Made by a program: the position numbers and the translations under genes
The notes under the pieces: generated by a model
Told to the model about the DNA's origin: nothing
The model's database searches: none
What the model saw: only the letters and a program-made list of their open reading frames with translations
Source: a virus
Length of the DNA stretch: 64,000 bases
Direction: 5' to 3' (one strand)
IMG/VR virus record: IMGVR_UViG_3300032053_000040
Span: 1 to 64,000 of that record
Part shown: positions 1 through 64,000 of the stretch, piece by piece
How positions within the stretch are numbered: the stretch's first letter is position 1
Layout of the letters: each line of letters opens with the position of its first letter

Positions 1-2
1 CA

Positions 3-515
3 ATATTATCTGATTGTGCTCTCTCCAGCGAAGGTTCAATAGATGCAGAAGTCATAGCGTCAATGATGGCCGGAACACGCATTCCAGGTGAGGGGACTAT
101 AGTTGCAGAGGCACTAACAGCAATGTTGGGCGAGTGCACTATGCTGGGTATCTCCTCCATCAAGATCCAAGGAAAATCGTCTATGTTGTCGGGCTCGACA
201 ATTACCGCCACGTCGAGCCTCTGGTTTGGAGTAAAGTTAATCTCCATGCCGAAAAGGATAAAGTTAATCTCCATGCCGAAAAGGATAAAGTTCCCCTACT
301 GTTCAATCCCTCCCAACTCCTTCAGGGAGCCAACGAAGGAACGCTTCTGGAGAGAAGATCTATCTGATTACATAAGGATAGCAAAGGTTCCCTTACGACC
401 CATTCCGCCCAGCTCCTTTGACGAACCACCGAAGGAACCGCTCGGAGGAGAGGGTCTGTCGGAGTATATCGTTTACAAAAATAAAAGAAAGAGGTTGGGA
501 CTATGGCGGTTCTAG
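3..515 (+). CDS. Partial hypothetical virion-module protein (5' end outside the window)
   Basis: Frame is open from position 3 (ILSDCALSSEG...) into ORF 63..515; contains internal duplications. Confidence 0.55.
   Translation: MLSDCALSSEGSIDAEVIASMMAGTRIPGEGTIVAEALTAMLGECTMLGISSIKIQGKSSMLSGSTITATSSLWFGVKLISMPKRIKLISMPKRIKFPYCSIPPNSFREPTKERFWREDLSDYIRIAKVPLRPIPPSSFDEPPKEPLGGEGLSEYIVYKNKRKRLGLWRF
232..292 (+). repeat. 27-bp tandem repeat, about 2.3 copies (KLISMPKRI)
   Basis: taaagttaatctccatgccgaaaagga at 232-258 and 259-285, plus a partial third copy. Confidence 0.9.
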
Positions 516-898
516 ATCCCGGAGCCATCCTGGAGATGGCTGGAGAGGAGCTGGCCGGCGCCATCATAAAGAAGATCCATTCGAACATCCCGCCGCCCAA
601 CAAGCCGGCAACGATCAAACGCAAGGGCTCCAGCAAAACTCTGATAGATTCCGGTGCAATGGTCGGATCTATTGATTGGAGAATGAAGAAAGAGAATCCC
701 TACGAGATCGAATGTGAGGTCGGGATATTTGACGAGGTGATAGCCGAGTATGCAAGAGTACACGAGTTTGGCTATCCGCCTGGAAACATCCCGGAACGAT
801 CCTTCTTGAGGTCAACGTGCGACGAGGAGGGGGACAGAATTCTCGACGCGGCTGAAAAGCTACTTGGAGACGATATATCAAGGTCATGGGAGGAGTAA
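503..898 (+). CDS. Virion morphogenesis / neck protein (Mu gpG-like)
   Basis: PPPNKPATIKRKGSSKTLIDSG and YARVHEFG..IPERSFLR motifs. Confidence 0.8.
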   Translation: MAVLDPGAILEMAGEELAGAIIKKIHSNIPPPNKPATIKRKGSSKTLIDSGAMVGSIDWRMKKENPYEIECEVGIFDEVIAEYARVHEFGYPPGNIPERSFLRSTCDEEGDRILDAAEKLLGDDISRSWEE

Positions 899-1058
899 GC
901 AATAGGCGAACCCTCTTTGGCAAAACTATTAATAAGACAAACAAGCAAAACGATCTAAGAAAGGAACGATCCGCTTTATTTGCCGAGCTCATAAATATAT
1001 GCGGCAAAGATAAAAAGATAATACAACTTGCCAGAAAATATTATCGCGAGGATACAAC

Positions 1059-2270
1059 TTGAGAACTGCCTACAAGTTCAGGATCTACCCTAACAAGCAC
1101 CAGGAGATTATCTTAGGTATAACCTTGGAAACTTGTAGGCATCTTTGGAATATGGCTTTGGCAGACAGAAAGAATATGTGGGAGCAAGAGGGCATCACAC
1201 GATCTTATGAGGACCAGGCATCCATCTTAACCCTAGAGAGACAGAATAATCCATATCTAAAGGGTGTCCTAGCGCAGGCGGAACAAGATGTTCTTCGAAG
1301 ACTCAATAAGGCAATGGATAACTTCTTCAGACGTGTTCGAGAAGGGGCTAGGAAGAAAGGTTATCCGAGATTCAAAGGATATGGCCGATACACTTCATTT
1401 ACATATCCGCAATCTGGTTTCAAGCTTAACGGTACCAGATTAATGTTATCCAAACTACCAGGAACAATCCGAGCTTTTGTTCACAGGCAGATTGAAGGAA
1501 AGATCAAGACTTGTACTCTTAAACGAGATGGTCAGGGAACTTGGTTCATAATATTTGTGACTGAGCAGGAGGATCCCGTCAAACTGGAACCCAAGACAGC
1601 CCTCGGAGTGGATCTTGGAATATCACATGCAATAACCACGTCTGAAGGGCAGACCTTCGATTACCCAAAATATTACATTCAAGCTGAGAAAAAGAACCGG
1701 GCTGCTGAAAAATCTTTGCACCGCAAGAAACTTGGTTCCAAGAATCGCAAGAAGGCCCAGATCAGGCTTAATAGGATTAACAAACGTGTAACCAACTTGC
1801 GAGACGAATTCCAGCACCAAGTCTCTAGGAGGTTGGTTAATTCAGCAGACTTAATTGTATTTGAGGATCTGAATATTTCAGGTATGTTGAAAAATCATCA
1901 CCTAGCGAAACATATCCAAGATGTTTCATGGGGGAAACTAATACGCTTCACGGAAAGCAAGGCTGAAAGAGCTGGCAAAAGCGTGGTATTAGTTGATCCT
2001 AGAAACACAAGTCAAAGATGTTCGGATTGCGGCCAGATTGTACTTAAAGATCTATCTGAAAGGGTACATAGATGTCCCGTTTGTGGTCTGCGATTGGACC
2101 GCGACCATAACGCAGCCCTGAACATCCTAACCCTCGGACTGAGGGGGATTGCCTGTGGAGAACTGACCTCCGGCCTGGGCATGCGTCCAGGTAGGCGTCT
2201 GTTCATTGAAGCAGGAAGCCCTTCCCCTTTAGGGGCAAGGGAGGAAGTCACTAATTGTGCCATCTGGTAA
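1059..2270 (+). CDS. tnpB: RNA-guided endonuclease TnpB (IS200/IS605 family)
   Basis: AYKFRIYP N-terminus, GYPRFK, RuvC-I GVDLG, RuvC-II FEDL, zinc finger CSDC/CPVC, RuvC-III DRDHNAALNI; catalytic triad intact. Confidence 0.95.
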   Translation: MRTAYKFRIYPNKHQEIILGITLETCRHLWNMALADRKNMWEQEGITRSYEDQASILTLERQNNPYLKGVLAQAEQDVLRRLNKAMDNFFRRVREGARKKGYPRFKGYGRYTSFTYPQSGFKLNGTRLMLSKLPGTIRAFVHRQIEGKIKTCTLKRDGQGTWFIIFVTEQEDPVKLEPKTALGVDLGISHAITTSEGQTFDYPKYYIQAEKKNRAAEKSLHRKKLGSKNRKKAQIRLNRINKRVTNLRDEFQHQVSRRLVNSADLIVFEDLNISGMLKNHHLAKHIQDVSWGKLIRFTESKAERAGKSVVLVDPRNTSQRCSDCGQIVLKDLSERVHRCPVCGLRLDRDHNAALNILTLGLRGIACGELTSGLGMRPGRRLFIEAGSPSPLGAREEVTNCAIW

Positions 2271-2271
2271 A
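2130..2271 (+). ncRNA. Putative TnpB omega/reRNA and IS right end (ends GTCAC at 2251; guide about 2252-2271)
   Basis: gaagcccttcccctttaggggcaagggaggaagtcac hairpin overlapping the tnpB 3' end; 5' boundary approximate. Confidence 0.7.
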
Positions 2272-2303
2272 CAAAATCAAAATCAAGAGTGGGGTATTGT
2301 ATT

Positions 2304-2885
2304 ATGACAGCATCAGTAAGTATTGTAGAAGGAAACGGGGCTTCCGTTTCCTGGACAACCGTCACGGTGGGCCGGTATTGTACCACCGACGCGGCGGACC
2401 CAGGCAATTCCTATCCGCTCGTTATCCCGAGCAGTGGCTTCTACTTCAGCTACTGGAAACACCACCGAATGGCGTTCTCGGGAACCTACACGCAGCTATC
2501 GAACTTCCGGTTCTACACTGGCGGCACGATAAAGACTGACTGGAGCCTGGGAACCGGCGGGATGATCATTGTCGGAAGAAGAGATAGCTCACCTCACGGA
2601 TGCCCGGCTGGGAGCTACTCACAGGCGACAGGAACGCAGGGGCAGTTCGGCAATTACCTGAAAGATGCCGACGTGGGCCATCCGTACTACAAAGGACAGA
2701 CGATAGACCCGATAGATGCCGACTCATGCACGTCCGGTTCACCGCTAGTCTTCGACAACAGCGTTTATGGACCCAACGCCACCGGTGCCACATTTTCAGT
2801 AGTCCACCAGGCCAAAGTCGCAGACGATGCCACACAAGGTGCAAAGGGGAACCAGCTCTACACGGTGAAATACGACGAGATTTAG
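2304..2885 (+). CDS. Hypothetical structural protein
   Basis: G/S/T-rich, beta-rich ORF in the morphogenesis module. Confidence 0.6.
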   Translation: MTASVSIVEGNGASVSWTTVTVGRYCTTDAADPGNSYPLVIPSSGFYFSYWKHHRMAFSGTYTQLSNFRFYTGGTIKTDWSLGTGGMIIVGRRDSSPHGCPAGSYSQATGTQGQFGNYLKDADVGHPYYKGQTIDPIDADSCTSGSPLVFDNSVYGPNATGATFSVVHQAKVADDATQGAKGNQLYTVKYDEI

Positions 2886-2913
2886 ATTTAACCGCTTATA
2901 TATTTCAGGTTAA

Positions 2914-3738
2914 ATGGTTGAGATAGCTCCAGGAGTGCATAAGCCGCTTCTGGTTTACTTCTGGGTCAGGACGCTCGAAGATGGCCATACGATAGAGTGC
3001 CAGTTCGATCTGGACACGGGCGAGCCCCGAAGCTGGCTCCCGGTTCCTGACAAGCTAACTCAGGTAATCCTGTATCCGGTTTACCAGGAACTGTCTGACC
3101 TTATGGCCCAGTGGGGCGAATTCGGTGTTCCCAACAGTCGCCCAAAGGTCAAAGTAGATCTAAACAAGGATAAGGTTATAACGAAGGTCGAATTTCAGAG
3201 ACGTTTCTTCTGGGGCCCCACACATCACGCAGAACAGATTATCCAGGTAGGCGAGAAACCAATCTGGAATCTCGTTAACGAGCTCCACTTCACGTATTAC
3301 TATCTTTGCAGCAAATGTAAAAACAAGTTCCAGCTGGAGGGAGGCGCTCCGTTGGTCTGCCCCGCCTGTGGTATAAGAAACGAATGGGAGTGCCATAGGT
3401 GCGGCGAGATCAAGTTCGGTGAATATTATTGTCTCGACTGCGGTATAAAATGGAAACGCGATGGGGAATACAAGTACGGCTCAGAGGTCTTCTGCCCCAA
3501 ATGCGGGCTTATAGCCAAACCCAAAGGCGAGATCAAAACCAAACCTCTTTTCCAGGGCGACGGTAAAGTAGAGTGCCCGGATTGCCTTGAGGATGGCAGA
3601 ATCCAGGGGTTGGTCGAAATTGAGAACCTTGAGCTCAAGTGCTTCTCCTGGCTCGAGACAAAACATGTTATCGGTATTGAAGGTAACTACGAGCAAGAGA
3701 TAGGCGACGACGAGATCCTGCGGAGGGATCTATCTTGA
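2914..3738 (+). CDS. Multi-zinc-ribbon protein
   Basis: Six CxxC motifs (CSKC, CPAC, CHRC, CLDC, CPKC, CPDC). Confidence 0.7.
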   Translation: MVEIAPGVHKPLLVYFWVRTLEDGHTIECQFDLDTGEPRSWLPVPDKLTQVILYPVYQELSDLMAQWGEFGVPNSRPKVKVDLNKDKVITKVEFQRRFFWGPTHHAEQIIQVGEKPIWNLVNELHFTYYYLCSKCKNKFQLEGGAPLVCPACGIRNEWECHRCGEIKFGEYYCLDCGIKWKRDGEYKYGSEVFCPKCGLIAKPKGEIKTKPLFQGDGKVECPDCLEDGRIQGLVEIENLELKCFSWLETKHVIGIEGNYEQEIGDDEILRRDLS

Positions 3739-6041
3739 CCAGCATCTATTTCCTGTACAAAGGATCCACTCCGCCAGCTCCGTACCAGGTTAAAGCAACC
3801 TGGGACGGGAAATACTTGAAGTTTACGAACCAGGTAGCAAGTCATGGGACCACAGGAGGCAATGCTACACATCAACACACAGTAGCCAACAAACAGTGTT
3901 CTAACGCTCCAGTTCTTAATGCCTACAGACGATTTGGGGGAGCGACGGGGCTATATTCAATGAACACGCACAGCCATGGCGTATCTGCGAGTGGCGACGC
4001 CCAGAACAACGATCCCTCTTATTATACGTTATCTCTAATTTATATGGACCTGACCGAATGGGAACTCTCAGAACGTCGCATCCCCCAAAACGCGGTTGTC
4101 CTTTCAGAAGCAAGTTTAGCCGCATGGACAGAAGTTGCAAGGTTGTCCGCACCAGATGGCAAATTGATAAAACTAGGCTCTCCCGGGTCCACCGGTGGTC
4201 GAGAAACCCACCAGCACACGGCTTCCGGATCACTCGCAGCGATGTCAGCCCTCCTTTCGCAGATGTACTATTATGAGGGGGAAGATCCGGTTGAATATGC
4301 AGCAAATGCCTCTCATTCGCATACGTTCAGCTTTTCAAGTGCTGCAAAGACCATAAAACCAGCACGAATTCAAACCCGCCTATATTATGCGATTGCAACG
4401 ACGCTAAAAGCCGAAGCAGGAATCATAGCCTTTGTAGATGCTGCACCTTCAGCAAACTGGTCTTCTGTAAACTGGAACGGTAATCTTGTCGAAAGTGCAA
4501 ATAGCAATCCAACACAAACAGGTAGCAACGACCACGATCATCAGTCTCTGTCTGGTGCAAGTTCAAGTTATACAAACGCCCAGTATACCGAAGGTGTGCT
4601 CAATCTAGCTGCTTATGATGCCCATTTGCATACTGTGACTGTTGATCTTCAATCAACTAGCAACGAGCCACAGTACGTTTACCTCTATCCGGTGAAACTT
4701 CTCAACACGCTAGTTCACGAGGTCACGTACACCAAAACCTGGAACATGAATGCGCTCGTATCGAAATCCAAACCCAAGACGTTCGAGATGCAAGCTACGA
4801 TCAGGCGCGATGACGAGTTTACATATCCAGTAGATGGCCTGGTGCAAACCTCTTTTGAGAAGACGTTCAACGCTTCGGCAGCAGTATGTGACATATTTAA
4901 TTTCACATGGGACGCGGACGCATTGCTAAAACGAGTTCCAACGCGCTCCTTCAGAATGAGAACATCGATGTTCCGGCTGCAAACGGATTGGGCGATGTCA
5001 GCCATTATGACTAAACCCTTCGTCCCGACTTCAATTATAGATTCGTTAGCTCGTGCTTACGTTACTCAGTTCGATTCAGTCCAGCAAGAGATCCAATCGA
5101 TGGAATGGGCCAACAAAATCGAGAACGCCATCGATAACAATCTGGACGACAGGTGGGGTAAAGTCTACAAGCTTCCTAGAAGGCAGGCAGAAACAGATGA
5201 GGCCTATCGAAAACGACTCCAGACGAACATAGGGGTCATCACAGGAAGCGCGACCAAATCAACTTGCGAGAACACCCTTGATACCATAGTCGACGAACCA
5301 GGTGGGTCTCTTGTAGAATCCTATTGGCCTGCCACGGTTCGAGTCGACTTCCTGACTGACAAAGCATTAAGGAACGCCCTGAAGTTCCGATCGCTGATCG
5401 AGAGCACGTTGGACAGGATGCTTGCCGCAGGAGTCAGCTACTTTATTTACCTCTCCTATTTGGATTTCTCGATGTCAGCTCACCTAGCAGGCGTGAACTC
5501 CTTTGGGTTCTATATGGATGCTGCACTGATGAGCTCTTTCGGCTGCACGTTCAACCTGGACGCTAGAATTGTAGATACGGATGAGACTGACTTCGAGATG
5601 GATGCGCTTGTCCAGAAAGAACAGCACCTGGAGTATCTTATCGGATGTACTCTGAAAAGGACTGCGTTGTCTCAATTCAACCTATCGACACGCATTATGA
5701 TGACAAACGACGAGAGTATCTACATGTCGGTTCTCCTCAAGATTTCCAAGTCCACAGGATTGCCTATTGATGCGATCATCCAAAAGATGGGTATACCAAA
5801 ATCGATCACAATGGATACCAGGATGACACGACCCTTCTCACGTGTCTTCTTCATGAGCTCTAAGTTAGTTATCCAGGGCGAGGCTACAGTCAACATGAGT
5901 GCCAGGATCAAGAAGTTTGATGCTCTCAAAAGCTTCCGGGTCTCGGCCAGGCTTCTCAGCCACAGGTCAACTGGTTGGCAGATGTCCACCAGGCTGGTCA
6001 CGGAACAGTACAGGCGATCGGATGGGGTGATGGTAGTTTGA
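3735..6041 (+). CDS. Tail fibre-like protein fused to a baseplate wedge (gpI-like) domain
   Basis: Six HxH motifs in the N-terminal part; LDDRWGKVYKLPRRQAETDEAYRKRL wedge motif; ~15-aa repeats. Confidence 0.7.
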   Translation: MTSIYFLYKGSTPPAPYQVKATWDGKYLKFTNQVASHGTTGGNATHQHTVANKQCSNAPVLNAYRRFGGATGLYSMNTHSHGVSASGDAQNNDPSYYTLSLIYMDLTEWELSERRIPQNAVVLSEASLAAWTEVARLSAPDGKLIKLGSPGSTGGRETHQHTASGSLAAMSALLSQMYYYEGEDPVEYAANASHSHTFSFSSAAKTIKPARIQTRLYYAIATTLKAEAGIIAFVDAAPSANWSSVNWNGNLVESANSNPTQTGSNDHDHQSLSGASSSYTNAQYTEGVLNLAAYDAHLHTVTVDLQSTSNEPQYVYLYPVKLLNTLVHEVTYTKTWNMNALVSKSKPKTFEMQATIRRDDEFTYPVDGLVQTSFEKTFNASAAVCDIFNFTWDADALLKRVPTRSFRMRTSMFRLQTDWAMSAIMTKPFVPTSIIDSLARAYVTQFDSVQQEIQSMEWANKIENAIDNNLDDRWGKVYKLPRRQAETDEAYRKRLQTNIGVITGSATKSTCENTLDTIVDEPGGSLVESYWPATVRVDFLTDKALRNALKFRSLIESTLDRMLAAGVSYFIYLSYLDFSMSAHLAGVNSFGFYMDAALMSSFGCTFNLDARIVDTDETDFEMDALVQKEQHLEYLIGCTLKRTALSQFNLSTRIMMTNDESIYMSVLLKISKSTGLPIDAIIQKMGIPKSITMDTRMTRPFSRVFFMSSKLVIQGEATVNMSARIKKFDALKSFRVSARLLSHRSTGWQMSTRLVTEQYRRSDGVMVV

Positions 6042-7633
6042 TACCAGTAGTAATTACGAAGATGCCGAACACCAATTACGTTCTTGTCTCATTCGATCCC
6101 ACGCAAAAAGAATGGTTCAAGTCCGAGCCATTCCCCGGGAATGTAAAAACCGTTCTGTCTACAGTGTGGTCTTATGGCCCCTCCCATCTGGCATTGGTAG
6201 AAATGAACGACGGCAGCCAGCATGTCTACCGCACACCTGATTATGGGCAGCATTGGGTTGACGTCTGGACACCTCCCTCCAAGATCTACGCTATGAAACA
6301 GATGGACTTCGGGATGGTCCTGGCAAGTGCGGAAAACGGCTGGTACAGAACCGTAAGGCAGGGTCTGGAATGGACAAAAATATCGAGCCAGGCGATAAGC
6401 TGTGACGATTGGTGCCAGATAGGAAAAGATATCCTGCTGGCCCACGACGGAAGGTACATCTGGAGATCGTCAAACCGTGCAGTAGATTGGTCAAAAGTTT
6501 ACGACTGTGGTGCAAATGTGTATCCTGCCATAGCTGGATATTACTCAAGAGTATATGTCGGTTGTGGCACTGACCTGATAATGAGCGATGATTTCGGACT
6601 GAACTTCACTGGGGAATACGCCTGGAATATTGCATATCGTCCGTGGCTCCCCAACTGGTCGTCTAATATGATCAAAAAAATCCTTCTTACGCGAGTAGAT
6701 GGAAAAACCATAGAAGAATGTAAATTTTTTCTACAGACCCACGACTTGAGCGATAACACCTTAAAGCACTTTGTAAAATGGTACGAAGAAGGATATGGAT
6801 ACTGGGGGTGGACATCGAAATTCACCCAGCCTTATAACATATCGGATGGACTCGATGCTTATCAGGTCTACGTTCCAGGAACGACAAACCAGACTTTCAT
6901 GCTCATTTCGTCGCAGACAAAGGCCCAAAGCGGAGGAGGCTATACGATCTCTTTTAAAAAAGCGATTGATGGTGGCGATGTCTGGGTAGACGTCGATCTC
7001 TCCACTGCTAAAATTTTCTCTACCGATCTATCGAAATACGAAATCGGTGGTGCATTTTTAGAGGATTCTTACGCTGAGTTGGCTTGGGTTGGTCCCGCAT
7101 GTCACAATTACGGTTATTGGCTACGATCTGACAAGTGGGAGATGAACCTCAGCTTTGATGTGGCCGCCAATATGTTAAAGGCTCGGAAAAAAGAGTTCAA
7201 CGTCAACTGTAACGTAAAAAAAATACGTACCAAAACATTCCAAAACGATGCCCTTTTACAGGCAACAAAACAGGCGAGTTGGCAGTCAAACGGTCTCTTC
7301 AAGAAAACGCTCGAAACTGGGTTGCTCATTGGGGCGCCTGTCATGAAGACAACAGGCAAAGCAATCGACATGGACGCCATCGTGGTCTTCAATAGGACAA
7401 ATGTGTTCGATATGGACGTCCTCGCCCAAAAAGCCATTGAACACAAGTTCATCATGAATATGCCTGTGCAGGATACTTTCGCCAAAGGATTCTCAATGAG
7501 CACAAATATGGTCAAGTCCTATTTCGAGCTGCTGTTCCTGCTGTTCGAGAAGTATATCATGCAGGAGCTGGACATCCGACCGGAGAACTGGTCTACTGAT
7601 GCTTGGGGGAAGGACAGGAGCGAGTTCGAATGA
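6038..7633 (+). CDS. Beta-propeller (BNR/Asp-box) putative adhesin with C-terminal ~15-aa repeats
   Basis: RTPDYGQHW, RSSNRAVDW, SDDFGLNF, AIDGGDVW Asp-boxes; TTG start at 6038 after GGGGTGA. Confidence 0.7.
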   Translation: MIPVVITKMPNTNYVLVSFDPTQKEWFKSEPFPGNVKTVLSTVWSYGPSHLALVEMNDGSQHVYRTPDYGQHWVDVWTPPSKIYAMKQMDFGMVLASAENGWYRTVRQGLEWTKISSQAISCDDWCQIGKDILLAHDGRYIWRSSNRAVDWSKVYDCGANVYPAIAGYYSRVYVGCGTDLIMSDDFGLNFTGEYAWNIAYRPWLPNWSSNMIKKILLTRVDGKTIEECKFFLQTHDLSDNTLKHFVKWYEEGYGYWGWTSKFTQPYNISDGLDAYQVYVPGTTNQTFMLISSQTKAQSGGGYTISFKKAIDGGDVWVDVDLSTAKIFSTDLSKYEIGGAFLEDSYAELAWVGPACHNYGYWLRSDKWEMNLSFDVAANMLKARKKEFNVNCNVKKIRTKTFQNDALLQATKQASWQSNGLFKKTLETGLLIGAPVMKTTGKAIDMDAIVVFNRTNVFDMDVLAQKAIEHKFIMNMPVQDTFAKGFSMSTNMVKSYFELLFLLFEKYIMQELDIRPENWSTDAWGKDRSEFE

Positions 7634-8025
7634 CACTAACTATTGGAGATGTAAGAAACGTCCTGAATATACCGGACAAAGAAGAGCTATCGGATGCGGT
7701 TATCACCCAGAACATGACCTCTGCCGGGATAATGATAGACGCCATCAATAGAGGAGGCGCATCGGGACCTATAGTAGACGAGGCAAAACTCCGGCTGGCA
7801 TCTTACCTGTCGTATCTCTCCACCGCAGACCACATAGTCCACGACCTTCCTGGCGAGATAGACCAAGACGAACACCGGTGGCAACCTACAGAAGATGTCA
7901 TTGTACGAGAGAGATCGGAAAAGCTGGCCGCCCTTAAGCAAGCTTCAGACGAGGCAATAGCAGCGATGATATCGACCTTCAGACGCGGCCGCAGACCAAT
8001 GATGGGTAGCGCGAGGATATCGTGA
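7630..8025 (+). CDS. Putative head-tail adaptor
   Basis: TIGDVRNVL N-terminus, helical character, position in the module. Confidence 0.55.
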   Translation: MTLTIGDVRNVLNIPDKEELSDAVITQNMTSAGIMIDAINRGGASGPIVDEAKLRLASYLSYLSTADHIVHDLPGEIDQDEHRWQPTEDVIVRERSEKLAALKQASDEAIAAMISTFRRGRRPMMGSARIS

Positions 8026-8624
8026 TAGGCTCGGAGACAAAAGACAAACTGCTTGCCTGGCTGCCCACGATCCTGGCCGGCCAGGAGCTGGAGCTTATAG
8101 AGACGGCCGACTATATGGGTAGCTATCCGGTTCCGTCGATGAGCATAAGTTACCTCTCTGCTGGCCCCATCCAGAGGTGGGCAGGCGCTGCACCAATGAG
8201 CATTCTCCCCAACGAGAACGGAGACTACGATGAGAAGTACGGCCAGCACCACAAGCTCACGATCTCGATCGGGTTAAGGTCTTACGATTCCAGACAGCTA
8301 GACGACATGTCAAACGATTTCTTGAAAAAGATTTTCAAGAACCGCCAGCTGCTCTCTCTCCGACGAGACGGGTTCTGTTTCGTTGAAGTCCTCTCCAATC
8401 GGATCAGGCTGACGGAACGCGACGAGAAATCATCGAAAAAGATCTATAGGGCCATCTTCGATTTATTATTTGAATACGAAATCTGCTGGCTAGGCGATGA
8501 GCCTGCAATAATGAAGTTTGGAGCTGATGTAACTGTTCCAGGAAGCGATCCGCTTCATCTTTTCCAGGAGGTTCTCGAAAAGACGGTAGGCTTTGCGATG
8601 AGTTGCATATTAGTTAAGGAGTGA
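8022..8624 (+). CDS. Putative tail completion / terminator protein
   Basis: Size and position just upstream of the sheath gene. Confidence 0.5.
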   Translation: MIGSETKDKLLAWLPTILAGQELELIETADYMGSYPVPSMSISYLSAGPIQRWAGAAPMSILPNENGDYDEKYGQHHKLTISIGLRSYDSRQLDDMSNDFLKKIFKNRQLLSLRRDGFCFVEVLSNRIRLTERDEKSSKKIYRAIFDLLFEYEICWLGDEPAIMKFGADVTVPGSDPLHLFQEVLEKTVGFAMSCILVKE

Positions 8625-8783
8625 ATGATCGGTATGGCAGAAAAACAGGTTCTGAGGGCTCGGCTAATTGACCACAAGATGCGTGGTAATATAGACGAGG
8701 CAACGTTCCAGAGACTTTATAAGAGGTACGGGGGGGACGAGAGGGCGCTAGATAGGATACTCGAGATCCCAGTAAAAGAATAG
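8625..8783 (+). CDS. Small hypothetical protein (52 aa)
   Basis: Manually read ORF MIGMAEKQVLRARL...IPVKE filling the gap. Confidence 0.5.
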   Translation: MIGMAEKQVLRARLIDHKMRGNIDEATFQRLYKRYGGDERALDRILEIPVKE

Positions 8784-8827
8784 ACTTATTATTTTCTTTA
8801 AAATTTTCAAGGAGAGTGGGGGAAAAA

Positions 8828-10453
8828 ATGTTAATTGGAGATCCATTCAAGTACATCCACCACACGGCCGAGATACTAAGCGTAGGCAAAATATCGCTCG
8901 TTATCGGTCGTGGAGTAGGTGTAGTGCTGGATTATGCCGACAGAGGCCCTGCGATGGAGATGTTCGGGATGGCACGAGGCAGGGATGCTCTCTCGTATTA
9001 TGGCGCTGGTCCGCTAGTAGATGCTGCCATGATGATGTTCGATCAGGGTGTCAATGCGGTCTACGGGTTCCGAGTAATGGGCCTCGGGTATGCCACGGCA
9101 GACGTTGACGTTTTCGATAGCAACAACGTCAAAGCAGGAACCTTCGTAGCACCTTCGGCAGGCACACATGGTAACGTTCCGGTAATCAAGGTTGAAGACA
9201 GCCTGGTAACCGCATGGAACAAAGAGAGGTTCAATGGGGATGGAACCGCCGGGCCCTATGCGTTAAAGGTAGACGACATCGACGAGAACAATGCAAACTA
9301 TGTTACAGTCGCAGGCGTGGCCAGGACGATAGTATACGCGGAGCAGAACCTCGGCGAGAACAACGCCTATATCAACAAGGCAACGGGAGGAGTCCTGTTC
9401 CATTCGTCCAACAAGCCAGGCAAGACAAACGAGATCATAGTAGGCGTCAAGCACAAGACCAGACGTGTAGTGATGACTGACGGTCTCAATCCACCCGAAG
9501 TTATCTCGAACGTCCAGAGCGTTCTTCAGCTCGCCGCCAAGACACGATATTCAGCCATAGCCAACTATGTCCCGGCGATCGGATCAACTCACCTACCGAA
9601 ACCCGTGATAACCCAGATGGAAGGTGGAGACGACGGCGCCGAACCTAACGGAGACGACTGGGTGCTGGCCTTCGAGTCCGCTCTGAAACTTCCTGGAGGC
9701 GTAATACCGACCAGCGTAACCACGTCACAGTTCGAGCTAACTCCTGGCGGAGACGAGCTCTTCCCAATGATGGACGGCTACCTGAGCAGGATGGCCGACC
9801 AGTGGACGCCGACGTTGGGCTACATGTCTGCCAACCCATACGCTACCAAAGACGAGATCCTGGAGCTGGCGACGGGCTACAACAGCATGTGGTTCACGAT
9901 CATAGGCAACGGTTGGCACAGAGATGGTCGAAGCCTCGCACCGGCCCGAGCCGGCATGGAGGCGGCTGTAGAGCTTGGCTCAAGCACTTCAGAAGAGATC
10001 AACGTGCTGAAAGGTATCGGGAACAACCTGCTCTACCAGTTCAGCGACACTGACCGCGAGGAACTGACTGCAAACGGCATCGATGTCCTGGAGAAGGAAG
10101 CTGGAATTAAGCCTTACGCAGCGATAACCACGAACCGCGACGAGAACTTCAAGAAATGCGTCGACATGAGGACGATCAACTGGAACCAGATTCTGCTGAA
10201 CAGCATAGTCAAGAGGATGTACCACGCCCGAAGGACAAAAGAGAACATGGGCCGGGTCAAGTCCACGATGGAGTTGCTGCTGGAGGAACAGTGCAAGCAC
10301 AGCATCCTGGACGACTACTCGATCGCCGTCTTGCCCAACCCGCTAGACCGAAACAAGGTTGACATCGACTTCTGGCTCCAGTGCGTGGGTCACATGCAGA
10401 GGTTCCACACCGTACTGAGTGTCGGATACTGGTCAAGCAACGTTGCGGAGTAG
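8828..10453 (+). CDS. Tail sheath protein
   Basis: ADRGP motif, GGDDGA, FSDTDREELTANGIDVL C-terminal sheath signature. Confidence 0.88.
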   Translation: MLIGDPFKYIHHTAEILSVGKISLVIGRGVGVVLDYADRGPAMEMFGMARGRDALSYYGAGPLVDAAMMMFDQGVNAVYGFRVMGLGYATADVDVFDSNNVKAGTFVAPSAGTHGNVPVIKVEDSLVTAWNKERFNGDGTAGPYALKVDDIDENNANYVTVAGVARTIVYAEQNLGENNAYINKATGGVLFHSSNKPGKTNEIIVGVKHKTRRVVMTDGLNPPEVISNVQSVLQLAAKTRYSAIANYVPAIGSTHLPKPVITQMEGGDDGAEPNGDDWVLAFESALKLPGGVIPTSVTTSQFELTPGGDELFPMMDGYLSRMADQWTPTLGYMSANPYATKDEILELATGYNSMWFTIIGNGWHRDGRSLAPARAGMEAAVELGSSTSEEINVLKGIGNNLLYQFSDTDREELTANGIDVLEKEAGIKPYAAITTNRDENFKKCVDMRTINWNQILLNSIVKRMYHARRTKENMGRVKSTMELLLEEQCKHSILDDYSIAVLPNPLDRNKVDIDFWLQCVGHMQRFHTVLSVGYWSSNVAE

Positions 10454-10471
10454 GGAGGGGGGTGATCAAAA

Positions 10472-11011
10472 ATGGCAACAATAGGAAGCGAAGTTCTTGA
10501 TCCTCGGAGGACAGGTTCCCTGGCCCAGTACGCGGGCCTGGGACCCAAGGTCTCGCCAGGGTACTACCAGGAAGCCACGGCCTTCAACGACATCATCATC
10601 GATATCGCTGGCGTCTACTTCAAGCTGCGTTCGTTCCAGTACACCAAGAACCTCACCGAAGACGAGGAGTACGGAAGCGGCGGGCATCTGCCTTGGGATA
10701 TCGTTGACAAACAGATCGCCATCACAGGCAACTTTGAGTACGCATCGTTCCTGAAGAGCGGCGAGCCTGCAATGTCGGAATGGCAACGGCTGGCACTACA
10801 TGCTCTCCTGGAGAACCAGGGCGACGAAGGCCAGGCGTTGTTTTTCAACATCATCGTGATGAAGAGAGAAGCAAGCGGCTCGGCTGACTACGGAGACTTC
10901 ATCGAGGCCCTGATCTATTGCAAGGTGACGAGCAGCGGCAGAACGTACCCGGAGAACAACACCGTAATAACCCGGCACGAGTTCAAGGCAATGGGAAGAC
11001 TGCCTAAGTAA
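10472..11011 (+). CDS. Tail tube protein
   Basis: Follows the sheath gene; 179 aa, beta-rich. Confidence 0.78.
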   Translation: MATIGSEVLDPRRTGSLAQYAGLGPKVSPGYYQEATAFNDIIIDIAGVYFKLRSFQYTKNLTEDEEYGSGGHLPWDIVDKQIAITGNFEYASFLKSGEPAMSEWQRLALHALLENQGDEGQALFFNIIVMKREASGSADYGDFIEALIYCKVTSSGRTYPENNTVITRHEFKAMGRLPK

Positions 11012-11050
11012 AGGCATCATTCCTACTATATAATTTAGAGAGGATTAAAA

Positions 11051-11620
11051 ATGGCTAACAAGAAGAAGATTGAAGAGATGCAGGCCAAGGCCAAAATAAG
11101 GCTTACGAAACGGCTCGTCGGAATGGGCACTAAATTCAGGAAGGATATCACGGTGCCCGTTTATGGAGGTGTCGAAGTAACCATACGGCCTCTGAGTGGC
11201 GGCGAGCTCGATACCATTTCGGAACGAACCGGCTACACCATAGACGAGATCACTGGTGGCGGCCTGGATCTGGATAAGCTAACGGAAGATGAAATCCAGG
11301 AGATCAAGGATTCAGGAGACATCCCGCCCGCATTGCTCAAGAAGATGGATCTCAAAGATATCTCGGTGACTCCAAAGATGACTCGGTTTCTGGGCGAGCT
11401 CTGCAAATTCGGGATTGCTCCAAAGACAGACGAGGAAGACGTAAGGGAGATGGTAGACGACATCATCGGTTTCGGCAAAATGATGATCGGAATAGAGATC
11501 ATGAGCCTTCTTGATGTCAAATACCAGGAGCTCGAAGATTTTTTCGCACTCCAGAAGGACAGCTCCTCGGAATCGTCCACTCTACAGGATACCGTTTCGC
11601 CGACAGAATTGATGAGTTAA
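11051..11620 (+). CDS. Tail assembly chaperone (G)
   Basis: VTIRPLSGGE motif; lies between tube and tape measure; ends near a slippery site. Confidence 0.75.
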   Translation: MANKKKIEEMQAKAKIRLTKRLVGMGTKFRKDITVPVYGGVEVTIRPLSGGELDTISERTGYTIDEITGGGLDLDKLTEDEIQEIKDSGDIPPALLKKMDLKDISVTPKMTRFLGELCKFGIAPKTDEEDVREMVDDIIGFGKMMIGIEIMSLLDVKYQELEDFFALQKDSSSESSTLQDTVSPTELMS

Positions 11621-12024
11621 CCACGACACAATTGGCCTTCGTCTCTCTAATCGCCGTGAACAAGATGCACATGGACGCTGGACTTGGTCCAATCGTGGAA
11701 CTAGGCGCCGACTCCGGCCAGACCGTAGGCCACGACATGACACTCATGAATGAGGTCAAGCAAGCGATATACTACGATGAAGGGCCTTATGCCGGGAAAC
11801 TCGAGGAACTCCGAGAATCCCAGGAAGAACGCAGGATGGCGATAGAACAGAAGATCATCGAAAAAATGGATAAGCTTCGTGACAAGGCATGGCGAAAAGA
11901 TTTCGATCAGCTCCGCAAGAACCAGGCCGGTATGAGGCGAGCTATCGATGATCAGTTGGTAGAGATTTTGGATGATGATGATGGCAAGGATGTAGACGAA
12001 GACCAGGGGGTAGAAAAGGAATGA
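11539..12024 (+). CDS. Tail assembly chaperone GT extension via -1 frameshift
   Basis: T TTT TTC at 11539-11545; the -1 frame is open (FFRTPEGQLLG...IDELTTTQLAF...) to 12024. Confidence 0.7.
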   Translation, partial: FFRTPEGQLLGIVHSTGYRFADRIDELTTTQLAFVSLIAVNKMHMDAGLGPIVELGADSGQTVGHDMTLMNEVKQAIYYDEGPYAGKLEELRESQEERRMAIEQKIIEKMDKLRDKAWRKDFDQLRKNQAGMRRAIDDQLVEILDDDDGKDVDEDQGVEKE

Positions 12025-12401
12025 AAGTAATCTGGGATATAAAGATATCCGTAGCAGGCGGGCCAAGTTTCCCGTTGTCCGGCTTCTTCGAAACTGAAGC
12101 TTACGACGTTATCGAGGTCGTGATTCCCAAAGAATCATCGGTTCCTGTCGAGGTCCAGCCGGGCGAGACCGGAGATGTCCTGGGGTTGCTTATAACGAGC
12201 ACAAGATACTCCGATCTCACCTTCAAGGTAGACGACAGCGATCCCCAAATCCTTGACGGGCCACTTCCGCTAATAGGCGCCGGGCTGGTCAAGATCCTCG
12301 GACCAACCCAGAACGTGATCCTGTTCGAGAACGAAAGCGATGCGACAGACGTAAAGGTAACCATACTCGTAGCAAGAACCGCAACGGAAGAAGGAGTCTG
12401 A
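12021..12401 (+). CDS. Hypothetical protein
   Basis: Beta-rich ORF overlapping the previous stop codon. Confidence 0.65.
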   Translation: MKVIWDIKISVAGGPSFPLSGFFETEAYDVIEVVIPKESSVPVEVQPGETGDVLGLLITSTRYSDLTFKVDDSDPQILDGPLPLIGAGLVKILGPTQNVILFENESDATDVKVTILVARTATEEGV

Positions 12402-12444
12402 GCCTGCGACCTAATTGAGTTAGATTTAGCGCGGACGTCGTCAG

Positions 12445-15054
12445 ATGGCACTCAGAGATCTCATCATCAGGCTGGCTATCCAGAACGCTGACGTAGCGCA
12501 GCGTGTCGAGGCACTCAAAGAGAACGTCAAGACCGTCAACGGCATGACGGCCCGGGCGTCCATTGACGTCAACACTTCTAAAGCAGTTGCATCACTCAAC
12601 CAGCTAAAACTACAGATCCATGATCTGGATAAGAGTTGCCTCAAGCTCCAGGCTAACTCGACGATTATGAGTTCCGCTTTTAGCTCCCTTTCGTCGATCG
12701 GCCACGCTGCTACGTCAAAACTAGCCGCCGGGTTTGGATTAGTTAATTCGGCTATGGCGTCTGTCGCCGCTCAATCAAGTGCCGTTACGGCGCATATTAA
12801 GAAAAATTGGAATGACATCGAAAGCGACATCAAAAAAGTAGCTGCCGTTAGCACTGGTTTTTCCATAGGCTCGATCTACATGGCCGCAGGCGTCCAGGCC
12901 AACCTAGAAACAATCAAAGGAACACGAGGCGAGGAGGCGGCGGCGGCATACGCTCCATGGATAAAACAAGGAAGAAAATTAAGATATACAGATGAATCCA
13001 CACGAGGCCAGCTTGCTGAAACTGCTGCCAAATACCTCCGAGGCACCTCAACCGAAGACCAGATACAATTTCTCACTCTACTTGAAAAGGAAGGAGCCCG
13101 GGAACGGGCATCGCCCGAAGCACTCGGAAACGTCATGGAATCTTTGGCAACTGGACGTTTATCGACGATCAAGAGGGAATTGCCGGGGATGGGGATAGAC
13201 GTAGATGCCATCCAAGCTCGTGCTGAAAAACAGATGGAGAATCCGTTCTTTATGCGAGCCCATCCCGGGATGACAAAAGAGGACGTAGTATCTCAAGAAT
13301 TCGTCAAAGAGTTTACAAAATGGGGCCAGGAGACAGAGATCCCCGGTGTAGGTAAAACTCTTCAAGACATTAATGTAGATCTCGAGCCCATCGATAAATT
13401 CAAGTCTGAGATAAAAGATATCTCGACCACTCTCGGCGATTCCCTTAAGCCAGCTCTTTTCGCAGTTAACAACGTCCTCGAAGCCTTCAACGAGTTCCTG
13501 CAGAACGTTCCCGGTGCCGGGCCAGTCATAGCCATAAGCATAGGATTTGCAGCCATAGCGTCAACTGGCATCATCATGGCGGCAGCGTTGCTAAGTGCTT
13601 CAACTGCTTTAGGGATAAGTTCAGTCGCTGCCGGCGTAGCTTCCGTCGCTATAGGGGGGCTTAGGCTTGCCATGACTCTTCTAGCAGCCCATCCCATCAT
13701 TGCAGTTCTCCTTATCCTGGCGACCATATTGATCTACGTAGCCACTCGCACAGACCTATTGCAGAAAGCCTGGGAGAAGCTCCAGGGGATCAAGGTAGGC
13801 GAGATCATAGGTGGCGGGATCGCTTTTGCCGTTGCCTTATGGGAGAAGGGGGTCAAACTTGCCATGTCCCTCTGGGATATACTGATGAATCTAGGAAAAA
13901 TGGGCGGGATTAAACTGCCACTTGCATTAGCTCTCGGCCCTCTTGGACTGGTCTTTGGTATCGCCCTTCCTCTCGTCATAAAGCTGCTGACATCGATGGT
14001 CAACTGGGGAGAACTCTCGACCAACGTCCTGAAATTTATTCAGCAAATCCTGGAGGATTTACTGAATGTTTTCGAACCGGTCTCCAATTTCATCAAAAAG
14101 ATTTACGATATGTTTGTATGGCTGTCAGAAACGCTCGGTATCACAAAGCCTCCTGAACCTGGAGTGACGAGGGGGGGAAAAAGTGTCGAGATGCCTTTAG
14201 CCGGGGGGGGCGAATTCAAACCGTCAAATATCCTCGGAGGTGCTGGAAATTATTATATCAAAGACTTACTCGAAGAGCTTGGTTATTTTTCCGACATACC
14301 AGAAGCCTTACTTGCGATGGCTAGAAACGGGATCACTCCAATATACGATAGCGCCGAGCAACCTGGTGGGGTGGTGGCACCCGGCGCGACAGAGCCCGAA
14401 AAGGAGCCCGAAAAGACCAGTAAAAAGTATGATCCTAACCTCTGGTACAAGACCGATGCTGGCGACCTCATCACCGGGACAATAGCAACCGAATTAGCAG
14501 CTCGGTTCGGAGTGGACTACGAAGGACCGTTTACAAAGGAAGGCCATCCAGTAGGCCAAACAAAAGCCGCTCCAATAGGAAATGTGCTGAAGGATATTAA
14601 ATCGGTTATAGAACCCACTCCAAAGGATATCAAACCCATCATAGACGAGAAGCCATTTGTCCCTCCACCAAAACAGGACATTGTAGAGGCGTATGATCCT
14701 AAGTATGATCAAACCCTCTGGACATTCGGCGGGCAGGAAGGAGCCACGATTACCAAAACCGGCAAGATGATGGTCCATGGTCCGATTGAAGAAGTCGTCC
14801 CGATGGCCGAAACTATACGAGGCCCGGGAGCTGTTGCCAGGGCCCTACGTGACCTCGACCTCTTCCAACGTTCACGTCCGTTCCTGGAGGGTGACCAAAA
14901 ACAGCCTGGACAGGTGATTAGCGTCAATTTCAATTCTCCATTGATCGGGGAGGCCACTATTGCAAGCCAATTCGACCTTGAGGATCTGATGTGGCAGCTA
15001 CAAGGCAAAATCGCGGATAAGATCTTGAGAGAACTAGGGTATCTGAGGGGTTGA
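12445..15054 (+). CDS. Tape measure protein
   Basis: 869 aa, Ala-rich helical with hydrophobic segments, after the chaperones. Confidence 0.88.
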   Translation: MALRDLIIRLAIQNADVAQRVEALKENVKTVNGMTARASIDVNTSKAVASLNQLKLQIHDLDKSCLKLQANSTIMSSAFSSLSSIGHAATSKLAAGFGLVNSAMASVAAQSSAVTAHIKKNWNDIESDIKKVAAVSTGFSIGSIYMAAGVQANLETIKGTRGEEAAAAYAPWIKQGRKLRYTDESTRGQLAETAAKYLRGTSTEDQIQFLTLLEKEGARERASPEALGNVMESLATGRLSTIKRELPGMGIDVDAIQARAEKQMENPFFMRAHPGMTKEDVVSQEFVKEFTKWGQETEIPGVGKTLQDINVDLEPIDKFKSEIKDISTTLGDSLKPALFAVNNVLEAFNEFLQNVPGAGPVIAISIGFAAIASTGIIMAAALLSASTALGISSVAAGVASVAIGGLRLAMTLLAAHPIIAVLLILATILIYVATRTDLLQKAWEKLQGIKVGEIIGGGIAFAVALWEKGVKLAMSLWDILMNLGKMGGIKLPLALALGPLGLVFGIALPLVIKLLTSMVNWGELSTNVLKFIQQILEDLLNVFEPVSNFIKKIYDMFVWLSETLGITKPPEPGVTRGGKSVEMPLAGGGEFKPSNILGGAGNYYIKDLLEELGYFSDIPEALLAMARNGITPIYDSAEQPGGVVAPGATEPEKEPEKTSKKYDPNLWYKTDAGDLITGTIATELAARFGVDYEGPFTKEGHPVGQTKAAPIGNVLKDIKSVIEPTPKDIKPIIDEKPFVPPPKQDIVEAYDPKYDQTLWTFGGQEGATITKTGKMMVHGPIEEVVPMAETIRGPGAVARALRDLDLFQRSRPFLEGDQKQPGQVISVNFNSPLIGEATIASQFDLEDLMWQLQGKIADKILRELGYLRG

Positions 15055-15058
15055 TTTC

Positions 15059-15499
15059 ATGCAGCTAAACGACAAAGGCGGGCTGTCGAATCCGTTCGAG
15101 TCGACGATAGATAGCTATGGCGATCCATTCCAGGTAGAGATAGGGTCGATAAAACTCGGGATAAGAAGTATGGTTAATCCCGACCAATCCAGGACGAACC
15201 CTATTGAAATCAAATGGAGCCAGGAGAATAAGGTCGAAGAACAGGATACTCCAGGTGATAGACCCAAGACGGAATGTACCATTTCAAACGGACTGTATTA
15301 CTGCACGATATCGTTTGCCACCAAGCAGAAGGATCTTTTGGAGCAAGTTGAGAAGATGAAAGCAGGACCTCACGTCGTAAAAACCTATTTCAAAACCGCC
15401 TGCATGTACTTGATGAAAAAGGACGTCACGCAACCAAAAGGCATGAAAGATCCTAAGCAAAACGTCGTGCTCAATCTCAAAGAGGCCTACGATGCTTAG
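15059..15499 (+). CDS. Putative tail tube initiator
   Basis: Position between tape measure and hub. Confidence 0.55.
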   Translation: MQLNDKGGLSNPFESTIDSYGDPFQVEIGSIKLGIRSMVNPDQSRTNPIEIKWSQENKVEEQDTPGDRPKTECTISNGLYYCTISFATKQKDLLEQVEKMKAGPHVVKTYFKTACMYLMKKDVTQPKGMKDPKQNVVLNLKEAYDA

Positions 15500-16895
15500 T
15501 TGCACGATGACTATCGGAGGTAACGACGTATCTAAATGGGTCATGAAGATCCATTGCGAGCAAACGATAGATTGCAGGAAAGACCCGGACAAGGTAGACA
15601 TCCAGCTATCGAACACCAAACTTCGATGGCGTGGCAAATTTGCCCCTAACGACACGATCGAGTGCGTTGTGCTTAGAACAGCCTATAGGAACGTTAACGG
15701 TGGATGCAAGGAGACTCGGTATCCTCCAATCCAGCTATTCAAGGGAGACGTCCAGAAAGCATCCACTGATGAGAGGATTGCCAAAATAGAAGGTTCATGC
15801 TATATCGGGGGCATGTCCGGCAACCTTCCCAAAAACGTAACTTACCACAAAGGGACGCCTATCGATTTCATAGTTAACGATCTGCTTGACCAGTTCGAGT
15901 ACAAAGGAGGGCGAGCGCCTGTTGACACTAAGGTATCAGTCCTCCCGCGTAAAGATCTGATCTATAGAGCAGGTACCGATTTTTTGGGCGCATTTCAAAC
16001 CCTTGCCGATCTTACGGGCTCATGGTACTTCGCAGACGAGTACGGTATATTCTATTATGTGGATCCCAAGATCCTAAAATATGCCAAATACCTGAACGGC
16101 TACCTTCTCAATGGAGACGACACTGCTGCACTGATAGGCTATGCAAACGTTGTCCAGGTGATTGGAGGTACGCCTTACAGACCGGATCAGATCGGCGCAG
16201 AGATCCCGACTCACTACCCGACCCATCGAGCCAAGGAAGAGGACGTCCAGGCTTTTGCAGCTAACGGCCGGATTGAAGCTCCGCCCGTCTACGTTCCGGA
16301 AGCCAACAAGGAGACATGCGAGAAGATGGCTAAAAATCTTCTGGCTTACTTTTCACAGTTTGAGGACCATTGCAAACCAATAGTTGTAGGCATATGCCCC
16401 GCACCGGGAGCCTACGTTACATATTCTCCACGGAACGGAGCAGATATTCTCCCAACACGATGCGATGATGGACCAATTCCTGTCGTGGGCAACGTTACTG
16501 GCGTAATCGTGAGACGAGTAGTCGATTACTCCACCAAAGGGCTCATTACAGAACTCGAAGTTTCGACCCAGATCAAGACAGCCGAAAGTCCTTATGGAGA
16601 TCTATCAGGTGCTGGCGATGACCTGGAGGGTGACGCCGACAAACTTGATAATATGCCAAACGAAGTGCTACAAAGGTTACTCGATCTCATAAGCAAACTC
16701 TTCCCTGGATCCGAGGGGAGAGAGACCGCGAAAGAAGCCGAAAAGCAATGGGACGCAGTCGGAATCAAGTTCGATGACGTTGGCGCATACCGGACTGATG
16801 CCAACGGAAACATCGTCCGGCTGAGTGATGAAGAGGCGGCTTCGTATATTACCATAAATGAAGCTGCCGCATTGCTAGGAAAGGATTTAACATGA
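15492..16895 (+). CDS. Baseplate hub protein (gpD/gp27-like)
   Basis: PDKVDIQLSN, LADLTGSWYFADEYG, GLITELEV patterns. Confidence 0.75.
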   Translation: MLSCTMTIGGNDVSKWVMKIHCEQTIDCRKDPDKVDIQLSNTKLRWRGKFAPNDTIECVVLRTAYRNVNGGCKETRYPPIQLFKGDVQKASTDERIAKIEGSCYIGGMSGNLPKNVTYHKGTPIDFIVNDLLDQFEYKGGRAPVDTKVSVLPRKDLIYRAGTDFLGAFQTLADLTGSWYFADEYGIFYYVDPKILKYAKYLNGYLLNGDDTAALIGYANVVQVIGGTPYRPDQIGAEIPTHYPTHRAKEEDVQAFAANGRIEAPPVYVPEANKETCEKMAKNLLAYFSQFEDHCKPIVVGICPAPGAYVTYSPRNGADILPTRCDDGPIPVVGNVTGVIVRRVVDYSTKGLITELEVSTQIKTAESPYGDLSGAGDDLEGDADKLDNMPNEVLQRLLDLISKLFPGSEGRETAKEAEKQWDAVGIKFDDVGAYRTDANGNIVRLSDEEAASYITINEAAALLGKDLT

Positions 16896-18016
16896 ACGCC
16901 CGAGACAGGAACATCAATTCAGCTAACCACGACGACCGGATGATAGGTCGGTTTGAGATCTGCGAAGTCCAGGATGTCGGGCCTCATCGCCAACCGTGGG
17001 AGGGCGACAAGGATTTCAACTGGGTCGAGGTCCTGCTCAAGAACCGGATGATCCCCAAAGAGGGAGAGGGATCTGAAGGAGACAAAGTTTTGCGTCAACG
17101 AGTCCTATGCTTACAGAGGAATCATGGCAAGTTCCAGGGTGAAACCTGGGCCCCAAGGATAGGCGACATGGTACTTCTCGCATGGATCTATGAGAATACT
17201 GCTTACATCCTCGGCACGGTCCCATCGATCGAACAGGAGCCGGTGTGTAGACCGAATAGCACGGCCAAGAACCCGGATATGGTTATAAAGTGGGCTAAAC
17301 ATAAAATGCCTACCAAGCTTGGCGGATTTGAAGACTATGTTGACTTTCCTCTTCCCGAGCACCCGGACTGTCTGAAGATCTGGCACCAATTCCAGGATCA
17401 TGTCCTCTGCCTGGACTGCAAGCAGGGCCACGATACGCCATCTTGCAAGTTCTGCGACCACATAGACAAGATCCTGCACTCAAGCAATCTGAAAGCCTTC
17501 TCCTTTGAGTCGGACACCACTCGAGATAAGCCCTGGAGGAACAGGTACACCCATCACTGCGGGTCGACGCTCTGGTTCGACGAAGACGGCCTGATCCACT
17601 GGGAGAACCAGGTAGCCGAAGAGGCACGATCTCACGGTAATTATTTCCCAGACGGGACAATCGAGCTCCATTCCGGCCCCGACGACCAGAAAGGAGCTCG
17701 GGTATTGCTATATGGCGATAAGTCTGCTTATCCCGGCCAGGTCGAAATCGATAATCTAGTCAATGCGGCCCATGTCAAGATCTACCAAAACGGCAAGATA
17801 GAGTTGAACCGACGCAATGGTTTTATAATAATCGAAGAGAACGGCGAGATAGTTCTGCGTGGACCAAAGATACGATTCGAAGCCGACGTGATCGAAACGA
17901 TAGGAACAACAGTAGGCGTATCCGGTTCGCAAGTAGTTAACATCAGCGGAGACGAGGTTAACATCACCGCCAACACTGGATCGTGCAGCCTAATCCCACC
18001 GCCCCCGGAGGAATAG
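16892..18016 (+). CDS. Baseplate spike (gpV/gp5-like)
   Basis: WAPRIGDMVLL OB-fold motif plus C-terminal beta repeats. Confidence 0.75.
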   Translation: MNARDRNINSANHDDRMIGRFEICEVQDVGPHRQPWEGDKDFNWVEVLLKNRMIPKEGEGSEGDKVLRQRVLCLQRNHGKFQGETWAPRIGDMVLLAWIYENTAYILGTVPSIEQEPVCRPNSTAKNPDMVIKWAKHKMPTKLGGFEDYVDFPLPEHPDCLKIWHQFQDHVLCLDCKQGHDTPSCKFCDHIDKILHSSNLKAFSFESDTTRDKPWRNRYTHHCGSTLWFDEDGLIHWENQVAEEARSHGNYFPDGTIELHSGPDDQKGARVLLYGDKSAYPGQVEIDNLVNAAHVKIYQNGKIELNRRNGFIIIEENGEIVLRGPKIRFEADVIETIGTTVGVSGSQVVNISGDEVNITANTGSCSLIPPPPEE

Positions 18017-18020
18017 AACG

Positions 18021-18503
18021 ATGCCTTTCGGCGATATGAGATTTAACGGAAAAATATTCGAGACAGGGATATGCAGATGCCACGGCTGGGGAGACCTAGT
18101 CCTAAATTCGCAGGGAGATATAGACGTCGTAACCGATGAAGAAGAGTGCATCACCCAACGGATAATCATCTGGATGGGCACCCATAAAGGAGAACGTCTC
18201 GACCCGACCATAGGCTGTGTGATCCACGATTATATGCACAAGCCCATTACGTCGCAGAACATGAAACACCTCAGATCGGATGCTCTCTACCAACTCCAAT
18301 CGATTTTTCCAGATTATGATGTGAAGATCGACCTGGTGATTAACCAGGACGAGGACCAACGCAACAAGGTAACCATGTATGCCTGGATAGGTAAATTTGA
18401 GGTCTCTCTTAGGGTAGACAAAGAGGGCTTCAAGGAACTCTACGAACAGGTCAGAACTACCTTGAGAGAGATGGGATTCGGCGCAGTCTGGAAGGAGAGA
18501 TAA
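18021..18503 (+). CDS. Baseplate wedge / sheath initiator (gp25-like)
   Basis: GDLVL..GDI and THKGERLDPTIGC motifs. Confidence 0.8.
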   Translation: MPFGDMRFNGKIFETGICRCHGWGDLVLNSQGDIDVVTDEEECITQRIIIWMGTHKGERLDPTIGCVIHDYMHKPITSQNMKHLRSDALYQLQSIFPDYDVKIDLVINQDEDQRNKVTMYAWIGKFEVSLRVDKEGFKELYEQVRTTLREMGFGAVWKER

Positions 18504-18504
18504 G

Positions 18505-19938
18505 ATGAACGAGATTAAAACACCTACGAGAATCGTAGACGAGATCAAATATTATCTTCAGAAGAGACATCCGGGCATCAGGGACTTCTCTGATTATTCG
18601 ATGAACTCCATCCTGACGGAAGCCATTGCCATCCAGGTTTACCTATTGTACAAAGCAATCTACCAGAAGGGGTTAGACCTATCCATAATGACGGCGACAG
18701 GCAAGGCGTTGGATGCGTTGGTGGTAGATCGGCTCCCAGATGGAAGGTATCCTGGAGCCAAGTCAGTCGGTCAGGTAACTTTCAAAAGGGTCGATGGGGC
18801 ACCTACGACGATCAGCATTCCTGCCGGAACAATAGTTGCGAGGGATGCTGATCTTTATGGTCCGGTTTATTTTGTGACGATCGCCTCGTGCCAGCTCTTG
18901 CAGGACGAAACTGAAGTAACAGTGGATGCCCGGGCCCAGGAGGCAGGCGAACGGGGGAACGTCGCCGCCTACACTATTGACCTCATCATGACGCCGATCC
19001 CTGGCCTCCACCAGGTCGAGAACCGACTGCCATTTGACGGCGGAACAGATTTCGAATCTGACGCTGACCTTACGGATCGCTACGTCTACACCGTCTGGCA
19101 GCCCGGCAGGGCTACGGTCGAAACACTCGAGGAGCACATCAAAGCCATAAGCTCGGCAGTCAGGGAAGTCAAGGTGTTCAGTCTGGGGTTCGGAGACGTC
19201 GAGATAGTCGTCGACTCATCAGACGATATAGAGGATCCTCCAGCCGCGATCTGGCAAGCTATCCGGGAGAACCTTGCCGCAGGATGCACCTCCATAGGCG
19301 TAATTGGAGCTCGTCTAGGACCAGATGGAAATCAGTTCGGTCTGGAGGATACAAAAGGCGGGAAGATCTTCATCCGACCTACTGAGACCACAGCGAACAC
19401 CGATGACGTAATACCGATCAGCTACCTTGACATTCTCGGAAGGAACCGTAGCGGGTCGGTTCATGTTCCAGAGAGGACGCCCCGAGGCCTAATCCTGCCT
19501 GTAACTTTGGAAGAGGAGACCGACCTGGCAACTACAATTATAAGCGCCGATTATAGTGATGACAACAAATACGATATCCTGATGGGGCTCGGCGAACCTC
19601 CCTACCTCTACATCATGCCAGAGCTCGTTTATGTGAGCATCTCTTTCAAGGCTAAACTGACGGATACTCCGGAAGAGGACCTCTTGGCGAATGTCGAGCA
19701 ATCGTTGAGGGATTGTCTGAACGCATACGCTATAGGTCTCGATGTGGAGTATTCCGATATAGAGAAGTTCATCCACATCGATTATTCCAGCAGAAGAGAA
19801 TTTGTGGGCCTGGACGAGATCCAGGAGTTCAAGATCACAGTGAAAGGAGCAGAACTTGTCAAGTTCGGCGACAAGTTCGATATAGAGAACGATGAAAAGA
19901 TAGTTGCTGGCGCCATAACACCAGAAGAGGTTGAGTAA
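18505..19938 (+). CDS. Baseplate J-like protein
   Basis: TATGKALD, IPAGTIV, GERGN, GGTDFESDADL motifs. Confidence 0.9.
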   Translation: MNEIKTPTRIVDEIKYYLQKRHPGIRDFSDYSMNSILTEAIAIQVYLLYKAIYQKGLDLSIMTATGKALDALVVDRLPDGRYPGAKSVGQVTFKRVDGAPTTISIPAGTIVARDADLYGPVYFVTIASCQLLQDETEVTVDARAQEAGERGNVAAYTIDLIMTPIPGLHQVENRLPFDGGTDFESDADLTDRYVYTVWQPGRATVETLEEHIKAISSAVREVKVFSLGFGDVEIVVDSSDDIEDPPAAIWQAIRENLAAGCTSIGVIGARLGPDGNQFGLEDTKGGKIFIRPTETTANTDDVIPISYLDILGRNRSGSVHVPERTPRGLILPVTLEEETDLATTIISADYSDDNKYDILMGLGEPPYLYIMPELVYVSISFKAKLTDTPEEDLLANVEQSLRDCLNAYAIGLDVEYSDIEKFIHIDYSSRREFVGLDEIQEFKITVKGAELVKFGDKFDIENDEKIVAGAITPEEVE

Positions 19939-19939
19939 C

Positions 19940-20215
19940 ATGGAAGGATTGGACTATCCGACACTTTTAACGGCCGCCCTGGCGGTTGTCGTTGCGTTGG
20001 GGGGCGGAGTTGCCCTTGTCAAGCTCAGGAGCAAGGCAGTAACGTTCATGGAAGAAGCGGCAGAGATCCTACGGGACATGTCGATGCTACTTGTTATGTT
20101 CTCCGCAGCCATGACAGACGACAAGATCACGACGGAGGAATGGAAAGAGATCGGACTAAAGGCGGTCGAAATCAAAGATCATGTAATGACACTCAAAGAA
20201 GATCTCAAAATCTGA
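19940..20215 (+). CDS. Small membrane protein (holin-like)
   Basis: N-terminal TM helix and DDKITTEE; follows the baseplate genes. Confidence 0.55.
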   Translation: MEGLDYPTLLTAALAVVVALGGGVALVKLRSKAVTFMEEAAEILRDMSMLLVMFSAAMTDDKITTEEWKEIGLKAVEIKDHVMTLKEDLKI

Positions 20216-20234
20216 CACATGATAGAGAGGGGGT

Positions 20235-20447
20235 ATGCACAGATTCGCACTCATCATAAGTCTGCTGGTCTTTTGCAGTATCATGACCGCAGGAGACGAT
20301 CAGATTGCATTCTGTGATGGAGATGAAACTCACTGGGCACTTCTGGATATCGATGTTGGATTCGGATTTGGATGTTGTAAAATTCCAACTCCAGAAGCTT
20401 TGTTAACCACAAAAATGGTAGAAAATGGTGCTTACGAGTTCAAATGA
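20235..20447 (+). CDS. Small secreted or membrane protein
   Basis: Signal-like N-terminus. Confidence 0.5.
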   Translation: MHRFALIISLLVFCSIMTAGDDQIAFCDGDETHWALLDIDVGFGFGCCKIPTPEALLTTKMVENGAYEFK

Positions 20448-20728
20448 ACGACACAATAGGGATATTCATCTCATTCGTAGTCCTGATACTCGGATTCAGC
20501 GTGTTCTACATAATGTGGGATAACTCGTGCAAGAAGTGGCTCGAAACGGCGAAGGCACGGTGGGAGTGCTGGCGACGGCTTCATGGTTGGATGGATAAGA
20601 CCGAAGACCTGCTTGACGAGATGGTTGACGATCCGAAAGAGGTTGCGCTTTTCGAGGAAGTTAGGCGAGCACGATGTGAGTTTGATAAATCCCAAGAACA
20701 CCTTAAAAAACATTTAAAGGAGAAATGA
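20444..20728 (+). CDS. Membrane protein
   Basis: N-terminal TM helix. Confidence 0.6.
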   Translation: MNDTIGIFISFVVLILGFSVFYIMWDNSCKKWLETAKARWECWRRLHGWMDKTEDLLDEMVDDPKEVALFEEVRRARCEFDKSQEHLKKHLKEK

Positions 20729-20732
20729 TTTT

Positions 20733-21470
20733 ATGGACGGCAATGGCGGAAGTGATTATAGGACGATTAGATTGTTTGTAGTCGCCCTCGTAGTTTTTGC
20801 CATACTACTTGGAGGGGGACTTTGGGTAATGGGCTATTTAGGTTATGCAAACGTTCTCAAAGAATCCTTTTCTGGATATGGTACAGTCGATATAGAGCAT
20901 TATACGGGAAACACGATGGACAGAGCATCTATTGAGAATGCAAATTTGACTTACGAGGCACATAGGGTCTGGGGGGTAGACGATGATAAAGAAGAATTCG
21001 TAGGTTATGTCGAGATAAGTGGCGCACGTGGTGGCAGCAAGTTCAAGAATCGATACGAAGTCAGGTCTCGAGGCGCTGGATATGCTCATTATTACGGTGC
21101 GTTCAATATTAGCGGCGAGTTCTCGGGCAGTGCTGAAATAACGGTGATCACAGGATCCGAAAACAATCCAGCGAGCATAAACAGCCTCTTCTTGATGGAT
21201 AGCAAACGAGGAAACGCAACTTTCACCGGCCGTGTTTATAAGTATCAAAACGGAAAACCAGCGACAGAATCTGAGACAGAACTTGTAGGAAAGTTTGCAC
21301 TTGAAAGCTATCTAAACGTCACAGAATCTCCCAAAACGCCGGACGATTGGCTAGGGTTCTGTGCAGAAGTAAACGCGGGCCTGCCTGATGGCCTCATGAT
21401 ACTGCCTGCTGGCACGACGCTAGAGGAAGGTAAAATAGCACTCGACAAAGCCAAGAAAGGCGCGGGGTGA
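20733..21470 (+). CDS. Membrane-anchored beta-rich protein
   Basis: TM segment followed by a beta-rich domain. Confidence 0.7.
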   Translation: MDGNGGSDYRTIRLFVVALVVFAILLGGGLWVMGYLGYANVLKESFSGYGTVDIEHYTGNTMDRASIENANLTYEAHRVWGVDDDKEEFVGYVEISGARGGSKFKNRYEVRSRGAGYAHYYGAFNISGEFSGSAEITVITGSENNPASINSLFLMDSKRGNATFTGRVYKYQNGKPATESETELVGKFALESYLNVTESPKTPDDWLGFCAEVNAGLPDGLMILPAGTTLEEGKIALDKAKKGAG

Positions 21471-21475
21471 GGTGA

Positions 21476-21889
21476 TTGAAGTTTGGGAAGATCGATATAG
21501 GCTCGACGGAAGCAATCAGCGACTACTTCCAGAAGAACTATCCCAGGACAAGCCAGATCCTCGGCTCCTTCCGACTGTTCAATTCAAAAGAGATCGCCGC
21601 ACTCCTCAAAATCCTCCAGCCAGGCCTCCAGGTAACTTTGCATGCCTTCCGAGGCCTCCATGCGCCCGGGAACGCTTACTCTTTTCCCAGGTACATTAGG
21701 GTCGAGAGAGACGGCGAGCTCTTTCGCGTAACCAGAGAGAAGGCCGTGAAAGAGAGGACACCTGTATCAATACCGGCTCAAGACGTGGCTGAAATCTATC
21801 TCGACACGGCAGAACTCGGGTTCATGTTTGCAGAGATGGAAATGAACGTCTCTCGCAAGTGGCCTCCACCGGACAGGTTCCAGATTTGA
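21476..21889 (+). CDS. Hypothetical protein
   Basis: ORF preceded by GGGGTGAGG. Confidence 0.6.
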   Translation: MKFGKIDIGSTEAISDYFQKNYPRTSQILGSFRLFNSKEIAALLKILQPGLQVTLHAFRGLHAPGNAYSFPRYIRVERDGELFRVTREKAVKERTPVSIPAQDVAEIYLDTAELGFMFAEMEMNVSRKWPPPDRFQI

Positions 21890-21896
21890 TCTCAAG

Positions 21897-22103
21897 ATGA
21901 GCGTAGCTCAAGACAAGATCCTGGAAGCGCTGTCCACGGATCCGGACGGTGCTCTATCGATCCTGGCAGTAGCTCACATGCTCGCTATAGACGAGAGGAC
22001 GACGGAAAACGCCATCCAATCGTTGAAGAGACACAAACTAATTGATAGACGTGTTGGCAGGGGCCCCCGAGGGGTTCCTGTGTTTCTTTACTGGCGGTGT
22101 TAA
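21897..22103 (+). CDS. Winged-helix DNA-binding protein
   Basis: VAHMLAIDERTTENAIQSLKRHKLI pattern. Confidence 0.7.
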   Translation: MSVAQDKILEALSTDPDGALSILAVAHMLAIDERTTENAIQSLKRHKLIDRRVGRGPRGVPVFLYWRC

Positions 22104-22105
22104 AA

Positions 22106-22141
22106 TTGAACGTATACCCTCAAAACGTTCAACCTTTTTTT
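22106..22141 (+). terminator. Hairpin plus T-run terminator
   Basis: ttgaacgt...acgttcaa followed by T7. Confidence 0.6.
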
Positions 22142-22198
22142 GATCTGAGATATCTTAAAATATCAGATATATCCATGTAAATCCTTGAGGGATTTTGG

Positions 22199-22558
22199 TT
22201 GATAGAGGAAAAGGATCACATCAGAATGTCCAGGCGGAAAAGCATTATGGTAATGTCTCCTCTTCTAGTTCTTATGATATCAGGCGCTTTCGAGACCGAA
22301 TCCGGGGGAGCTGGTCAAGTCACTCCGCTAAACGCTGCCATGCGAAACAGCTCGGTTGATATCACACGGTCATCAACCGTCGATATCAGCGCCGAACTCA
22401 GCAGGACACGTGCTCTGCTCGAAGCGGTTATTGACGTCTTGAAGGTAAAAGGCATATTGAGGACAACCGACATCGTATCCGCCGTCGAGATAGTGAACTC
22501 AATGGGATTATGCGAACCTCTCAAAAGAGAAGCGGCGCTTATCGATTATTTAGAATGA
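22199..22558 (+). CDS. Hypothetical protein
   Basis: ORF track; co-oriented. Confidence 0.55.
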   Translation: MIEEKDHIRMSRRKSIMVMSPLLVLMISGAFETESGGAGQVTPLNAAMRNSSVDITRSSTVDISAELSRTRALLEAVIDVLKVKGILRTTDIVSAVEIVNSMGLCEPLKREAALIDYLE

Positions 22559-22560
22559 GC

Positions 22561-22579
22561 GGGGAAAAATATAAATACC
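22561..22579 (+). promoter_or_regulatory. BRE-TATA promoter
   Basis: ggggaaaaatataaatacc about 22 nt before the ATG at 22601. Confidence 0.65.
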
Positions 22580-22600
22580 AATCATGCTTAACTTAATAGG

Positions 22601-22747
22601 ATGAAAAAAAGGGATATGGACCAAATAAGCGTAACCGTGAACCGGGGGTTGCTGCGTTATTTGGACGCCGCGATCCTGGAAGGGACATTCGAAAACCGTA
22701 GCCATGCGGTCAGAATGGCGATAAGAAGAATGAAAGAAAATGCCTGA
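22601..22747 (+). CDS. Ribbon-helix-helix (CopG-like) regulator, 48 aa
   Basis: Manually read MKKRDMDQISVTVNRGLLRYLDAAILEGTFENRSHAVRMAIRRM. Confidence 0.8.
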   Translation: MKKRDMDQISVTVNRGLLRYLDAAILEGTFENRSHAVRMAIRRMKENA

Positions 22748-23222
22748 CCCCGCAACGGGCCAGGACGGAGACGAAAATATGCAAGAAGACCTTGCACCTA
22801 ATGATATAAATAACTTTGCCGAGCAAAGTATTGACCTGGTAGCCAGATTAAACCAGGCGCTTGATAGGACAGAGGAGCTGGAATTGCATATCGAAGAGCT
22901 GAAGATCCAGCTCGACGACATGCAGAAGCTTCGCGAAAAAGACCAGCGATGCGAAGCCGAAGCGCGACGGGAGATGTGGCATCTTCTCAGGTCATCTTTA
23001 CCTCAAAAATCTGACCAGGATAATACCTATTCTGAAGCTCTTCTTCTCATGCTGGCCGGATCCGGCGGAAAGATATACTATTCACAAGCCAAGAAGCTTC
23101 TAGGAATGAAAGATTCAAACTTCTCGCGTTTAGTCTCCTCACTGAGCAACAAAGTAATCCTACGAAGGATGCCTCATGACAAGCGCCAAAAGATCATCCA
23201 GCTCAGGAGTGAGGAGCAATAA
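22740..23222 (+). CDS. Coiled-coil plus winged-helix protein
   Basis: Heptad region followed by AKKLLGMKDSNFSRLV HTH. Confidence 0.7.
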   Translation: MPDPATGQDGDENMQEDLAPNDINNFAEQSIDLVARLNQALDRTEELELHIEELKIQLDDMQKLREKDQRCEAEARREMWHLLRSSLPQKSDQDNTYSEALLLMLAGSGGKIYYSQAKKLLGMKDSNFSRLVSSLSNKVILRRMPHDKRQKIIQLRSEEQ

Positions 23223-24196
23223 CGATTGTTACCAATACTTGCAGAACTATGATAACTAATTTGTAAATAAATAGCGGCAAAACAAAAACCTGGAAATCCC
23301 CAAAAAAAGAGAAAAAACACGTTGAATTTACGTGTTTTATATATATGTATTATTTTGGAATAGGAATAGAAAGTAAATAAGAAAAAAGAAAAGAGACTAA
23401 ACTGGTAACCTTCAAAATACTTATCATACTTGCGAAACTATTTTCTCCCTCCAAAAAGTATAAATATCCCTAATCCACAAATAGTATCTTCATGATACTA
23501 AAGTCTGGTGTCTGGGAAGATCCTATCAGGGTTGCCACCATAACCAGAAGGATCAGGTTTGACGGCCAGAAAAGGCTATCAGACTTTAGTTTCCGAAGGC
23601 GCTCAACCAGAACCCGATAACTTGGTATCCCGGCTCCCCCAAGGCACGGCCCAAAAACCAGGTGTCCGGGTCAAATGTCTTTTTTCGGTTCTAATAGAAT
23701 CCTCAGCCACATTTTTACCCCCCCCATTATATATCACAAAACCAGTAACACTCACAATCACGAGCCTCACACGCAGCACCTACCAATACCGATTTCAAGC
23801 CATTCCTATATACTATGGCGCGTTTTAAATACTCCCCACCAAAAATAATATGCCAATAATAACACACTCCCAAACAATCATAACACTTAACATTTTGAGA
23901 TTAACACAAGACTATCTACCACATAAAATAAACAAACACTAACCCAAATTTTAGCAGCGCCTACCAATAGCGATTTTTGTAAAGACCATTTTTCAAAAAT
24001 TTTTACATAATCACAATAAATAAAGTAAATCCCACCGCTAAAAAATATTATATCAAAACTAATTAAACAAGTTTACAGATGATGAAAAGCCCCCGTCCCC
24101 CGTATCATCTGATTTTAATTTTAAATGTTGCAAGATATCAGTTACTTTTAAATAGCCGTTATGCTCTAGGTTTAGGTTATCCAGAGGTCGAAAATA
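23223..24196. other. AT-rich non-coding region, candidate replication origin
   Basis: About 1 kb without a credible ORF; strong A/C strand skew; imperfect repeats. Confidence 0.45.
23494..23685 (+). ncRNA. Candidate structured RNA A
   Basis: TATA at 23459; stem 23497-23509/23578-23590 with nested stems; T-run near 23680. Confidence 0.45.
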
Positions 24197-25486
24197 ATGA
24201 AGGTCCCGGTATCTGATGTTTACGTTCCAGCATCTAGGCGAGCTCTTGATCTGGAGAAGGTAAAGGAGATTGCTGATAGCATCCGCGAGATAGGTTTGCT
24301 CTATCCTATTACTATTGTTAAAAACGATATTCCTGATGCCAAAGAACCCTGGAGACTTGTCGCCGGCAGGCACCGCCTGGAAGCAGCCAGGACGGAGCTT
24401 AAACAGGACGAGATCGAGGCCACCGTAATTGATCTCGACATGCTGCATCAGGAGTTGGCTCAGATAGATGAGAACCTCATGCGTGCCAGATTACATTTCA
24501 TCGATGAAGGCGAAGCCCTAGCCCGCCGAAAAATCATTTGGGGGATACTATATCCCGAGACAAAGGTCGGCGGAGACAGACGCAGCCAGGAGTATATATC
24601 AAAATCAAAACGAAATGATTTCAAGCAGAAAGGATTCGCTCAGGATGCGGCTGCCAAACGTCACGTAACCCCCAGGACTATCCATCAGGAAGTCCAGATA
24701 GCGACACGGCTCGCGGGACCTGTTAAAGATCTGGTGAAGAAAGAGGATATGCAAAAGGCGGAAGTTCTTCGACTGACCAGGTCCCCTCCAGACGAGCAGA
24801 TGAAACTTGCCAAGATGATCGAAGCCGGCGAGGCCAAGACCGTCCGAGAGGCTGAGAAGTTACTCTACAAAGAGAAGACGATCCAACGAGGTAGGAAGGC
24901 CAAGGTCCAGCTCGATGCCTTGTTTGAGGTAGGCGACTATGAGGAGCTCATGGGTCTCATGACCGAGGGCAGTATCTCGGCGATAGTGTCCCATATCCCG
25001 CCAGGAATCGATCTGGAGGCCTTCCTCAAGCACTCTATCAGGGTGCTTGGCCCAGAGGGACAGATGGCACTCCAAACCACGCCAGGAGGTCTGAGACAAA
25101 TCCTGGCCCATATCCCAGAGGATCTAAACTATGTCTGGACGATTGCAAACCTACTCAGCCATACCACCGACAAACCCGACGAGATCAGGTCGAGTTGGTT
25201 GCCAGTCGTCCTGCTGGCCAAGAATGGGATACGCCAGGGAGGTTCGGATGTTATCGTGCGGAGCAGCGAGAACCTCAAGTCTACAGAAGATTGCGCGGTT
25301 CAAATAATCAATCGCGTCAGCAAACCGGGTGATATAGTCCTGGACCCCTTCTTAGGAGAGCACATCATGTCTTTGATGGCCGCGCACATAGGTCGAAAGT
25401 TTAGGGCTATATCCAAAGACCAGGAATCAGTCGACCTTGCAAAAGGACGTCTGGAGGCTCTCCAGGGAGTCCTCTTCCAGATCTAA
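24197..25486 (+). CDS. ParB-domain protein fused to a degenerate DNA methyltransferase domain
   Basis: SIREIGLLYPI, LVAGRHRLEA, IDENLMR; C-terminal PGDIVLDPFLG. Confidence 0.85.
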   Translation: MKVPVSDVYVPASRRALDLEKVKEIADSIREIGLLYPITIVKNDIPDAKEPWRLVAGRHRLEAARTELKQDEIEATVIDLDMLHQELAQIDENLMRARLHFIDEGEALARRKIIWGILYPETKVGGDRRSQEYISKSKRNDFKQKGFAQDAAAKRHVTPRTIHQEVQIATRLAGPVKDLVKKEDMQKAEVLRLTRSPPDEQMKLAKMIEAGEAKTVREAEKLLYKEKTIQRGRKAKVQLDALFEVGDYEELMGLMTEGSISAIVSHIPPGIDLEAFLKHSIRVLGPEGQMALQTTPGGLRQILAHIPEDLNYVWTIANLLSHTTDKPDEIRSSWLPVVLLAKNGIRQGGSDVIVRSSENLKSTEDCAVQIINRVSKPGDIVLDPFLGEHIMSLMAAHIGRKFRAISKDQESVDLAKGRLEALQGVLFQI

Positions 25487-25549
25487 TCTCTTTTCTATCG
25501 TTTTTTATAGGGCAAAAGTTTATATAACATTTTATGATATCTATAGTTC

Positions 25550-26155
25550 ATGCGAGAGCTTGAGCTACATGGTGATATCGAAACTATTTTTTCAGAGGTA
25601 AAAGAACAGCTTGCGGCCGAACTAAACCAGCCGGTGGATACCTTGAAGGCCGTGGGCCTGCGTTTCGTACTTTACGACGAAGAACTTGACCAGGTGTACG
25701 AACGACAGGCTTCTTCTGCTGATTTCAATATGCGGAAGTTAATTCCGGCGATAACGGACGAGCTGGGACTGAGCCAGGCCTGGAACGTAGTCGTCAAAAC
25801 GATGGCCGCAGTAACTTCGATCCTCGAACGGGATAACCTCGCCCACCACGATTCTATCTGGTTTGTTGATAACTACCTGGAGGAGGGCCTGGAGGGACTG
25901 AAGCTGGCGCTGGTCTTCGAAATCCTTGACGTCTTTCCAGAAGACGAGCTGGAGGAAATCAAACGGGAGGTCCAGGAGCAGATCAAAACCCTCATCGATG
26001 CCTATCTCACGACTCAGAAGCCGCAACCAATGAGAGACCTGGTTAGGCTGGCGTCCAGGACGATTCAGGTTCACATCTACCAGAAGGGTGATGAGGTGAT
26101 GGAGAAATTGATCGAGGAGATGAAGGTGGGATCAAATGCGACTGAAATTCTCTGA
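25550..26155 (+). CDS. Hypothetical acidic protein
   Basis: ORF with upstream TATA (tttatataa). Confidence 0.7.
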   Translation: MRELELHGDIETIFSEVKEQLAAELNQPVDTLKAVGLRFVLYDEELDQVYERQASSADFNMRKLIPAITDELGLSQAWNVVVKTMAAVTSILERDNLAHHDSIWFVDNYLEEGLEGLKLALVFEILDVFPEDELEEIKREVQEQIKTLIDAYLTTQKPQPMRDLVRLASRTIQVHIYQKGDEVMEKLIEEMKVGSNATEIL

Positions 26156-26507
26156 CCCCCGGGTCCAGGCAGCTCTGGACGAGATGGAGAAATCGCAGGG
26201 CAAATTCAGATCGGAGATGACCCAGATTCTGAAACGACTAGAAGATCTGCGAAAGATCCGTTGTGGAATCGATATCCTGCCGGAAGGCGATTTTTGGGAA
26301 GGCAGGCCGCTCGAACCAGAACCCGAACCAACTCTGGAAGATCCTTATACAGAAGTCTGGGGTATTGTAGGCGTGATAGGCCTAAGTGATGTCGAACTGC
26401 TAGGCTTTCCCGCGTTAACCGAAGCACTACGTAAGTTCGAGGGTAAAGAGGTACGGATAGAGATAACGAGCAAAGAGTTTATTGATGAGATTCTGGAGGA
26501 TTGGTGA
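26136..26507 (+). CDS. Hypothetical protein
   Basis: ORF track. Confidence 0.65.
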   Translation: MRLKFSDPRVQAALDEMEKSQGKFRSEMTQILKRLEDLRKIRCGIDILPEGDFWEGRPLEPEPEPTLEDPYTEVWGIVGVIGLSDVELLGFPALTEALRKFEGKEVRIEITSKEFIDEILEDW

Positions 26508-26628
26508 AATATGAAACTAGAACCTGTAGACCCTCTAGCCGGATGTTCGAACGACTGTGATGATCTTGCGAGAGCGAAGAGGATCGCAAGGGCAATGGCT
26601 GCCAGGAAGGAGATTGAGAGAGACATCC

Positions 26629-26877
26629 ATGAGTAAGACATATTATCTTCGGGATATCAGCACTATCAAGTTTCTTCGTGGCCTTGCCGACAAAATAGAG
26701 TCAGGCGAATTTGAAGCTGGCCATGGATACGTGGTGGAGAGGAAGACCAAAGGCCGCAAGTATATAAAATTCACCGGCCTGATGGAGATCAAGTTCTGGC
26801 TAAAAGATACCTCCATCGAAGGAAAGTCATCGGATGAGGATGTAGGATGGCCGCCTCCCTTCGGCGACGTGTGGTGA
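26629..26877 (+). CDS. Hypothetical protein
   Basis: Likely start MSKTYY. Confidence 0.55.
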   Translation: MSKTYYLRDISTIKFLRGLADKIESGEFEAGHGYVVERKTKGRKYIKFTGLMEIKFWLKDTSIEGKSSDEDVGWPPPFGDVW

Positions 26878-26883
26878 ACAACT

Positions 26884-27099
26884 ATGGCCGAGCACAGAAA
26901 CGATCCTGACGAAAAACTATCACCTCCCCTTTTGCAACGTTTTGTAGGCAAGAAATGTGAGATCCAGCTCCTCTCGGGCAGGACAGTAATCGCCGTGCTC
27001 ATCGGCTATCGGAAGTATGAGCTTCTGGTGAGCGAAGGAGGTTGGGAGAAGGTTATCAATAAGCACGCAGTAGCGAGCGTATCATTTAGAAGAGACTAA
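26884..27099 (+). CDS. hfq: Hfq-like (Sm-fold) RNA chaperone
   Basis: CEIQLLSGRTVIAVLIGYRKYELLV and INKHAVASV match the Hfq Sm1/Sm2 pattern ([YF]KHAI). Confidence 0.75.
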   Translation: MAEHRNDPDEKLSPPLLQRFVGKKCEIQLLSGRTVIAVLIGYRKYELLVSEGGWEKVINKHAVASVSFRRD

Positions 27100-27118
27100 C
27101 TAATTTTGGAGTGATTTC

Positions 27119-28162
27119 ATGGTAAGATGTGACGAATTCTACAACAAGTGGCAACGCTGCGGAAACTTCTGCGAGAAGCATCCCAAGACGGCCGAAAGGA
27201 TAGAGAAGTTTCTCGATAAAATCCTGCCCCTTCTCGAAGAAGAAGTGGCAAAAAGTGAAATACTGAAAGGAGCCCTAAAACCGAAAGGGCCAATCATCTC
27301 AGAAACAGCATCCCGTGAACTTCTTGGCGAAGACGAAAAAACTCGCCGGGAGATGGCAAGGCAAATAGTAAAGAAGGCAGAAGAAAAGGCAATTGACGGA
27401 AAGCCCGTAATGGTGACAGCACCAGAGGTCAAGAACATCTGGGACGTGGTTCAACGGACGGCTGAAAAGAAGTCCAAGTTCAACCTGACCAACGACAACA
27501 TCGAGTGGGCTCGGTACACCTGGAACCCGGTCACTGGTTGCCTGGGTCCGGATGGAAAAGGTGTATGCAGCTACTGTTATGCCCGGGACATCTCCATGCG
27601 TTTCTACCATACCTTCGAGCCTACGTTCATTCCCGAACGCCTTCATGCTCCGCAGAACACAAAGGTTCCGCAGAACGCCATAGAAGAGCCTGGGTATAAG
27701 AACGTCTTCGTTTGCTCTATGGCCGATCTTTTCGGTGATTGGGTCGACAAAACCTGGATCGAACGTGTCATGCTGGCAGTTACTGAGGCACCCCAGTGGA
27801 CGTTCATATTTCTGACCAAGAACCCAAAGAGGCTCCTGGATACAACCTGGCCGGAGAACGCTTGGGTAGGGACTACTGTGGACGTCCAGGCCCGGGTAGA
27901 GAAGGCCTGCGAGGTCTTCAGAGATCTTGAGGCTCCGGTGAAGTTTCTCAGTTGCGAACCTCTCCTCGAACCTCTGGAGTTCAACGACCTGTCGATGTTC
28001 GACTGGATGATCATAGGCGGCCAGAGTGAGGTCAGCTCCTCCCCGGCATTTCAGCCGGATTGGATGTGGGTCGAGTCTCTATTGATCCAGGCCCGCAAGT
28101 TCGGCCTGAAGGTCTACTTCAAACCGAACCTGGAGAGCAGACCGAAGGAGTTCCCGACATGA
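27119..28162 (+). CDS. DUF5131 / phage Gp37-Gp68 radical-SAM-like protein
   Basis: IEWARYTWNPVTGC, CSYCYA, FVCSMADLF, LTKNP, SCEPLL, IIGGQS. Confidence 0.9.
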   Translation: MVRCDEFYNKWQRCGNFCEKHPKTAERIEKFLDKILPLLEEEVAKSEILKGALKPKGPIISETASRELLGEDEKTRREMARQIVKKAEEKAIDGKPVMVTAPEVKNIWDVVQRTAEKKSKFNLTNDNIEWARYTWNPVTGCLGPDGKGVCSYCYARDISMRFYHTFEPTFIPERLHAPQNTKVPQNAIEEPGYKNVFVCSMADLFGDWVDKTWIERVMLAVTEAPQWTFIFLTKNPKRLLDTTWPENAWVGTTVDVQARVEKACEVFRDLEAPVKFLSCEPLLEPLEFNDLSMFDWMIIGGQSEVSSSPAFQPDWMWVESLLIQARKFGLKVYFKPNLESRPKEFPT

Positions 28163-28350
28163 ATAAACTTTCAAAATGCCCAAAATGCCTGTATAGGTGG
28201 GAACGACGGGTAAAGGCTCCCAAAGCCTGTCCGAGATGTAAGACCAGGCTCGATGTAAAGCGAAAGATGTCCAATCTAATATATACGGACAAACCCAAAG
28301 ATTACAGCAGGTTGGATCTCATCACAGAAAAAGGAGAGATCGAAAGTTAG
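28159..28350 (+). CDS. Small zinc-ribbon protein
   Basis: CPKCLYRW...CPRCK. Confidence 0.7.
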   Translation: MNKLSKCPKCLYRWERRVKAPKACPRCKTRLDVKRKMSNLIYTDKPKDYSRLDLITEKGEIES

Positions 28351-28748
28351 TGAGGCAAAATGACCATCAAACCGAACCAGGAGAGCAGACCGAGAGAGTA
28401 TCCTCTGAGATAGAGGTGATAAAGATGCCTGTATTTCGATACGATATGATTGACCATGATATAGTAGAGAATGTGCGTGTCTGCGTGAGACACGATCAAA
28501 GTAATTCGTATCCGATCAATATACCTGATATGAGAACGCGGGCCGTTTTTGCTCAGGAAATAGAGGAGGACAGACAGTATTTACGTGATCTTGAGAACAA
28601 AGTATCCATGCTACAAAATGAACTCAACGAGCTGAAAGAAAAGAGCTCTATCAATAAAAGGCTCTTACGTGTCGAAGAAAAAGTAAATGCAATCGACCAC
28701 CGACTAAAACTCGACAAGATTCTCAAGGCAAGCTACCAAAACCCATAA
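28350..28748 (+). CDS. Coiled-coil hypothetical protein
   Basis: ORF track. Confidence 0.6.
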   Translation: MRQNDHQTEPGEQTERVSSEIEVIKMPVFRYDMIDHDIVENVRVCVRHDQSNSYPINIPDMRTRAVFAQEIEEDRQYLRDLENKVSMLQNELNELKEKSSINKRLLRVEEKVNAIDHRLKLDKILKASYQNP

Positions 28749-28799
28749 ATATCAATACACCATATTAAACTACATGGCAGATTTAGGAGGGCAAACAGG

Positions 28800-30815
28800 T
28801 TGAATATGTGGGAGGAATTCCTCTCGGATAGGTATTATCCGAAAGTCTTGGATCTAGCCGAGCATTTCCCGGACAGACGTAGCCTTTACGTTAACTTCCG
28901 GGACGTCGAGATATTCAACCCGGAGATGGCGGATCGTATCCTCGAATCGCCACCACAGGAACTCAGTGATGCCCAAACAGCTCTGCGCTCGGTCGACCTA
29001 CCGCTTGACGTAACCTTCGATGAAAACACGTTTCTTCGTATCCTCAACCTCCCCTTAACCCAACGATACCGTGCCAGCCAGCTCCGAGCGGAACACGTCG
29101 GCAAACTAATAGCTATCGAGGGCATGGTCCGGACGGCGACGGAGATCCGGCCTAAGATAGTCTCAGCGATGTACAGGTGCCAGAGGTGCGGCCAGGAGTT
29201 CTTCAAATCTCAATCCGGCTTCCAGTTTGACGACAAGAACATTCGTTGCGACAACGATGCCTGCGATAGGGCCGGTCCCTTCAAGTTACTCCTCGACCAG
29301 AGTCGTTTCATCGATGCCCAACGGTTGCGTCTGCAAGAATCCATCGAGGATATAGGAGCCCGATCCATCCCCCAGATCCTGGAGATAGAGGCCGAAGGAG
29401 ACATAGCAGGCACAATAAACCCCGGCGACCGCGTAATAGTCAACGGCATAATCACCTCGTACAGGAAACCAGGCAATATTGCCCTATCGAACTACTTCGA
29501 ACTCTACATGAAAGTTGTCTCAATCGAGATGGAAGAACAAGAATATGAAGAGATAGACATCTCCATGCAGGACCAGGCCGAGATCCTGAAGCTGGCCCAA
29601 AAAGGAGACGTCCTCGCCCAGTTCAGGCAATCAATAGCTCCTTCAATATACGGAAACGATGTCATAAAGGAGGCCCTCTCCCTTCAACTCGTTTCCTCGC
29701 CAGAAGTCAAGAACTTTGACGGAACAGTCAACCGGGGCGACATCCATGTCCTACTCGTAGGAGATCCTGGTGTAGCCAAGAGCCAGATGCTCAGGTACAT
29801 GGCAAAGATATCTCCCCGGGGCCTCTACACCTCCGGCAAAGGCACCACGTCGGCCGGGCTCACTGCGACCGCAGTAAAGGACGAGCATGGCGACGGTCGC
29901 TGGACTATAGAAGCCGGCGCTCTCCCCCTATCCGACCGGGGCATCTGTTGTATAGATGAAATGGATAAGATGAACGAGAAAGATAGAGAGGGGCTACACG
30001 AGGGCATGGAGCAACAAACCGTAAGTGTCTCAAAGGCAGGCATCTCCGCGACTCTACGTTGCCGCTGTTCCGTCCTGGCCGCTGCGAACCCTACTGCCGG
30101 AAGGTTCGATCGAGCCGGCATAATAGCCGACCAGATCAATCTCCTCCCCACGCTCTTGAGTCGTTTCGACCTAATTTTTATCTGCCTGGACGTGCCCGAC
30201 AAAGACCAGGACCGCGAACTCGCTGATCATATCCTGAACGTGCGAACCCATCCGCAATCCAAAGCTCCCGTCATAGAACCGGCGCTCCTTCGCAAATACA
30301 TAGCCTACGCAAGGAGAAACATCTTCCCCGAACTCTCGGAAGAAGCCGGAAAGGAGATCAAAGAGTTCTGGCTGTCTTTGAGGGGCCAGTACGGGGGCAA
30401 ACCCAACCAGCCCATTCCAACGACTGCGAGACAACTCGAAGCTCTCTACAGGCTGGCATCCGCGTCTGCAAGGCTCAGACTCTCTGCGACTATCGATGGC
30501 CAGGATGCCAAGAAGGCAATCGACCTGACGGAATACTGCATGAAACAGGTCGGAGTCGACCCGGAGACCGGCCTGTTCGACGTAGGCGTGATAGACCTGG
30601 GAACTCCCAAGACGGAATCGGACAAAACGTTAGTCGTAGAACGCATAATCCGAGAACTAGGTCGGCAATCCCAGGGCAAAGCAGCCGAAGAGGAGATCCT
30701 GGCAGCAGCCTTCCAGCAGGGTATAGACGAGGACCGAGCCAGGAATATCATCTCCAGGATGAGGAGGGATGGGCGATTGGTTGAGCCACGAAACGGGTTC
30801 TACTCGTTTCCATAA
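28800..30815 (+). CDS. mcm: MCM replicative helicase
   Basis: Zinc finger, GDPGVAKSQ Walker A, IDEMDKM Walker B, SRFD arginine finger, TARQLEAL; no intein. Confidence 0.97.
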   Translation: MNMWEEFLSDRYYPKVLDLAEHFPDRRSLYVNFRDVEIFNPEMADRILESPPQELSDAQTALRSVDLPLDVTFDENTFLRILNLPLTQRYRASQLRAEHVGKLIAIEGMVRTATEIRPKIVSAMYRCQRCGQEFFKSQSGFQFDDKNIRCDNDACDRAGPFKLLLDQSRFIDAQRLRLQESIEDIGARSIPQILEIEAEGDIAGTINPGDRVIVNGIITSYRKPGNIALSNYFELYMKVVSIEMEEQEYEEIDISMQDQAEILKLAQKGDVLAQFRQSIAPSIYGNDVIKEALSLQLVSSPEVKNFDGTVNRGDIHVLLVGDPGVAKSQMLRYMAKISPRGLYTSGKGTTSAGLTATAVKDEHGDGRWTIEAGALPLSDRGICCIDEMDKMNEKDREGLHEGMEQQTVSVSKAGISATLRCRCSVLAAANPTAGRFDRAGIIADQINLLPTLLSRFDLIFICLDVPDKDQDRELADHILNVRTHPQSKAPVIEPALLRKYIAYARRNIFPELSEEAGKEIKEFWLSLRGQYGGKPNQPIPTTARQLEALYRLASASARLRLSATIDGQDAKKAIDLTEYCMKQVGVDPETGLFDVGVIDLGTPKTESDKTLVVERIIRELGRQSQGKAAEEEILAAAFQQGIDEDRARNIISRMRRDGRLVEPRNGFYSFP

Positions 30816-30853
30816 CGCTCTTCCATAGAAAATATTAAATTAAAGGACTGACC

Positions 30854-31180
30854 TTGAATATCATGATGGAACAAAATACAGTCACGCTGGAATCGCTGAA
30901 GAAGATCGGGTTCAACGAGACGGAGGCCCGGATACTTGCAGTTCTCGATGCCTCTCAGTTCAAGACGACCGTCGAGATAGCCGACGAGCTGCTCTACAAA
31001 CAGTCCCAGATCAGTCGGGCCACAACGCGCCTGGTCGATCTAGGTCTGGTTGAGTTCGGCGAGATCAAGGGCTCTCTAGGTCGCCCGATGAAGGCGTACA
31101 GGTTGGTTCCATCTGCCCTCTGGAACTATCGGCATAGGCTCCTGTCAGAGGCCAGAAAAGCAATCGAGGAGATTGTCTGA
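30854..31180 (+). CDS. TrmB/MarR-like wHTH regulator
   Basis: LKKIGFNETEARIL, QSQISRATTRL, GRPMKAY. Confidence 0.85.
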   Translation: MNIMMEQNTVTLESLKKIGFNETEARILAVLDASQFKTTVEIADELLYKQSQISRATTRLVDLGLVEFGEIKGSLGRPMKAYRLVPSALWNYRHRLLSEARKAIEEIV

Positions 31181-31491
31181 TGGCCAAAGATCTCAGTATC
31201 AACGAAAACCTGATCAAAATCTTTGTAGCCACTGGCATGAGACCCGAAGAAGCCAAGGTGCTGCTCTATATGCTTGATGTCGAAGACGATGCGGTCGTCC
31301 AGTCATATGCAATTCGAGCCGCAACAGGCATGAGCCAGCCCCAGATCTCCAGGGCCTTCCAGGGTCACATCAGACGCGGCTGGATAGATGGCATAAAGCA
31401 TCTCGGGTACATCCGAACAAAGAGCGTCCGGGCTATCAAGATGGAGATCCTCAAAAGTTATCGGGATGTCGTAGCAATGGCATCTATATAG
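31180..31491 (+). CDS. TrmB-like wHTH regulator (paralogue)
   Basis: GMRPEEAKVLLY and TGMSQPQISRA. Confidence 0.8.
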   Translation: MAKDLSINENLIKIFVATGMRPEEAKVLLYMLDVEDDAVVQSYAIRAATGMSQPQISRAFQGHIRRGWIDGIKHLGYIRTKSVRAIKMEILKSYRDVVAMASI

Positions 31492-31522
31492 AATTAAAAA
31501 ACGGAAGGAGGGCACGCATAAT

Positions 31523-32086
31523 ATGATAAACAAGATAACCTTCAAGGCGGACGAGCGGCTAGTGATGGCACTCGATCTGCTCCAGAAGGAAGCCAATTTA
31601 GATAAAGACGACGTGATCAACAGGGCGATCTACTTTTACCTGGATCTCGGAGGTCCGGACGGAGAGTTCCGTCTCAAGATGCAACACGCACTCAAAGACA
31701 TCTTCGGTTTCAACGACCTGGTAGGCCTGGATAAGTTCATCGAACGCCAGGTAGCTTATTATCTATCCCAAAAGGAGCCATCGCCGCCTCCAAAAAACAC
31801 ATCGGACCCATCTATCGTTGAGCAGATCCAGACGTACAAGCCAAAGTTGGACGATGCTCTTGGAATTCTGGCTAACGAGCTTGATGGTGGAAATGATATA
31901 AAAGCGGAGGACGTTGCTGCACGATCTGGTCTAAATGTATCCCTCATGTCGCGAATGCTATCCCATTTCGGGATTAATTCCATTCGCAAACGTGCAAAAG
32001 GCAAACGATCAACCGTCTACGAGCCGGACCAGCTAGACAACGTGAAACAGGCCCTGGAGGGATTGGCAGATGCAAAATCATCATAA
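31523..32086 (+). CDS. RHH plus HTH DNA-binding protein
   Basis: KITFKAD...DVINRAI and AEDVAARSGL. Confidence 0.65.
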   Translation: MINKITFKADERLVMALDLLQKEANLDKDDVINRAIYFYLDLGGPDGEFRLKMQHALKDIFGFNDLVGLDKFIERQVAYYLSQKEPSPPPKNTSDPSIVEQIQTYKPKLDDALGILANELDGGNDIKAEDVAARSGLNVSLMSRMLSHFGINSIRKRAKGKRSTVYEPDQLDNVKQALEGLADAKSS

Positions 32087-32276
32087 AACGGAGATCGCTG
32101 AAGCGGCAAAGAAAGGCGCGCTTAGTTTTCTAACCAAAGATCAAATCACGGACCCCAACGCATGTTCTTACTGTGGTGGACAACTTTGGTATGGGCAATA
32201 TTATGATCGCAAGTTGAAAATGATGAGGTTCACAGAGACACGAAGGTGTGGAAAATGCCATCGTCTAGAGAGGTAA
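32070..32276 (+). CDS. Small zinc-finger protein
   Basis: CSYC and CGKC. Confidence 0.6.
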   Translation: MQNHHKTEIAEAAKKGALSFLTKDQITDPNACSYCGGQLWYGQYYDRKLKMMRFTETRRCGKCHRLER

Positions 32277-32313
32277 AGCGAAAAAAATATAAGCTGCGGA
32301 GGTGAACAAGGAT

Positions 32314-32430
32314 ATCAGGATAGGCTACGACAACTAAAGTGACTTCTGGATAAGATCTTGGGGTTCTAATTGTATCACCACATATACCTTCCCCAGGATC
32401 GCTGTCGAGGCCTATCCTGATTTCTTCTCT
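32314..32430 (+). ncRNA. Candidate structured RNA B
   Basis: 12-bp terminal stem atcaggataggc/gcctatcctgat, inner stems, own TATA, TTCTTCTCT tail. Confidence 0.6.
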
Positions 32431-32432
32431 AA

Positions 32433-32711
32433 ATGCGACTCATTAAGCGGATCGATATAGACGTTTTCATGGTAGAGTCGACTGACGGCGACAAGTGCTA
32501 CCGTGTGGAGTACGTGCGGGGTGTCTGGGTCTGCAATTGTACCGGCTTCCTCATGCACGGCATGTACCAGGACAAAGATTGCATCCATATCGCAGTAGTC
32601 AAGCAAAAGTTCCCAGAGATCAGTCGACGCGCATCCACGATCAAAGTCCGTTGCTCCAATCCTCTAGGATACGAGATAGATATGCTGGCCTGGGCCAGAG
32701 GTGAGGTCTAA
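32433..32711 (+). CDS. SWIM zinc-finger protein
   Basis: WVCNC...DCIHI. Confidence 0.8.
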   Translation: MRLIKRIDIDVFMVESTDGDKCYRVEYVRGVWVCNCTGFLMHGMYQDKDCIHIAVVKQKFPEISRRASTIKVRCSNPLGYEIDMLAWARGEV

Positions 32712-32848
32712 AGATGCAGAAGTTAAGGGATGACGGAATGGAAAAAGACAACGATATCCCCGATCTGGTTGAGGTACTTGCGGTACTGATCTGCTGGATT
32801 GGTATGATTGTTTTTGTGTATCTCTCTCGATGAAGGTGGTTAGCAAAC

Positions 32849-33106
32849 ATGTGTAACGTTTCAGGTGTAAGCAGGGCGATGATAGCCCACGGGTTGATAG
32901 AAGCAGTAAAGCAACTGCCAAATGGCAGGAGTTTTCTTCTGAAAGATGTCGTCCAGAACATGAATCCTGGAAATGCAGCGACTCTGCTCAAGTTCCGGGG
33001 TCTTATCAGGTTGGCTAATAGGGGGCCCTACGGTAATCCCCATTCTTGGAGAACCACGGAGAAACACCGGAGGCTTCTTGAATACTGGGAGGAGCGGGGG
33101 GTATGA
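32849..33106 (+). CDS. Hypothetical protein
   Basis: ORF track. Confidence 0.55.
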   Translation: MCNVSGVSRAMIAHGLIEAVKQLPNGRSFLLKDVVQNMNPGNAATLLKFRGLIRLANRGPYGNPHSWRTTEKHRRLLEYWEERGV

Positions 33107-33107
33107 C

Positions 33108-33425
33108 ATGAACCCAGTTGAATCGATGGGTCTACTCGTGATAGGTGGAATCCTAATCTGGATGATTTGCACAAAGATTACAGATAGTCGCGATCTCCCC
33201 TATCCGATGGAACATATCTACCTGAAGAGGCTAGACCCGGAGGTGGGCACGAAAAACCTACCTCCATGGACAATTATTAATGATTTCAAGTGGACGTATT
33301 CAGAGTCAGATCGAGCCTACATCGCGTTTCATAAAAACCAAAAATTCAAGTTACTCCAGATCGCAGCTCGCGGAACCTATGCGGTAGCAGTAGAACGCAT
33401 CTTTGGGTTCGATATGACAATTTAA
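33108..33425 (+). CDS. Membrane-anchored hypothetical protein
   Basis: Likely start MNPVES; TM helix. Confidence 0.55.
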   Translation: MNPVESMGLLVIGGILIWMICTKITDSRDLPYPMEHIYLKRLDPEVGTKNLPPWTIINDFKWTYSESDRAYIAFHKNQKFKLLQIAARGTYAVAVERIFGFDMTI

Positions 33426-33443
33426 TAGAAAAAGAAATAAAGT

Positions 33444-33776
33444 ATGACCGATGCAACTTCCGTTATGAATCCGGTGAAAAAGTTACTGGAGTTGGACAGG
33501 CAGGCCGGCGAGAAGCTCACGGCCAGGCTGGAAGAGGCGGAGGCTTCTGAAGGCGGTAAGAAAACCAAACGAGGGCTTCAGATTGCGGTCTCCCTTGTTC
33601 TCATCCTGGGAGGGTTCTTTTTTATACTCGTTGGTGTGGGGATGATCGCAACGTTAATAGGAATACCTCTCGGTATAGGATTCCTTCTAGCTGGGGGTGC
33701 TCTAATCGCAGCCGGCGCGAAGTTCTGGAATTTCAAACCAGGGACGGAAAAAGATATAAGTTCAGGAGGTGCATAG
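33444..33776 (+). CDS. Membrane protein
   Basis: Long hydrophobic region with TLIGIPLGI. Confidence 0.75.
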   Translation: MTDATSVMNPVKKLLELDRQAGEKLTARLEEAEASEGGKKTKRGLQIAVSLVLILGGFFFILVGVGMIATLIGIPLGIGFLLAGGALIAAGAKFWNFKPGTEKDISSGGA

Positions 33777-33779
33777 AAG

Positions 33780-33945
33780 ACCTGGGACGAGCAGAACAAG
33801 TCGACTTACCCTATTTGTCGAATCCCTTCGATATCTACACCTCCGCTGGCGAAGCGTCCGGTGGCATCCGGGCCGGCGGAAAACCTGGTCGGCTCTTAGA
33901 TCACTCATCCGTTGAGACTGCTCGTCCCGGTTCTTCTTCTCTTTA
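33780..33945 (+). ncRNA. Candidate structured RNA C
   Basis: Terminal stem gggacgagcag/ctgctcgtccc; same promoter motif and TTCTTCTCT tail as RNA B. Confidence 0.6.
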
Positions 33946-33969
33946 GTCTGCGGCAAACAGAGGTGTTTT

Positions 33970-34317
33970 TTGATGGATAACGAAGAGTTCATGCGCATAG
34001 TGGGTTGTCGAATGGCTAAATGTCTATCAGTGCTGGAGCCAAAGGGGAAAGAGTATTCTCGTTCACATGACCGCCTATGGAACTTCCGGCGAGCTGGCGA
34101 GATTCTAGGAAACACTCCAGAAGACGCATGTCTAGGAATGATGGTGAAACATTTCGTCAGCATAATGGATATGGTCCGGGACTGCAACGAGGGCAAATCC
34201 ACCCCACAGGTGACCAAAGATGAGAAGTTCAACGATCTCCATAACTATCTCTACCTGCTCGAAGCCCTAATCAGCGAACACAACAATCCGACGCTGGAAG
34301 ATGATACCGAACTATGA
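33970..34317 (+). CDS. All-alpha nucleotide pyrophosphatase-like protein (nucleotide-modification-associated)
   Basis: KGKEYS...NF...KH...DLHNYLYL pattern. Confidence 0.6.
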   Translation: MMDNEEFMRIVGCRMAKCLSVLEPKGKEYSRSHDRLWNFRRAGEILGNTPEDACLGMMVKHFVSIMDMVRDCNEGKSTPQVTKDEKFNDLHNYLYLLEALISEHNNPTLEDDTEL

Positions 34318-34628
34318 AATACTTAGATGAACTGGATTTAACACCATTAGAGTTTATCTGGCTTGGGATAATAATTATAATGGCGACAATATGGTTGTTC
34401 CTAATAATCATATTGATTAGGGTATTTATTTAGGATGGAGACTTCTGGTGAGTATGACCAGCCAGTGCGACTCCTGTGGCGCCGAAACATGCGAAGGATG
34501 TACTGCCGTCCCTTTTATGAGCATCGAGACAGATGACGGCCTCCATCTCATCATTCCTCCGTGGAACAAGAAGAAGCCACCAGAAGAAGTGAAATCAAAA
34601 TGGGACGTCCCGATCTATATCTAAAACC

Positions 34629-35000
34629 ATGAAACCAAGATCAGCTAAAGCAAAAGGACGCTCGTTACAGAACGAGGTCCGCAACCAGATCTGCGACCAG
34701 ATGTTGATCTCTCCGATAGACGTTCGGTCCACTCCGTCGAGCTCATCAGGCTGCGACATAATCCTATCCGGTGCGGCTAGACAAAAATTTCCCTGGGCCG
34801 TCGAATGTAAAAAGGTAGAACGGCTCAACGTCTGGTCTGCCTGGGACCAGGCCGCCAGGAACGCAGCCAAAGAATCTCTCAATCCTCTCCTAGTGATCAA
34901 AAGGAACCGCAGCGAAACGCTGGTGGTCCTCAAGTGGGACGACTTCATGGAATTAAACAAGCAGAGGTGCAAATGTCCTCCGACAACGCCCTCGTCTTGA
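34629..35000 (+). CDS. Holliday junction resolvase (PD-(D/E)xK)
   Basis: AKAKGRSLQ, GCDI, AVECK, LLVIKRNR. Confidence 0.85.
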   Translation: MKPRSAKAKGRSLQNEVRNQICDQMLISPIDVRSTPSSSSGCDIILSGAARQKFPWAVECKKVERLNVWSAWDQAARNAAKESLNPLLVIKRNRSETLVVLKWDDFMELNKQRCKCPPTTPSS

Positions 35001-35212
35001 CCTACGATAGCAATTCAGACATCTACGAACTTGTAGATCGCGCCGTGGGGCAGCCAAACGAAAAAGGAATAACAGTCCTTCGAACTCCAAGTCTCTTCAG
35101 TGCTCTCTCGTGCGCAGAGTCCTATCTGAGGGAGAACCCGGTTGAATACGGTCTGAGGTTGCGTGGCTTCAATTCGCCTCGTGAAGATCCTGAGCCATCC
35201 AGTGGCGATTGA
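34973..35212 (+). CDS. Hypothetical protein
   Basis: GAGGTG RBS before the ATG at 34973. Confidence 0.5.
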   Translation: MSSDNALVLTYDSNSDIYELVDRAVGQPNEKGITVLRTPSLFSALSCAESYLRENPVEYGLRLRGFNSPREDPEPSSGD

Positions 35213-35336
35213 GATCATGGTCTCACCAGTAGCGATGCGGATGACCATATTCCTGATCAAACTATCGATACTGACTATGATCTCCAGGTAACTTTAAATA
35301 TCATAAAAACTTATTTAATAAACAGGTGGGTTTAGA

Positions 35337-35627
35337 TTGGACGACAAAATCCAAATCGAAACAATTGCCTGGCGAGATATTGAGCAAGATTTCATAGTCG
35401 AGCTTCATGCAGAAAAGGAGGTGTACCAGGAATTCTTAAAAATACTAGGCGACAACCAGCCTGAAAAGCAATATATCACCGCTCGCCACGATGGCAAAAA
35501 GGTTCTGGTCCGCACAATCCTAAACCGCGATCAGTTGAACAAGCTAATCATGCTTGCGTGCCCGGAAAGATACATGAAGCTCCAGGGTGAGATTGAAAGC
35601 GCAATTATCGAATCAAAATTACGGTAA
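35337..35627 (+). CDS. Hypothetical protein
   Basis: ORF with upstream TATA. Confidence 0.6.
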   Translation: MDDKIQIETIAWRDIEQDFIVELHAEKEVYQEFLKILGDNQPEKQYITARHDGKKVLVRTILNRDQLNKLIMLACPERYMKLQGEIESAIIESKLR

Positions 35628-35630
35628 GGA

Positions 35631-35993
35631 GTGATTGAAAGAATGAGTGAACTAGGCGAAGCGGTAGACGCCATTATGGAAACGGCACAGAAGGCATCGC
35701 ACATCAATTACGACAGTCGTGGAGACATGGAAGCCAAGAACAAAAAGCTGAGGATGATCTCACAGCTTCTTGGCGACATCAAAGGATACCTCAAGGAGGC
35801 CCAGAAAGCCGAAAAGGACGAAGCGGCCATGCTAGGCAGCATCTTCCTCACCGACAGCCGGCACGTCTCTCTGGACGAGTTCGAGGACGTTCTCGTAACG
35901 CCAGGAGAGGATGTACCAGCGGGCGATCTTGCAGAGGATATAGCCAATCCACCCGGCCTACTTTCTGGAGGAGACGACACGGAGGTATCTTGA
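35631..35993 (+). CDS. Hypothetical protein
   Basis: ORF track. Confidence 0.6.
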   Translation: MIERMSELGEAVDAIMETAQKASHINYDSRGDMEAKNKKLRMISQLLGDIKGYLKEAQKAEKDEAAMLGSIFLTDSRHVSLDEFEDVLVTPGEDVPAGDLAEDIANPPGLLSGGDDTEVS

Positions 35994-36544
35994 GTTCAGG
36001 CCCCCTCCCCCCCTCCGCACCTCCCCCCCCTCCCCCGGGATCAACCGCCCAGCACAATGAATCACAGGACATATCCCTGCGCTCGGCACCGGGTACATGT
36101 TGTCCCGAAATGCAAATCAAGGACGGCATATGCGAAGGCTGCGGGAAAGTCTACATTGCGCAGAGGCTCGACGCACTTTACGCCAGGATCCCGGACTTCA
36201 AGTGTCTCGAAGGCTGCTCTCAGTGCTGCGGCGCGGCAGTCCCGATGCTCGAGATAGAGTCCGAGAGGTTCAAACACAAACGCCGCACCACGAACTTCCA
36301 CCATTGCCCACATCTTAAGAAAGGCAAATGCGACGAGTACGACAAGAGGCCGATGATCTGTCGAATGTTTGGCACCAGCGAGCACCCCCATCTCAGATGC
36401 CCGATAAACAAAAGCCCCAAGAAGCTATTGACACTGGGAGAGACCAACGAGATCATGAAGGAGTACGAGACGTTAGCTCCTCTCGGCCTACCGTTTCTGA
36501 TCAAACGAACTGGATCCATAAGGATCATAGGCAGGCGAGCATGA
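35990..36544 (+). CDS. YkgJ/FliB-type Cys-cluster protein
   Basis: CLEGCSQCC...CPHL...C..Y..RPMICRMF. Confidence 0.8.
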   Translation: MSSGPLPPSAPPPPPPGSTAQHNESQDISLRSAPGTCCPEMQIKDGICEGCGKVYIAQRLDALYARIPDFKCLEGCSQCCGAAVPMLEIESERFKHKRRTTNFHHCPHLKKGKCDEYDKRPMICRMFGTSEHPHLRCPINKSPKKLLTLGETNEIMKEYETLAPLGLPFLIKRTGSIRIIGRRA

Positions 36545-36647
36545 ACTGGGCTCTATCGTGGGCAGAGATCGTCGCGATTGTGGCATGTTTCCTAGCAGGA
36601 TTCCTGATGATTCCCATTCTTCGCGTCTTGGGGATCCGGGGGCGAAC

Positions 36648-36911
36648 GTGAGCAAGAAACGTGACATTCTAGCAGTCATCGCATCACTCATCTCCGTATT
36701 ATCCTTCCTGGCCTACCTGATATCAATTCTTAACGGTAGCGTCCCTATTTCGACGACCACGACCGACGACGGCCAGCAGACGATAGTGTACTTCAAGTTC
36801 ATAGACCAGGGCAATTACTACATCCTAGACTACAACGATAGCCTCCACCAGGTCGGCAAGAAAGACTTTGAGGATGCAGAGATCATGAAACCAGTGAGGA
36901 TACGGAAATGA
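36648..36911 (+). CDS. Membrane protein
   Basis: GTG start; TM helix. Confidence 0.55.
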   Translation: MSKKRDILAVIASLISVLSFLAYLISILNGSVPISTTTTDDGQQTIVYFKFIDQGNYYILDYNDSLHQVGKKDFEDAEIMKPVRIRK

Positions 36912-37330
36912 CCGACAAGCTAACAACACATATCAAAGGACTAAGATATTATCACTCAGGTCACTCAGCATATGCAGCAAAACCGGATTGCATCATCGAC
37001 GAATCACCGCTGCAATTCGATTACTCCCTTTACCCAATGCCCCCTAGCAAATCGATGCTATCGAGCATATTATTTACTCCCCCCACAAAAAGTGATATCC
37101 GCGAACGCCTGGCAGCATTAGCACACGATCAATGGAGCGGCTGGATGAAGTACCTATTCAAGAAATGCCAGATGAACGATGACGGCACGGTGACGATTCC
37201 GGCCTGGGCAGTCGAAAGATGGTCCCGTCAGATGTTAACGGGATATAAAGACCTGCCAGAGGATGAGAAGGAGAGCGACCGGAAAGAGGCCGACAGATAC
37301 CTGATGATAATCAATGAGAACGGGAGGTGA
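36908..37330 (+). CDS. RyR-repeat-like protein
   Basis: LAALAHDQW...YKDLPEDEKESDR. Confidence 0.65.
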   Translation: MTDKLTTHIKGLRYYHSGHSAYAAKPDCIIDESPLQFDYSLYPMPPSKSMLSSILFTPPTKSDIRERLAALAHDQWSGWMKYLFKKCQMNDDGTVTIPAWAVERWSRQMLTGYKDLPEDEKESDRKEADRYLMIINENGR

Positions 37331-37617
37331 TAGATTTGATAGATAGGACAAAGATAGACGAAGCAATTAAAGAAATCAGTGAAGCCAAGGCACAAAACAG
37401 GGAACCAGAAGTTAGCCTTCTTGGTACCCTACTCGAATCCATTGCGTTGCACGTCGAAAGAAGGATAGACGAGAAGATAGCAGAGGCCCTAAATATTCGA
37501 AATAAGGAGATCAAGGATCTGCGTGGAGATAGAGACGACGCTAGAAAAGAGATCGCATGGCTACGAGCAAAAGAAGACAAAGGAATCTCCTCACCAAATG
37601 GAGGCACTGGAGGATAA
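37327..37617 (+). CDS. Coiled-coil hypothetical protein
   Basis: ORF track. Confidence 0.6.
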   Translation: MIDLIDRTKIDEAIKEISEAKAQNREPEVSLLGTLLESIALHVERRIDEKIAEALNIRNKEIKDLRGDRDDARKEIAWLRAKEDKGISSPNGGTGG

Positions 37618-37620
37618 GCC

Positions 37621-37899
37621 ATGACGCACAAGATCTACTATTCCAAAAAACAGGACGATGTTTATCTATCTTCCTGCTCCAGCCATGATCTCTTCTCATT
37701 TTACGCATACGCCAAGCTCACTGATGGTAGAATCGTCCGATATACTGAGATGTGTGATGGAGAACCAAGTGGAAAGTGGGACGATTATATATTCCTGGGA
37801 GAAGGGGATTGGTACCGCTCCTCAGATAAGCTTTTAGCAGGTCCTGATATCTGTAATTTTCCAGGATCCTCAGCAGCGGAGGCCGGTGACAAGTCATGA
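37621..37899 (+). CDS. Hypothetical protein
   Basis: ORF with RBS. Confidence 0.6.
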   Translation: MTHKIYYSKKQDDVYLSSCSSHDLFSFYAYAKLTDGRIVRYTEMCDGEPSGKWDDYIFLGEGDWYRSSDKLLAGPDICNFPGSSAAEAGDKS

Positions 37900-38011
37900 G
37901 ATCCGAAGAGGAGATTCGAGAAATGCGTGAAAGTAACCACACACGCCGAGCAAATTTGAGTAGATGGATGGCGTTCCTCCGATGGTTCGGCCCGGAGAAG
38001 CAGGAGGAACG

Positions 38012-38164
38012 ATGACTGCAATTTTCTGGAGATGTCAGAACTGCGGAAAAGAATTCCCTGGCGGGATATACCCCACACGGCCGTGTGAATTCTGCCAAGG
38101 ATCTGTAGTAGAGTACACATATGCAGACCCTGAATTACAAATCGGAGGACACCATGCCCATTGA
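38012..38164 (+). CDS. Small zinc-ribbon protein
   Basis: CQNC and CEFC. Confidence 0.55.
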   Translation: MTAIFWRCQNCGKEFPGGIYPTRPCEFCQGSVVEYTYADPELQIGGHHAH

Positions 38165-38573
38165 CGACGCTTGGCTTCAGCGGGTGCGAGAACTTTGTGA
38201 TGATGAGTCGGCTAGAATATTCGAAGAAGAAATCCGAGGGATATTAGATACGCCCGATGCCCGAGCAAGACAGAAGGCTATTTATAAGTATCTCCTTGAA
38301 CATCTGAAAGAAGCCCTGGCCGAAATCGAGAAGATTTGGGTCGAGATCGATGAGCATACCTTAAAACGAATCGAAGCGGAAGCCAGATTAGGGGCATCTA
38401 TCCAAGATTTTGAAGAGAAAATTGAAGAGAGTGATACCAAACTCTCCCAGCTCCGCGAGGCGCTGGTGTGCGAGCGGGCAAAACCAATATGGGGCGACAA
38501 GGATGAAGCCCGCCATCTACTTGCCGAGGAATATCCTGATTTAGCCCCCTGGCGCGAAGAGGATGCGAAATGA
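38154..38573 (+). CDS. Hypothetical protein
   Basis: GGAGG RBS before MPIDD. Confidence 0.6.
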   Translation: MPIDDAWLQRVRELCDDESARIFEEEIRGILDTPDARARQKAIYKYLLEHLKEALAEIEKIWVEIDEHTLKRIEAEARLGASIQDFEEKIEESDTKLSQLREALVCERAKPIWGDKDEARHLLAEEYPDLAPWREEDAK

Positions 38574-38721
38574 GCGAGATGAAAGTCGATGCAGGAGTTG
38601 TTATTGATTTTGAGAATTCCACGGTAAGACAAGGACCCACTATTGTGGGCATGGTACGAGGTCTTGAAAAAGAGATCGTCGCCATCAAGAAGCGTCTCGA
38701 TGCCCTGGAGGATGCGAAATC

Positions 38722-39165
38722 TTGATAGATAGCGACGATCCGCATAATTGGTTATTGCTTTCTCGGATGCCCGAGTTTTGGGAGATGGCTGGTCATCTAT
38801 CCTCAGAAGAAACAACACAAAGATGGGCAGAGATTCCGGTATATTATAAACCATTGGCATATACTATTATTCGGTTATCAATCTGGATGCCAGGATGTTC
38901 GTGCTTCTTTTTTAGGCAAATGCTTTTCATATGTTATAAGCGCCTTTTAGAACGAGGGCAGATTGATCTTGAGAGAAAGCCCATCAAACCGGTTGATATT
39001 CACCTTCCCTATTATTGGTATGGGGATGGTGTTATGGTTCCACCTGAATATATTGTGAAGATCTCCAACGGGATCGTAGGTTTTAGGTGTGACGAATCGG
39101 TGGAAAAGTGCCTAATGAGCAAGGAAGAATGCAGATTTAGAGATGTCCTGGAGGAGAAGAGATGA
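38722..39165 (+). CDS. Hypothetical protein
   Basis: ORF track. Confidence 0.55.
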   Translation: MIDSDDPHNWLLLSRMPEFWEMAGHLSSEETTQRWAEIPVYYKPLAYTIIRLSIWMPGCSCFFFRQMLFICYKRLLERGQIDLERKPIKPVDIHLPYYWYGDGVMVPPEYIVKISNGIVGFRCDESVEKCLMSKEECRFRDVLEEKR

Positions 39166-39605
39166 AAGTCTACCTGGCAAGCAGTTGGAAGAACATTGTT
39201 ATGGTTCGAAAGGTAGCAGAGGATCTGAGGAAGAAAGACATCGAGGTAGAGGACTTCACCGACCCGTCAAATGGACACCATACCTTTTGCTGGCAGGATA
39301 TCGAACCATCGGTTCGGGCTCACCTAAATACCAAGACCTTTGTCCAGGATCATCGCACAGTAGAAGCCTATTTCGAGGACATAGGCAGGATTGAATGGTG
39401 CGATGCTCTCCTCATGATAATGCCCTGCGCTAAATCCTCGCATATCGAATTTGGATATGCCAAGGCTCTCGGGAAGAAGTGCCTCATATACTATCCAGGC
39501 GGCCTAGTGCAGGGCGAGTTCGAGACTATGTACGTAGGCGCAACCCTCATCACCGACGCCTGGGACGAAATCGTGTCCTACCTGAGGTGGGGGTATAGGA
39601 CATGA
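39162..39605 (+). CDS. Nucleoside 2-deoxyribosyltransferase-like protein
   Basis: KVYLASS, DIGRIEWCDALL, SSHIEFGYAKALGK. Confidence 0.8.
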   Translation: MKVYLASSWKNIVMVRKVAEDLRKKDIEVEDFTDPSNGHHTFCWQDIEPSVRAHLNTKTFVQDHRTVEAYFEDIGRIEWCDALLMIMPCAKSSHIEFGYAKALGKKCLIYYPGGLVQGEFETMYVGATLITDAWDEIVSYLRWGYRT

Positions 39606-39787
39606 TCACCGTAACCATTAGTATCAATGGCAAAACGATCTACGCCAGGAGCGCAAGACACACAGGAGATAGTGAAGACGGAGTAGCCATTTACACGCTT
39701 GACACTGGGGACAAGCTCCTCCATGTACGCAAGGATGGCGCCGTGGTCCTGGCGAAGAAGATGTTAGATACGATATTCGATATATGA
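39602..39787 (+). CDS. Small hypothetical protein
   Basis: Overlapping start and stop codons. Confidence 0.6.
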   Translation: MITVTISINGKTIYARSARHTGDSEDGVAIYTLDTGDKLLHVRKDGAVVLAKKMLDTIFDI

Positions 39788-39924
39788 TCACAGAACAGAG
39801 GATGGATAAGGCAAATTGATATAACCGGCTGTTTTATAGGAACTTTTAAATACTAAAAACGTTCATAAATCCAAATCATCCCATAAGAATAAAGGTGGGC
39901 ACAAAAAAATAGCAACAGAGAGGT

Positions 39925-40416
39925 TTGATAGAAATGTACGGAAAAGCAATGGTTGGATTGGTGATCATGCTCATATCAGCATGTTCAATGGTGGCAACGG
40001 CTGAAGACATCTCCCTCAAGGCTGGAGGTATCTCTATGAAATTCCCAGTTGAGGGTGTGGTATCAAAGCAAATTATAGGCCCCGAAGTTCAGCTCCTGAC
40101 GACCGGTGGAGCATCAGCTCACGTCTCAATTGAGTGCAGGGGCGAAGGGGTGTTCGCTTCGCTTCCGGCCCCGGAACAGGTGAAGGATGTTCTCACCAGG
40201 ATGCTGCCCACTGGCACAAAGGCAACTTATGAGTACGGCGACAATTGCGCAGTAATAGCCAAAAGCGACGGCAAATTCACAGCTATCGTCCCCATAGATC
40301 CCTGGCACTTTGCCTTGGCAAAATCGGACAACCGCGACCTGATCCAGGCAGTCATCATGGCAAAATTCAGTGGTCAGATGCTGACCAACTCCGGGGACGT
40401 TGACGAAAACCCATGA
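39925..40416 (+). CDS. Secreted protein
   Basis: Signal peptide; own promoter and terminator. Confidence 0.7.
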   Translation: MIEMYGKAMVGLVIMLISACSMVATAEDISLKAGGISMKFPVEGVVSKQIIGPEVQLLTTGGASAHVSIECRGEGVFASLPAPEQVKDVLTRMLPTGTKATYEYGDNCAVIAKSDGKFTAIVPIDPWHFALAKSDNRDLIQAVIMAKFSGQMLTNSGDVDENP

Positions 40417-40417
40417 T

Positions 40418-40450
40418 CAGCGGTGACGACCGCTGTTTTTTAATTTTTTT
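40418..40450 (+). terminator. Hairpin plus T-run terminator
   Basis: cagcggt-gacg-accgctg followed by T-runs. Confidence 0.7.
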
Positions 40451-40592
40451 GGGCGGAAAGATAAATGGAAAACGAAACCAAGGATCAACGAGCCTATTCT
40501 AACAACGAAGATCCGAGCGGCAAAAAGACGCTTGAACCTATCGTCATCCACGGATTGGGCAGTGGAGAATATTCTTACTATTAACATGGGAT

Positions 40593-40679
40593 GCCGCTTT
40601 AGCTCAGGTAGGCCAGAGCGCCCGGCCTGTACTGAATCAGGAAACCGGAAGATCGCCGGTTCGACTCCGGCAAGCGGCT
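40593..40679 (+). tRNA. tRNA-Thr(TGT) with a 12-nt intron (40632-40643)
   Basis: Acceptor GCCGCTT/AAGCGGC with U73, D arm GCTC/GAGC, T arm GCCGG-TTCGACT-CCGGC, CCTG/CAGG splice helix; C at position 33. Confidence 0.8.
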
Positions 40680-40695
40680 TTGAATGGAGAAAACA

Positions 40696-40971
40696 ATGCA
40701 AACAAATTTCAAGATAGGCGATAAAGTTTTATTCCTGCCAGGAGCAGCTTATGGATCCAGGCCCTTTCCAGAGTGCGAACGAGGAACGATAACAGGCTTC
40801 TCCACAGGATTAAGGCCAAGATTATCCACCATCAAAGCATACGATCACAAAAACTTTGGTGGGCCGATGATCCAATCCCATCCTATAATTGTCAAATGGG
40901 ATAAGAAACAATTTAGATTGGCCATCTCCTCAATAAGTCCTAGCGATCTAATAAAACTGGATGACCTGTGA
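40696..40971 (+). CDS. Hypothetical protein (SH3-like)
   Basis: FKIGDKV...GTI pattern. Confidence 0.6.
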   Translation: MQTNFKIGDKVLFLPGAAYGSRPFPECERGTITGFSTGLRPRLSTIKAYDHKNFGGPMIQSHPIIVKWDKKQFRLAISSISPSDLIKLDDL

Positions 40972-41309
40972 TGTTCAACTGCATATTCGACGTTGACTGC
41001 GACACCTTCATAATAGAGCACATAAACTTGTTTGAACGACAGCAAGGCAACTTCAGTCGTCTAGTACGAAACCTGGGTAACCACGGCTACGAGATCCAGG
41101 TCCTCAAGCCAGCCTACCAAATGAGAGAGATCCTATCCCATCTAGGATTCATTCAGGTAGGAGAAGATTGGATAAAACCAAAGGGAAGTGGTGAGCTGCG
41201 CAAGATCCCACGATTCTCATCCGACCCAACGTTCGAGCCCTTTTTCGAATTTAAATTAAAATTGGCGCCAGATGCTGTTGCAGGAAACAAGACTTCTGAA
41301 ATTATCTAA
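40968..41309 (+). CDS. Hypothetical protein
   Basis: ORF track. Confidence 0.55.
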   Translation: MMFNCIFDVDCDTFIIEHINLFERQQGNFSRLVRNLGNHGYEIQVLKPAYQMREILSHLGFIQVGEDWIKPKGSGELRKIPRFSSDPTFEPFFEFKLKLAPDAVAGNKTSEII

Positions 41310-41727
41310 TAAGCAGCCATACGAAGGTTCCCACCTCACCGATTCCAAAGACTACCAGAATATGCCCCCTCCCCCGCCCACACCCCTACCTCACGAGCTC
41401 CAAATGCCCCTCAAAAGCATATTCGAGGCTATAGAGGATTATATCTCTCTAGCCAAAACTTAACTATCTGCCATGTTTCTTCCCGTCAAAATCGTTCTTA
41501 ATATACTGTTTTAGGAAGTCCCCCCTTCTCTGCCGACCATCACTTCCTAAGTGCGGTACGAAAGTGTTTTGGAAGTCTCTCTCCGGGGCAAAACCCAAAA
41601 AAAGAGACTGTTCCGGCCCTAGAATTGCAGCAAACGACTTATAGGGCCATCGCACAATTTTATAACCGGCGAGCTTTAAAGTTTCCGCGAAAGAACGAAC
41701 AATCCATACCTTTTCAAGGGGGAGACG

Positions 41728-42681
41728 TTGGATACTGACGCCAAAGGTCGTTTCCAAAATGGAAACAAACAGTTTACCAAGCAGAAACGTGACTCTTTAG
41801 GACATTTTTTGTCGGCGAAAGCGCCGCTTGGTAACGGTTCCGATAGAAAGAAATTCTCTAAAAAAGAAGTTGAGTCGGCGATCAAACTCATCGAGAACTC
41901 CGGCTATTTTGTAACCAAAACCCCCCTCCAGCAGGGGTACACATTCGACCTCGACATCGATCCGGTGAAGGGCAAGACATACAAGATCGGCTGCGTCTCG
42001 GACACTCACCTCGGGTCCAAGTACCAACAGCTCAAGAGCCTCCATCGGTTCTACAAGCACTGCGCAGACGAGGGCATAACCACGATCCTCCATGCCGGCG
42101 ACATATGCGACGGCATGTTTGTCTATAAAGGCCACGAGTTCGAGGTCTTCCGACATGGTGCAGACGAGATCTGCGAGTACGTTTGCCAGAACTATCCAGA
42201 CTATGGGATAACGACCGAGCTTCTCTGCGGCAACCACGATGAGTCTCTATATCGGCGTTCCGGGATGGACATAGGCGAAGCAATAAGCAATAAGAGGAAA
42301 GACATAATCCACAGAGGATTTCATAGCGCAAATTTCCTCGTGGGCGACTTGAAGATAGCACTGCACCACGGAATCGGTGGAACGGCCTACGCCAGATCAT
42401 ATAAGTGTCAGAAGCTTGCAGAGGCACACGTTGAGGACGATCCCGCAGAAGCCGCCAGGATCATAATACTCGGTCATTACCACTGTTCATGTATCCTTCC
42501 CGACTACATGAAATTTTTTATGGTACAAATGGGATGTTTCCAGGCACAAACGAGTCTCGGCCGGCGCCTGGGCCGCATCCCCGATATAGCCGGCATAATC
42601 CTGGAGTTCAAAGGTGGCAGATCATTCAGCGTGCCTAAGTGTACCTATCTCAAGTACGATAGCGTAAAGGAGGACTACTAA
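41728..42681 (+). CDS. Calcineurin-like metallophosphoesterase
   Basis: SDTHLG, GDICDG, GNHD, HHG, GHYH. Confidence 0.9.
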   Translation: MDTDAKGRFQNGNKQFTKQKRDSLGHFLSAKAPLGNGSDRKKFSKKEVESAIKLIENSGYFVTKTPLQQGYTFDLDIDPVKGKTYKIGCVSDTHLGSKYQQLKSLHRFYKHCADEGITTILHAGDICDGMFVYKGHEFEVFRHGADEICEYVCQNYPDYGITTELLCGNHDESLYRRSGMDIGEAISNKRKDIIHRGFHSANFLVGDLKIALHHGIGGTAYARSYKCQKLAEAHVEDDPAEAARIIILGHYHCSCILPDYMKFFMVQMGCFQAQTSLGRRLGRIPDIAGIILEFKGGRSFSVPKCTYLKYDSVKEDY

Positions 42682-42966
42682 GTTCAGGCCAAGTCTGCTT
42701 TGATTTTCCCCAGTTGGTACACGATACTTAACACGGGAGCAAGGTTGGTGTCTCAACCGGGGGTCTCCATTATAAAAAAATATCTAGCGATCTCGTTTAA
42801 AATCGATTTTAAGACACTTTTTTTCATCCCCCCACCTCCAATTACCTTTTCTGATTTTTCATGGCCTTAAATCAGATTTAAATGAACCCATAGCGGCGAC
42901 TGTGTTTTAGCACCAAAACGCAACAGTTTCCATCTGATTCTGAGATAGAACGATCATCAGAAAACT

Positions 42967-43366
42967 GTCAACTACCCCACCCTGAAGGATGTGGCTTGCG
43001 ACTACGCAAAAAGTCGTGTCGCTATCGGCTGGTTGACTCCAGATGGCGAATCCTGGGATTATTCCGGCAGCCTGCTTTGGACGGAGAGCTTGACGCCGTT
43101 AAGTGGTTAAGTCGTTTCTGCTTAACTCGGCCCAGATCCTTGCGGATCTCATGCCTTCCAAAGCGATTGATTTCCGTTCACCGTCTCTCTTCGGTTGTCC
43201 GAAGTGCCCTACCTTCTTGCGAAGGCGGAAATCTGTTTCCTGGCCTGTTACCAGGGAACTATAGAGATATTATGCTTAATGGTATATTAAGGTATTTGCG
43301 GCAACGGTGGGGCCAATTCATCCCCGCCCTGAAGGATGGGGTCTTCTTGGACACGGAGAGAAAACT
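42967..43366 (-). mobile_element. Non-autonomous IS200/IS605 element (no ORF, omega-RNA-like)
   Basis: Subterminal hairpins gtcaactaccccaccctgaaggatgtggcttg and ccaattcatccccgccctgaaggatggggtcttcttgg; removing it restores the promoter seen at 47874. Confidence 0.8.
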
Positions 43367-43461
43367 ATAAATACCTACCATGTATATATATCATAACCAA
43401 TCATTTTATCCCCTAATAGGTTGGGGGATAGGTTGGCTAAAAAGGAGGCGAAAAGGCGATG
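43359..43461 (+). promoter_or_regulatory. 103-bp promoter-leader-RBS repeat, copy 1
   Basis: agaaaactataaatacc...aaggaggcgaaaaggcgATG; one mismatch versus copy 2. Confidence 0.9.
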
Positions 43462-43662
43462 AAATACCAGGTTGAGGTCCAGACTGTAAGGGGTCTCAAA
43501 TTCAGCGGGAAAGTAGAGGTTGACATCCCACCAAGTAGAGGCGTAAAGCTCCCCGGATTCAGAAGCGCGATTCCGGTCAAGACCTTGAGGGCCATAAAGA
43601 GCCAGGCCAAAATACAGCTCGGCGAGGAGATCAGGGCCTTCCGAGTTCTGGACGTGGTCTGA
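43459..43662 (+). CDS. Small hypothetical protein
   Basis: Starts at the repeat's ATG. Confidence 0.7.
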   Translation: MKYQVEVQTVRGLKFSGKVEVDIPPSRGVKLPGFRSAIPVKTLRAIKSQAKIQLGEEIRAFRVLDVV

Positions 43663-43663
43663 G

Positions 43664-43936
43664 ATGAGCCTGATAGACGGGGAGGAGTTCGATTACCTTG
43701 GAACAAATGAGGATGCCAAGGCAGGAGATCTCGAATTAATTGCAGAGGCTCTTAGCGAACTCATGGACAAGGCTAAGGAGATAGTCGATGGAACCAACGA
43801 GGAAGACTACTTCAAAGGTTACATCCTGGGCAACTTCGATTCCGACAGGTATGGATTCCTCGGAAAAGGAGTCATGGACTCATTCCGAGAGGTGATAACG
43901 AGGCTGGAAAACGACGGCATGGAGCCGGCCGAGTGA
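43664..43936 (+). CDS. Acidic hypothetical protein
   Basis: ORF track. Confidence 0.65.
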   Translation: MSLIDGEEFDYLGTNEDAKAGDLELIAEALSELMDKAKEIVDGTNEEDYFKGYILGNFDSDRYGFLGKGVMDSFREVITRLENDGMEPAE

Positions 43937-44040
43937 GGCGATCCAAGATGCCCATCATTTTCATTTATGGAATGTTCTCTCTCATAATCGGGGGGTACTG
44001 GTATCTTTCCGAGATGAGGGTGTAAAAGGAGGCGAATAAG

Positions 44041-44235
44041 ATGGAGATGGTAAAACCGAAGTGCAAGCTCATAGGCGAGGATGGAAATGTCTTCGCTATA
44101 ATGGGCCAGGTCGGCCGTGCTCTGAGGGCGAGCGGCCAAAGCAACAAGGTGAACGAGTTCATGGAAAAGGTAACCTCGTGCAGAAGCTATGATGAGGCCC
44201 TGCGAGTAGTGATGGAATACGTGGAGGTGGAGTAG
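44041..44235 (+). CDS. Small mobile-element protein
   Basis: KLIGEDGNVFAIMG...SYDEAL; RBS. Confidence 0.75.
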   Translation: MEMVKPKCKLIGEDGNVFAIMGQVGRALRASGQSNKVNEFMEKVTSCRSYDEALRVVMEYVEVE

Positions 44236-44583
44236 ATGCCCCTCGACAAAATTTTGGAAGAGATTGAAGCCACCAAAGGATCCGCCCAAAAGTGGTACGA
44301 TATTGTGTACTATGGCGACCAGGATCTCGGGGTTCAAAATTGCCCCCTATGTCTCCTTTATAACGAGTGCATGGATTGTCCCATTGGATGGATAACCGGC
44401 GAATACGTCTGTAAGGACTCCCCATACAGGTCCTGGTCAATCCACCAATTGCAAAAGCACAAGAGATTTGGTGGCAAAATAGAATGCGACGTCTGCCGCG
44501 AAAGTGCTAACTGGGAACTCATGTGGCTTCAGTTTGTCGAGGGAATGGTCAGCTACGGATATGAGAACGAGGAGGCTGGGTAG
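44236..44583 (+). CDS. Cys-rich hypothetical protein
   Basis: CPLC...CMDCPI. Confidence 0.65.
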   Translation: MPLDKILEEIEATKGSAQKWYDIVYYGDQDLGVQNCPLCLLYNECMDCPIGWITGEYVCKDSPYRSWSIHQLQKHKRFGGKIECDVCRESANWELMWLQFVEGMVSYGYENEEAG

Positions 44584-44823
44584 ATGCGGGTAACCAGGAT
44601 AACAGGAATCTCAAAGGATAGAGCCAAATTCCTCTTGGGACTTTTCGGGCCAGACGATCTCGAAATCCAACAGAAGACCATCGATGAGCTTCGATCATTG
44701 GCCGATCTTCTCGATAGCGGGAATTGTGCTGTAGCTGGTCTTGAACTGAACCGTGGACCAGTAAGAGGCCAATATGCAGGACTACGAAGCATTCGTGTGA
44801 AATATTACGACAACGAGGAGTGA
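44584..44823 (+). CDS. Hypothetical protein
   Basis: ORF track. Confidence 0.55.
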   Translation: MRVTRITGISKDRAKFLLGLFGPDDLEIQQKTIDELRSLADLLDSGNCAVAGLELNRGPVRGQYAGLRSIRVKYYDNEE

Positions 44824-44829
44824 ATTAAA

Positions 44830-45432
44830 ATGCACATGGTAATACGGGTCCTGGTCTATGCCGAGGACGCGGAAGAGGCGATGGGCATAGCACGAGGCGT
44901 GGCGGATGAGCTGTGTGAGAACCAAGAGCCATTCGACTACTGGACAGATTTCATGGAGGAGGGCGGGGTTGTAGCCGGCAAAGATAGGCGGGGCGAAATC
45001 CTGGCTGTCCAGCAAGTCTACACCAGGAGGCACAAGTGCGAATCGAGGGCCGGCCTGAAATTTGTGATGGACGGTATGAAAGCCATAAAACGCGAATTCA
45101 ACCAAAACCTGAAAACCGTCCGGGCCTACCTAACGACCTATGGCGACGAAGAGCTTTTCAAAGAGAAAAAGCGCAAATCGACAAACCTCGACCAGGTGGA
45201 AATCGATGCCAACGAACTAAGCATAGTCAACAATGTCTCAATGTTCAGATATTACTGCCATTGTCTCGGGCAGTACAGAGGATCTGAAATCTGGCTATAC
45301 GACCAAGAAGGCTCGGGACTCCGAACTCCATTCGACCTATGGCGCGTGCTTGAGCACAACGAGAGAAGCGGAATAGCCGACCCAAGATCGGATATGCCGC
45401 TCTGGGTAATCCCGTTCGATGTCCATTTCTGA
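44830..45432 (+). CDS. Hypothetical protein
   Basis: MHMVIRVLV...FDY...WVIPFDVHF. Confidence 0.75.
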   Translation: MHMVIRVLVYAEDAEEAMGIARGVADELCENQEPFDYWTDFMEEGGVVAGKDRRGEILAVQQVYTRRHKCESRAGLKFVMDGMKAIKREFNQNLKTVRAYLTTYGDEELFKEKKRKSTNLDQVEIDANELSIVNNVSMFRYYCHCLGQYRGSEIWLYDQEGSGLRTPFDLWRVLEHNERSGIADPRSDMPLWVIPFDVHF

Positions 45433-45444
45433 GGTGATAAAAGT

Positions 45445-45912
45445 ATGAAAATGCACAAACGCTGTCTGATGTGCAGAACCGCGTGGCCTTCGAATGGCGA
45501 GTGCCGCGACAATCTACTCATCAAGAGGCAGCTAGCGGTCCTTGAGGAACGAGACTTCATCCTGAGCTACTGCAAGACTACGATAAATATCATGAACGCC
45601 TTCGGGTTCAGCCTCCCTCGAATCGAAGATGCGGCCATCCCCTGTCCCGGGTTCGCCCTGGCAGAGACGGATTGCTACGTCTGCGGCGCCGAGATCCCCG
45701 AACCGACAAACGGGATGCGTATTCCGGGGATCTACTCTTTCGAGGAGGGAAGCTGGCATCCAGTCTGTAGCGATCAGTGCGAACGCCAGGGAACCACATA
45801 CGAACGCTACCTGTTCGACCAACAGACCAGCAGCTTGATCGAAAGGCTGCTTGTGGCCGAGACCAAAGGACAAGGACAAGGACAAGACCAGGACCAAGAG
45901 GCAGAAGCATGA
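45445..45912 (+). CDS. Cys-rich hypothetical protein
   Basis: CxxC motifs; GQ/DQ repeat tail. Confidence 0.65.
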   Translation: MKMHKRCLMCRTAWPSNGECRDNLLIKRQLAVLEERDFILSYCKTTINIMNAFGFSLPRIEDAAIPCPGFALAETDCYVCGAEIPEPTNGMRIPGIYSFEEGSWHPVCSDQCERQGTTYERYLFDQQTSSLIERLLVAETKGQGQGQDQDQEAEA

Positions 45913-46301
45913 GGAAAGACTTCTCTGTGAAAGACATCCGGCTCATCAAGTCCTCTCCTCCAGACAGGGGGCCAAGAGCCGGTGACGCAATTATCCTTGC
46001 ATCCGAAAGCTGGTCGATCGCAAAACGTGGCGCGATCGGATTCTTAGGAGGCTGCGTAGACCAGGACCAAGAAGAGTTCAGTATCTGCTTCAACGCCAGC
46101 AAGTACAGGGACGCCGGCGTAGTCTCCTGCTCCGGAGGTCCGGCGACGATAGTCACTCCGGCCGGCGAGCTGAAGCCCACCAGGTTCAAGGTAGGCTCCT
46201 GGTACTGGAAGTTCAAGAATAACATCTGGAAGGCCCACAATGGCGAGGACTACTGGATGGAAGTTCCTCTCTGGAAGTGGATACCGAAATACAACTGCTG
46301 A
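45909..46301 (+). CDS. Hypothetical protein
   Basis: Start overlaps the previous stop. Confidence 0.6.
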   Translation: MRKDFSVKDIRLIKSSPPDRGPRAGDAIILASESWSIAKRGAIGFLGGCVDQDQEEFSICFNASKYRDAGVVSCSGGPATIVTPAGELKPTRFKVGSWYWKFKNNIWKAHNGEDYWMEVPLWKWIPKYNC

Positions 46302-46324
46302 AAAAAAGTATAGGTGAGATTGAA

Positions 46325-47470
46325 ATGGACGACGTAGGGGTAAGACCCCCAGAAACTATCGATCTATCTCAGATCGATATGCCCGTAAGGATGGACGACC
46401 GCAGCTTCGACCGCAAGATGCTCCCGGATCTGATAAGGCACCTCCAGGATATCAGGGACCACAGCGTAGACTACGTGGCCCCCGGCGAGAAGATGACCTT
46501 CCAGCCGACCAACGATGCCCACGAGTGGGAGCTGGAGATAGCGACTGAGGAGGGGATCAAAATATTCCATCCGACCAACTGGGCCCAGAAGCAATCGGTA
46601 GACCGCACGCCCATACCACGTAGATATCATGACGATATGTTACGAGCCGGCAAGTCCCCGTTGGCTACAACGAACCTGAACTCCTGGTACAGGGACAAAG
46701 AAGGCATGATGGTCCGCACAGTAGGCGACAGGTTCAGGGCGATGGTGAGCCCGAGCTTCTTTGCCTATGATAGTTTAGACATGCTGAAACAGGTCGCCGT
46801 GAGCATCAAGACCATCAACGACTCGCGCCTGACGACTGAGCAGCCTGTCCAGTTCTATAAGGCCGACTGCTCGGAAACACACATCTACCTGGACCTCATA
46901 GACGAAGGCCAGCAGTACGACATAGGCAAAGGCGACATGTACAGCGCGATGCTTATAGTCCAGAACAACGAGGTCGGCGCCGGATCGATGAGCATCGAGC
47001 CCGGGTTCTTCAGGTGGGCCTGCATCAACAGGGCCATCAAATCCCCGGTACTCAGAAAGATCCATCGAGGCGAAAAGCTGGACGAAGGCATATTCTCCCC
47101 CGAGACTCGTAAGCTGGCCGCCGAGCTCTGGCACCGCCAGGTAAGGGATGTCATGAACTCGACACTGGTCAACCATAACCTCTTTGAGGTCTGGGCCCAG
47201 GAGCTCAGGGAATCCAAAGAGATCAAGGTGGTGCCTACCGTCTCCGTCAAGAAGGTAGCAGAAGAGTTCAAGATAACCGACGATGAGGTCCAGCTCATCC
47301 TGGACTGCATGATGAGCGACAAGACCGTCGAGCCGGACGACAGAGACTCAGCCTACGCTATAATCCAGGGCATGACAGCCGCAGCGAAACAGATGCCGCC
47401 AGACAGGAGCTACGAGTTCGGCAAGATGGCCGGAGAGACCAGACAGATCCTGACGGTGCTGGCAGCCTAG
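46325..47470 (+). CDS. DUF932/DUF945-like protein
   Basis: RAMVSPSF, NNEVGAGS...RWACIN, RKIHRG. Confidence 0.75.
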   Translation: MDDVGVRPPETIDLSQIDMPVRMDDRSFDRKMLPDLIRHLQDIRDHSVDYVAPGEKMTFQPTNDAHEWELEIATEEGIKIFHPTNWAQKQSVDRTPIPRRYHDDMLRAGKSPLATTNLNSWYRDKEGMMVRTVGDRFRAMVSPSFFAYDSLDMLKQVAVSIKTINDSRLTTEQPVQFYKADCSETHIYLDLIDEGQQYDIGKGDMYSAMLIVQNNEVGAGSMSIEPGFFRWACINRAIKSPVLRKIHRGEKLDEGIFSPETRKLAAELWHRQVRDVMNSTLVNHNLFEVWAQELRESKEIKVVPTVSVKKVAEEFKITDDEVQLILDCMMSDKTVEPDDRDSAYAIIQGMTAAAKQMPPDRSYEFGKMAGETRQILTVLAA

Positions 47471-47504
47471 ACAGCCAGCAGACATCAAAAACAGGTGTCG
47501 AAAA

Positions 47505-47744
47505 ATGACGGACGATGAAAAGATAAGCGGAACGATGTTCCTTATCGCCCACGGTCTTTTTCTGTACGCCGGGTCAAGGCTTGGCGACAAAGAGATGAGG
47601 GTCGATGACATCTTCCTGGCCCTCTGCATAGAAGGTCTCCAGGCGCTTCGCAACAGAGACGAGAGGGCAACAGAAAACGCAATCGAAAAGCTAGGAGCCT
47701 TTGCAGCAACGGCGGCGACCGTCATGGGCAGAAACGGTAACTAA
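47505..47744 (+). CDS. Hypothetical protein
   Basis: ORF track. Confidence 0.55.
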   Translation: MTDDEKISGTMFLIAHGLFLYAGSRLGDKEMRVDDIFLALCIEGLQALRNRDERATENAIEKLGAFAATAATVMGRNGN

Positions 47745-47752
47745 CCCAACGT

Positions 47753-47842
47753 GGCGACCAGAGGGTCAAACCAAAGTCATCGGTTCAGCCTCCTTAGCTC
47801 CGATGACGATTCTCTTTTCCTCTGGCCGCCTTTTACCCTTTT
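47753..47842 (+). ncRNA. Candidate structured RNA D (or elaborate terminator)
   Basis: ggcgaccagagg/cctctggccgcc outer stem, gtcatcgg/ccgatgac inner stem, T-rich tail. Confidence 0.45.
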
Positions 47843-47873
47843 CGATTTTGATTTCCGCTAGACGGCGATTCAC

Positions 47874-47976
47874 AGAAAACTATAAATACCTACCATGTAT
47901 ATATATCATAACCAATCATTTTATCCCCTAATAGGTGGGGGGATAGGTTGGCTAAAAAGGAGGCGAAAAGGCGATG
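47874..47976 (+). promoter_or_regulatory. 103-bp promoter-leader-RBS repeat, copy 2
   Basis: Near-identical to 43359-43461. Confidence 0.9.
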
Positions 47977-48312
47977 GCCTATAATCAAAAGGATGACGTT
48001 TACATAATAGATGCCAAGGGCAAAAAGGCGATCAAAGAGCAGCTCAAGGATGCAATTCTCTGTGCTGGAGCGGATCACGTAACCTTCAAGCGCGATGGGA
48101 CGATAGAGGCCAAGTTCAGCTATTTCTACAGGATGGGGAATACCCCAAAAAGCGTATGCTATAAGCTGACAAGAGCAGTTCCGGGCCTGAAGGTTGTGGA
48201 TGCTTGGGACGATTTCGCTAGGTGGCCCAAGACGAGCTATTTCCATATACTGGTGTTCTATGGAGAGCAGGAGAAGTACAACGAGATCATTGCAAAGAGG
48301 TGTGGAAATTGA
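47974..48312 (+). CDS. Hypothetical protein
   Basis: Starts at the repeat's ATG. Confidence 0.7.
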   Translation: MAYNQKDDVYIIDAKGKKAIKEQLKDAILCAGADHVTFKRDGTIEAKFSYFYRMGNTPKSVCYKLTRAVPGLKVVDAWDDFARWPKTSYFHILVFYGEQEKYNEIIAKRCGN

Positions 48313-48482
48313 AGTCCGTCACCTACTGCCACGAGTGCAAAAAAACACTCCTGCGCACAAAAAATAAGAAGACAGCATGTGCGGCTGCCCGGGGTCATAT
48401 GGCAGCAACGTCCCATATCCTGGTGTTCGGCTACACGTTAAACGAGGCCTGCGAGAAGGGGCTGATCGGAAAGGTGGTCTAA
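48309..48482 (+). CDS. Small C2H2-like zinc-finger protein
   Basis: CHEC...HMAATSH. Confidence 0.5.
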   Translation: MKSVTYCHECKKTLLRTKNKKTACAAARGHMAATSHILVFGYTLNEACEKGLIGKVV

Positions 48483-48483
48483 G

Positions 48484-48636
48484 ATGGACGAGAAGGCCAT
48501 AGAGAAATGGATAATCCGCAACGAGATGCGGATTGGCGAGCTCAACAAGAAGGGCAAGTATTGGTGGAACAGCGATGAAGTGATGCGCCTGGAGAAAGGG
48601 CAGGATAGGCTCATCAAAACGCTGGAGGGATACTGA
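48484..48636 (+). CDS. Small hypothetical protein (50 aa)
   Basis: Manually read MDEKAIEKW...LEGY. Confidence 0.5.
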   Translation: MDEKAIEKWIIRNEMRIGELNKKGKYWWNSDEVMRLEKGQDRLIKTLEGY

Positions 48637-48637
48637 G

Positions 48638-48883
48638 ATGCAAGTCTCCATAATAAACTCGGACGAGGGACTCTTCAAGGTCACCAGCGCCAAGGATGAA
48701 TCAAAGTTCTACGAGGTCCAGCTAGATCCCCGGGTGGCAACCTGTACCTGTCCACATTTCAAGCTCAGGTGTGCCAGGGCTGGCCTGGAATGTAAACATA
48801 TATCCCAAGTTAGAAGCATTTTGGTGGATGTGAATAATGAAAACAATTGTTTTGACACAGGGATATGTAACAATGGTGGATGA
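48638..48883 (+). CDS. SWIM zinc-finger protein
   Basis: CTCPHF...CKHI. Confidence 0.8.
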   Translation: MQVSIINSDEGLFKVTSAKDESKFYEVQLDPRVATCTCPHFKLRCARAGLECKHISQVRSILVDVNNENNCFDTGICNNGG

Positions 48884-49331
48884 TTGGAATTACGAACGAT
48901 TGAATCGATATAAGTGGCACGTAACTAAAAGGCATGTTTATTTGTATGCAACCCGCAGTTATAGTTGTAAAGGGCACAAGAATAGTATCGGAATGCACAA
49001 TGTAATAATAGGAATAAAAGGCGTTGATCATATTAATGGCAATGGTCTAGATAATCGCGAATGCAATCTAAGACCTGCAAGCAGATCACAAAACGCCGCG
49101 AACAGAGGGCCGCAAAAAAATAACACAAGTGGATATAAAGGTGTATATTGGCACGCAAAAATGAAAAAATGGCGGGCAATGATTATGGTAAAACCAAAAC
49201 TGAAATCCCTTGGTCTTTTTGACGATATCAAAGATGCGGCAAACGCCTATAACGAAGCCGCGAAAAAATATTACGGGAATTATGCAAAATTAAACAATCC
49301 GAAGATAGAGTTCGAGGAGGCAGAAACGTGA
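48837..49331 (+). CDS. HNH endonuclease with AP2 domain
   Basis: VDHINGNGLDNRECNLR; SGYKGV...KWRA...LGLF...AANAYN. Confidence 0.92.
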   Translation: MKTIVLTQGYVTMVDDWNYERLNRYKWHVTKRHVYLYATRSYSCKGHKNSIGMHNVIIGIKGVDHINGNGLDNRECNLRPASRSQNAANRGPQKNNTSGYKGVYWHAKMKKWRAMIMVKPKLKSLGLFDDIKDAANAYNEAAKKYYGNYAKLNNPKIEFEEAET

Positions 49332-49447
49332 ACGATATCGAGATGGATGCAATTAGGGCAGACGAGGCAATGATGGAGGATTCATATTGCATAGAACTCA
49401 GCGACGAGAGCGAGGACGATTACGAATCCTGGGATGGGATAAGATAG

Positions 49448-49705
49448 GTGGTGAAGATGGAACCATTTGAAGGCCCATACGATCAGCATTTCGAATATCT
49501 CAAAAACGAACTGATGTTGTGTGCGCTAGAATTAGGGTGCAACGTGGCTTTGCTAGATGCCCTAAAGTTCAGCCGATCTAAAGACGACCTGTGCAAAACC
49601 GTGAACCAGGCGACAGGCGCCGGATCACAGCGGTTCAAGGAGTTCGCTGAGATATTTCTTTGTGGATATGATAGGAGGAGAGAAAAATGCAGCTCAAATC
49701 CATAA
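49448..49705 (+). CDS. Hypothetical protein
   Basis: ORF track. Confidence 0.55.
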   Translation: MVKMEPFEGPYDQHFEYLKNELMLCALELGCNVALLDALKFSRSKDDLCKTVNQATGAGSQRFKEFAEIFLCGYDRRREKCSSNP

Positions 49706-49848
49706 GCGAGCTGTCGATAATATTCGTTCGGCATATAGCGAAGCAGCCTCTCCAGGGCGAGCCAGGATACGGCAGAGGATATACAGATGAAGATGTTTTG
49801 TCCTGCATAAATATGTGCAGGGACATTATCGAACGTGAGGGATGGTAG

Positions 49849-50097
49849 ATGGTGAAAGTTGAGTTGTTCAGGCTGGCGGCACTATCCAAGCCAGCAAAGA
49901 AAGCTTGCAAGACAACCGGGCAGAGAAGGTGGTGGATGAAGGGGCCGAACGGGTTCGTTAAACTGCCCTACACGCCAGGCGACCAGGATCTCAAGGCGGA
50001 GCTCGACCTGGAGCCGGGGACGTACACGTTGGGAACAGGCCCCTCAGGGAAGCTCGGGTACAGGGAGACGATCATAGTAGGCGAGGAGGTGGCTTGA
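49849..50097 (+). CDS. Hypothetical protein
   Basis: ORF track. Confidence 0.6.
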   Translation: MVKVELFRLAALSKPAKKACKTTGQRRWWMKGPNGFVKLPYTPGDQDLKAELDLEPGTYTLGTGPSGKLGYRETIIVGEEVA

Positions 50098-50098
50098 G

Positions 50099-50647
50099 AT
50101 GGGCGTAAACGAGGATCTGGATGCGCGGGATGCGGCATTATGCAAATGTGGTGACCTTCCTCATCCAGAATGCCCCCTGCATGGAGTCGGGTCTGAGTTG
50201 GGCCACCAAGACCAACAAGACGGTGGGGTGATATCTGAATTAGAGGAGCAAATCCAGGTAGTCAGGGAAGCCAGGAACCGCTTCTCCGTCGAGAAGTCTA
50301 GCCTGGATGCTGCTAGATTTGTCTGGGAGGAAGGGAATCGCTCCCAAATCGAGCTAGTCGATAGCATCAAGGTCGCTCTCCAGGCAGAGGAAAACAAGCT
50401 TCGGGAGATGACGATTGGGGTATACTTCTGGACAAAAAACAAGAAGCCAGCTCCCGGCGTAGGGATCAGGCTCGTGAAGATCTTCAATTACGATACAGAG
50501 AAGGCCAAATCCTGGGCAGTTGAGCATAACTTCACGAATTTGCTGGATCTAAACGCGGCCAAGTTCAAAAAGGCGGCAGAAGGCTTATCCCTGGATTTCG
50601 TGGACGTAGAGGAGAAACCGACCGCAACCATAGCCGAGGTCCTATGA
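50099..50647 (+). CDS. Hypothetical coiled-coil protein
   Basis: ORF track. Confidence 0.65.
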   Translation: MGVNEDLDARDAALCKCGDLPHPECPLHGVGSELGHQDQQDGGVISELEEQIQVVREARNRFSVEKSSLDAARFVWEEGNRSQIELVDSIKVALQAEENKLREMTIGVYFWTKNKKPAPGVGIRLVKIFNYDTEKAKSWAVEHNFTNLLDLNAAKFKKAAEGLSLDFVDVEEKPTATIAEVL

Positions 50648-50965
50648 ACCGCTACGACTCAATCCTGGCCGGCCTGCAATGTCTCACAGACCGGCAGCTA
50701 TCTTCTCTGGTCCTGGAGATCCGGGCGGAGCAGATGAGAAGAGAAGACGAGAAACACGTCCTGGCCGTGGAGCACTATCTGTCAAAACCGAAAGAGGCAA
50801 CGGCATGAAATTCGAGGCCAGGATCAAACGCAAAGGCTACACCCGGATCATAACACTCAATGAAGCCAACGAGCACGATGCCATGATGGAGGCTGCACAG
50901 AAGGGACGTGTCCTGTGGATCAAACAAGTACATTAATATCCGATAAACCAATATTTATTTCCGTG

Positions 50966-51016
50966 GGCAGCGTCCGTCAAGGCGGCGCAAGGCCGGTTCG
51001 AATCCGGCGGCTGTCG
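50966..51016 (+). ncRNA. tRNA-like minihelix (acceptor stem and T arm only)
   Basis: ggcagc/gctgtc stem stacked on GCCGG-TTCGAAT-CCGGC. Confidence 0.45.
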
Positions 51017-51044
51017 TGGCCCAGAAGGGCCAAGGTGACAAAAA

Positions 51045-51623
51045 ATGGAAGCAATAGAGAGCTTCATAGGCCAGCTAGGCGAGCTGGAAAAGATGGGACG
51101 AGAGGTAGAAGGAATACTGACGGCCACGATAGACCAGGAGACCGTCATCCTCGATAGGATAGTCGAAAATCTCCTCCCGATGATGAGGTTCATGGACTAC
51201 AAAATCCAGGTACACGGACACTCGATAGGCTATCAAACGAAAGAGTGGCTGTACGAATATTCCGAGGAGAAGGGGCTGATCCTGGTTAACAATACCAAAC
51301 AGCGTTCTGATGATAGGGACAACAGAGGGTGGTACGAAGGGGATATCCTCGTGCTGACAAGATCAGGCAAGTTTATTCTTTTCACCCAGGAAGGCGATTG
51401 GTCACGGTGGCAGGGGGAGCATAGCCATTTCAACAATACTGCGACCGACATGGATACCAAAGCTGCCATAAAACGCTATAGCCTTCAGGAAATTGTAAAA
51501 GGCCTGAACGAGTCCTTCAAGGAGGCAGTCGAAAAGGCCAACAAGAAGAAAGCGATGCTGAACAGCCGCATGACCCAGCTCCAGGCAATCGAGAATATCC
51601 TTGCGGGAAAGGAGAGTGCATGA
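51045..51623 (+). CDS. Hypothetical protein
   Basis: GGTGA RBS; 192 aa. Confidence 0.7.
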   Translation: MEAIESFIGQLGELEKMGREVEGILTATIDQETVILDRIVENLLPMMRFMDYKIQVHGHSIGYQTKEWLYEYSEEKGLILVNNTKQRSDDRDNRGWYEGDILVLTRSGKFILFTQEGDWSRWQGEHSHFNNTATDMDTKAAIKRYSLQEIVKGLNESFKEAVEKANKKKAMLNSRMTQLQAIENILAGKESA

Positions 51624-51946
51624 GCATGGCAAAACCATTCCGGCAGCTCACAAGAGCAGAAAAGGAAAAGATAGCACAGGCCAGGGAGTTATACAAGAAC
51701 TTCCTGGACGAGGACGAAGACACGAAGGGAATACTCGACAAGATCTACGGAGCCGGGAAATGGCACGCGCTATTCGATGCTCAAAGAAGGGCCCTGTGGA
51801 GGACCGGACGGGAGATGAAGTGGGAAGGCCTCATAAGCCACTGTCGAGACTGCAACGACTTCTGGAAATTCACAGCAGAAGAGACTCTGGAAGTCACAGA
51901 CAACGACACGTTCTACATGGGGTTGGGGTCAGTAGCTCCCCCTTAA
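51620..51946 (+). CDS. Hypothetical protein
   Basis: ORF track. Confidence 0.6.
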   Translation: MSMAKPFRQLTRAEKEKIAQARELYKNFLDEDEDTKGILDKIYGAGKWHALFDAQRRALWRTGREMKWEGLISHCRDCNDFWKFTAEETLEVTDNDTFYMGLGSVAPP

Positions 51947-51970
51947 TTCCCCCTCCATTTTTGAGGTCTC

Positions 51971-52768
51971 ATGGAAAAATGTGATCGTTGCGGCGATCCA
52001 GGCGCATCCTTCGTGGAGACGGATCCGGAGTGCCGGCTGGGTATCTTCATGTGCCCAAAGTGCAAACTATGGTGGGATAGTGAAAAGCGTGGTGAAGCTA
52101 TATCGAGATACATTGTAATAGGCAGCTCCCCGTGGTCAACAAAAGTTTATCAAGAGACGATCTGCACGTTTCCTGGTGAGTGGTATTTCCTAGATGCCCC
52201 CGATCTTGACCACCTCAGATCAGTGAAACCGTCTCTGGTTTTCTTCCTCCACTATTCCAAAAAGGTTCCTGACGAAATCGTAAATGGCTTCGAATGTGTC
52301 TTGTTTCATATGACAGATGTTCCGTTTGGTCGTGGAGGCAGTCCTCTCCAAAACCTGATAACCAGAGGTCTTCGGAAGACAAAGCTCACAGCACTGCGGA
52401 TGACAAGCGACTTCGATGCTGGCCCCGTCTACCTTCAAAAAGATCTTTGCCTAGAAGGGAACGCAGAGGAGATATACCTCCGAGCAACACGTCTTGCAGC
52501 AGAAATGATCAGGCAAATTTCTCTCGAAAGGCCTATTCCGAGGCTACAAACCGGAGATGTAACAGTATTCAAAAGACGCAGGCCTGAAGAAAGCCAAATC
52601 TCTACGGCCTCTTCTCTACTGGAACTACACGATCACATTCGTATGCTCGATGCTGAGGGGTATCCTAAAGCCTTCATAGATTTCGATGGGTTTAGGTTTG
52701 AGTTCAGCCGTGCTGCTCTCTATAGCGATCGGATAAAAGCCGACGTGGAGATCAGAAAGTTTATATAG
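51971..52768 (+). CDS. Formyltransferase (Fmt-like, sugar N-formyltransferase type) with N-terminal zinc ribbon
   Basis: FHMTDVPFGRGGSPLQN, DAGPVY, HIRMLDAEGYP. Confidence 0.85.
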   Translation: MEKCDRCGDPGASFVETDPECRLGIFMCPKCKLWWDSEKRGEAISRYIVIGSSPWSTKVYQETICTFPGEWYFLDAPDLDHLRSVKPSLVFFLHYSKKVPDEIVNGFECVLFHMTDVPFGRGGSPLQNLITRGLRKTKLTALRMTSDFDAGPVYLQKDLCLEGNAEEIYLRATRLAAEMIRQISLERPIPRLQTGDVTVFKRRRPEESQISTASSLLELHDHIRMLDAEGYPKAFIDFDGFRFEFSRAALYSDRIKADVEIRKFI

Positions 52769-52794
52769 TCGTATCCTGAACAGATATCAAGACG

Positions 52795-53463
52795 ATGTTC
52801 GAATCTCCGGAGAGAGTACTCGTCGTCGCAGCGCATCCCGATGATGAAGTTCTTCTTTGTGGTGGATCTATCGCTAAACTCTCAGAGCGTGGCTCATCTG
52901 TAAACATCCTTTTTCTCTCAACTGGCGCGGTCTCTCGCACAGGCGATTTTTCAGAGGTAAACATTCTGCAAAACTACGCAATCGAAGCCAGCAAGATTCT
53001 TGGATCAAGTATCTTATCATTCGACTCTTTTCCCGATAACGAGATGGATTCCCTACCACGTTTGGATATCATAAAAAAGGTAGAATCTTTTATAAATCAC
53101 GTAAGACCGCAAGTCATATTCACTCATTATCCTGGTTGTGCAAACATCGATCACAGACGCACATGCGAAGCAGTTATGATCGCCACCAGGCCCTGGAAAG
53201 AACGGATCAACGTCTTTGGAGGATCGGTCTTGAGCAGCACGGCCGTCCTCTATCCGTCTGAGTGGAGTCCGCAATTCTTCGTTCACCTCTCGAAAAGCCA
53301 CGTTAAAAAGAAGCTTAAAGCTCTATCAATGTACATCTCCGAAACCGGGCCTATGCCTCATCCACGATCAAAAGCTGCTGTTTTATCAGATGCCATACTG
53401 ACTGGCTCGAGGTGCTATTCAAAATATGCAGAATCTTTTATGGTCTTAAGGGAGCACTGGTGA
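52795..53463 (+). CDS. PIG-L/LmbE family de-N-acetylase
   Basis: AAHPDDE, IFTH...IDHR, YAESF. Confidence 0.92.
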   Translation: MFESPERVLVVAAHPDDEVLLCGGSIAKLSERGSSVNILFLSTGAVSRTGDFSEVNILQNYAIEASKILGSSILSFDSFPDNEMDSLPRLDIIKKVESFINHVRPQVIFTHYPGCANIDHRRTCEAVMIATRPWKERINVFGGSVLSSTAVLYPSEWSPQFFVHLSKSHVKKKLKALSMYISETGPMPHPRSKAAVLSDAILTGSRCYSKYAESFMVLREHW

Positions 53464-54431
53464 TGGATCTCGACGGAGCAAACGTACTGATAACTGGTGG
53501 AACAGGGACATTCGGTCGAGAAGCCTTAAAACTCCTCCCCCAGTTCAGGCCTCGCCGGCTAATCGTTTTGAGTCGGGACGAGTATAAGCAGCATTATCTT
53601 CAGAAAGAGTTTCCAGAAAACGATAGCTCCATATATCGCTATATTCTTGCAGACGTCCGGGATAAAGATAAACTCTCAGTTGTGACTCGTAACGTTGACG
53701 TCATCTTTCATGCAGCGGCACTTAAGCAAGTTCCCTTCTGCGAGACGAACCCCGACGAAGCCATCCAAACCAACGTATTAGGTACGAAAAACGTTTGCGA
53801 AGCCTCCATGAAGAACGACGTTGACTCTTTGATATTCGTCTCCTCGGACAAAGCAGTAGAGCCAGTAAACCTCTACGGAGCTACCAAGATGGTAGGGGAG
53901 CGGCTAGTGAACCAGTACAACTTCAAGTCCGACCACACGAAATTCTTCACAGTCCGTTACGGGAACGTTTTCAACAGCCGGGGCTCAGTAGTGGAACTTT
54001 TTCACCAGCAAAAAAGCGAAGGGGTTTTGACGTTAACTCATCCAGACATGACGAGGTTCTTTTTCCTCATCCAAGATGCCATCTTGTTTGCGGCTGGCGT
54101 AGGCGGTGCAGGAGGAGAAATTTTCGTTCCGGCGATGAAATCCATGCGAATATGTGACCTAGCAAAAGCGATCGCTCCTGAAGCAGAGATCAAGATCATA
54201 TTAAGGCGTCATGGCGAAAAGGTTCACGAAAAGCTTATCTCTTCCGACGAAGCGGACAGGACAGTATTCAAAAATAATAAATATATAATTCTTCCAAATG
54301 ACAGGAGGTTCAGTTTCTCGAGATATAATAATTCTCCCAAACAAGAAGGTCTTATCTACACGTCCGATCGCTGCTGCATGGATCTCGATGGAGTCAAAGA
54401 ATTCTTAAGAAATCACGACAGAAATATATAA
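53463..54431 (+). CDS. pseB: UDP-GlcNAc 4,6-dehydratase (PseB/FlaA1 type)
   Basis: ITGGTGTFG, SRDEYKQ, HAAALKQVP, SSDKA..P.NLYGATK, RYGNV..SRGSV. Confidence 0.9.
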   Translation: MDLDGANVLITGGTGTFGREALKLLPQFRPRRLIVLSRDEYKQHYLQKEFPENDSSIYRYILADVRDKDKLSVVTRNVDVIFHAAALKQVPFCETNPDEAIQTNVLGTKNVCEASMKNDVDSLIFVSSDKAVEPVNLYGATKMVGERLVNQYNFKSDHTKFFTVRYGNVFNSRGSVVELFHQQKSEGVLTLTHPDMTRFFFLIQDAILFAAGVGGAGGEIFVPAMKSMRICDLAKAIAPEAEIKIILRRHGEKVHEKLISSDEADRTVFKNNKYIILPNDRRFSFSRYNNSPKQEGLIYTSDRCCMDLDGVKEFLRNHDRNI

Positions 54432-54484
54432 ATACAAACAATGACATACAAGATACCAACTAAAATTAAAAAAGGTGATGGGCG

Positions 54485-55192
54485 GTGGCTAAAGAAAAGA
54501 GACCTATAAAATATATCGAAGGCTACTCCGAAAGCCTCTGGAAATCGCTAGTCGTCAAATCAATCCGGATGGGGTGGATAAATGGCCTGGTGGAAGCTGA
54601 AAAAAGGCTTCCCAAATCTACTATACAGAGGTTCTTAATCAGCGGTATATTTGAAGATCTATGGCCTCATCCAAGCGAAATATGGGCAGCGATAGATATG
54701 GCGAACCGTGGGGATTACGCAGGTCTCTTGAGCATAGACCCCCACCATGGAAAAGGTCTCTCTGAAACGTACTGCAATTATCACCCAACGTCGGACGAGT
54801 ATTGGTACAACAACCGTGAGTTTATATTCGAGAAGCTGAAAGAAAATCTCCCGGGCCTCTACGTGCCCACAAATTCGTTAGGGAACGCTCTTAACTGGAT
54901 GGTCCATAAACATCTCATCCCCCAAAAATCGCGAACGCTGGACGAAACCCCATTTAGAGGCATCCCTCCAGCATTCGCCGATCAGCACACGCCAGAGGGA
55001 TGGGAAAGAAAAACCCCCTTTACTCTCCTCTGCGGCCATCCCAAAAGCCATCGCATGCTGGGCTCGCAAGTGCAAAAGATTGGATGGGATGGCATCAGGC
55101 GTCAGGTTCATTCGGAAGGGATCCTGCCTAAAAAAGAAACACTCCCCCCAACAACAAGGCAAGGCCAGCAGACTCTCATGGTGTTTTTCTAA
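54485..55192 (+). CDS. Hypothetical protein resembling the MgsA/RarA C-terminal helical domain
   Basis: KSLVVKSIRMG...FED...PPAFADQHT.EG; no Walker motifs. Confidence 0.5.
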   Translation: MAKEKRPIKYIEGYSESLWKSLVVKSIRMGWINGLVEAEKRLPKSTIQRFLISGIFEDLWPHPSEIWAAIDMANRGDYAGLLSIDPHHGKGLSETYCNYHPTSDEYWYNNREFIFEKLKENLPGLYVPTNSLGNALNWMVHKHLIPQKSRTLDETPFRGIPPAFADQHTPEGWERKTPFTLLCGHPKSHRMLGSQVQKIGWDGIRRQVHSEGILPKKETLPPTTRQGQQTLMVFF

Positions 55193-55193
55193 A

Positions 55194-56369
55194 ATGCTCA
55201 ACGAAGAACCAAAAGAAGTGCTCTGGCTCGTGGCCGGAAACGAAGAAAATGAAGGTATGATACCGATCATGGAGAAATACAGAAGCCTCTCAAATCTCCT
55301 CAACACCAGGCACGTTCTTGTTACTAATTCGAAAAACTATAATATTTTTCAGGGGTCAACTTATTTTTTCGATCCGGGAACTAAGCAACTCAGCCTTCCA
55401 GAGAAATATAAATTTCTAGTTAATATGGCAGATATGCACGGCCTATTCGATTCGGCTGATATGATGGTTATAGGTGGGTTCTATCCAGTAGTGCTTATTA
55501 TGGCGTATGCTATTGATTGTAAGATGACCTCGAAAACAAGAAAGTTCTGCACCAAACCGATAATAGTAATGAACCCCAAAATCCCCGAAGGAGAACTATC
55601 CGACATTAATCCGATCTACCTCGATCCTTTCTGGTGGATGTTAGGGCATTACGATAACATTACTCTTGCAGTCGGCCAGCTCAAAAACGAGATGTATCTT
55701 GCTAAAAAGTATCTCCTCAAGTTCTATCCTCGTGCTAAAGTGAAGCAAACGCTGCTGCCCTTCGTAGAATATACCTACGATGATAGTCCCTGGTCTGAAA
55801 AGGAAGACAAAGTAATCTGGACAGGAAGGTACAATTCTCTTAAACAACCGGATCTGGCACTGAAGACGCTTGTGCTCTTGGAATCAGTTGGAATCAAGAC
55901 CGAGATGTACGTCCCTACTGCAAAAGCATCAAATACCGGCAAGGTACGAAAGGCACAGAAACTTCTTTCCGAAGTCAATATCAACTTAGATAGAGAGAGC
56001 TTCTGGCAAAAAGCTGGTTCTGCAAAGGTCATCCTTATCACCCCCTTGATAGAGGGGTTTGGAACAGGCATGATGGAAATAATCAGTCGGGGAGTTATAC
56101 CTGTTATATGGGGCGCAAAATGGAACAGAGATTACATCTCCCCGGACGAGGATTGGCCTCTGGTATTCAAGTTGCCTGGAGAGGGTGCTGAGATGTGTAA
56201 ACTTGCCCTCAAAGATTACGATTACTATGCACGCCTTCTGAGAGATAACTTAAAGAAGCGTTACTCAAGGGGGTACGATTGGGAGTTCTTATTAAAAGGC
56301 GTTTGGAAGTCGCATATCAACGGCAGGCATAGCGAAGAGTTCTCATTAGAGTATAAAATTTATGACTAA
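55194..56369 (+). CDS. GT-B (GT4-like) glycosyltransferase
   Basis: WTGRYNSLK and EGFGTGMMEIISRGVIPV. Confidence 0.85.
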   Translation: MLNEEPKEVLWLVAGNEENEGMIPIMEKYRSLSNLLNTRHVLVTNSKNYNIFQGSTYFFDPGTKQLSLPEKYKFLVNMADMHGLFDSADMMVIGGFYPVVLIMAYAIDCKMTSKTRKFCTKPIIVMNPKIPEGELSDINPIYLDPFWWMLGHYDNITLAVGQLKNEMYLAKKYLLKFYPRAKVKQTLLPFVEYTYDDSPWSEKEDKVIWTGRYNSLKQPDLALKTLVLLESVGIKTEMYVPTAKASNTGKVRKAQKLLSEVNINLDRESFWQKAGSAKVILITPLIEGFGTGMMEIISRGVIPVIWGAKWNRDYISPDEDWPLVFKLPGEGAEMCKLALKDYDYYARLLRDNLKKRYSRGYDWEFLLKGVWKSHINGRHSEEFSLEYKIYD

Positions 56370-57051
56370 AAATAATAAAGCAGCCCAAGATACGTATCTC
56401 TCGCTGGAAGAGATAGATCTGGATCTTGTAGACGACAACGAATTGTCTGTAAACGAAGAGGATGATCACACGTTCCAGCGTTTGAGAGACGAAATCAAAT
56501 CGCGTGGAATGGTAGACGTCCCGACCGTTCGGCCTATCGAGGGGGGTAGATATAAGGTTCTCGGCGGGCGTCATAGACTAGCGGCTTCAAGGGCAAATGG
56601 TAACAAAAAAGAACACGTAGTTGTCTACCGTAGAGCCATAAAATCCAAGGAAGACGAATTCAACCTCGTCAACAACCTGAACGCCATCAAAGGCACTCTC
56701 CGCAAAGGGAGCATCCTGAAAGTTATCAAGCAGCAGAACCTCGATCCCACGAAGCTCGATATACATAAAATGCCTTATGATCTTCTGATGCCTGTGATAA
56801 CTAGCGAGGATTTCGAATCCATCCAGAATGAAGCCCAACGTAACGCAAAGATCAACGCCATGTCCCTCTCGATAGCGAAAGAGATTGCAGCTACGCTTAT
56901 AGACGAGAGGGACGAGCTCCTCTCTTTCATGGTCGTCAAGGACAAGCCGGTCGCAGTGATCCGCATCCCCTTCCAGAGTTCGAAAGAGGCTCGGGAGAAG
57001 GCGAACTCTTTGAAAAACATAATCCAGAAAGCCCTGGAGGGCATAATTTGA
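56362..57051 (+). CDS. ParB/Srx-domain protein
   Basis: EIKSRGMVDVPTVR...YKVLGGRHRLAA...LNAIKG. Confidence 0.85.
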   Translation: MTKNNKAAQDTYLSLEEIDLDLVDDNELSVNEEDDHTFQRLRDEIKSRGMVDVPTVRPIEGGRYKVLGGRHRLAASRANGNKKEHVVVYRRAIKSKEDEFNLVNNLNAIKGTLRKGSILKVIKQQNLDPTKLDIHKMPYDLLMPVITSEDFESIQNEAQRNAKINAMSLSIAKEIAATLIDERDELLSFMVVKDKPVAVIRIPFQSSKEAREKANSLKNIIQKALEGII

Positions 57052-57758
57052 AAGTGTTCATGAACCAGCCCAACTATCTGCCTTGGTATGGCTTCATGGG
57101 CATGATGTCTCAAGCTGACGTCTTTCTTGTGATGGATGAGATCCAGTACGAAAAAGAGGAATGGCAGAATCGCAACAGGATCACAAGCAGCAACCCCAAA
57201 AGGTGGGAATGGATTACCGTTCCTGTCAGCGCCTCATCGAAATCCAAGATCTCAGAAGTGTCTTCGGTTGGAGCGTGGCGCAAGCAGCACATAAGTCAAA
57301 TCCACCACGCCTATAGCAGAGCAGCCTATTATGAGTGCGTCTCAGGGGATATCTATTCTGCTATATGGGGATCTACAAACTCTTTGCTAGATATCGATAT
57401 GAGGTCAACGAAAACTCTAATGGAGGTCTTGGATTTCAAACCGGATATCAAGTACATGTCCGATCTAGGATGCACCTCCAAAAACCAGCAGCTTGTCCAG
57501 GATCTAGCCGGTTCGGTAGGCGCTGATCAGATTATCGTCCCGAAGAACGCATTGAAATATTGGGATCTCTCTAAGAAGACTAGCCAAGATCTGTTGATCC
57601 ACGAATTCCCAGATATCTCTTACAAGCATTTAAATATCTTCGTGCCAAGATTATCAGTAATAGACATGCTATTCAATCTAGGCCCGAAGACCAGCAGGAA
57701 TCTCATCATGGACTACGAGAAGTATGCCATAACAGAGGTAATTCATGGAACCGGCTGA
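57048..57758 (+). CDS. wbqC: WbqC-family protein
   Basis: QPNYLPWYG, WQNRNRI, WITVPV, LSVIDMLFNLG. Confidence 0.9.
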   Translation: MKVFMNQPNYLPWYGFMGMMSQADVFLVMDEIQYEKEEWQNRNRITSSNPKRWEWITVPVSASSKSKISEVSSVGAWRKQHISQIHHAYSRAAYYECVSGDIYSAIWGSTNSLLDIDMRSTKTLMEVLDFKPDIKYMSDLGCTSKNQQLVQDLAGSVGADQIIVPKNALKYWDLSKKTSQDLLIHEFPDISYKHLNIFVPRLSVIDMLFNLGPKTSRNLIMDYEKYAITEVIHGTG

Positions 57759-58374
57759 ATATAGTCAGGCTCTCAGGGAATTTAGTGATGATCCCAGGGC
57801 GGTAGGGTACAACGGTCCTCAGTCCCAGGATCTCATGTTCTCAAGGTTCCTTCAGCTTTTCAAGTTTGAACGAGATCAAATCCGTGTTCATGAAGTGGGA
57901 TGCGGATTATGCCATTTCAAGGAATACCTGAAAAACAGGCGAAGAGTTCTCTACTCTGGCAATGATACTCTCAGGGATATGGTCGTCTTCTCCAGACAGA
58001 AGCACCCGGAAACTGCTATTTATCACGGCCGCTTACGGGACAATCTCCAATTTCTTTATACGGATTACGTGGTTGCCATCACGACCTTCAACGAATCACC
58101 AAAAGAGGAGTTGCTGGATGAGCTGCAAGTTATGTACGCGGCCGCTAAAAAGGGGATTGCCTTTGATTGCTTCTCAAGTTACGTCGATTTCATAGATAAG
58201 AAGATTACTTATATAGACCCTGCGGAGATGCTATCTTTTTGTCTCCAAACCCTCTCCAGGCATGTTTTTTTAGATCACAGCCTCCCCAACTACAGATATG
58301 TGGTCTTTGTCTACAAACCTGCTTTTATTGATTCGATATATCCTAATAAATCACAATATTTTGCAAAAAAATAA
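57745..58374 (+). CDS. Class I SAM-dependent methyltransferase
   Basis: HEVGCGLC and AAKKGIAFD...YVD. Confidence 0.8.
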   Translation: MEPAEYSQALREFSDDPRAVGYNGPQSQDLMFSRFLQLFKFERDQIRVHEVGCGLCHFKEYLKNRRRVLYSGNDTLRDMVVFSRQKHPETAIYHGRLRDNLQFLYTDYVVAITTFNESPKEELLDELQVMYAAAKKGIAFDCFSSYVDFIDKKITYIDPAEMLSFCLQTLSRHVFLDHSLPNYRYVVFVYKPAFIDSIYPNKSQYFAKK

Positions 58375-58389
58375 CTGAGCGTGTTATGA

Positions 58390-59043
58390 ATGGAACCAGA
58401 AAAAACACCACCGGGACAAGTTGCTAAGAAGTACACTCTGATAGTTAACGGCGAGGAGATGCTTCTACACGATCCGTCGCCAGAGGTTGTGGAGAGCCTA
58501 CGTGCCTCGGGACATGAAGTCAGGGAAGAGGTAATCGCTAAGAAGCCGAGGTTCTCCAAGATCACCTCGGAGATAAAGGGGAGGCTTCTGGAGTTGCTCG
58601 CTTTGGGGAATACATTTATGCACTCTTGTAACGTGTTGGACGTCTCTCCGTCTTACATAATCGAGTACAGGGCCAAATATCCTGCTTACGATGCCAAAGT
58701 CCGAGCAGCGATGAAGACCCAGCAGGCTGCTATGGCAGATGCTCTGTACACTACTGGAGTCGGCGGTAACGTTACTGCCCAGATATTTTTCCTCGTGAAC
58801 CGCACCAGGTTCTTAAGGAGCAGCGATCCTGACAAGTGGATGAACACCCAGAACATCGAAGTTAGCGGGCCAGGGGAAGGGCCACTTGAGCTAATGTTTC
58901 TCTCGCCTGAAGAACGGGAACGCCGAATATTAGAGCTTTTGGATAAAAAAGCAAAGGATCTGCCCGGGGCTTCTGTGCGACCCAAGTTCCGTGAGCTGGC
59001 AAAAAACAAAAAGAACACGAAAAATGGGGCTAAAAGAGGCTAA
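58390..59043 (+). CDS. terS: Terminase small subunit
   Basis: HTH plus ALY...GNVTAQIFFLVNR...DKW; upstream of TerL. Confidence 0.8.
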   Translation: MEPEKTPPGQVAKKYTLIVNGEEMLLHDPSPEVVESLRASGHEVREEVIAKKPRFSKITSEIKGRLLELLALGNTFMHSCNVLDVSPSYIIEYRAKYPAYDAKVRAAMKTQQAAMADALYTTGVGGNVTAQIFFLVNRTRFLRSSDPDKWMNTQNIEVSGPGEGPLELMFLSPEERERRILELLDKKAKDLPGASVRPKFRELAKNKKNTKNGAKRG

Positions 59044-59063
59044 AAAGAATCGAAAGATGAAAT

Positions 59064-60620
59064 TTGGTTGCGAGTTTGAAACAACCGACCGCGAGTAAAA
59101 CTTCCATGGCCGCTTCAACGTGTAAACAATCCTCTCTGAATAATCCATACACGTTGAGTTTACTCCAGGAAGACGAGAAGTACCAATCCGAAGAGCACCT
59201 TCTAAATTTCACGACTGTTGCCTGGCCCATAATAAACCCGGCCACAACGTTTCTCCCCAACTGGCATATCGAATTGATCTGCGAATATCTGATGGCCGTG
59301 ACTCTCGGCGAGATCAAACGCCTAATAATAAACATCCCGCCAAGGTACGCGAAAAGTACCCTCGTAAGCCAGATGTGGCCGTGCTGGGAGTGGCTCCATA
59401 TCCCATCCCAAAGGTGGGTGTTCGCAAGCTATGCCTCCGACCTGTCGGTCCTGCAAAGCATAAAGCGCAAAGACATCATCCTCTCTGATTGGTACAGGAT
59501 GAACTGGTCTGAAATAGTAAAGCTCCGGGAAGATCATAATAGGAAGGCCGATTTCGTCAGTACAAAGAAAGGAGCTATGTACTCGACCTCAATCGGCGGC
59601 CAGGTAACGGGTATGGGTGGCAACCGGCTGGTTATCGACGACCCCACGAGCCCTCAAGAGGCCGAGTCAGAAGCAATGAGGGAGATGGCGAACACCTGGT
59701 ACTCAAATACGTTCCAATCTCGTCTCGATGACAAACAAACAGGATCTATAGTCCTAATCCAGCAGAGGCTCCACCAGAACGACATGACTGGATACCTCAC
59801 TGGCTTGGACGTCATGGATCTAAACAGTCATGTGCTCGAGGGAGAAGGCTGGACGTTACTAAGGATCCCGCTCATCTCCGAGCAGGACGAGGACATCTAT
59901 TCGCCTATCGGCAACAAGAGGCTCATAGTATCCCGCAAAGAAGGCGATCTGCTCTGGCCCGAACGAGAAGGCATGGAGCAGATCAAGGAGTACCAAAAGT
60001 TTGAGTACATTTTCGCTTCGCAACAGCAGCAACGCCCCTCCCCCAAGAAAGGCGCGATGTTCGAACGAGATTGGGTGCAGCAATACGATCACCTCCCCCC
60101 CGATATAGAAGCCTATATTATGTCAATAGATGCCACCTTCAAGGGCGGTCCCAAGTCGGCTTTTGTGGCAATCCAGGTTTGGGCTTGGAAGAGACCGAAC
60201 ATGTACTTCGATTACCAGGTTAGGGAGAAGATGAGTTTCACCAAAAGTCTCGACGAAATAATCAACGTGCTCGCTCTTTATCCTGGTCTCACTTCAAAAT
60301 TGATAGAAGAAGCCGCAAACGGCGATGCCATAATCGACGTGCTATCGGAGAAGATCGGGGGGATTGTGCCTGTTCGCCCCGTCGTTTCAAAAGAGTCACG
60401 GGCTTCATCCGTTACCCCCCTTTTCAGGTCAGGCAACGTCTACGTTAAGAAAGCTCCCTGGACACACGCCTTCATAAACGAACTGCTGAACTTCCCAGGC
60501 TCAACGTACAAAGACCAGGTAGATGCCATGAGCCAGGCCATATATTACATCCAAGAAGTGTTCGGAGGTCTCGGGAAAGAGAAACGAGCTCTGTTCGCTT
60601 TCGGGAGAGCCATACGATGA
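59064..60620 (+). CDS. terL: Terminase large subunit
   Basis: INIPPRYAKS, IDDP, QQRLHQND, IEEAANG, SKESRA, DQVDAMSQA; start codon uncertain. Confidence 0.95.
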   Translation: MVASLKQPTASKTSMAASTCKQSSLNNPYTLSLLQEDEKYQSEEHLLNFTTVAWPIINPATTFLPNWHIELICEYLMAVTLGEIKRLIINIPPRYAKSTLVSQMWPCWEWLHIPSQRWVFASYASDLSVLQSIKRKDIILSDWYRMNWSEIVKLREDHNRKADFVSTKKGAMYSTSIGGQVTGMGGNRLVIDDPTSPQEAESEAMREMANTWYSNTFQSRLDDKQTGSIVLIQQRLHQNDMTGYLTGLDVMDLNSHVLEGEGWTLLRIPLISEQDEDIYSPIGNKRLIVSRKEGDLLWPEREGMEQIKEYQKFEYIFASQQQQRPSPKKGAMFERDWVQQYDHLPPDIEAYIMSIDATFKGGPKSAFVAIQVWAWKRPNMYFDYQVREKMSFTKSLDEIINVLALYPGLTSKLIEEAANGDAIIDVLSEKIGGIVPVRPVVSKESRASSVTPLFRSGNVYVKKAPWTHAFINELLNFPGSTYKDQVDAMSQAIYYIQEVFGGLGKEKRALFAFGRAIR

Positions 60621-61756
60621 CCCGGGAAACTTTTTTGCCTTATGCACGACAGAAGATTGAGGAAGATGACATCCGGGCCGTGAACGAAGTTCTAAGATCG
60701 GATTTCATAACAACTGGCCCGAAAGTAATAGAATTTGAAGAATTTTTCTCAGATGTAGTCGAAGCGGAATATGCAGTCAGTTTCAGTTCCGGGACAGCAG
60801 CACTCCATGGGGCCATCTACGCTGCAAATATCGCAAAGGACGATGAAGTTGTGACCTCTCCGCTAAGTTTTTGCGCCACCTCAAATTGCGTTCTCTACCA
60901 GGGAGGACGCCCACTCTTTGCAGACGTAAGTTATGATACACTCAATCTTAACCCCAACGAGGTTGCCGATTTAGTCTCTACAAGAACCAAGGCCATCTTA
61001 GCAGTGGATTATGGAGGCCATCCCGCAGATCTGGATAGTTTAGCTCAAATCGCGGAAGATTCCAATCTTCTTCTGATAGAAGACGCATGTCATGCCCTCG
61101 GAGCCAAATATAAGGGAAAACCAATTGGCGGAATTAGTGACATGACAATTTTCTCTTTTCATCCGGTAAAACATATAACAACTGGAGAAGGAGGGATGGT
61201 TACAACCAACGACTGTGATCTTGCAAGACGTCTGACTCTTTTTAGGAACCACGGAATAGGACTTGATTTTAGGCAACGAAACCTGATAAGAACGTGGAAA
61301 TACGAAATGACCGATCTCGGATATAATTACAGGTTGACTGATATCGCATCTGCGCTTGGCATCTCCCAACTACGCAAACTCCCCGAAAATTTAAAACGTC
61401 GTCGGGAGATAGCAGCCATCTATAATAACGCATTTCAAAAAATACCGGGTCTGGTGTTGCCGAAGGAGCGATCGAACTCGATCTCGTCCTGGCACCTCTA
61501 TCCTGTTAGGTTCGATTTCAATATTATAAAATCGTCTCAATCAAGAATCTATTCGGACATGCACGCCGAAAACATAGGCGTTAACGTTCATTATATTCCG
61601 ATTTATGAACATCCATATTATAAAAATCTAGGTTATTATAAAAAATGTTCTGTAGCGGATGCCGCTTATAAATCAATCGTCTCTTTACCGATGTTCCACG
61701 GAATGACAGATTTTGATGCGGCAGATGTGATAGAGACATTAAAAAATGTGATTTAA
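60617..61756 (+). CDS. pseC: DegT/PseC family sugar aminotransferase
   Basis: LPYARQKI, SSGTAALH, EDACHALG, SFHPVKHITTGEGG, GYNYRLTD. Confidence 0.9.
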   Translation: MTRETFLPYARQKIEEDDIRAVNEVLRSDFITTGPKVIEFEEFFSDVVEAEYAVSFSSGTAALHGAIYAANIAKDDEVVTSPLSFCATSNCVLYQGGRPLFADVSYDTLNLNPNEVADLVSTRTKAILAVDYGGHPADLDSLAQIAEDSNLLLIEDACHALGAKYKGKPIGGISDMTIFSFHPVKHITTGEGGMVTTNDCDLARRLTLFRNHGIGLDFRQRNLIRTWKYEMTDLGYNYRLTDIASALGISQLRKLPENLKRRREIAAIYNNAFQKIPGLVLPKERSNSISSWHLYPVRFDFNIIKSSQSRIYSDMHAENIGVNVHYIPIYEHPYYKNLGYYKKCSVADAAYKSIVSLPMFHGMTDFDAADVIETLKNVI

Positions 61757-61774
61757 ATCAGAGAGGTTAAAAAT

Positions 61775-62455
61775 ATGGTAGCAAGAATAGAAATAGAAGA
61801 GATCAAGCCACCAAGGCACGTATCTGATCTCAGGTGCAGTCCCTGCCCAGTCGGAGAAATAATTCGCCCACACGCGCATCACATCAGCGAGCCCTGGCGC
61901 AGTCCATGCCTATCCAAAGAAACGAGGGACCCACACACGCACACGCACCAAGTCAACACGCTTTGGCAGGTTAGTGACGGCAACTTTTATGTTGCTCATC
62001 CCACGCAACCGATAAAGGATCTCCCCGTAAAGCTCGAGGTAGGCGTTAGGCCATCCGGTCTGACTGAGATCCACACGCAGAAGATTATGTTTGCGGCAGG
62101 GATGTTCCCTCACCCCTATCAAGAGAAGCGAAGGATAGTACGATGGTTCAACGTGGCACGACTAAATGAGCTCCCAAGAGACTACCTAAACGGACGCGGG
62201 CCCAGGTATTTCGAAGATGATGGCAATGTAACCCTCAATTGGCCCACTCCAAATAGTTTACTATGGCCAATTAAGACAGTGATTCTTCACGAAGGGATGA
62301 TCCTGTCAGAAGAAACGTACCAAGAAGTTCTCCATTGGATGCGGTGTGCCGGCGCCAGGCTCGGAGCAATACAGAAGAGGGAGAGGCAAAAGCAAGACGA
62401 AAAGCCCAAGGACATCCCAAAACCGCTCGAACCTACCTACGTGGACATAATTTAA
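61775..62455 (+). CDS. Hypothetical protein
   Basis: ORF with RBS. Confidence 0.65.
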   Translation: MVARIEIEEIKPPRHVSDLRCSPCPVGEIIRPHAHHISEPWRSPCLSKETRDPHTHTHQVNTLWQVSDGNFYVAHPTQPIKDLPVKLEVGVRPSGLTEIHTQKIMFAAGMFPHPYQEKRRIVRWFNVARLNELPRDYLNGRGPRYFEDDGNVTLNWPTPNSLLWPIKTVILHEGMILSEETYQEVLHWMRCAGARLGAIQKRERQKQDEKPKDIPKPLEPTYVDII

Positions 62456-62515
62456 GTAGTCCCATCTCACAAAATATGGCATCAGACGCTGAAAAACAAA
62501 TCTTAATGAACCGGA

Positions 62516-64000
62516 GTGGGGGCGATAGAAATTGTAGCAAAAGCAGCATCAAACAAACCAGCTAAGTTAAGGTCATCAAAACGAACTGATTTCCCGCTGA
62601 TCAAATCTTTTTTCTCGAGATCCAAAGGCGGATCGGAGATCCTGGCGATCCAGGAGATCATAGGTAAAGGCATCCGAGAGTTCCTGATCACGGAGATCTC
62701 ACCAGAGAACAGGTTTGCCTTCTATCGGTCGATGGAATCGTTAGACCCAGAGCTACTGATCGCCAGGAACTATATCTCTCTGATGATCCACCGAAATTTT
62801 CTCGGCATGGCACTCGACACAGTGGATCCGTCCTATATGCCTTCACCCGATTTCCTTGCCCGCGTGAACTCAATCCTGGCCGAACTCAAGTTCACTTCGA
62901 AACTGTTCCCTCTGATGAAAGATTTCGTCCGGGGCAATGCGTTCGCTAGGATAATCAGAAGCGACGTAGACAACCATATCAAAGATGTCGAGATCCTGCC
63001 GGCCGATTCAATAACGATAGTCTCCGAGGAGTTCACGACCACAAAGAAGAAGAGTATCCTGATCACCGAGGCGGATTATTACATAATTAACGAGCAGAAG
63101 GACGTTAACAGAGAGAAGTATCCTATCGATCCCAACCGCGTGGAGGGGCCAGAGGTCGAGAATGATGAGATCTTGCCTGAAATAATCCTCTCTCCCGCGA
63201 ACATGATTCATTTTGCCTGGGATGCAGAAGCCAACGCTTGCAAGGACAAGTTAGGCCGAGACACGTATAACATCTGGGGCAAATCGCCTTACGACTCGAT
63301 TGTAGTCTACGTAAAAGCCAAACTGATGATCATGACCGACTACCTACGATGGGTCCGTATGGGGATCCCGAGGTGGACGGCAAGCGTAGACATGTCCCTC
63401 TTGAGCGATCTTAATCAGTATACCGGGACAGACGACGAACGAGTAGTTCTGGCGGAAAGGCAAGGCAAGGAGCTCTTTGACAAGATTGAAGAGAGTTTCT
63501 ACTATCTAGACCAGGACGAAGAGAGCCCGACTTTTGACAAGAAACTACCTGTCGAACCGGATGCTATATTCTTCCATACCAGCGATCTCACATTCGAGCA
63601 GAAGGGCGGCGCCAACTCTCCAGACGTCCAGATCCTCGGTATAACGCAGGAGTGCAATAGGGCGATAGCTTCGGCAATGGGCGTGCCGATGTCGTTGCTA
63701 GGTTATGAGGAAGGCTCCACCTATGCGATTGGTCGTGTTACTTCTCGGTTCACAAGTGGCATAGGCGGAGGGCTCCTAAGATCACTCGAGGACACCCTCA
63801 TCACGTTCCTGAAACGGGAGTTCACTCAACGAGGCTGGGCAACGTCTCCCAAAGACTGGGATAACCTCTACACGGACTACGAGCGCGACGATACTGAAGA
63901 ACTCATGGCCGTCCAGGCGGCTGAGACTGCCAAGGCAACGGCGATCAACTCTATAGCGACGGCTGCCAGGACGTGTTACGAGGGTAGCTTGCTGACCAAA
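62516..64000 (+). CDS. Portal protein (3'-truncated by the window)
   Basis: Frame open from GTG 62516 to the end; NMIHF...WGKSP and IASAMGVPMSLLG; follows TerL. Confidence 0.8.
   Translation, partial: MGAIEIVAKAASNKPAKLRSSKRTDFPLIKSFFSRSKGGSEILAIQEIIGKGIREFLITEISPENRFAFYRSMESLDPELLIARNYISLMIHRNFLGMALDTVDPSYMPSPDFLARVNSILAELKFTSKLFPLMKDFVRGNAFARIIRSDVDNHIKDVEILPADSITIVSEEFTTTKKKSILITEADYYIINEQKDVNREKYPIDPNRVEGPEVENDEILPEIILSPANMIHFAWDAEANACKDKLGRDTYNIWGKSPYDSIVVYVKAKLMIMTDYLRWVRMGIPRWTASVDMSLLSDLNQYTGTDDERVVLAERQGKELFDKIEESFYYLDQDEESPTFDKKLPVEPDAIFFHTSDLTFEQKGGANSPDVQILGITQECNRAIASAMGVPMSLLGYEEGSTYAIGRVTSRFTSGIGGGLLRSLEDTLITFLKREFTQRGWATSPKDWDNLYTDYERDDTEELMAVQAAETAKATAINSIATAARTCYEGSLLTK

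Follow-up and report, generated by a model that had tools for sequence, protein, structure and literature searches.

Two paralogous promoter-headed elements with strong predicted RNA folds in an uncultured tailed virus of archaea

Two intergenic regions of an environmental virus genome begin with the same promoter-like motif and each is followed by a long-range perfect stem, which raises the question of whether they are small RNA genes, leaders of the genes that follow or elements that act only as DNA. We refer to them as E1 and E2. The window analysed here covers the opening 64 kb of an IMG/VR virus record that is 77,291 bp long and has direct terminal repeats; all sizeable ORFs of the window are carried on the + strand. 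Among the proteins of the virus are an MCM helicase with OB and lid domains and an MCM P-loop match of 298 bits, TnpB, a ParB-methylase and a DUF5131 protein; the viral DNA was found in sediment metagenomes only. Given the MCM, the genes on one strand, the direct terminal repeats and the exclusive origin from sediment metagenomes, this is a complete 77-kb uncultured tailed virus of archaea. Both elements sit in its early/replication module, among winged-helix regulators and a PDDEXK nuclease.

To find relatives, we searched for related loci by protein, scanned IMG/VR and a metagenome collection for the motif, used Logan contigs and compared the DNA with 401 archaeal genomes. Only two close relatives were found, L003 (same contig type as L060) and L048, both near-identical to the window and both carrying E1 and E2. 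Beyond these two, the motif scans of IMG/VR and the metagenome collection gave only chance SD-type matches, the 401 archaeal genomes gave just short matches of 25-32 nt with weak E-values, and blastn against a phage collection gave no match. The closest MCMs among named genomes were just 41% identical. The MCM search in IMG/VR recovered L003 and L004 (39% identical), the search with the PDDEXK gene recovered L042, and that with the 92-aa gene next to E1 found no homologue. Long-range stems comparable to those of E1 and E2 were absent from the distant MCM relatives L004, L079, L080 and L042; one candidate stem in L079 was dismissed as lying within coding DNA.

The motif that opens both loci, GAAAAARATATAAGNTNNGGAGGTG, is 25 nt long and has exactly two perfect matches in the window, one at 32280-32304 and the other at 33747-33771, each on the + strand. 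By chance no match would be expected (100 shuffles) and the whole 77,291-bp genome holds no further copy, so that the shared opening reported in the preliminary description is exact and unique to these two sites. The E1 motif of L003 differs from that of the window by A32284G and A32289T. Other TATA 8-mers of this genome are located 23-27 nt upstream of leaderless ATGs at 22570, 25519 (a gene of 201 aa) and 52760 (222 aa), the arrangement expected of leaderless archaeal mRNAs. Applied to the TATA-like AATATAAG and GATATAAG of the two elements (Table 1), the same 23-27-nt spacing predicts transcription starts at ~32314-32318 and at 33784. These predicted starts coincide with the pyrimidine-purine steps T32313/A32314 and T33783/G33784, at the bases of the closing stems. 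The layout of a TATA box followed by a stem, proposed earlier, is thus supported by the promoter spacing of the genome itself, which reaches both stem bases, and both elements have the predicted BRE/TATA spacing of an archaeal promoter-driven sRNA gene, for which the BRE/TATA is expected near -26 relative to the start.

A start at the stem base leaves the GGAGGTG of the motif between the TATA box and the start, outside the primary RNA. This heptamer is strictly conserved in both motifs, beside a diverged 4-nt spacer. It occurs nine times on the + strand and ten on the - strand of the virus, and only three of the nine + strand copies precede starts, so GGAGGTG is no general SD mark in this virus. 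A reasonable guess is that it may be an operator for one of the neighbouring winged-helix regulators.

Table 1 Predicted features of E1 and E2 and the Hfq-like protein encoded in the same genome
Feature	Position	Strand	Details
E1 promoter motif	32280..32304	+	A-rich BRE-like run, TATA-like AATATAAG 32286-32293, GGAGGTG 32298-32304
E1 folded RNA	32309..32430	+	P1 32309-12/32423-26; P2 32314-26/32409-21; P3 32328-32/32403-07
E1 folded RNA, inner part			P4 32354-63/32391-400; apical loop 32364-90, exposed AUCACC 32374-79; tail TTTCTTCTCT
E2 promoter motif	33747..33771	+	TATA-like GATATAAG 33753-33760, GGAGGTG 33765-33771
E2 folded RNA	33775..33943	+	P1 33775-80/33932-37; P2 33782-94/33918-30; P3 33799-806/33887-94
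E2 hairpins			P4 33816-22/33827-33, UCCC loop; P5 33842-50/33872-80, inner 33858-61/33868-71; P6 33904-07/33913-16
E2 further features			CACCUCC 33838-44; tail TTCTTCTTCTCTTT
Hfq-like (Sm-fold) protein, 71 aa	26884..27099	+	PDB sequence match, relatives' Pfam match, AlphaFold2 model

The long-range stems were found exactly as first described, with 12 bp in E1 (ATCAGGATAGGC at 32314-25 pairing with GCCTATCCTGAT at 32410-21) and 11 bp in E2 (GGGACGAGCAG at 33784-94 pairing with CTGCTCGTCCC at 33918-28). They extend to imperfect arms of 22 nt and 20 nt, respectively, and rank at the top (I1 and I2) of the 16 inverted repeats in the 64 kb. Both elements fold far better than shuffled sequences (z -5.6 to -6.2). 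The + strand of E1 folds at -49 kcal/mol with a z of -5.8 (-5.8 to -6.2 over folds) and that of E2 at -72.7 kcal/mol with a z of -5.55; none of 200 shuffles was as good in either case. E1 folds equally well as + or - strand, while E2 folds far better on the + strand (z -5.55 vs -2.5). The MFE and centroid structures agree for both elements, and each pyrimidine tail is paired with purines (AGGA, AGAAGA) that lie immediately 5' of the stem. The inner motifs aactaaagtgactt and aacaagtcgactt, described as similar, are both present inside the stems, but this is the most variable part among the relatives. Likewise, the common end TTCTTCTCT exists at 32422-30 and 33934-42, but in the relatives the E2 tail reads TTCTTTTT(T).

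The genes of this region leave little space between them. E1 occupies 32277-32432, the gap that separates a 68-aa zinc-ribbon-like ORF from a 92-aa ORF, which starts at ATG 32433, without SD and 6-7 nt downstream of the element. E2 fills 33777-33972 and its motif overlaps the last 8 codons of the upstream 110-aa membrane protein, just before the stop; the next gene in the window starts at ATG 33973 and has its own GAGGTG. The genes downstream of the two elements show no paralogy. No credible ORF was found inside either element, and the substitutions have no codon periodicity. A 48-aa GTG frame in E2 was discarded as coding, being Arg-rich and with just 3 of 8 checked substitutions synonymous. 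In Rfam nothing overlapped either element, at the gathering score or at E<=10 (the lone gathering-level match of the window is a tRNA at 40593). The data support a reading of E1 and E2 as paralogues that do not code for protein, are strongly structured and follow the same archaeal BRE/TATA-like promoter; we see them as predicted RNA modules, each headed by this promoter, of a new family with a very narrow distribution. The proposal of a family with a constant scaffold and a variable targeting interior holds for the two paralogous structured elements; the family, however, amounts to two copies in one lineage of three near-identical genomes, and the shared scaffold is limited to the promoter motif, a closing helix of unrelated sequences and the pyrimidine tail.

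Several known types of element were considered and discarded. A retron msr/msd was rejected with no RVT_1 match in the complete genome, where positive controls were detected. The P1/P2 junction is a 1x1 mismatch (U/U or C/U) and not the two 3-nt bulges around a 4-bp helix of a BHB-flanked RNA. Reading of both loci revealed neither C (RUGAUGA) and D (CUGA) boxes nor an H/ACA-type ACA box with a pseudouridylation pocket common to them, and no Rfam snoRNA matched the elements. Split (discontinuous) ribosome-binding sites are known from T4 genes 38 and 25; such an arrangement fits E1 only (SD and AUG 10 nt apart across P1), and no start codon follows E2 in any variant. Translational bypassing was discarded for lack of a landing frame.

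Long terminal inverted repeats around a non-coding interior are also what a MITE or another palindromic element acting at the DNA level would have, and the virus carries TnpB and a ~400-bp mobile element elsewhere. However, the TIR-like arms of the two loci share no sequence, no target-site duplication or flanking direct repeat is visible, and there are no further copies in the genome, IMG/VR, the metagenome collection or the 401 archaeal genomes. Furthermore, all three variants have the elements at the same place, the repeat does not include the promoter motif and E2 contains G-U pairs. A match to a known miniature transposon had been named beforehand as fatal to the RNA hypothesis; we consider a transposon-like origin highly improbable.

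Substitutions were compared between the window, L003/L060 and L048, three near-identical genomes. The closing helix of E1 contains a compensatory change (T32321C with A32414G, U-A to C-G) and A32355G keeps its pair (AU to GU); the other E1 substitutions are unpaired in the centroid fold, some of them within a 2-bp mini-helix present only in the MFE structure. Among the 13 variable positions of E2 six are unpaired, three preserve the pair (two G-U to G-C and one C-G to U-G) and four break it, all the breaks being at helix ends. As a check of covariation across these three near-identical genomes, one compensatory pair and four pair-preserving changes thus stand against four breaks at helix ends. 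This pattern supports the predicted folds weakly, since with only three near-identical genomes the covariation depends on a single compensatory pair. A 77-nt core of E2 (33807-33883) is identical in the window and L003, the neighbouring coding DNA being 95.7% identical; E1 shows no higher conservation than its flanking genes.

The same comparison revealed mosaic borders. The 68-aa gene upstream of E1 is missing from the relatives (junction 32060/32279), and the block conserved with them begins at 32279, at the motif edge. Upstream of E2, L003 has another gene in place of that of the window, a 207-aa ORF, with similarity resuming at 33749, and this ORF ends in the same motif-encoded residues as the upstream ORF of the window. 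Downstream of 33935 there are three different sequences in the three variants. Gene gains, losses and swaps therefore stop at 32279, 33749 and 33935, so that promoter motif, fold and T-rich tail are passed on together as a single unit. This sets the limits of the elements and shows that the predicted promoter belongs to them, the conserved unit running from the A-rich/TATA motif through the T-rich tail. The coincidence of borders is partly trivial because whole-gene indels end in intergenic DNA anyway. The E2 of L048 has a window-like motif and an L003-like interior, and it looks recombinant within the element.

Borders of this kind recall the PeSLs of T4-type phages, promoter-early stem-loop cassettes located at the borders where genes have been inserted, deleted or replaced (Arbiol et al. 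2010, PMC2839356). E1 and E2 could be similar regulatory or recombination cassettes that insulate gene modules and anchor their modular shuffling, with an RNA that is itself functionless. Like PeSLs, they mark the borders of gene indels between close relatives at the three positions given above; 3 of ~7 gene-content junctions in the 8-kb hyperplastic region abut element edges, the upstream genes take their stop or last codons from the motif, and L048 apparently recombined inside E2. On the other hand, PeSLs combine a promoter with a short terminator hairpin and are dispersed in many copies, whereas here we found two copies only, with large folds, multi-helix interiors of 84-123 nt and stems of unrelated sequence. 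The G-U pairs and + strand fold bias of E2, its core invariant between the window and L003 and the partly trivial nature of the borders also speak against a mere cassette. A PeSL-like role accounts for the borders and not for the large conserved multi-helix interiors, and as the whole explanation we find it rather unlikely.

The 3' tails bear on what the predicted transcripts would do next. Archaeal RNA polymerase is known to terminate intrinsically at oligo-T runs of five or more. In every variant E1 has the tail TTTCTTCTCT. The E2 tail, directly after the closing helix, is TTCTTTTT (T5) in L003 and TTCTTTTTT (T6) in L048; in the window it is TTCTTCTTCTCTTT, and here a 114-aa gene without a promoter of its own lies downstream. 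The window version before this gene is consistent with a leakier end. The elements might instead be cis-acting 5' leaders or attenuators, in which the fold and the T-rich tract set whether RNA polymerase stops or continues into the operon. The trigger may be a factor of the virus or its host, or the polymerase may be modified by the RNA itself. Control of the two operons would then run in parallel, with any small RNA as a by-product. The genes downstream of the elements lack their own TATA, the 92-aa gene begins 6-7 nt after E1 at an AUG without an SD, and the E2 tail has T5 or T6 where the 114-aa gene is missing (L003, L048) and TTCTTCTTCTCTTT where it follows. Actually, the virus does re-use promoter-plus-leader cassettes, 43359-43463 being almost perfectly equal to 47874-47978 with two different genes downstream, and two winged-helix regulators are found just upstream of the elements. 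A cis leader or attenuator suits E1 especially well. Nevertheless, no alternative terminator/antiterminator fold is evident, as MFE and centroid agree, a 5'-3' closing helix is more typical of a stable free RNA, and T5 or T6 right after the helix in L003 and L048 would end many transcripts. We know of no established case of archaeal attenuation of this kind. As a full account of both elements, the leader appears to us a possible but somewhat doubtful explanation.

The preliminary description had also pointed to anti-Shine-Dalgarno-like words in the interiors, and these are present: ATCACC at 32374, CACCTCC at 33838 and GATCAC at 33899. There are three 6-mers of this type (match to the 16S rRNA 3' end) in 302 nt vs 0.44 expected (P ~0.01, calculated post hoc). 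In the structural ensemble, the unpaired probability is 0.95 for AUCACC and 0.99 for UCCC, and the CACC part of CACCUCC is largely unpaired. The longest perfect complements of the elements in the virus's own genome are 12 and 11 nt, no better than in shuffled controls.

A 71-aa protein encoded in the same genome (Table 1) matches M. jannaschii Hfq by sequence in PDB with an E of 0.0015-0.003. Against Pfam Hfq it scores 14.5 bits (cut-off 27), and its distant relatives P0008 and P0009 do pass the cut-off. The AlphaFold2 model of the protein has a pLDDT of 80.6 and, among the Foldseek matches listed, all are Hfq, with M. jannaschii Hfq at an rmsd of 1.1 A over 51 residues. Since the virus codes for an Hfq-like protein, riboregulation by RNAs with a helix and a U-rich tail becomes more plausible, and the protein is a possible partner of the E1 and E2 RNAs.

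Taking all this together, we favour two co-regulated small-RNA transcription units, and we put the chance that each element is a self-contained archaeal transcription unit making a predicted structured RNA at about even. The 25-nt motif, promoter plus operator-like sequence, would switch on the two paralogous RNAs together. Transcription would start ~23-24 nt past the TATA box, at A32314-G32318 and G33784, the first bases of the closing helices, and would give compact + strand RNAs of ~115 nt and ~155 nt with paired 5' and 3' ends. The U/C-rich 3' tail would be the end point of part of the transcripts, the remaining ones reading through into the downstream genes, which lack their own promoters. 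The most likely job of such RNAs would be riboregulation, the exposed AUCACC, CACC(UCC) and UCCC pairing with purine-rich ribosome-binding sites, possibly with help from the viral Hfq-like protein bound to the U-rich tail. Transcription, RNA ends, action in trans, the Hfq link and the target are all points that we infer.

Some observations count against these transcription units. Termination in the window may be weak because the tails have no T5 run, and E1, with a 92-aa gene 6 nt downstream that depends on read-through, resembles a leader rather than an sRNA gene. The outer helix P1 could not form if transcription started at P2, and the conserved GGAGGTG upstream of the predicted start is left without an explanation. 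The equal fold of E1 on either strand, its ordinary conservation and the chance level of complementarity to the virus genome also weigh against them. A trans-acting sRNA, a cis leader or attenuator and a promoter/stem-loop cassette fit the data about equally well. A more ambitious version of the small-RNA reading, which we regard as speculative and improbable, would be a viral riboregulation kit formed by an Hfq-like chaperone and a co-regulated RNA pair. In such a kit the viral Hfq would load the RNAs via their U-rich tails, and the anti-SD loops, mimicking the 16S rRNA 3' end, would keep ribosomes from binding host or early viral mRNAs during takeover.

To our knowledge, virus-encoded regulatory RNAs have hardly been described for archaeal viruses, and the control of transcription and translation in viruses of methanogen-type archaea is largely unknown. 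A predicted promoter, an RNA pair without database match and a viral Hfq-like protein make a compact, testable system. If the RNAs are real, they would show an archaeal virus timing its early operons or suppressing translation; if they are just leaders or cassettes, they are nonetheless markers of the promoter class of this virus group and of its recombination joints. Their general importance is unproven because the lineage is tiny, with three near-identical genomes.

Several known systems resemble E1 and E2 in part. HK022 putL and putR are ~70-nt two-hairpin RNAs acting on bacterial RNA polymerase. As in that phage, two paralogous structured RNAs would come just after two early promoters, alike in architecture and diverged in sequence; no similarity of E1 or E2 to the put RNAs was found, and we know of no antitermination by RNA in archaea. 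PeSLs have sigma-70 promoters, short G/C terminator hairpins and ~50 copies per genome (PMC2839356). E1 and E2 share with them the intergenic promoter and stem-loop at the stop of the upstream gene, the A/T-rich stretch and the hyperplastic early region (PMC2839356). They differ from PeSLs in their archaeal TATA promoters, in being two copies and in a multi-helix fold of 115-155 nt downstream of the predicted start. With bacterial Hfq-dependent sRNAs, including those of prophages, the elements have in common a terminal helix followed by a U-rich tail and an Hfq-fold protein in the same genome; unlike them, they belong to an archaeal virus and their tail is U/C-mixed in the window. Finally, some intergenic sRNAs of archaea, such as Methanosarcina mazei sRNA41 and sRNA162, act by masking ribosome-binding sites. 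Neither by sequence nor in Rfam was a relationship of E1 and E2 to archaeal sRNAs found, and E1 and E2 are set apart from the RBS-masking ones by being virus-encoded, by forming a paralogous pair with a shared 25-nt motif and by a long 5'/3' closing helix. Still, E1 and E2 resemble these archaeal sRNAs in having exposed pyrimidine-rich loops that could base-pair with SD regions, a BRE/TATA promoter for each RNA, a predicted length of 100-200 nt and a stable predicted fold.

A second duplicated cassette, combining a promoter with a leader, was found in the window (see table). It contains TATAAATA, a hairpin and the Shine-Dalgarno (SD) sequence AAGGAGGC, and its two copies are identical at 102 of 103 nucleotides and precede different genes. 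In the paired promoter-headed folded elements E1 and E2, the equivalent TATA-box positions 32289 (E1) and 33756 (E2) are both A in the window and both T in the relative's contig L003, and are mixed between the two elements of L048, the other relative, a pattern that could have arisen by parallel change, or by gene conversion or recombination of one promoter with the other.

Features identified in the window and, for the MCM insert, in a relative
Feature	Position	Remarks
TnpB gene (IS605 OrfB / Cas12f-like TNB)	1059-2270	near left end of virus genome
BRE/TATA-headed candidate ORF or folded RNA	23459-23690	
Hfq-like protein, virus-encoded	26884-27099	71 aa
Non-coding element	42947-43371	roughly 400 bp
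Duplicated promoter-plus-leader cassette	43359-43463 and 47874-47978	second such in window
tRNA-like fragment	50960-51031	canonical T arm GGTTCGAATCC
MCM insert	L003 1487-2563	LAGLIDADG domain

Sequence like the non-coding element is located elsewhere in the relatives (L048 1-319 and 6677-6753, L060 11876-11953), just 3' of E2 in L048 (77% identical) and upstream of the gene for the MCM helicase (92% identical), and these displaced matches suggest that the element has moved recently. The MCM gene itself is continuous in the window at 30017-30021, the point at which all three fetched contigs (L003, L048 and L060, from two relatives) carry an in-frame insert of 359 aa. This insert includes a LAGLIDADG domain and is probably an intein.

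The strong BRE/TATA AAAAAGTATAAATA lies in a stretch of AT-rich non-coding DNA 1 kb long (23223-24196), a possible site of the replication origin. Twenty-five nucleotides downstream of this signal there is either a leaderless ORF of 42 aa or a folded RNA, the latter with a long-range stem of 14 bp and a fold z of only -2.5; the unit ends in T6. Neither ARAGORN nor Rfam called a tRNA in the tRNA-like fragment.

Direct sequence matches of the Hfq-like protein in Pfam and PDB were weak. Its relatives score above the threshold for Hfq in Pfam, and the model that AlphaFold2 gives for the protein itself resembles Hfq structures, with an rmsd of 1.1 A to the Hfq of M. jannaschii.

Follow-up and report, generated by a model that had tools for sequence, protein, structure and literature searches.

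Protein-less PATEs that encode omega-RNAs used in trans are known from Geobacillus stearothermophilus (Meers et al. 2023, PMC10055086). The element examined here, on the minus strand of a virus genome, has much in common with them: it is protein-less, bears TnpA hairpins at both its left (LE) and its right end (RE), appears to be mobilised in trans, and carries at its RE an RNA whose guide would lie outside the boundary and for which a TnpB would be needed from another element. What is new with respect to these bacterial PATEs is that the element is archaeal (Methanothrix) and virus-borne, that its RNA has an archaeal TATA promoter of its own, that a 5′ RNA domain of ~190 nt not derived from tnpB has been added, together with an optional RHH gene (DUF7557) present in half of the family, and that two classes are mixed, an LE/TAM of the TTTAT type being combined with the RE/scaffold of TTCAA-type TnpB ISs.

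Other described systems share part of this organisation. As in the omega-RNAs (reRNAs) of ISDra2-type TnpBs, the RNA lies on the tnpB strand in the full-length relatives, has a 3′ scaffold stem beside the guide and ends at the RE boundary, with a TAM that is the transposon target motif; unlike them, it is homologous to the RE of the nearest TnpB IS over only ~107 nt and overlaps no tnpB ORF. IscB omega-RNAs are also bounded by the RE (PMC10055086), with which a weak HEARO match to the reverse complement of the RE module agrees. Reverse-complemented, this module (GUCAAC-hairpin...GUUGAC) is similar to the 5′ end of HEARO (RF02033); the 116-nt HEARO core, in contrast, is missing from the element RNA. 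The TldR repressors, which are nuclease-dead TnpBs, likewise combine a TnpB-type guide with a target that overlaps a promoter (PMC10705468), but no dead TnpB is adjacent to the element, the match to the promoter comes as a by-product of where the element inserted, and only 8-9 contiguous nucleotides are involved.

The stretch of DNA analysed as a whole, hereafter the window, is 64 kb long and forms the start of an IMG/VR virus record of 77,291 bp that has direct terminal repeats. A scan of 185,579 species genomes with the RE motif gave matches nearly confined to Methanothrix/Methanotrichaceae MAGs. Together with the element relatives found in Methanotrichaceae genomes, these matches point to Methanothrix as the host of the virus. 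Methanothrix is an acetoclastic methanogen of global importance. The analysis thus provides a clear host assignment for an uncultured 77-kb virus and documents IS200/IS605 traffic between host and virus.

The explanation that we favour, and hold to be probable with a good deal of reserve, is that of a Methanothrix PATE-type element with a structured RNA, trans-mobilised into a virus promoter, the RNA being likely an omega-type guide. Of two paralogous promoters, one would have received the element in its BRE-TATA, 3′ of TTTAT, through a host Y1 TnpA acting in trans. A self-promoted RNA would then be made, its 5′ two-thirds a family-specific domain and its 3′ third the RE/guide-RNA end of host TnpB ISs; because the 3′ module stops exactly at the transposon boundary, the transcript would enter the flank and thereby gain a 16-nt guide. 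The most likely role of such an RNA would be that of an omega-type guide loaded by a trans-supplied TnpB and serving transposon maintenance. After the insertion, a microhomology patch from an empty allele or paralogue may have restored the BRE and been fixed by selection. The features on which this explanation is built are collected in Table 1.

Table 1. Position of the element, its parts and related features. Positions refer to the window unless a locus handle precedes them; a slash marks an element boundary.
Feature	Position	Strand	Basis or remark
Whole non-autonomous IS200/IS605 (PATE-type) element, 400 bp	42967..43366	-	Paralogous empty site at 47865-47882; conserved RE end; LE comparisons
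Target/TAM motif TTTAT (ATAAA on +)	43367..43371	-	Part of the TATA box of promoter copy 1; TTTAT 5′ of the LE in family copies
LE-side repeat copy AGTTTTCT (AGAAAACT on +)	43359..43366	-	Acts as BRE of promoter copy 1
LE linker CTCCGTGT, then DNA-guide region CCAAGAAGA, adjoining the hairpin	43342..43358	-	Aligns with L124, L107 and L103/L104/L109
LE subterminal hairpin CCCCATCCTTCAGGGCGGGG	43322..43341	-	Near-identical CCCCATCCTTTAGGGTGGGG hairpins flank the host Y1 TnpA gene in L139
RNA gene TATA box TTAATATA, internal to the element	43283..43290	-	Conserved RNA start TAGTTCCC lies ~26 nt downstream
RNA 5′ domain (~190 nt)	43076..43262	-	Covariation; family-specific; absent from TnpB elements; no Rfam match
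RNA 3′ module = RE, end GGTAGTTGAC/	42967..43075	-	Common with host TnpB IS 3′ ends: 70-75 bits, model positions 194-310
RE (TnpA) hairpin CCACATCCTTCAGGGTGGGG	42975-42994	-	Similar to the LE hairpin, direct orientation
Predicted 16-nt guide AGTTTTCTGATGATCG (RE flank)	42951..42966	-	Predicted from position; first 8 nt are the RE-side repeat copy
TTTAT-adjacent partial guide match, promoter copy 2	47866..47886	-	9-nt seed, 13/16; only other site in the window
Viral promoter copy 1 (BRE-TATA + leader)	43359..43458	+	99% identity to copy 2
Gene driven by promoter copy 1	start 43459	+	Position
Only TnpB of the virus	1059..2270	+	Pfam; 60% identity to L134 TnpB; no match to the RNA model R1
DUF7557 gene of relatives	L016:8259-8396; L018:5822-5962	-	Also L060, L098, L123, L124, L127

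The initial annotation, made from the letters of the window, had assigned the element to the non-autonomous IS200/IS605 type and to the minus strand, and the hairpins, the TTTAT motif and the RE end bear this out. Imperfect subterminal hairpins are present at both ends on the same strand, as in PATEs, and a Y1 TnpA (PF01797) is encoded by all five host genomes tested, one of the genes being flanked by hairpins of the same kind. The RE end (GTTGAC/) does not vary among 19 relatives and the sequences beyond it are unrelated; this fixes the RE boundary at 42967, where it had first been placed. TTTAT proved to be the target motif of the family, with 17 of the 18 LE flanks carrying it; the window copy is inserted 3′ of TTTAT as well, but is also flanked by an 8-nt repeat. 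Pfam detected no transposase or nuclease gene inside the element, and the earlier description as ORF-less holds in substance: a plus-strand frame of 124 aa (42996-43370) is open in the window copy, but was rejected as a gene since it has no Pfam match and is unconserved, being broken in most relatives. The ends AGTTTTCTCTCC... and ...GGTAGTTGAC do not form terminal inverted repeats and the two hairpins point the same way, so that a classical MITE (TIR plus TSD) was rejected too.

Removal of 42967-43366 joins cagaaaact to ataaatacc, as had been pointed out, and reproduces the sequence of a second promoter at 47865-47882. Paralogy between the interrupted promoter (copy 1) and the second one (copy 2) extends over 95 nt downstream of the insertion point at 99% identity and over about 40 nt upstream of it at ~70% identity; as it is found on both sides, the promoter copy was there before the element that now interrupts it. 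Because its TTTAT target resembles a TATA box, the whole element family is predisposed to hit archaeal promoters. Searches for the empty site with exact promoter patterns in IMG/VR and JGI metagenomes found nothing beyond the virus lineage itself and one promoter of the copy-2 type (contig L133). In the Logan contigs of four sediment DNA runs, which bridge the LE junction, no empty-site joint was found, cover gaps in these contigs being uninformative.

The duplicated promoter deserves a description of its own. It belongs to a promoter and leader cassette of ~95 nt (43367-43461 and 47882-47976, 99% identical) that contains a small hairpin as well as an SD sequence (AAGGAGG) and stands ahead of two different genes. 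In metagenome contig L133, a third version of the cassette has an unrelated gene joined to its upstream side, which indicates that the cassette moves among relatives.

The 8-nt sequence AGAAAACT does occur on both sides of the element, at 42959-42966 and 43359-43366, as originally observed. A BRE-like GAAAA precedes TATAAATA at four viral sites, in the layout GAAAA-N-TATAAATA, and in the interrupted promoter the BRE (AGAAAAC) and the TATA box (TATAAATA) are contiguous on the gene side under either LE boundary considered below. Given this 8-nt BRE copy between the canonical left end and the TATA box, promoter copy 1 is probably still functional, and the window copy would illustrate how a promoter can survive such an insertion. 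The statement that this family is not known to duplicate its target was confirmed, no duplication being found in 12 other complete copies, where the LE tip and the RE flank have at most one leading nucleotide in common. It had been argued that the restoration of the promoter would be coincidental if all copies ended in the same 8 nt; this is not so, since the 12 other copies differ, and the rebuilt BRE-TATA is hence specific to the window copy. The chance of 8/8 identity is about 1.5e-5 per copy. The repeat is neither a product of chance nor a feature of the family.

How far the element reaches on its left side depends on the comparison of left ends. Sibling LEs in L103, L104 and L109 read TTTAT/CTTTTGGGGTGTAGGGGCCAAGAAGA, that of L124 reads TTTTAT/CTCGTTGACCCAAGAAGA and that of L107 reads TTCAA/CTCCGTTGGGG. 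By homology with these, the canonical LE of the window copy would begin with CTC(TC)CGTGT, and AGTTTT(CT) would be extra. The core may therefore begin at 43358 or 43360, and the span 42967..43366 assumes TnpA cleavage at TTTAT/. Our reading of the LE comparison is that the target motif and the 4-mer adjoining the hairpin covary (GAAG with TTAT, GGAG/AGAG with TCAA/TCAC); this predicts TTAT for the window copy and thus favours cleavage at TTTAT/ over TTTCT/. The donor joints expected upon excision are TTTAT/AGTTTTCTGATG under boundary A and TTTATAGTTTTCT/AGTTTTCT under boundary B. Other copies had been proposed as a means to fix both the left end and the TAM: they settled the TAM as TTTAT, whereas the left end is still ambiguous by 6-8 nt. 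Pattern searches for siblings with the LE tip of the window copy gave matches at control level in genomes, and the 17-mer matches in IMG/VR were unrelated; the window itself holds no further copy of ACACGGAG+AGAAAACT. Among the possible origins of the repeat, we rank as most likely a patch through microhomology (CT), made after the insertion and copied from an empty allele or paralogue, then a flank captured when the element had previously hopped inside this promoter family, and chance last.

The internal TATA-like sequence reported near 43285 is TTAATATA, on the minus strand, and an AT-rich TATA-like block lies at an equal distance in all relatives. We aligned 19 homologues (~70% identity) from this block to the RE. 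RNAalifold predicted 71 pairs, 42 of which show compensatory double changes, and G.U cells outnumber A.C cells by 79 to 22, an excess which identifies the minus strand as the RNA sense. With the calibrated covariance model built on this family (R1), the window copy scores 286.8 bits over 42947-43262 and keeps all invariant columns. The predicted RNA is ~295 nt long, and its 3′ module comprises a closing stem (GTCAAC/GTTGAC, the slash here separating the two strands of the stem) and two hairpins, including that of TnpA. From these substitutions, the RNA gene appears to be kept by selection across ~30% sequence divergence, and the element is in this respect not decaying junk. At the gathering score, a tRNA was the only Rfam match in the window. 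HEARO gave a weak plus-strand match at a permissive threshold (24.8 bits vs a gathering score of 83), which was rejected because it corresponds to the reverse complement of the RE module, lacks the core and lies on the strand opposite to that indicated by the G.U bias. Among the sequencing runs listed for the locus there was no RNA run. This work defines a new, strongly covarying archaeal RNA family, made of a TnpB-type guide-RNA end, a 5′ domain and its own promoter.

Many host loci encode TnpB ORFs of 398-404 aa (Pfam OrfB_IS605 + Cas12f1-like_TNB), whose stop codon falls inside the RE motif, at 38 nt from a GTTGAC/ end like that of the element. The match of R1 to full-length TnpB ISs is limited to model positions 194-310 (~107 nt); residual tnpB coding similarity is likewise confined to the last ~100 nt of the RNA, none being found in the 5′ domain. 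Taken together, these limits identify the 3′ third of the RNA as the guide-RNA/RE end of a TnpB IS. The predicted RNA also lies at the RE, on the tnpB strand, ends at the boundary and is followed by a variable flank, as omega-RNAs do. In an omega-RNA, the TAM of the cognate TnpB is moreover the motif flanking the LE; here, the full-length TnpB ISs with the same RE are all flanked by TTCAA, not TTTAT. RNAalifold applied to the 3′ ends of full-length TnpB ISs met too little variation for a comparison of architectures.

An autonomous host IS605 with both TnpA and TnpB (L134) does use TTTAT, and the only TnpB of the virus, 60% identical to that of L134, is probably of the TTTAT type as judged from this relationship. 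The RE of this class (...GGAAGTCAC/) gives no R1 match beyond the TnpA hairpin, and no DNA similarity was detected between the element and the viral tnpB region. In the viral gene, an RE hairpin (2219-2241) and the RE end ...GGAAGTCAC/ (at 2251) lie inside the 3′ end and no LE hairpin is present upstream; this locus looks like a one-ended, immobilised copy. TnpB ISs that would pair TTTAT with a GTTGAC RE were rejected, the extra loci being a truncated RNA copy and a solo RE. Among the elements compared, no TnpB agrees with the element in scaffold as well as in TAM, so that the term omega-RNA designates an analogy with partial homology rather than a demonstrated identity. The initial annotation, in which the element was an omega-RNA gene, is hence partly supported: the 3′ ~107 nt do match the RE of TnpB elements, but the 5′ ~190 nt have no match there, the TAM of the matching ISs is TTCAA and the scaffold of the viral TnpB is unrelated. 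We regard the analogy as well founded. If the RNA is loaded by a TnpB, the family would represent a natural archaeal uncoupling of guide from nuclease, and its scaffold extension would be of interest for TnpB engineering.

The predicted guide matches promoter copy 2 as the initial annotation had described, next to TTTAT at 13 of 16 nt with a 9-nt seed (47866-47886), the mismatches being at guide positions 10-12, and it matches promoter copy 1 next to TTTAT over 8 nt. The copy-2 match is the sole such site in the window, where none is expected by chance. As evidence for targeting, however, it is weakened, since insertion into a duplicated promoter trivially produces such a match. A guide of 10 nt lets TnpB bind DNA without cleavage (PMC13507860), and a 9-nt seed could at most give binding of this kind. 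The first 8 nt of the RE flank also include a T4 run that could end archaeal transcription before the full guide.

The covarying 5′ domain of ~190 nt, strongly conserved and absent from TnpB ISs, bears on the weightiest alternative to a TnpB guide, which we consider unlikely though worth keeping in mind: a functional RNA of another kind would hitch-hike on IS200/IS605 ends, the RE being kept only for TnpA. Such an RNA might for instance be the partner or regulator of the DUF7557 RHH-type protein, as in an addiction or regulatory module, and the divergent DUF7557/VapB-like gene in about half of the relatives, the conflict between TAM and scaffold and the low copy number (1-3 per genome) are consistent with this. 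Homology with TnpB ISs nevertheless reaches ~70 nt past the TnpA hairpin into an omega-RNA-type closing stem, the predicted RNA stops right at the boundary in the manner of omega-RNAs, and the window copy and six relatives without DUF7557 still keep the RNA; these observations speak against such an RNA. The same retention of structure in the window copy, with its high model score and intact invariant columns, and the massive compensatory change across the family make it very improbable that the element is a dead, decaying MITE without function and the 8-nt repeat a coincidence. The LE tip of the window copy is atypical, with no sibling found, and no sign of recent movement is seen within the virus, as a dead element would have it, but the 8/8 identity is too rare to be expected by chance and is absent from the 12 other copies.

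Use of the RNA by the virus itself, in trans with a TTTAT-recognising TnpB, is an improbable reading, whether as a TldR-like regulation of the two BRE-TATA regions or as a homing drive that cleaves element-free co-infecting relatives. The TTTAT-flanked matches over both promoter copies, the possibility of binding with a short guide, the resemblance of the viral TnpB to the TTTAT class and the maintenance of the element in two diverged viruses would fit with it. Against this, the RE and scaffold of the viral TnpB are unrelated to the element RNA, the guide-promoter match arises automatically upon insertion, and the block that is 100% identical between the two viruses is 2 kb long and gives no sign of selection on the element. 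A regulatory or weapon reading is possible but unsupported. Only slightly less doubtful is a broader proposal: a stand-alone, promoter-driven guide-RNA gene, with an omega-type 3′ scaffold, a new 190-nt domain and an ancestral DUF7557 RHH partner, might have borrowed IS200/IS605 ends and program a trans TnpB against TTTAT-flanked BRE-TATA sequences, either as a drive into element-free co-infecting relatives or as a means of tuning two early promoters by binding without cleavage. The trans-mobilised Methanothrix PATE remains our preferred explanation.

Related copies occur in other IMG/VR contigs, where they were recovered via the hairpin and RE motifs, and in host genomes. About 17 of 105 Methanotrichaceae genomes contain the full RNA, with 1-3 copies each, and 60 of the 105 have RE-module matches; outside the Methanotrichaceae, no full RNA was found in a sample of the class. 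About half of the family carries, between the LE and the RNA promoter, an antisense gene of 45-46 aa (DUF7557, with a weak VapB-antitoxin match in Pfam), which is absent from the window copy and six other relatives that keep the RNA; a literature search for DUF7557 returned nothing.

Some host loci show more complex arrangements. At L007:2020-3340 (and also in L011), IS200/IS605 insertions are nested: an inverted RE accompanied by a TnpB remnant breaks up an LE, the remnant being split in its turn by an element with DUF7557 and RNA, and a further solo RE then follows. Seven host loci (L050, L062, L070, L080, L084, L085 and L100) harbour a second family of short protein-less elements, with left ends TTCAA/CTCGTTGCCCAAGGAGT and the right end GTTGAC as in the window element. 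They look like ordinary PATEs of TTCAA-class TnpB ISs.

A second virus, G001, is 96-99% identical to the window virus in mosaic blocks and has the same occupied site, as do sediment-metagenome contigs. The insertion lies within a block of 2,065 nt at 100% identity between the two viruses; the identity of the element was rejected as a signal of selection, since a block of ~2 kb is uninformative on selection acting on the element itself. Protein-anchored searches for related viruses recovered G001 alone, and blastn against the INPHARED phage collection gave no match. G001 also has a second copy of the RE of the element, ~90% similar, at a contig end that cuts it off (L044, G001:C1:27064-27157); its flank is AATATTGTTAATAAG, and the corresponding place in the window has no copy. 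Finally, ARAGORN and Rfam agree in calling a tRNA-Ala(GGC) at 40593-40679 of the window. An 87-nt tRNA-Ala is unusually long, and this one may thus contain an intron or extension.

Follow-up and report, generated by a model that had tools for sequence, protein, structure and literature searches.

An accessory glycosylation cassette surrounds the DNA packaging genes of a virus from sediment, and we tentatively propose that it transfers a tailored amino sugar to the replicated viral DNA just before packaging. The window analysed here covers 64,000 nucleotides of a genome of 77,291 bp with terminal repeats and a completeness rating of 100%. Judged from its genes, the source is probably a tailed virus with an archaeal host. 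The MCM helicases nearest to that of this virus are those of archaeal viruses (35% identity), but MCM is also found in some bacteriophages, so that the archaeal assignment falls short of proof. The initial annotation had described a run of eleven genes from 51971 to 61756, and all of them were found there on the plus strand. They are listed with the two genes that follow and with a block that is missing from a close relative.

51790..57621, plus strand: 5.8-kb block missing from the close relative L004, from the formyltransferase to most of WbqC
51971..52768, plus strand: Fmt-like sugar N-formyltransferase (PF21553, 85 bits; PDB 1ZGH, E 1.6e-58)
52795..53463, plus strand: PIG-L/LmbE-family de-N-acetylase (PF02585, 83.5 bits)
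53412..54431, plus strand: PseB-like UDP-GlcNAc 4,6-dehydratase with uncertain start codon (PF02719, Polysacc_synt_2, 288 bits)
54485..55192, plus strand: helical protein like the MgsA/RarA C-terminal domain, upstream of the glycosyltransferase (AF2 pLDDT 88.8)
55194..56369, plus strand: GT4-type GT-B glycosyltransferase (GT) with an EX7E motif, E287...E295 (AF2 model, pLDDT 89)
56362..57051, plus strand: ParB-CTPase-fold protein (PF02195 and PHROG ParB families)
57048..57758, plus strand: WbqC-family protein (PF08889, 165 bits)
57745..58374, plus strand: probable class I SAM-dependent methyltransferase (ESM atlas and motif I)
58390..59043, plus strand: small terminase subunit TerS (phrog_309, E 1.8e-10; homologues come after ParB in related loci)
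59064..60620, plus strand: large terminase subunit TerL (phrog_38, E 3.6e-95; Terminase_6C)
60617..61756, plus strand: PseC, UDP-4-amino-4,6-dideoxy-N-acetyl-beta-L-altrosamine transaminase (TIGR03588, 456 bits, over the cut-off of 423.5)
61775..62455, plus strand: 226-aa protein without family match between PseC and portal (64% identical in the relatives L003 and L004)
62516..64000, plus strand: portal protein, continuing beyond the window end (weak Phage_portal and phrog_12 matches; 99% identical in L003 and L004)

The overlaps described initially are also real (GT and ParB 8 nt, ParB and WbqC 4 nt, WbqC and methyltransferase 14 nt, TerL and PseC 4 nt). From the GT to the portal, genes overlap or are separated by gaps of at most about 60 nt, most of them no longer than 20 nt, as would suit a single late transcription unit. 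The cassette, co-oriented and densely packed with the packaging genes, is thus probably expressed late.

The gene identities first proposed hold as well, that of the methyltransferase as a lead only. This candidate (57745-58374) gave no match in Pfam, NCBIfam or PHROG, and its putative identity comes from the ESM atlas (0.98; 212 of 256 features common with Methyltransf_25/11 clusters) and from the class-I motif VHEVGCG in the translation. The formyltransferase has weaker matches to ArnA and sugar formyltransferases, the top NCBIfam matches of the PIG-L protein are BshB1, BshB2 and MshB, each under its cut-off, and the dehydratase scores 309 bits against PseB (TIGR03589), under the cut-off of 408. 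With regard to pseudaminic acid (PseB, PseC, PseH, PseG, PseI, PseF), the virus shares the first two steps from UDP-GlcNAc, whereas the later steps are replaced by formyltransferase, PIG-L, WbqC and methyltransferase. The earlier view that this is not full pseudaminic acid synthesis was borne out for PseI, because no NeuB/PseI is encoded anywhere in the complete 77,291-bp genome and the virus alone would thus make no nine-carbon sugar. A truncated Pse-type branch (PseB/PseC, no PseI) that supplies a tailored amino sugar is likewise supported.

The core of the cassette is formed by the GT, the ParB-fold protein and the MgsA_C-like protein. The GT, for which a start at 55194 is likelier than at 55080, showed no Pfam match by itself, while 8 of 27 members of its family match PF00534; the family has 42 representatives among 1.84 billion proteins. 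Its predicted structure resembles BshA, MshA, LmbT, PglH, TarM and the GT of phage HY126 (Z 21-25); the best matches of the model are enzymes acting on small molecules, lipids or sugars, and the fold does not single out DNA-acting enzymes. The comparison with T4 AGT/BGT suggested initially did not place either among the 50 best structural matches. The ParB protein (56362-57051) combines a nucleotide-binding domain, which is N-terminal and bears a GxxR motif, with a C-terminal domain, and no HTH was detected in it; the single sequence reaches just 22.6 bits for ParB_N, and its family profile matches ParB/Spo0J/Noc structures with E 1e-7. For the MgsA_C-like protein, comparison with 48,161 chains gave MgsA C-terminal domains as each of the five top matches (Z 3.9-5.1, residues about 10-88). 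Proteins at the same position in loci L109 and L110 match Pfam MgsA_C, and the two subfamilies align only weakly with each other in hhalign (E 0.0026).

It is evident that this core recurs in other viruses. Among 20 informative viral loci, about 18 have the GT directly 5' of ParB, at GT identities down to 24%, and TerS comes after the pair in nearly all of them. The conserved core comprises the MgsA_C-like protein, a nucleotide-sugar SDR, the GT4-type GT-B glycosyltransferase and the ParB-fold protein, and about 18 of the 20 contigs have it immediately 5' of TerS. We compared all ORFs with those of three other cassette genomes of 40-56% GC, namely G001 (an incomplete contig), G002 (100% complete) and G003 (93%). 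Only GT, ParB and TerS are common to this virus and all three, the MgsA_C-like gene being an additional match in G001. What G002 and G003 share is confined to the MgsA_C-like/SDR/SGNH/GT/ParB/TerS/TerL block and one weak long-ORF match, and capsid, portal and tail genes showed no detectable similarity among the cassette viruses compared. The linkage to packaging genes noticed initially is therefore kept across deeply diverged, otherwise unrelated viruses and is no accident of one genome. ParB had been regarded as a generic neighbour; instead, ParB and the MgsA_C-like protein are the fixed partners of the GT. In locus L115, unk235-GT-ParB precedes a TerL of the same type as in the window, no TerS being recognisable, while its nearest relatives carry a different TerL cluster; the unk235-GT-ParB set survives a change of terminase. 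On the other hand, the sugar genes are lineage-specific: PseB/PseC/formyltransferase/PIG-L/WbqC/methyltransferase in this virus, GalE in one lineage (382 bits, over cut-off), and in a further lineage a dehydratase accompanied by SGNH and sulfotransferase. Such differences look like diversifying selection.

The cassette is accessory and dispensable, as shown by the near-identical relative L004. Its blastn match to the window ends at 51789 and restarts at 57622, with a few bases of microhomology at the junction and the final ~137 nt of WbqC as a remnant. The GT, ParB and the MgsA_C-like gene are lost together in this deletion, whereas both terminase genes stay in place. Although the loss demonstrates that these genes are not essential, it is very improbable that they are passive cargo, that is, host-derived glycan genes without a viral role of their own. 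The core is kept across many viruses, and PseC is 97% identical as protein in L003 and L004 against 89% in the surrounding DNA, indicating purifying selection. No close cellular donor was found: the nearest homologues of WbqC are all bacterial and at most 36% identical, which, like the rarity of the GT family, argues against the recent capture of host glycan genes that was initially raised as an alternative.

With family membership as a guide, the fixed core of GT4-type GT, HTH-less ParB-fold protein and MgsA_C-like protein would be supplied by a lineage-specific sugar workshop. PseB and PseC would convert UDP-GlcNAc to UDP-4-amino-4,6-dideoxy-L-AltNAc, the Fmt-like enzyme would formylate the 4-amine, and the GT would transfer the sugar to its acceptor. 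PIG-L might then take off the 2-N-acetyl group, and WbqC and the putative methyltransferase might decorate the freed amine or hydroxyls. The ParB-like protein could be the DNA-side partner that recruits or activates the GT, in analogy to the ParBs that activate thymine dioxygenases of phages, and varied sugars on DNA may serve as armour against host nucleases.

Viral DNA is our tentatively favoured target, ahead of virion proteins, for several reasons given above: the adjacency of GT, ParB and TerS, their being the sole genes common to all three comparison records, the persistence of unk235-GT-ParB in L115, the joint loss of the core from L004 with terminase genes kept, the variation of sugars by lineage, and the spacing from GT to portal. 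Moreover, phage ParBs that have a nucleotide-binding and a C-terminal domain but lack a DNA-binding domain have so far been characterised only as activators of a DNA-modifying enzyme on dsDNA (PMC13229309). The ParB-dependent 5mYOX (thymine dioxygenase) clusters for DNA hypermodification in phages (O'Toole et al., PNAS 2026, PMC13229309) resemble the present cassette in ParB domains without a recognised DNA-binding domain, in the pairing of ParB with a modifying enzyme, and often in the company of glycosyltransferases, sugar epimerases, methyltransferases and terminases; the survey finds GTs alongside 5mYOX pathways in 31%, ParBs in 27% and terminases in 19%. They differ from the present cassette, in which ParB is constantly partnered by a GT4-type GT with an MgsA_C-like protein. 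In phages, the ParB fold occurs mostly as DNA methyltransferase fusions (PMC12704722). A viral GT of GT-B fold, viral nucleotide-sugar enzymes and lineage-varying sugars are also shared with phage DNA hypermodification (T4 alpha/beta-GT on 5hmC; clusters of C5-MT, 5mYOX and GT, Pyle et al., 2024, bioRxiv 10.1101/2023.12.21.572611; arabinosyl-5-hydroxycytosine in the DNA of RB69, DLP3 and HY126, PMC13326640). Subclass III DNA GTs were also reported to be similar to MshA and PglH. The modelled fold matches the HY126 GT (Z 22), though many other GT4 enzymes are equally close and the fold does not point to DNA-acting enzymes, which weakens the reading. In the hypermodification literature examined, we found no report of a Pse-type 2,4-diamino-2,4,6-trideoxyhexose on DNA. 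A further difference concerns the acceptor. Neither PF00303 (thymidylate-synthase-like) nor PF12851 (TET/JBP) was found in this genome, G002, G003 or Vibrio phage V-YDF132, so that four complete or near-complete cassette genomes lack a ThyA homologue or dioxygenase that would provide the acceptor hydroxyl. To our knowledge, all known DNA glycosylation requires a pre-made hydroxyl group on the base, and this absence also weakens the case for DNA.

Somewhat less probably, the GT would instead attach the tailored amino sugar at assembly to proteins of the capsid, portal or tail or to those associated with the terminase, and ParB would adjoin it merely as a member of a conserved ParB-TerS-TerL packaging module. 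Loci L121 and L129 indeed contain ParB-TerS-TerL without GT, so that the GT could be a mere neighbour, and no base-activating enzyme is encoded. The cassette is embedded among the late structural genes of the operon, where tailoring genes separate TerL from the portal gene (PseC in this virus, a sulfotransferase in L109). Tailoring with N-formyl, methyl, sulfate and O-acetyl groups is characteristic of surface glycans, and the relatives' sulfotransferase and SGNH are typical of glycan or glycoprotein tailoring. The GT4 matches SdgB and TarM were deposited with peptide or cell-wall-polymer ligands. Virions of mycobacteriophages (Che8, Corndog, Myrna), giant viruses (Mimivirus/Megavirus) and chloroviruses provide precedents, with viral amino-sugar synthesis enzymes and transferases, mycobacteriophage and giant-virus virions being glycosylated by their own enzymes; a chlorovirus GT (3oy2) is among the matches of the model (Z 22). 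We know of no ParB or terminase linkage in these systems, however, and decoration of virion proteins leaves unexplained why the GT keeps ParB and MgsA_C-like neighbours across viruses with dissimilar structural genes and why unk235-GT-ParB is retained beside differing terminase genes. Bacterial polysaccharide loci carry WbqC, PIG-L and DegT with a class I methyltransferase and GT4 enzymes (PIG-L comes after WbqC in 58 of 80 loci, and a DegT aminotransferase does so in 64 of 80), which would suit surface glycans, but identity is just about 30%, WecA-like initiating transferases occur in 40 of 80 loci, ParB and terminase are lacking, and the viral genes are scattered around ParB, TerS and TerL.

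The lipid-linked nature of those loci and the similarity of the GT to TarM, PglH and PglA could also indicate that the cassette alters a glycan of the host surface (of the S-layer or pilus, or a cell-wall polymer) to block superinfection or to keep progeny from sticking to debris. This seems improbable, as general family scans of the ORFs revealed no membrane-transferase or flippase family, the genes apparently share a transcript with late packaging genes and not with early ones, the cassette also occurs in genomes that are small (31-41 kb) and look lytic, and the association with ParB and the MgsA_C-like protein is not accounted for. Still less probable is a soluble metabolite for use in infection, in which, by analogy with bacillithiol or mycothiol, the GT would add HexNAc to a small acceptor, PIG-L would deacetylate it and WbqC would acylate the amine. 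BshA, MshA and LmbT are among the best structural matches (Z 23-24), and the PIG-L matches named above and the bacterial WbqC-PIG-L adjacency fit this scheme, but such matches are under family cut-offs and unspecific within the GT4 and PIG-L families, the GT also occurs in many relatives that have neither PIG-L nor WbqC, and ParB/TerS adjacency is left unexplained.

Finally, the cassette is not unique to this virus, since the same kind exists in cultured Vibrio phages. A related GT-ParB pair is present in V-YDF132, VH2_2019 and vB_VpS_PG28, and in the latter two only the GT and an adjacent 'noc' (ParB) gene were observed. V-YDF132 carries PIG-L, two WbqC copies, GT and ParB directly ahead of terminase genes, its GT and ParB matching our family profiles with E 1.6e-14 and E 3e-10, respectively. 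The Vibrio phages differ in their bacterial hosts, and V-YDF132 has a longer GT (513 aa) and no detectable PseB/PseC or MgsA_C-like gene in the stretch examined. Published descriptions of Vibrio phages take PIG-L as a lysis enzyme and give no DNA chemistry (PMC9413028; PMC9067683). These cultured phages with the cassette core are systems in which the target of the sugar is testable.

Judged from their sequences, the genes at window 51971-61756 (+ strand) make up a sugar cassette of the phage ParB-glycosyltransferase kind that adjoins the terminase genes. In this version the glycosyltransferase (GT) is of the GT4 type, the amino-sugar branch is Pse-type, no known base activator was found, and the host is probably archaeal. 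All eleven genes named in the initial annotation (formyltransferase, PIG-L deacetylase, PseB-like dehydratase, a 235-aa protein, GT, ParB, WbqC, a methyltransferase-like protein, TerS, TerL and PseC) were found in the calls of ORFs and families, and the gene overlaps claimed there were confirmed on the coordinates. The formyltransferase is of the 1ZGH type. The PseC aminotransferase passed the TIGR03588 equivalog cut-off (456 bits against 423.5), and the PseB-type inverting 4,6-dehydratase had TIGR03589 as its best match at 309 bits, below the cut-off of 408. The 209-aa protein (57745-58374) is a candidate class I methyltransferase on the basis of its motif I and a score of 0.98 in the ESM atlas. 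A six-frame search of the complete genome for the nonulosonate synthase PseI (NeuB, PF03102) returned nothing at E <= 0.1, and therefore the pathway is not full pseudaminic acid synthesis, in agreement with the initial annotation; an annotation scan also found none of PseH, PseG and PseF among the annotated ORFs. With regard to PseC, contig depth approximately doubles or more over a short conserved part of the gene (window 61024-61524) in all four runs, and the many loose ends at this place show that contigs from other organisms were recruited there.

From family membership, PseB would convert UDP-GlcNAc to a 4-keto-6-deoxy intermediate, PseC would convert the intermediate to a 4-amino sugar and the formyltransferase would place an N-formyl group on the 4-amine. 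Then, in an order that we infer, the GT4 enzyme may transfer the sugar, PIG-L may take off the 2-N-acetyl group, and WbqC and the methyltransferase may add extra decoration.

The GT of the window has no Pfam match of its own and belongs to a rare family (42 representatives in 1.84 billion proteins), of which 8 of the 27 aligned members match Glycos_transf_1. Its AF2 model (pLDDT 89) has a two-Rossmann GT-B fold of the GT4 type and aligns with BshA, MshA, LmbT, PglH, TarM and the phage HY126 GT at Z of 21-25 over 300-350 residues. The C-terminal EX7E motif is present in the translation as the stretch E-GFGTGMM-E, and E295 is invariant in the GT family alignment (A4). By its predicted fold and the EX7E motif, the enzyme belongs to the GT4 retaining GT-B class. 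T4 BGT and AGT did not appear in the top 50 Foldseek or VIA hits for this model, from which neither membership nor exclusion follows.

Scanning of viral contigs with the single GT protein or the single WbqC protein found nothing, the broad GT alignment held no conserved stretch usable for scanning, and tblastn of the window GT against 50,697 cultured or deposited phage records gave no match. Scans of viral contigs with the GT and ParB family profiles found about 20 further loci. The order 235-aa or MgsA_C-matching protein, SDR, (SGNH hydrolase), GT, ParB, TerS, TerL is kept in about 18 of the 20 informative loci, and a 2.6-kb metagenome contig carries PIG-L, GT, ParB and WbqC in this order at about 55% identity. 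The nucleotide-sugar SDR differs by clade; it is a bona fide GalE in one clade (382 bits, above cut-off) and 4,6-dehydratase-like in another, where a sulfotransferase follows TerL in place of the PseC found here. In a contig of the GalE clade (L114), a PAPS-reductase-domain protein (1769-2677) and a RadC-like JAB protein (4154-4603) are encoded upstream of the cassette.

Whole-genome ORF comparison was made with three viral genomes or contigs: G001 (49% GC, 44% complete), G002 (41 kb, 56% GC, complete) and G003 (32 kb, 40% GC, 93% complete). The only genes common to the 49%-GC virus and all three of them were GT, ParB and TerS. The virus also has the 235-aa gene in common with G001, and a DUF5131 gene in common with G002. 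What G002 and G003 have in common is limited to the block of cassette and terminase genes, plus a single weak match within a long ORF. The DUF5131 (phage Gp37/Gp68) protein (window 27119-28162; 382-1119 of locus L109) is among very few non-cassette genes common to the virus and G002, and might conceivably be a base-activating enzyme. Another locus, L115, keeps the 235-aa gene, GT and ParB; next comes a TerL of the same type as in the window, with no recognisable TerS, and the nearest relatives of this locus have a TerL from another cluster. A few relatives (L121, L129) have ParB-TerS-TerL without GT. In L121, the gene directly upstream of ParB-TerS-TerL (3-1946) encodes an intein-containing anaerobic ribonucleotide reductase (NrdD), which fits hosts from anoxic habitats.

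A related form is also present in cultured phages. Vibrio phage V-YDF132 was reached from a weak WbqC match and by profile search. It encodes PIG-L, two WbqC-like genes and a GT that matches the GT family profile (E 1.6e-14), and its 'nucleoid occlusion protein' matches the ParB profile (E 3e-10) and is followed by a gene in the TerS position and TerL:

ON075462.1, 56790-63581: V-YDF132 cassette (L160), with PIG-L, WbqC, GT and ParB ahead of the terminase

Two other Vibrio phages, VH2_2019 and vB_VpS_PG28, have the GT and the adjacent 'noc' gene in common. No TET/JBP or ThyA-like gene was found in V-YDF132. Its PIG-L deacetylase has been described as part of the lysis system (PMC9413028, PMC9067683), and the publications describing V-YDF132 and vB_VpS_PG28 contain neither restriction nor DNA-chemistry data.

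The closest relatives of the virus, L003 and L004, have portal proteins 99% identical and TerL 82% identical to those of the window. L004 matches the window to 51789 and then again from 57622, so that the formyltransferase, PIG-L, PseB, the 235-aa gene, GT, ParB and three quarters of WbqC are missing, while the final ~137 nt of WbqC, the methyltransferase, TerS, TerL and PseC are retained; this ParB family was not found elsewhere on the 27-kb contig. The WbqC remnant identifies the gap as a deletion, and the block is therefore dispensable. A second deletion variant, suggested by a junction in run X2 that connects 52863 with 57369, was rejected as too weak, with 23 letters on one side. The intact cassette was found in contigs of other sediment samples, one copy having diverged by about 7%. 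The PseC protein is 97% identical where its DNA is 89% identical, which indicates that PseC is under purifying selection. The interpretation in the initial annotation is partly supported: the tie of the cassette to the packaging genes is real and conserved across the compared viral loci, but the system is neither unique nor essential in view of the related cassettes and the deletion in L004.

The ParB of the cassette has G69-x-x-R72, invariant in the ParB alignment (A6), which is the GxxR motif of the ParB-CTPase nucleotide-binding domain, and its family profile matches ParB structures at E 1e-7. The HTH_ParB domain gave no Pfam match in it, whereas a canonical ParB neighbouring the cassette in L125 has one. 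The nucleotide-binding domain with GxxR is a likeness to the ParB activators associated with phage thymine dioxygenases of the TET/JBP type (5mYOX), from which the window ParB differs in having no cognate 5mYOX gene in the searched genomes. A second ParB-fold protein of the genome, at window 24197-25486, is a fusion of ParB_N with an N6_N4 DNA methyltransferase, a DNA-modifying enzyme.

The 235-aa protein (54485-55192) has no family match of its own, including in Pfam, and its positional counterparts in L109 and L110 match PF12002 (MgsA_C). Its model is confident and all-helical; among 48,161 chains the top five were MgsA/RarA C-terminal domains, each at a low Z of 3.9-5.1. Comparison of its profile with the MgsA_C-positive subfamily by hhalign was weak (E 0.0026), Foldseek returned nothing at E <= 0.001, the profile had no match among PDB sequences, and the ESM atlas gave chance-level terminase-like matches only. 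With reservations, we regard the modelled protein as MgsA_C-like. The idea that it is a metal-dependent base hydroxylase was rejected as unsupported because, in its alignment with MgsA_C-positive proteins (A7), most conserved acidic, His and Lys/Arg residues align with motifs of the same-position MgsA_C-positive proteins, the exception being a subfamily-specific THHG motif.

The best homologues of WbqC are at most 36% identical, and its best 80 genome loci are bacterial only. Of these loci, 58 have PIG-L after WbqC and 64 have a DegT aminotransferase after it; GT4 enzymes occur in 41, a WecA-like initiating transferase in 40, a PHP protein in 33, an AsnB-like amidotransferase in 21 and a class I methyltransferase in 16. 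WbqC, PIG-L and the DegT aminotransferase form a conserved three-gene module of surface-polysaccharide loci (L027-L106), often with the WecA-like gene after it and the PHP-domain protein before it. A literature search found no paper that assigns a function to WbqC, and its profile had no relative by sequence in the PDB; that it may serve as an acylating step is our conjecture. The toolkit of the virus is typical of surface-polysaccharide amino-sugar tailoring.

The virus record (77,291 bp) has direct terminal repeats and a completeness rating of 100%, all credible genes of the window lie on the + strand, and a contractile-tail baseplate protein is encoded. The MCM helicase is closest to homologues of archaeal tailed viruses (35% identity), the proteins are not acidic and their isoelectric points lack a halophilic look, and the sequencing runs containing the virus DNA are sediment metagenomes. 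The host is probably a non-halophilic archaeon, though MCM is also carried by some bacteriophages. Other features include a full-length TnpB within the viral genome (window 1059-2270; OrfB_IS605 with a Cas12f1-like TNB domain) and an HNH-AP2 homing-endonuclease-like gene (48837-49331) a short way upstream of the cassette. The structural module of contig L002 encodes a MuF head protein whose C-terminal extension is long (555-2012) and a protein of 516 aa (7837-9387) that weakly matches Macro and YadA-stalk families.

As to the target of the sugar, we tentatively favour viral DNA before packaging. The virus encodes a GT plus its own nucleotide-sugar enzymes, a trait of phage DNA sugar hypermodification. 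This preference arises because the fixed companions of the GT, a ParB-fold protein in which no HTH was detected and the MgsA_C-like protein, come from DNA-transaction families, because the set accompanies TerS across genomes that have little else in common, with GT-ParB kept even where the terminase genes differ, and because lineage-specific sugars would fit an arms race with nucleases. Moreover, the only studied phage ParBs of such architecture activate a DNA-modifying enzyme on dsDNA, in pathways that are found together with GTs, sugar epimerases and terminases (PMC13229309). The main objection is strong: every known DNA glycosylation requires a hydroxylated base from a ThyA homologue or 5mYOX (PMC13326640; bioRxiv 10.1101/2023.12.21.572611), and the enzymes that would supply the acceptor hydroxyl, PF12851 (TET/JBP) and PF00303 (ThyA homologue), were not found in four complete or near-complete cassette genomes (the complete genome of this virus, G002, G003 and V-YDF132), though divergent 5mYOX enzymes may escape PF12851 (PMC13229309). 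A bolder and quite improbable form of the DNA target is that the core of GT, ParB and MgsA_C-like protein would be a DNA glycosylation machine working without a thymidylate-synthase homologue or an oxygen-dependent TET/JBP dioxygenase, by a new acceptor chemistry workable in anaerobes; the sugar here would be an N-formylated, methylated 2,4-diamino-2,4,6-trideoxyhexose.

The main alternative, itself rather doubtful, is glycosylation of a virion or packaging protein by the GT. It suits a place in the late operon and the presence of tailoring enzymes of glycan type (sulfotransferase, SGNH) but leaves unexplained the linkage of ParB and the MgsA_C-like protein across viruses of unrelated structural genes. 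Remodelling of the host envelope is less likely. So is a bacillithiol-like small molecule; PIG-L departs from the bacillithiol/mycothiol logic with 59 bits against BshB1 (cut-off 182), the GT resembles BshA/MshA at the fold level only, and neither BshC nor MshC was found in the virus. Passive cargo is likewise less likely; the tailoring genes are distant from any cellular version and dispersed around ParB, TerS and TerL, so that they are no recent wholesale capture.

Databases contain few examples of the conserved, uncharacterised core of GT, ParB and MgsA_C-like protein, which has a related form in three cultured Vibrio phages. If a protein is the target, the cassette would amount to a modular system for virion glycosylation, widespread and moving along with packaging genes. 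If viral DNA is the target, as we tentatively favour, the phage ParB fold would gain a second role as a glycosyltransferase partner, and the cassette would represent a class of sugar hypermodification without a known base-activating enzyme in viruses of anoxic habitats, possibly in archaeal viruses too.
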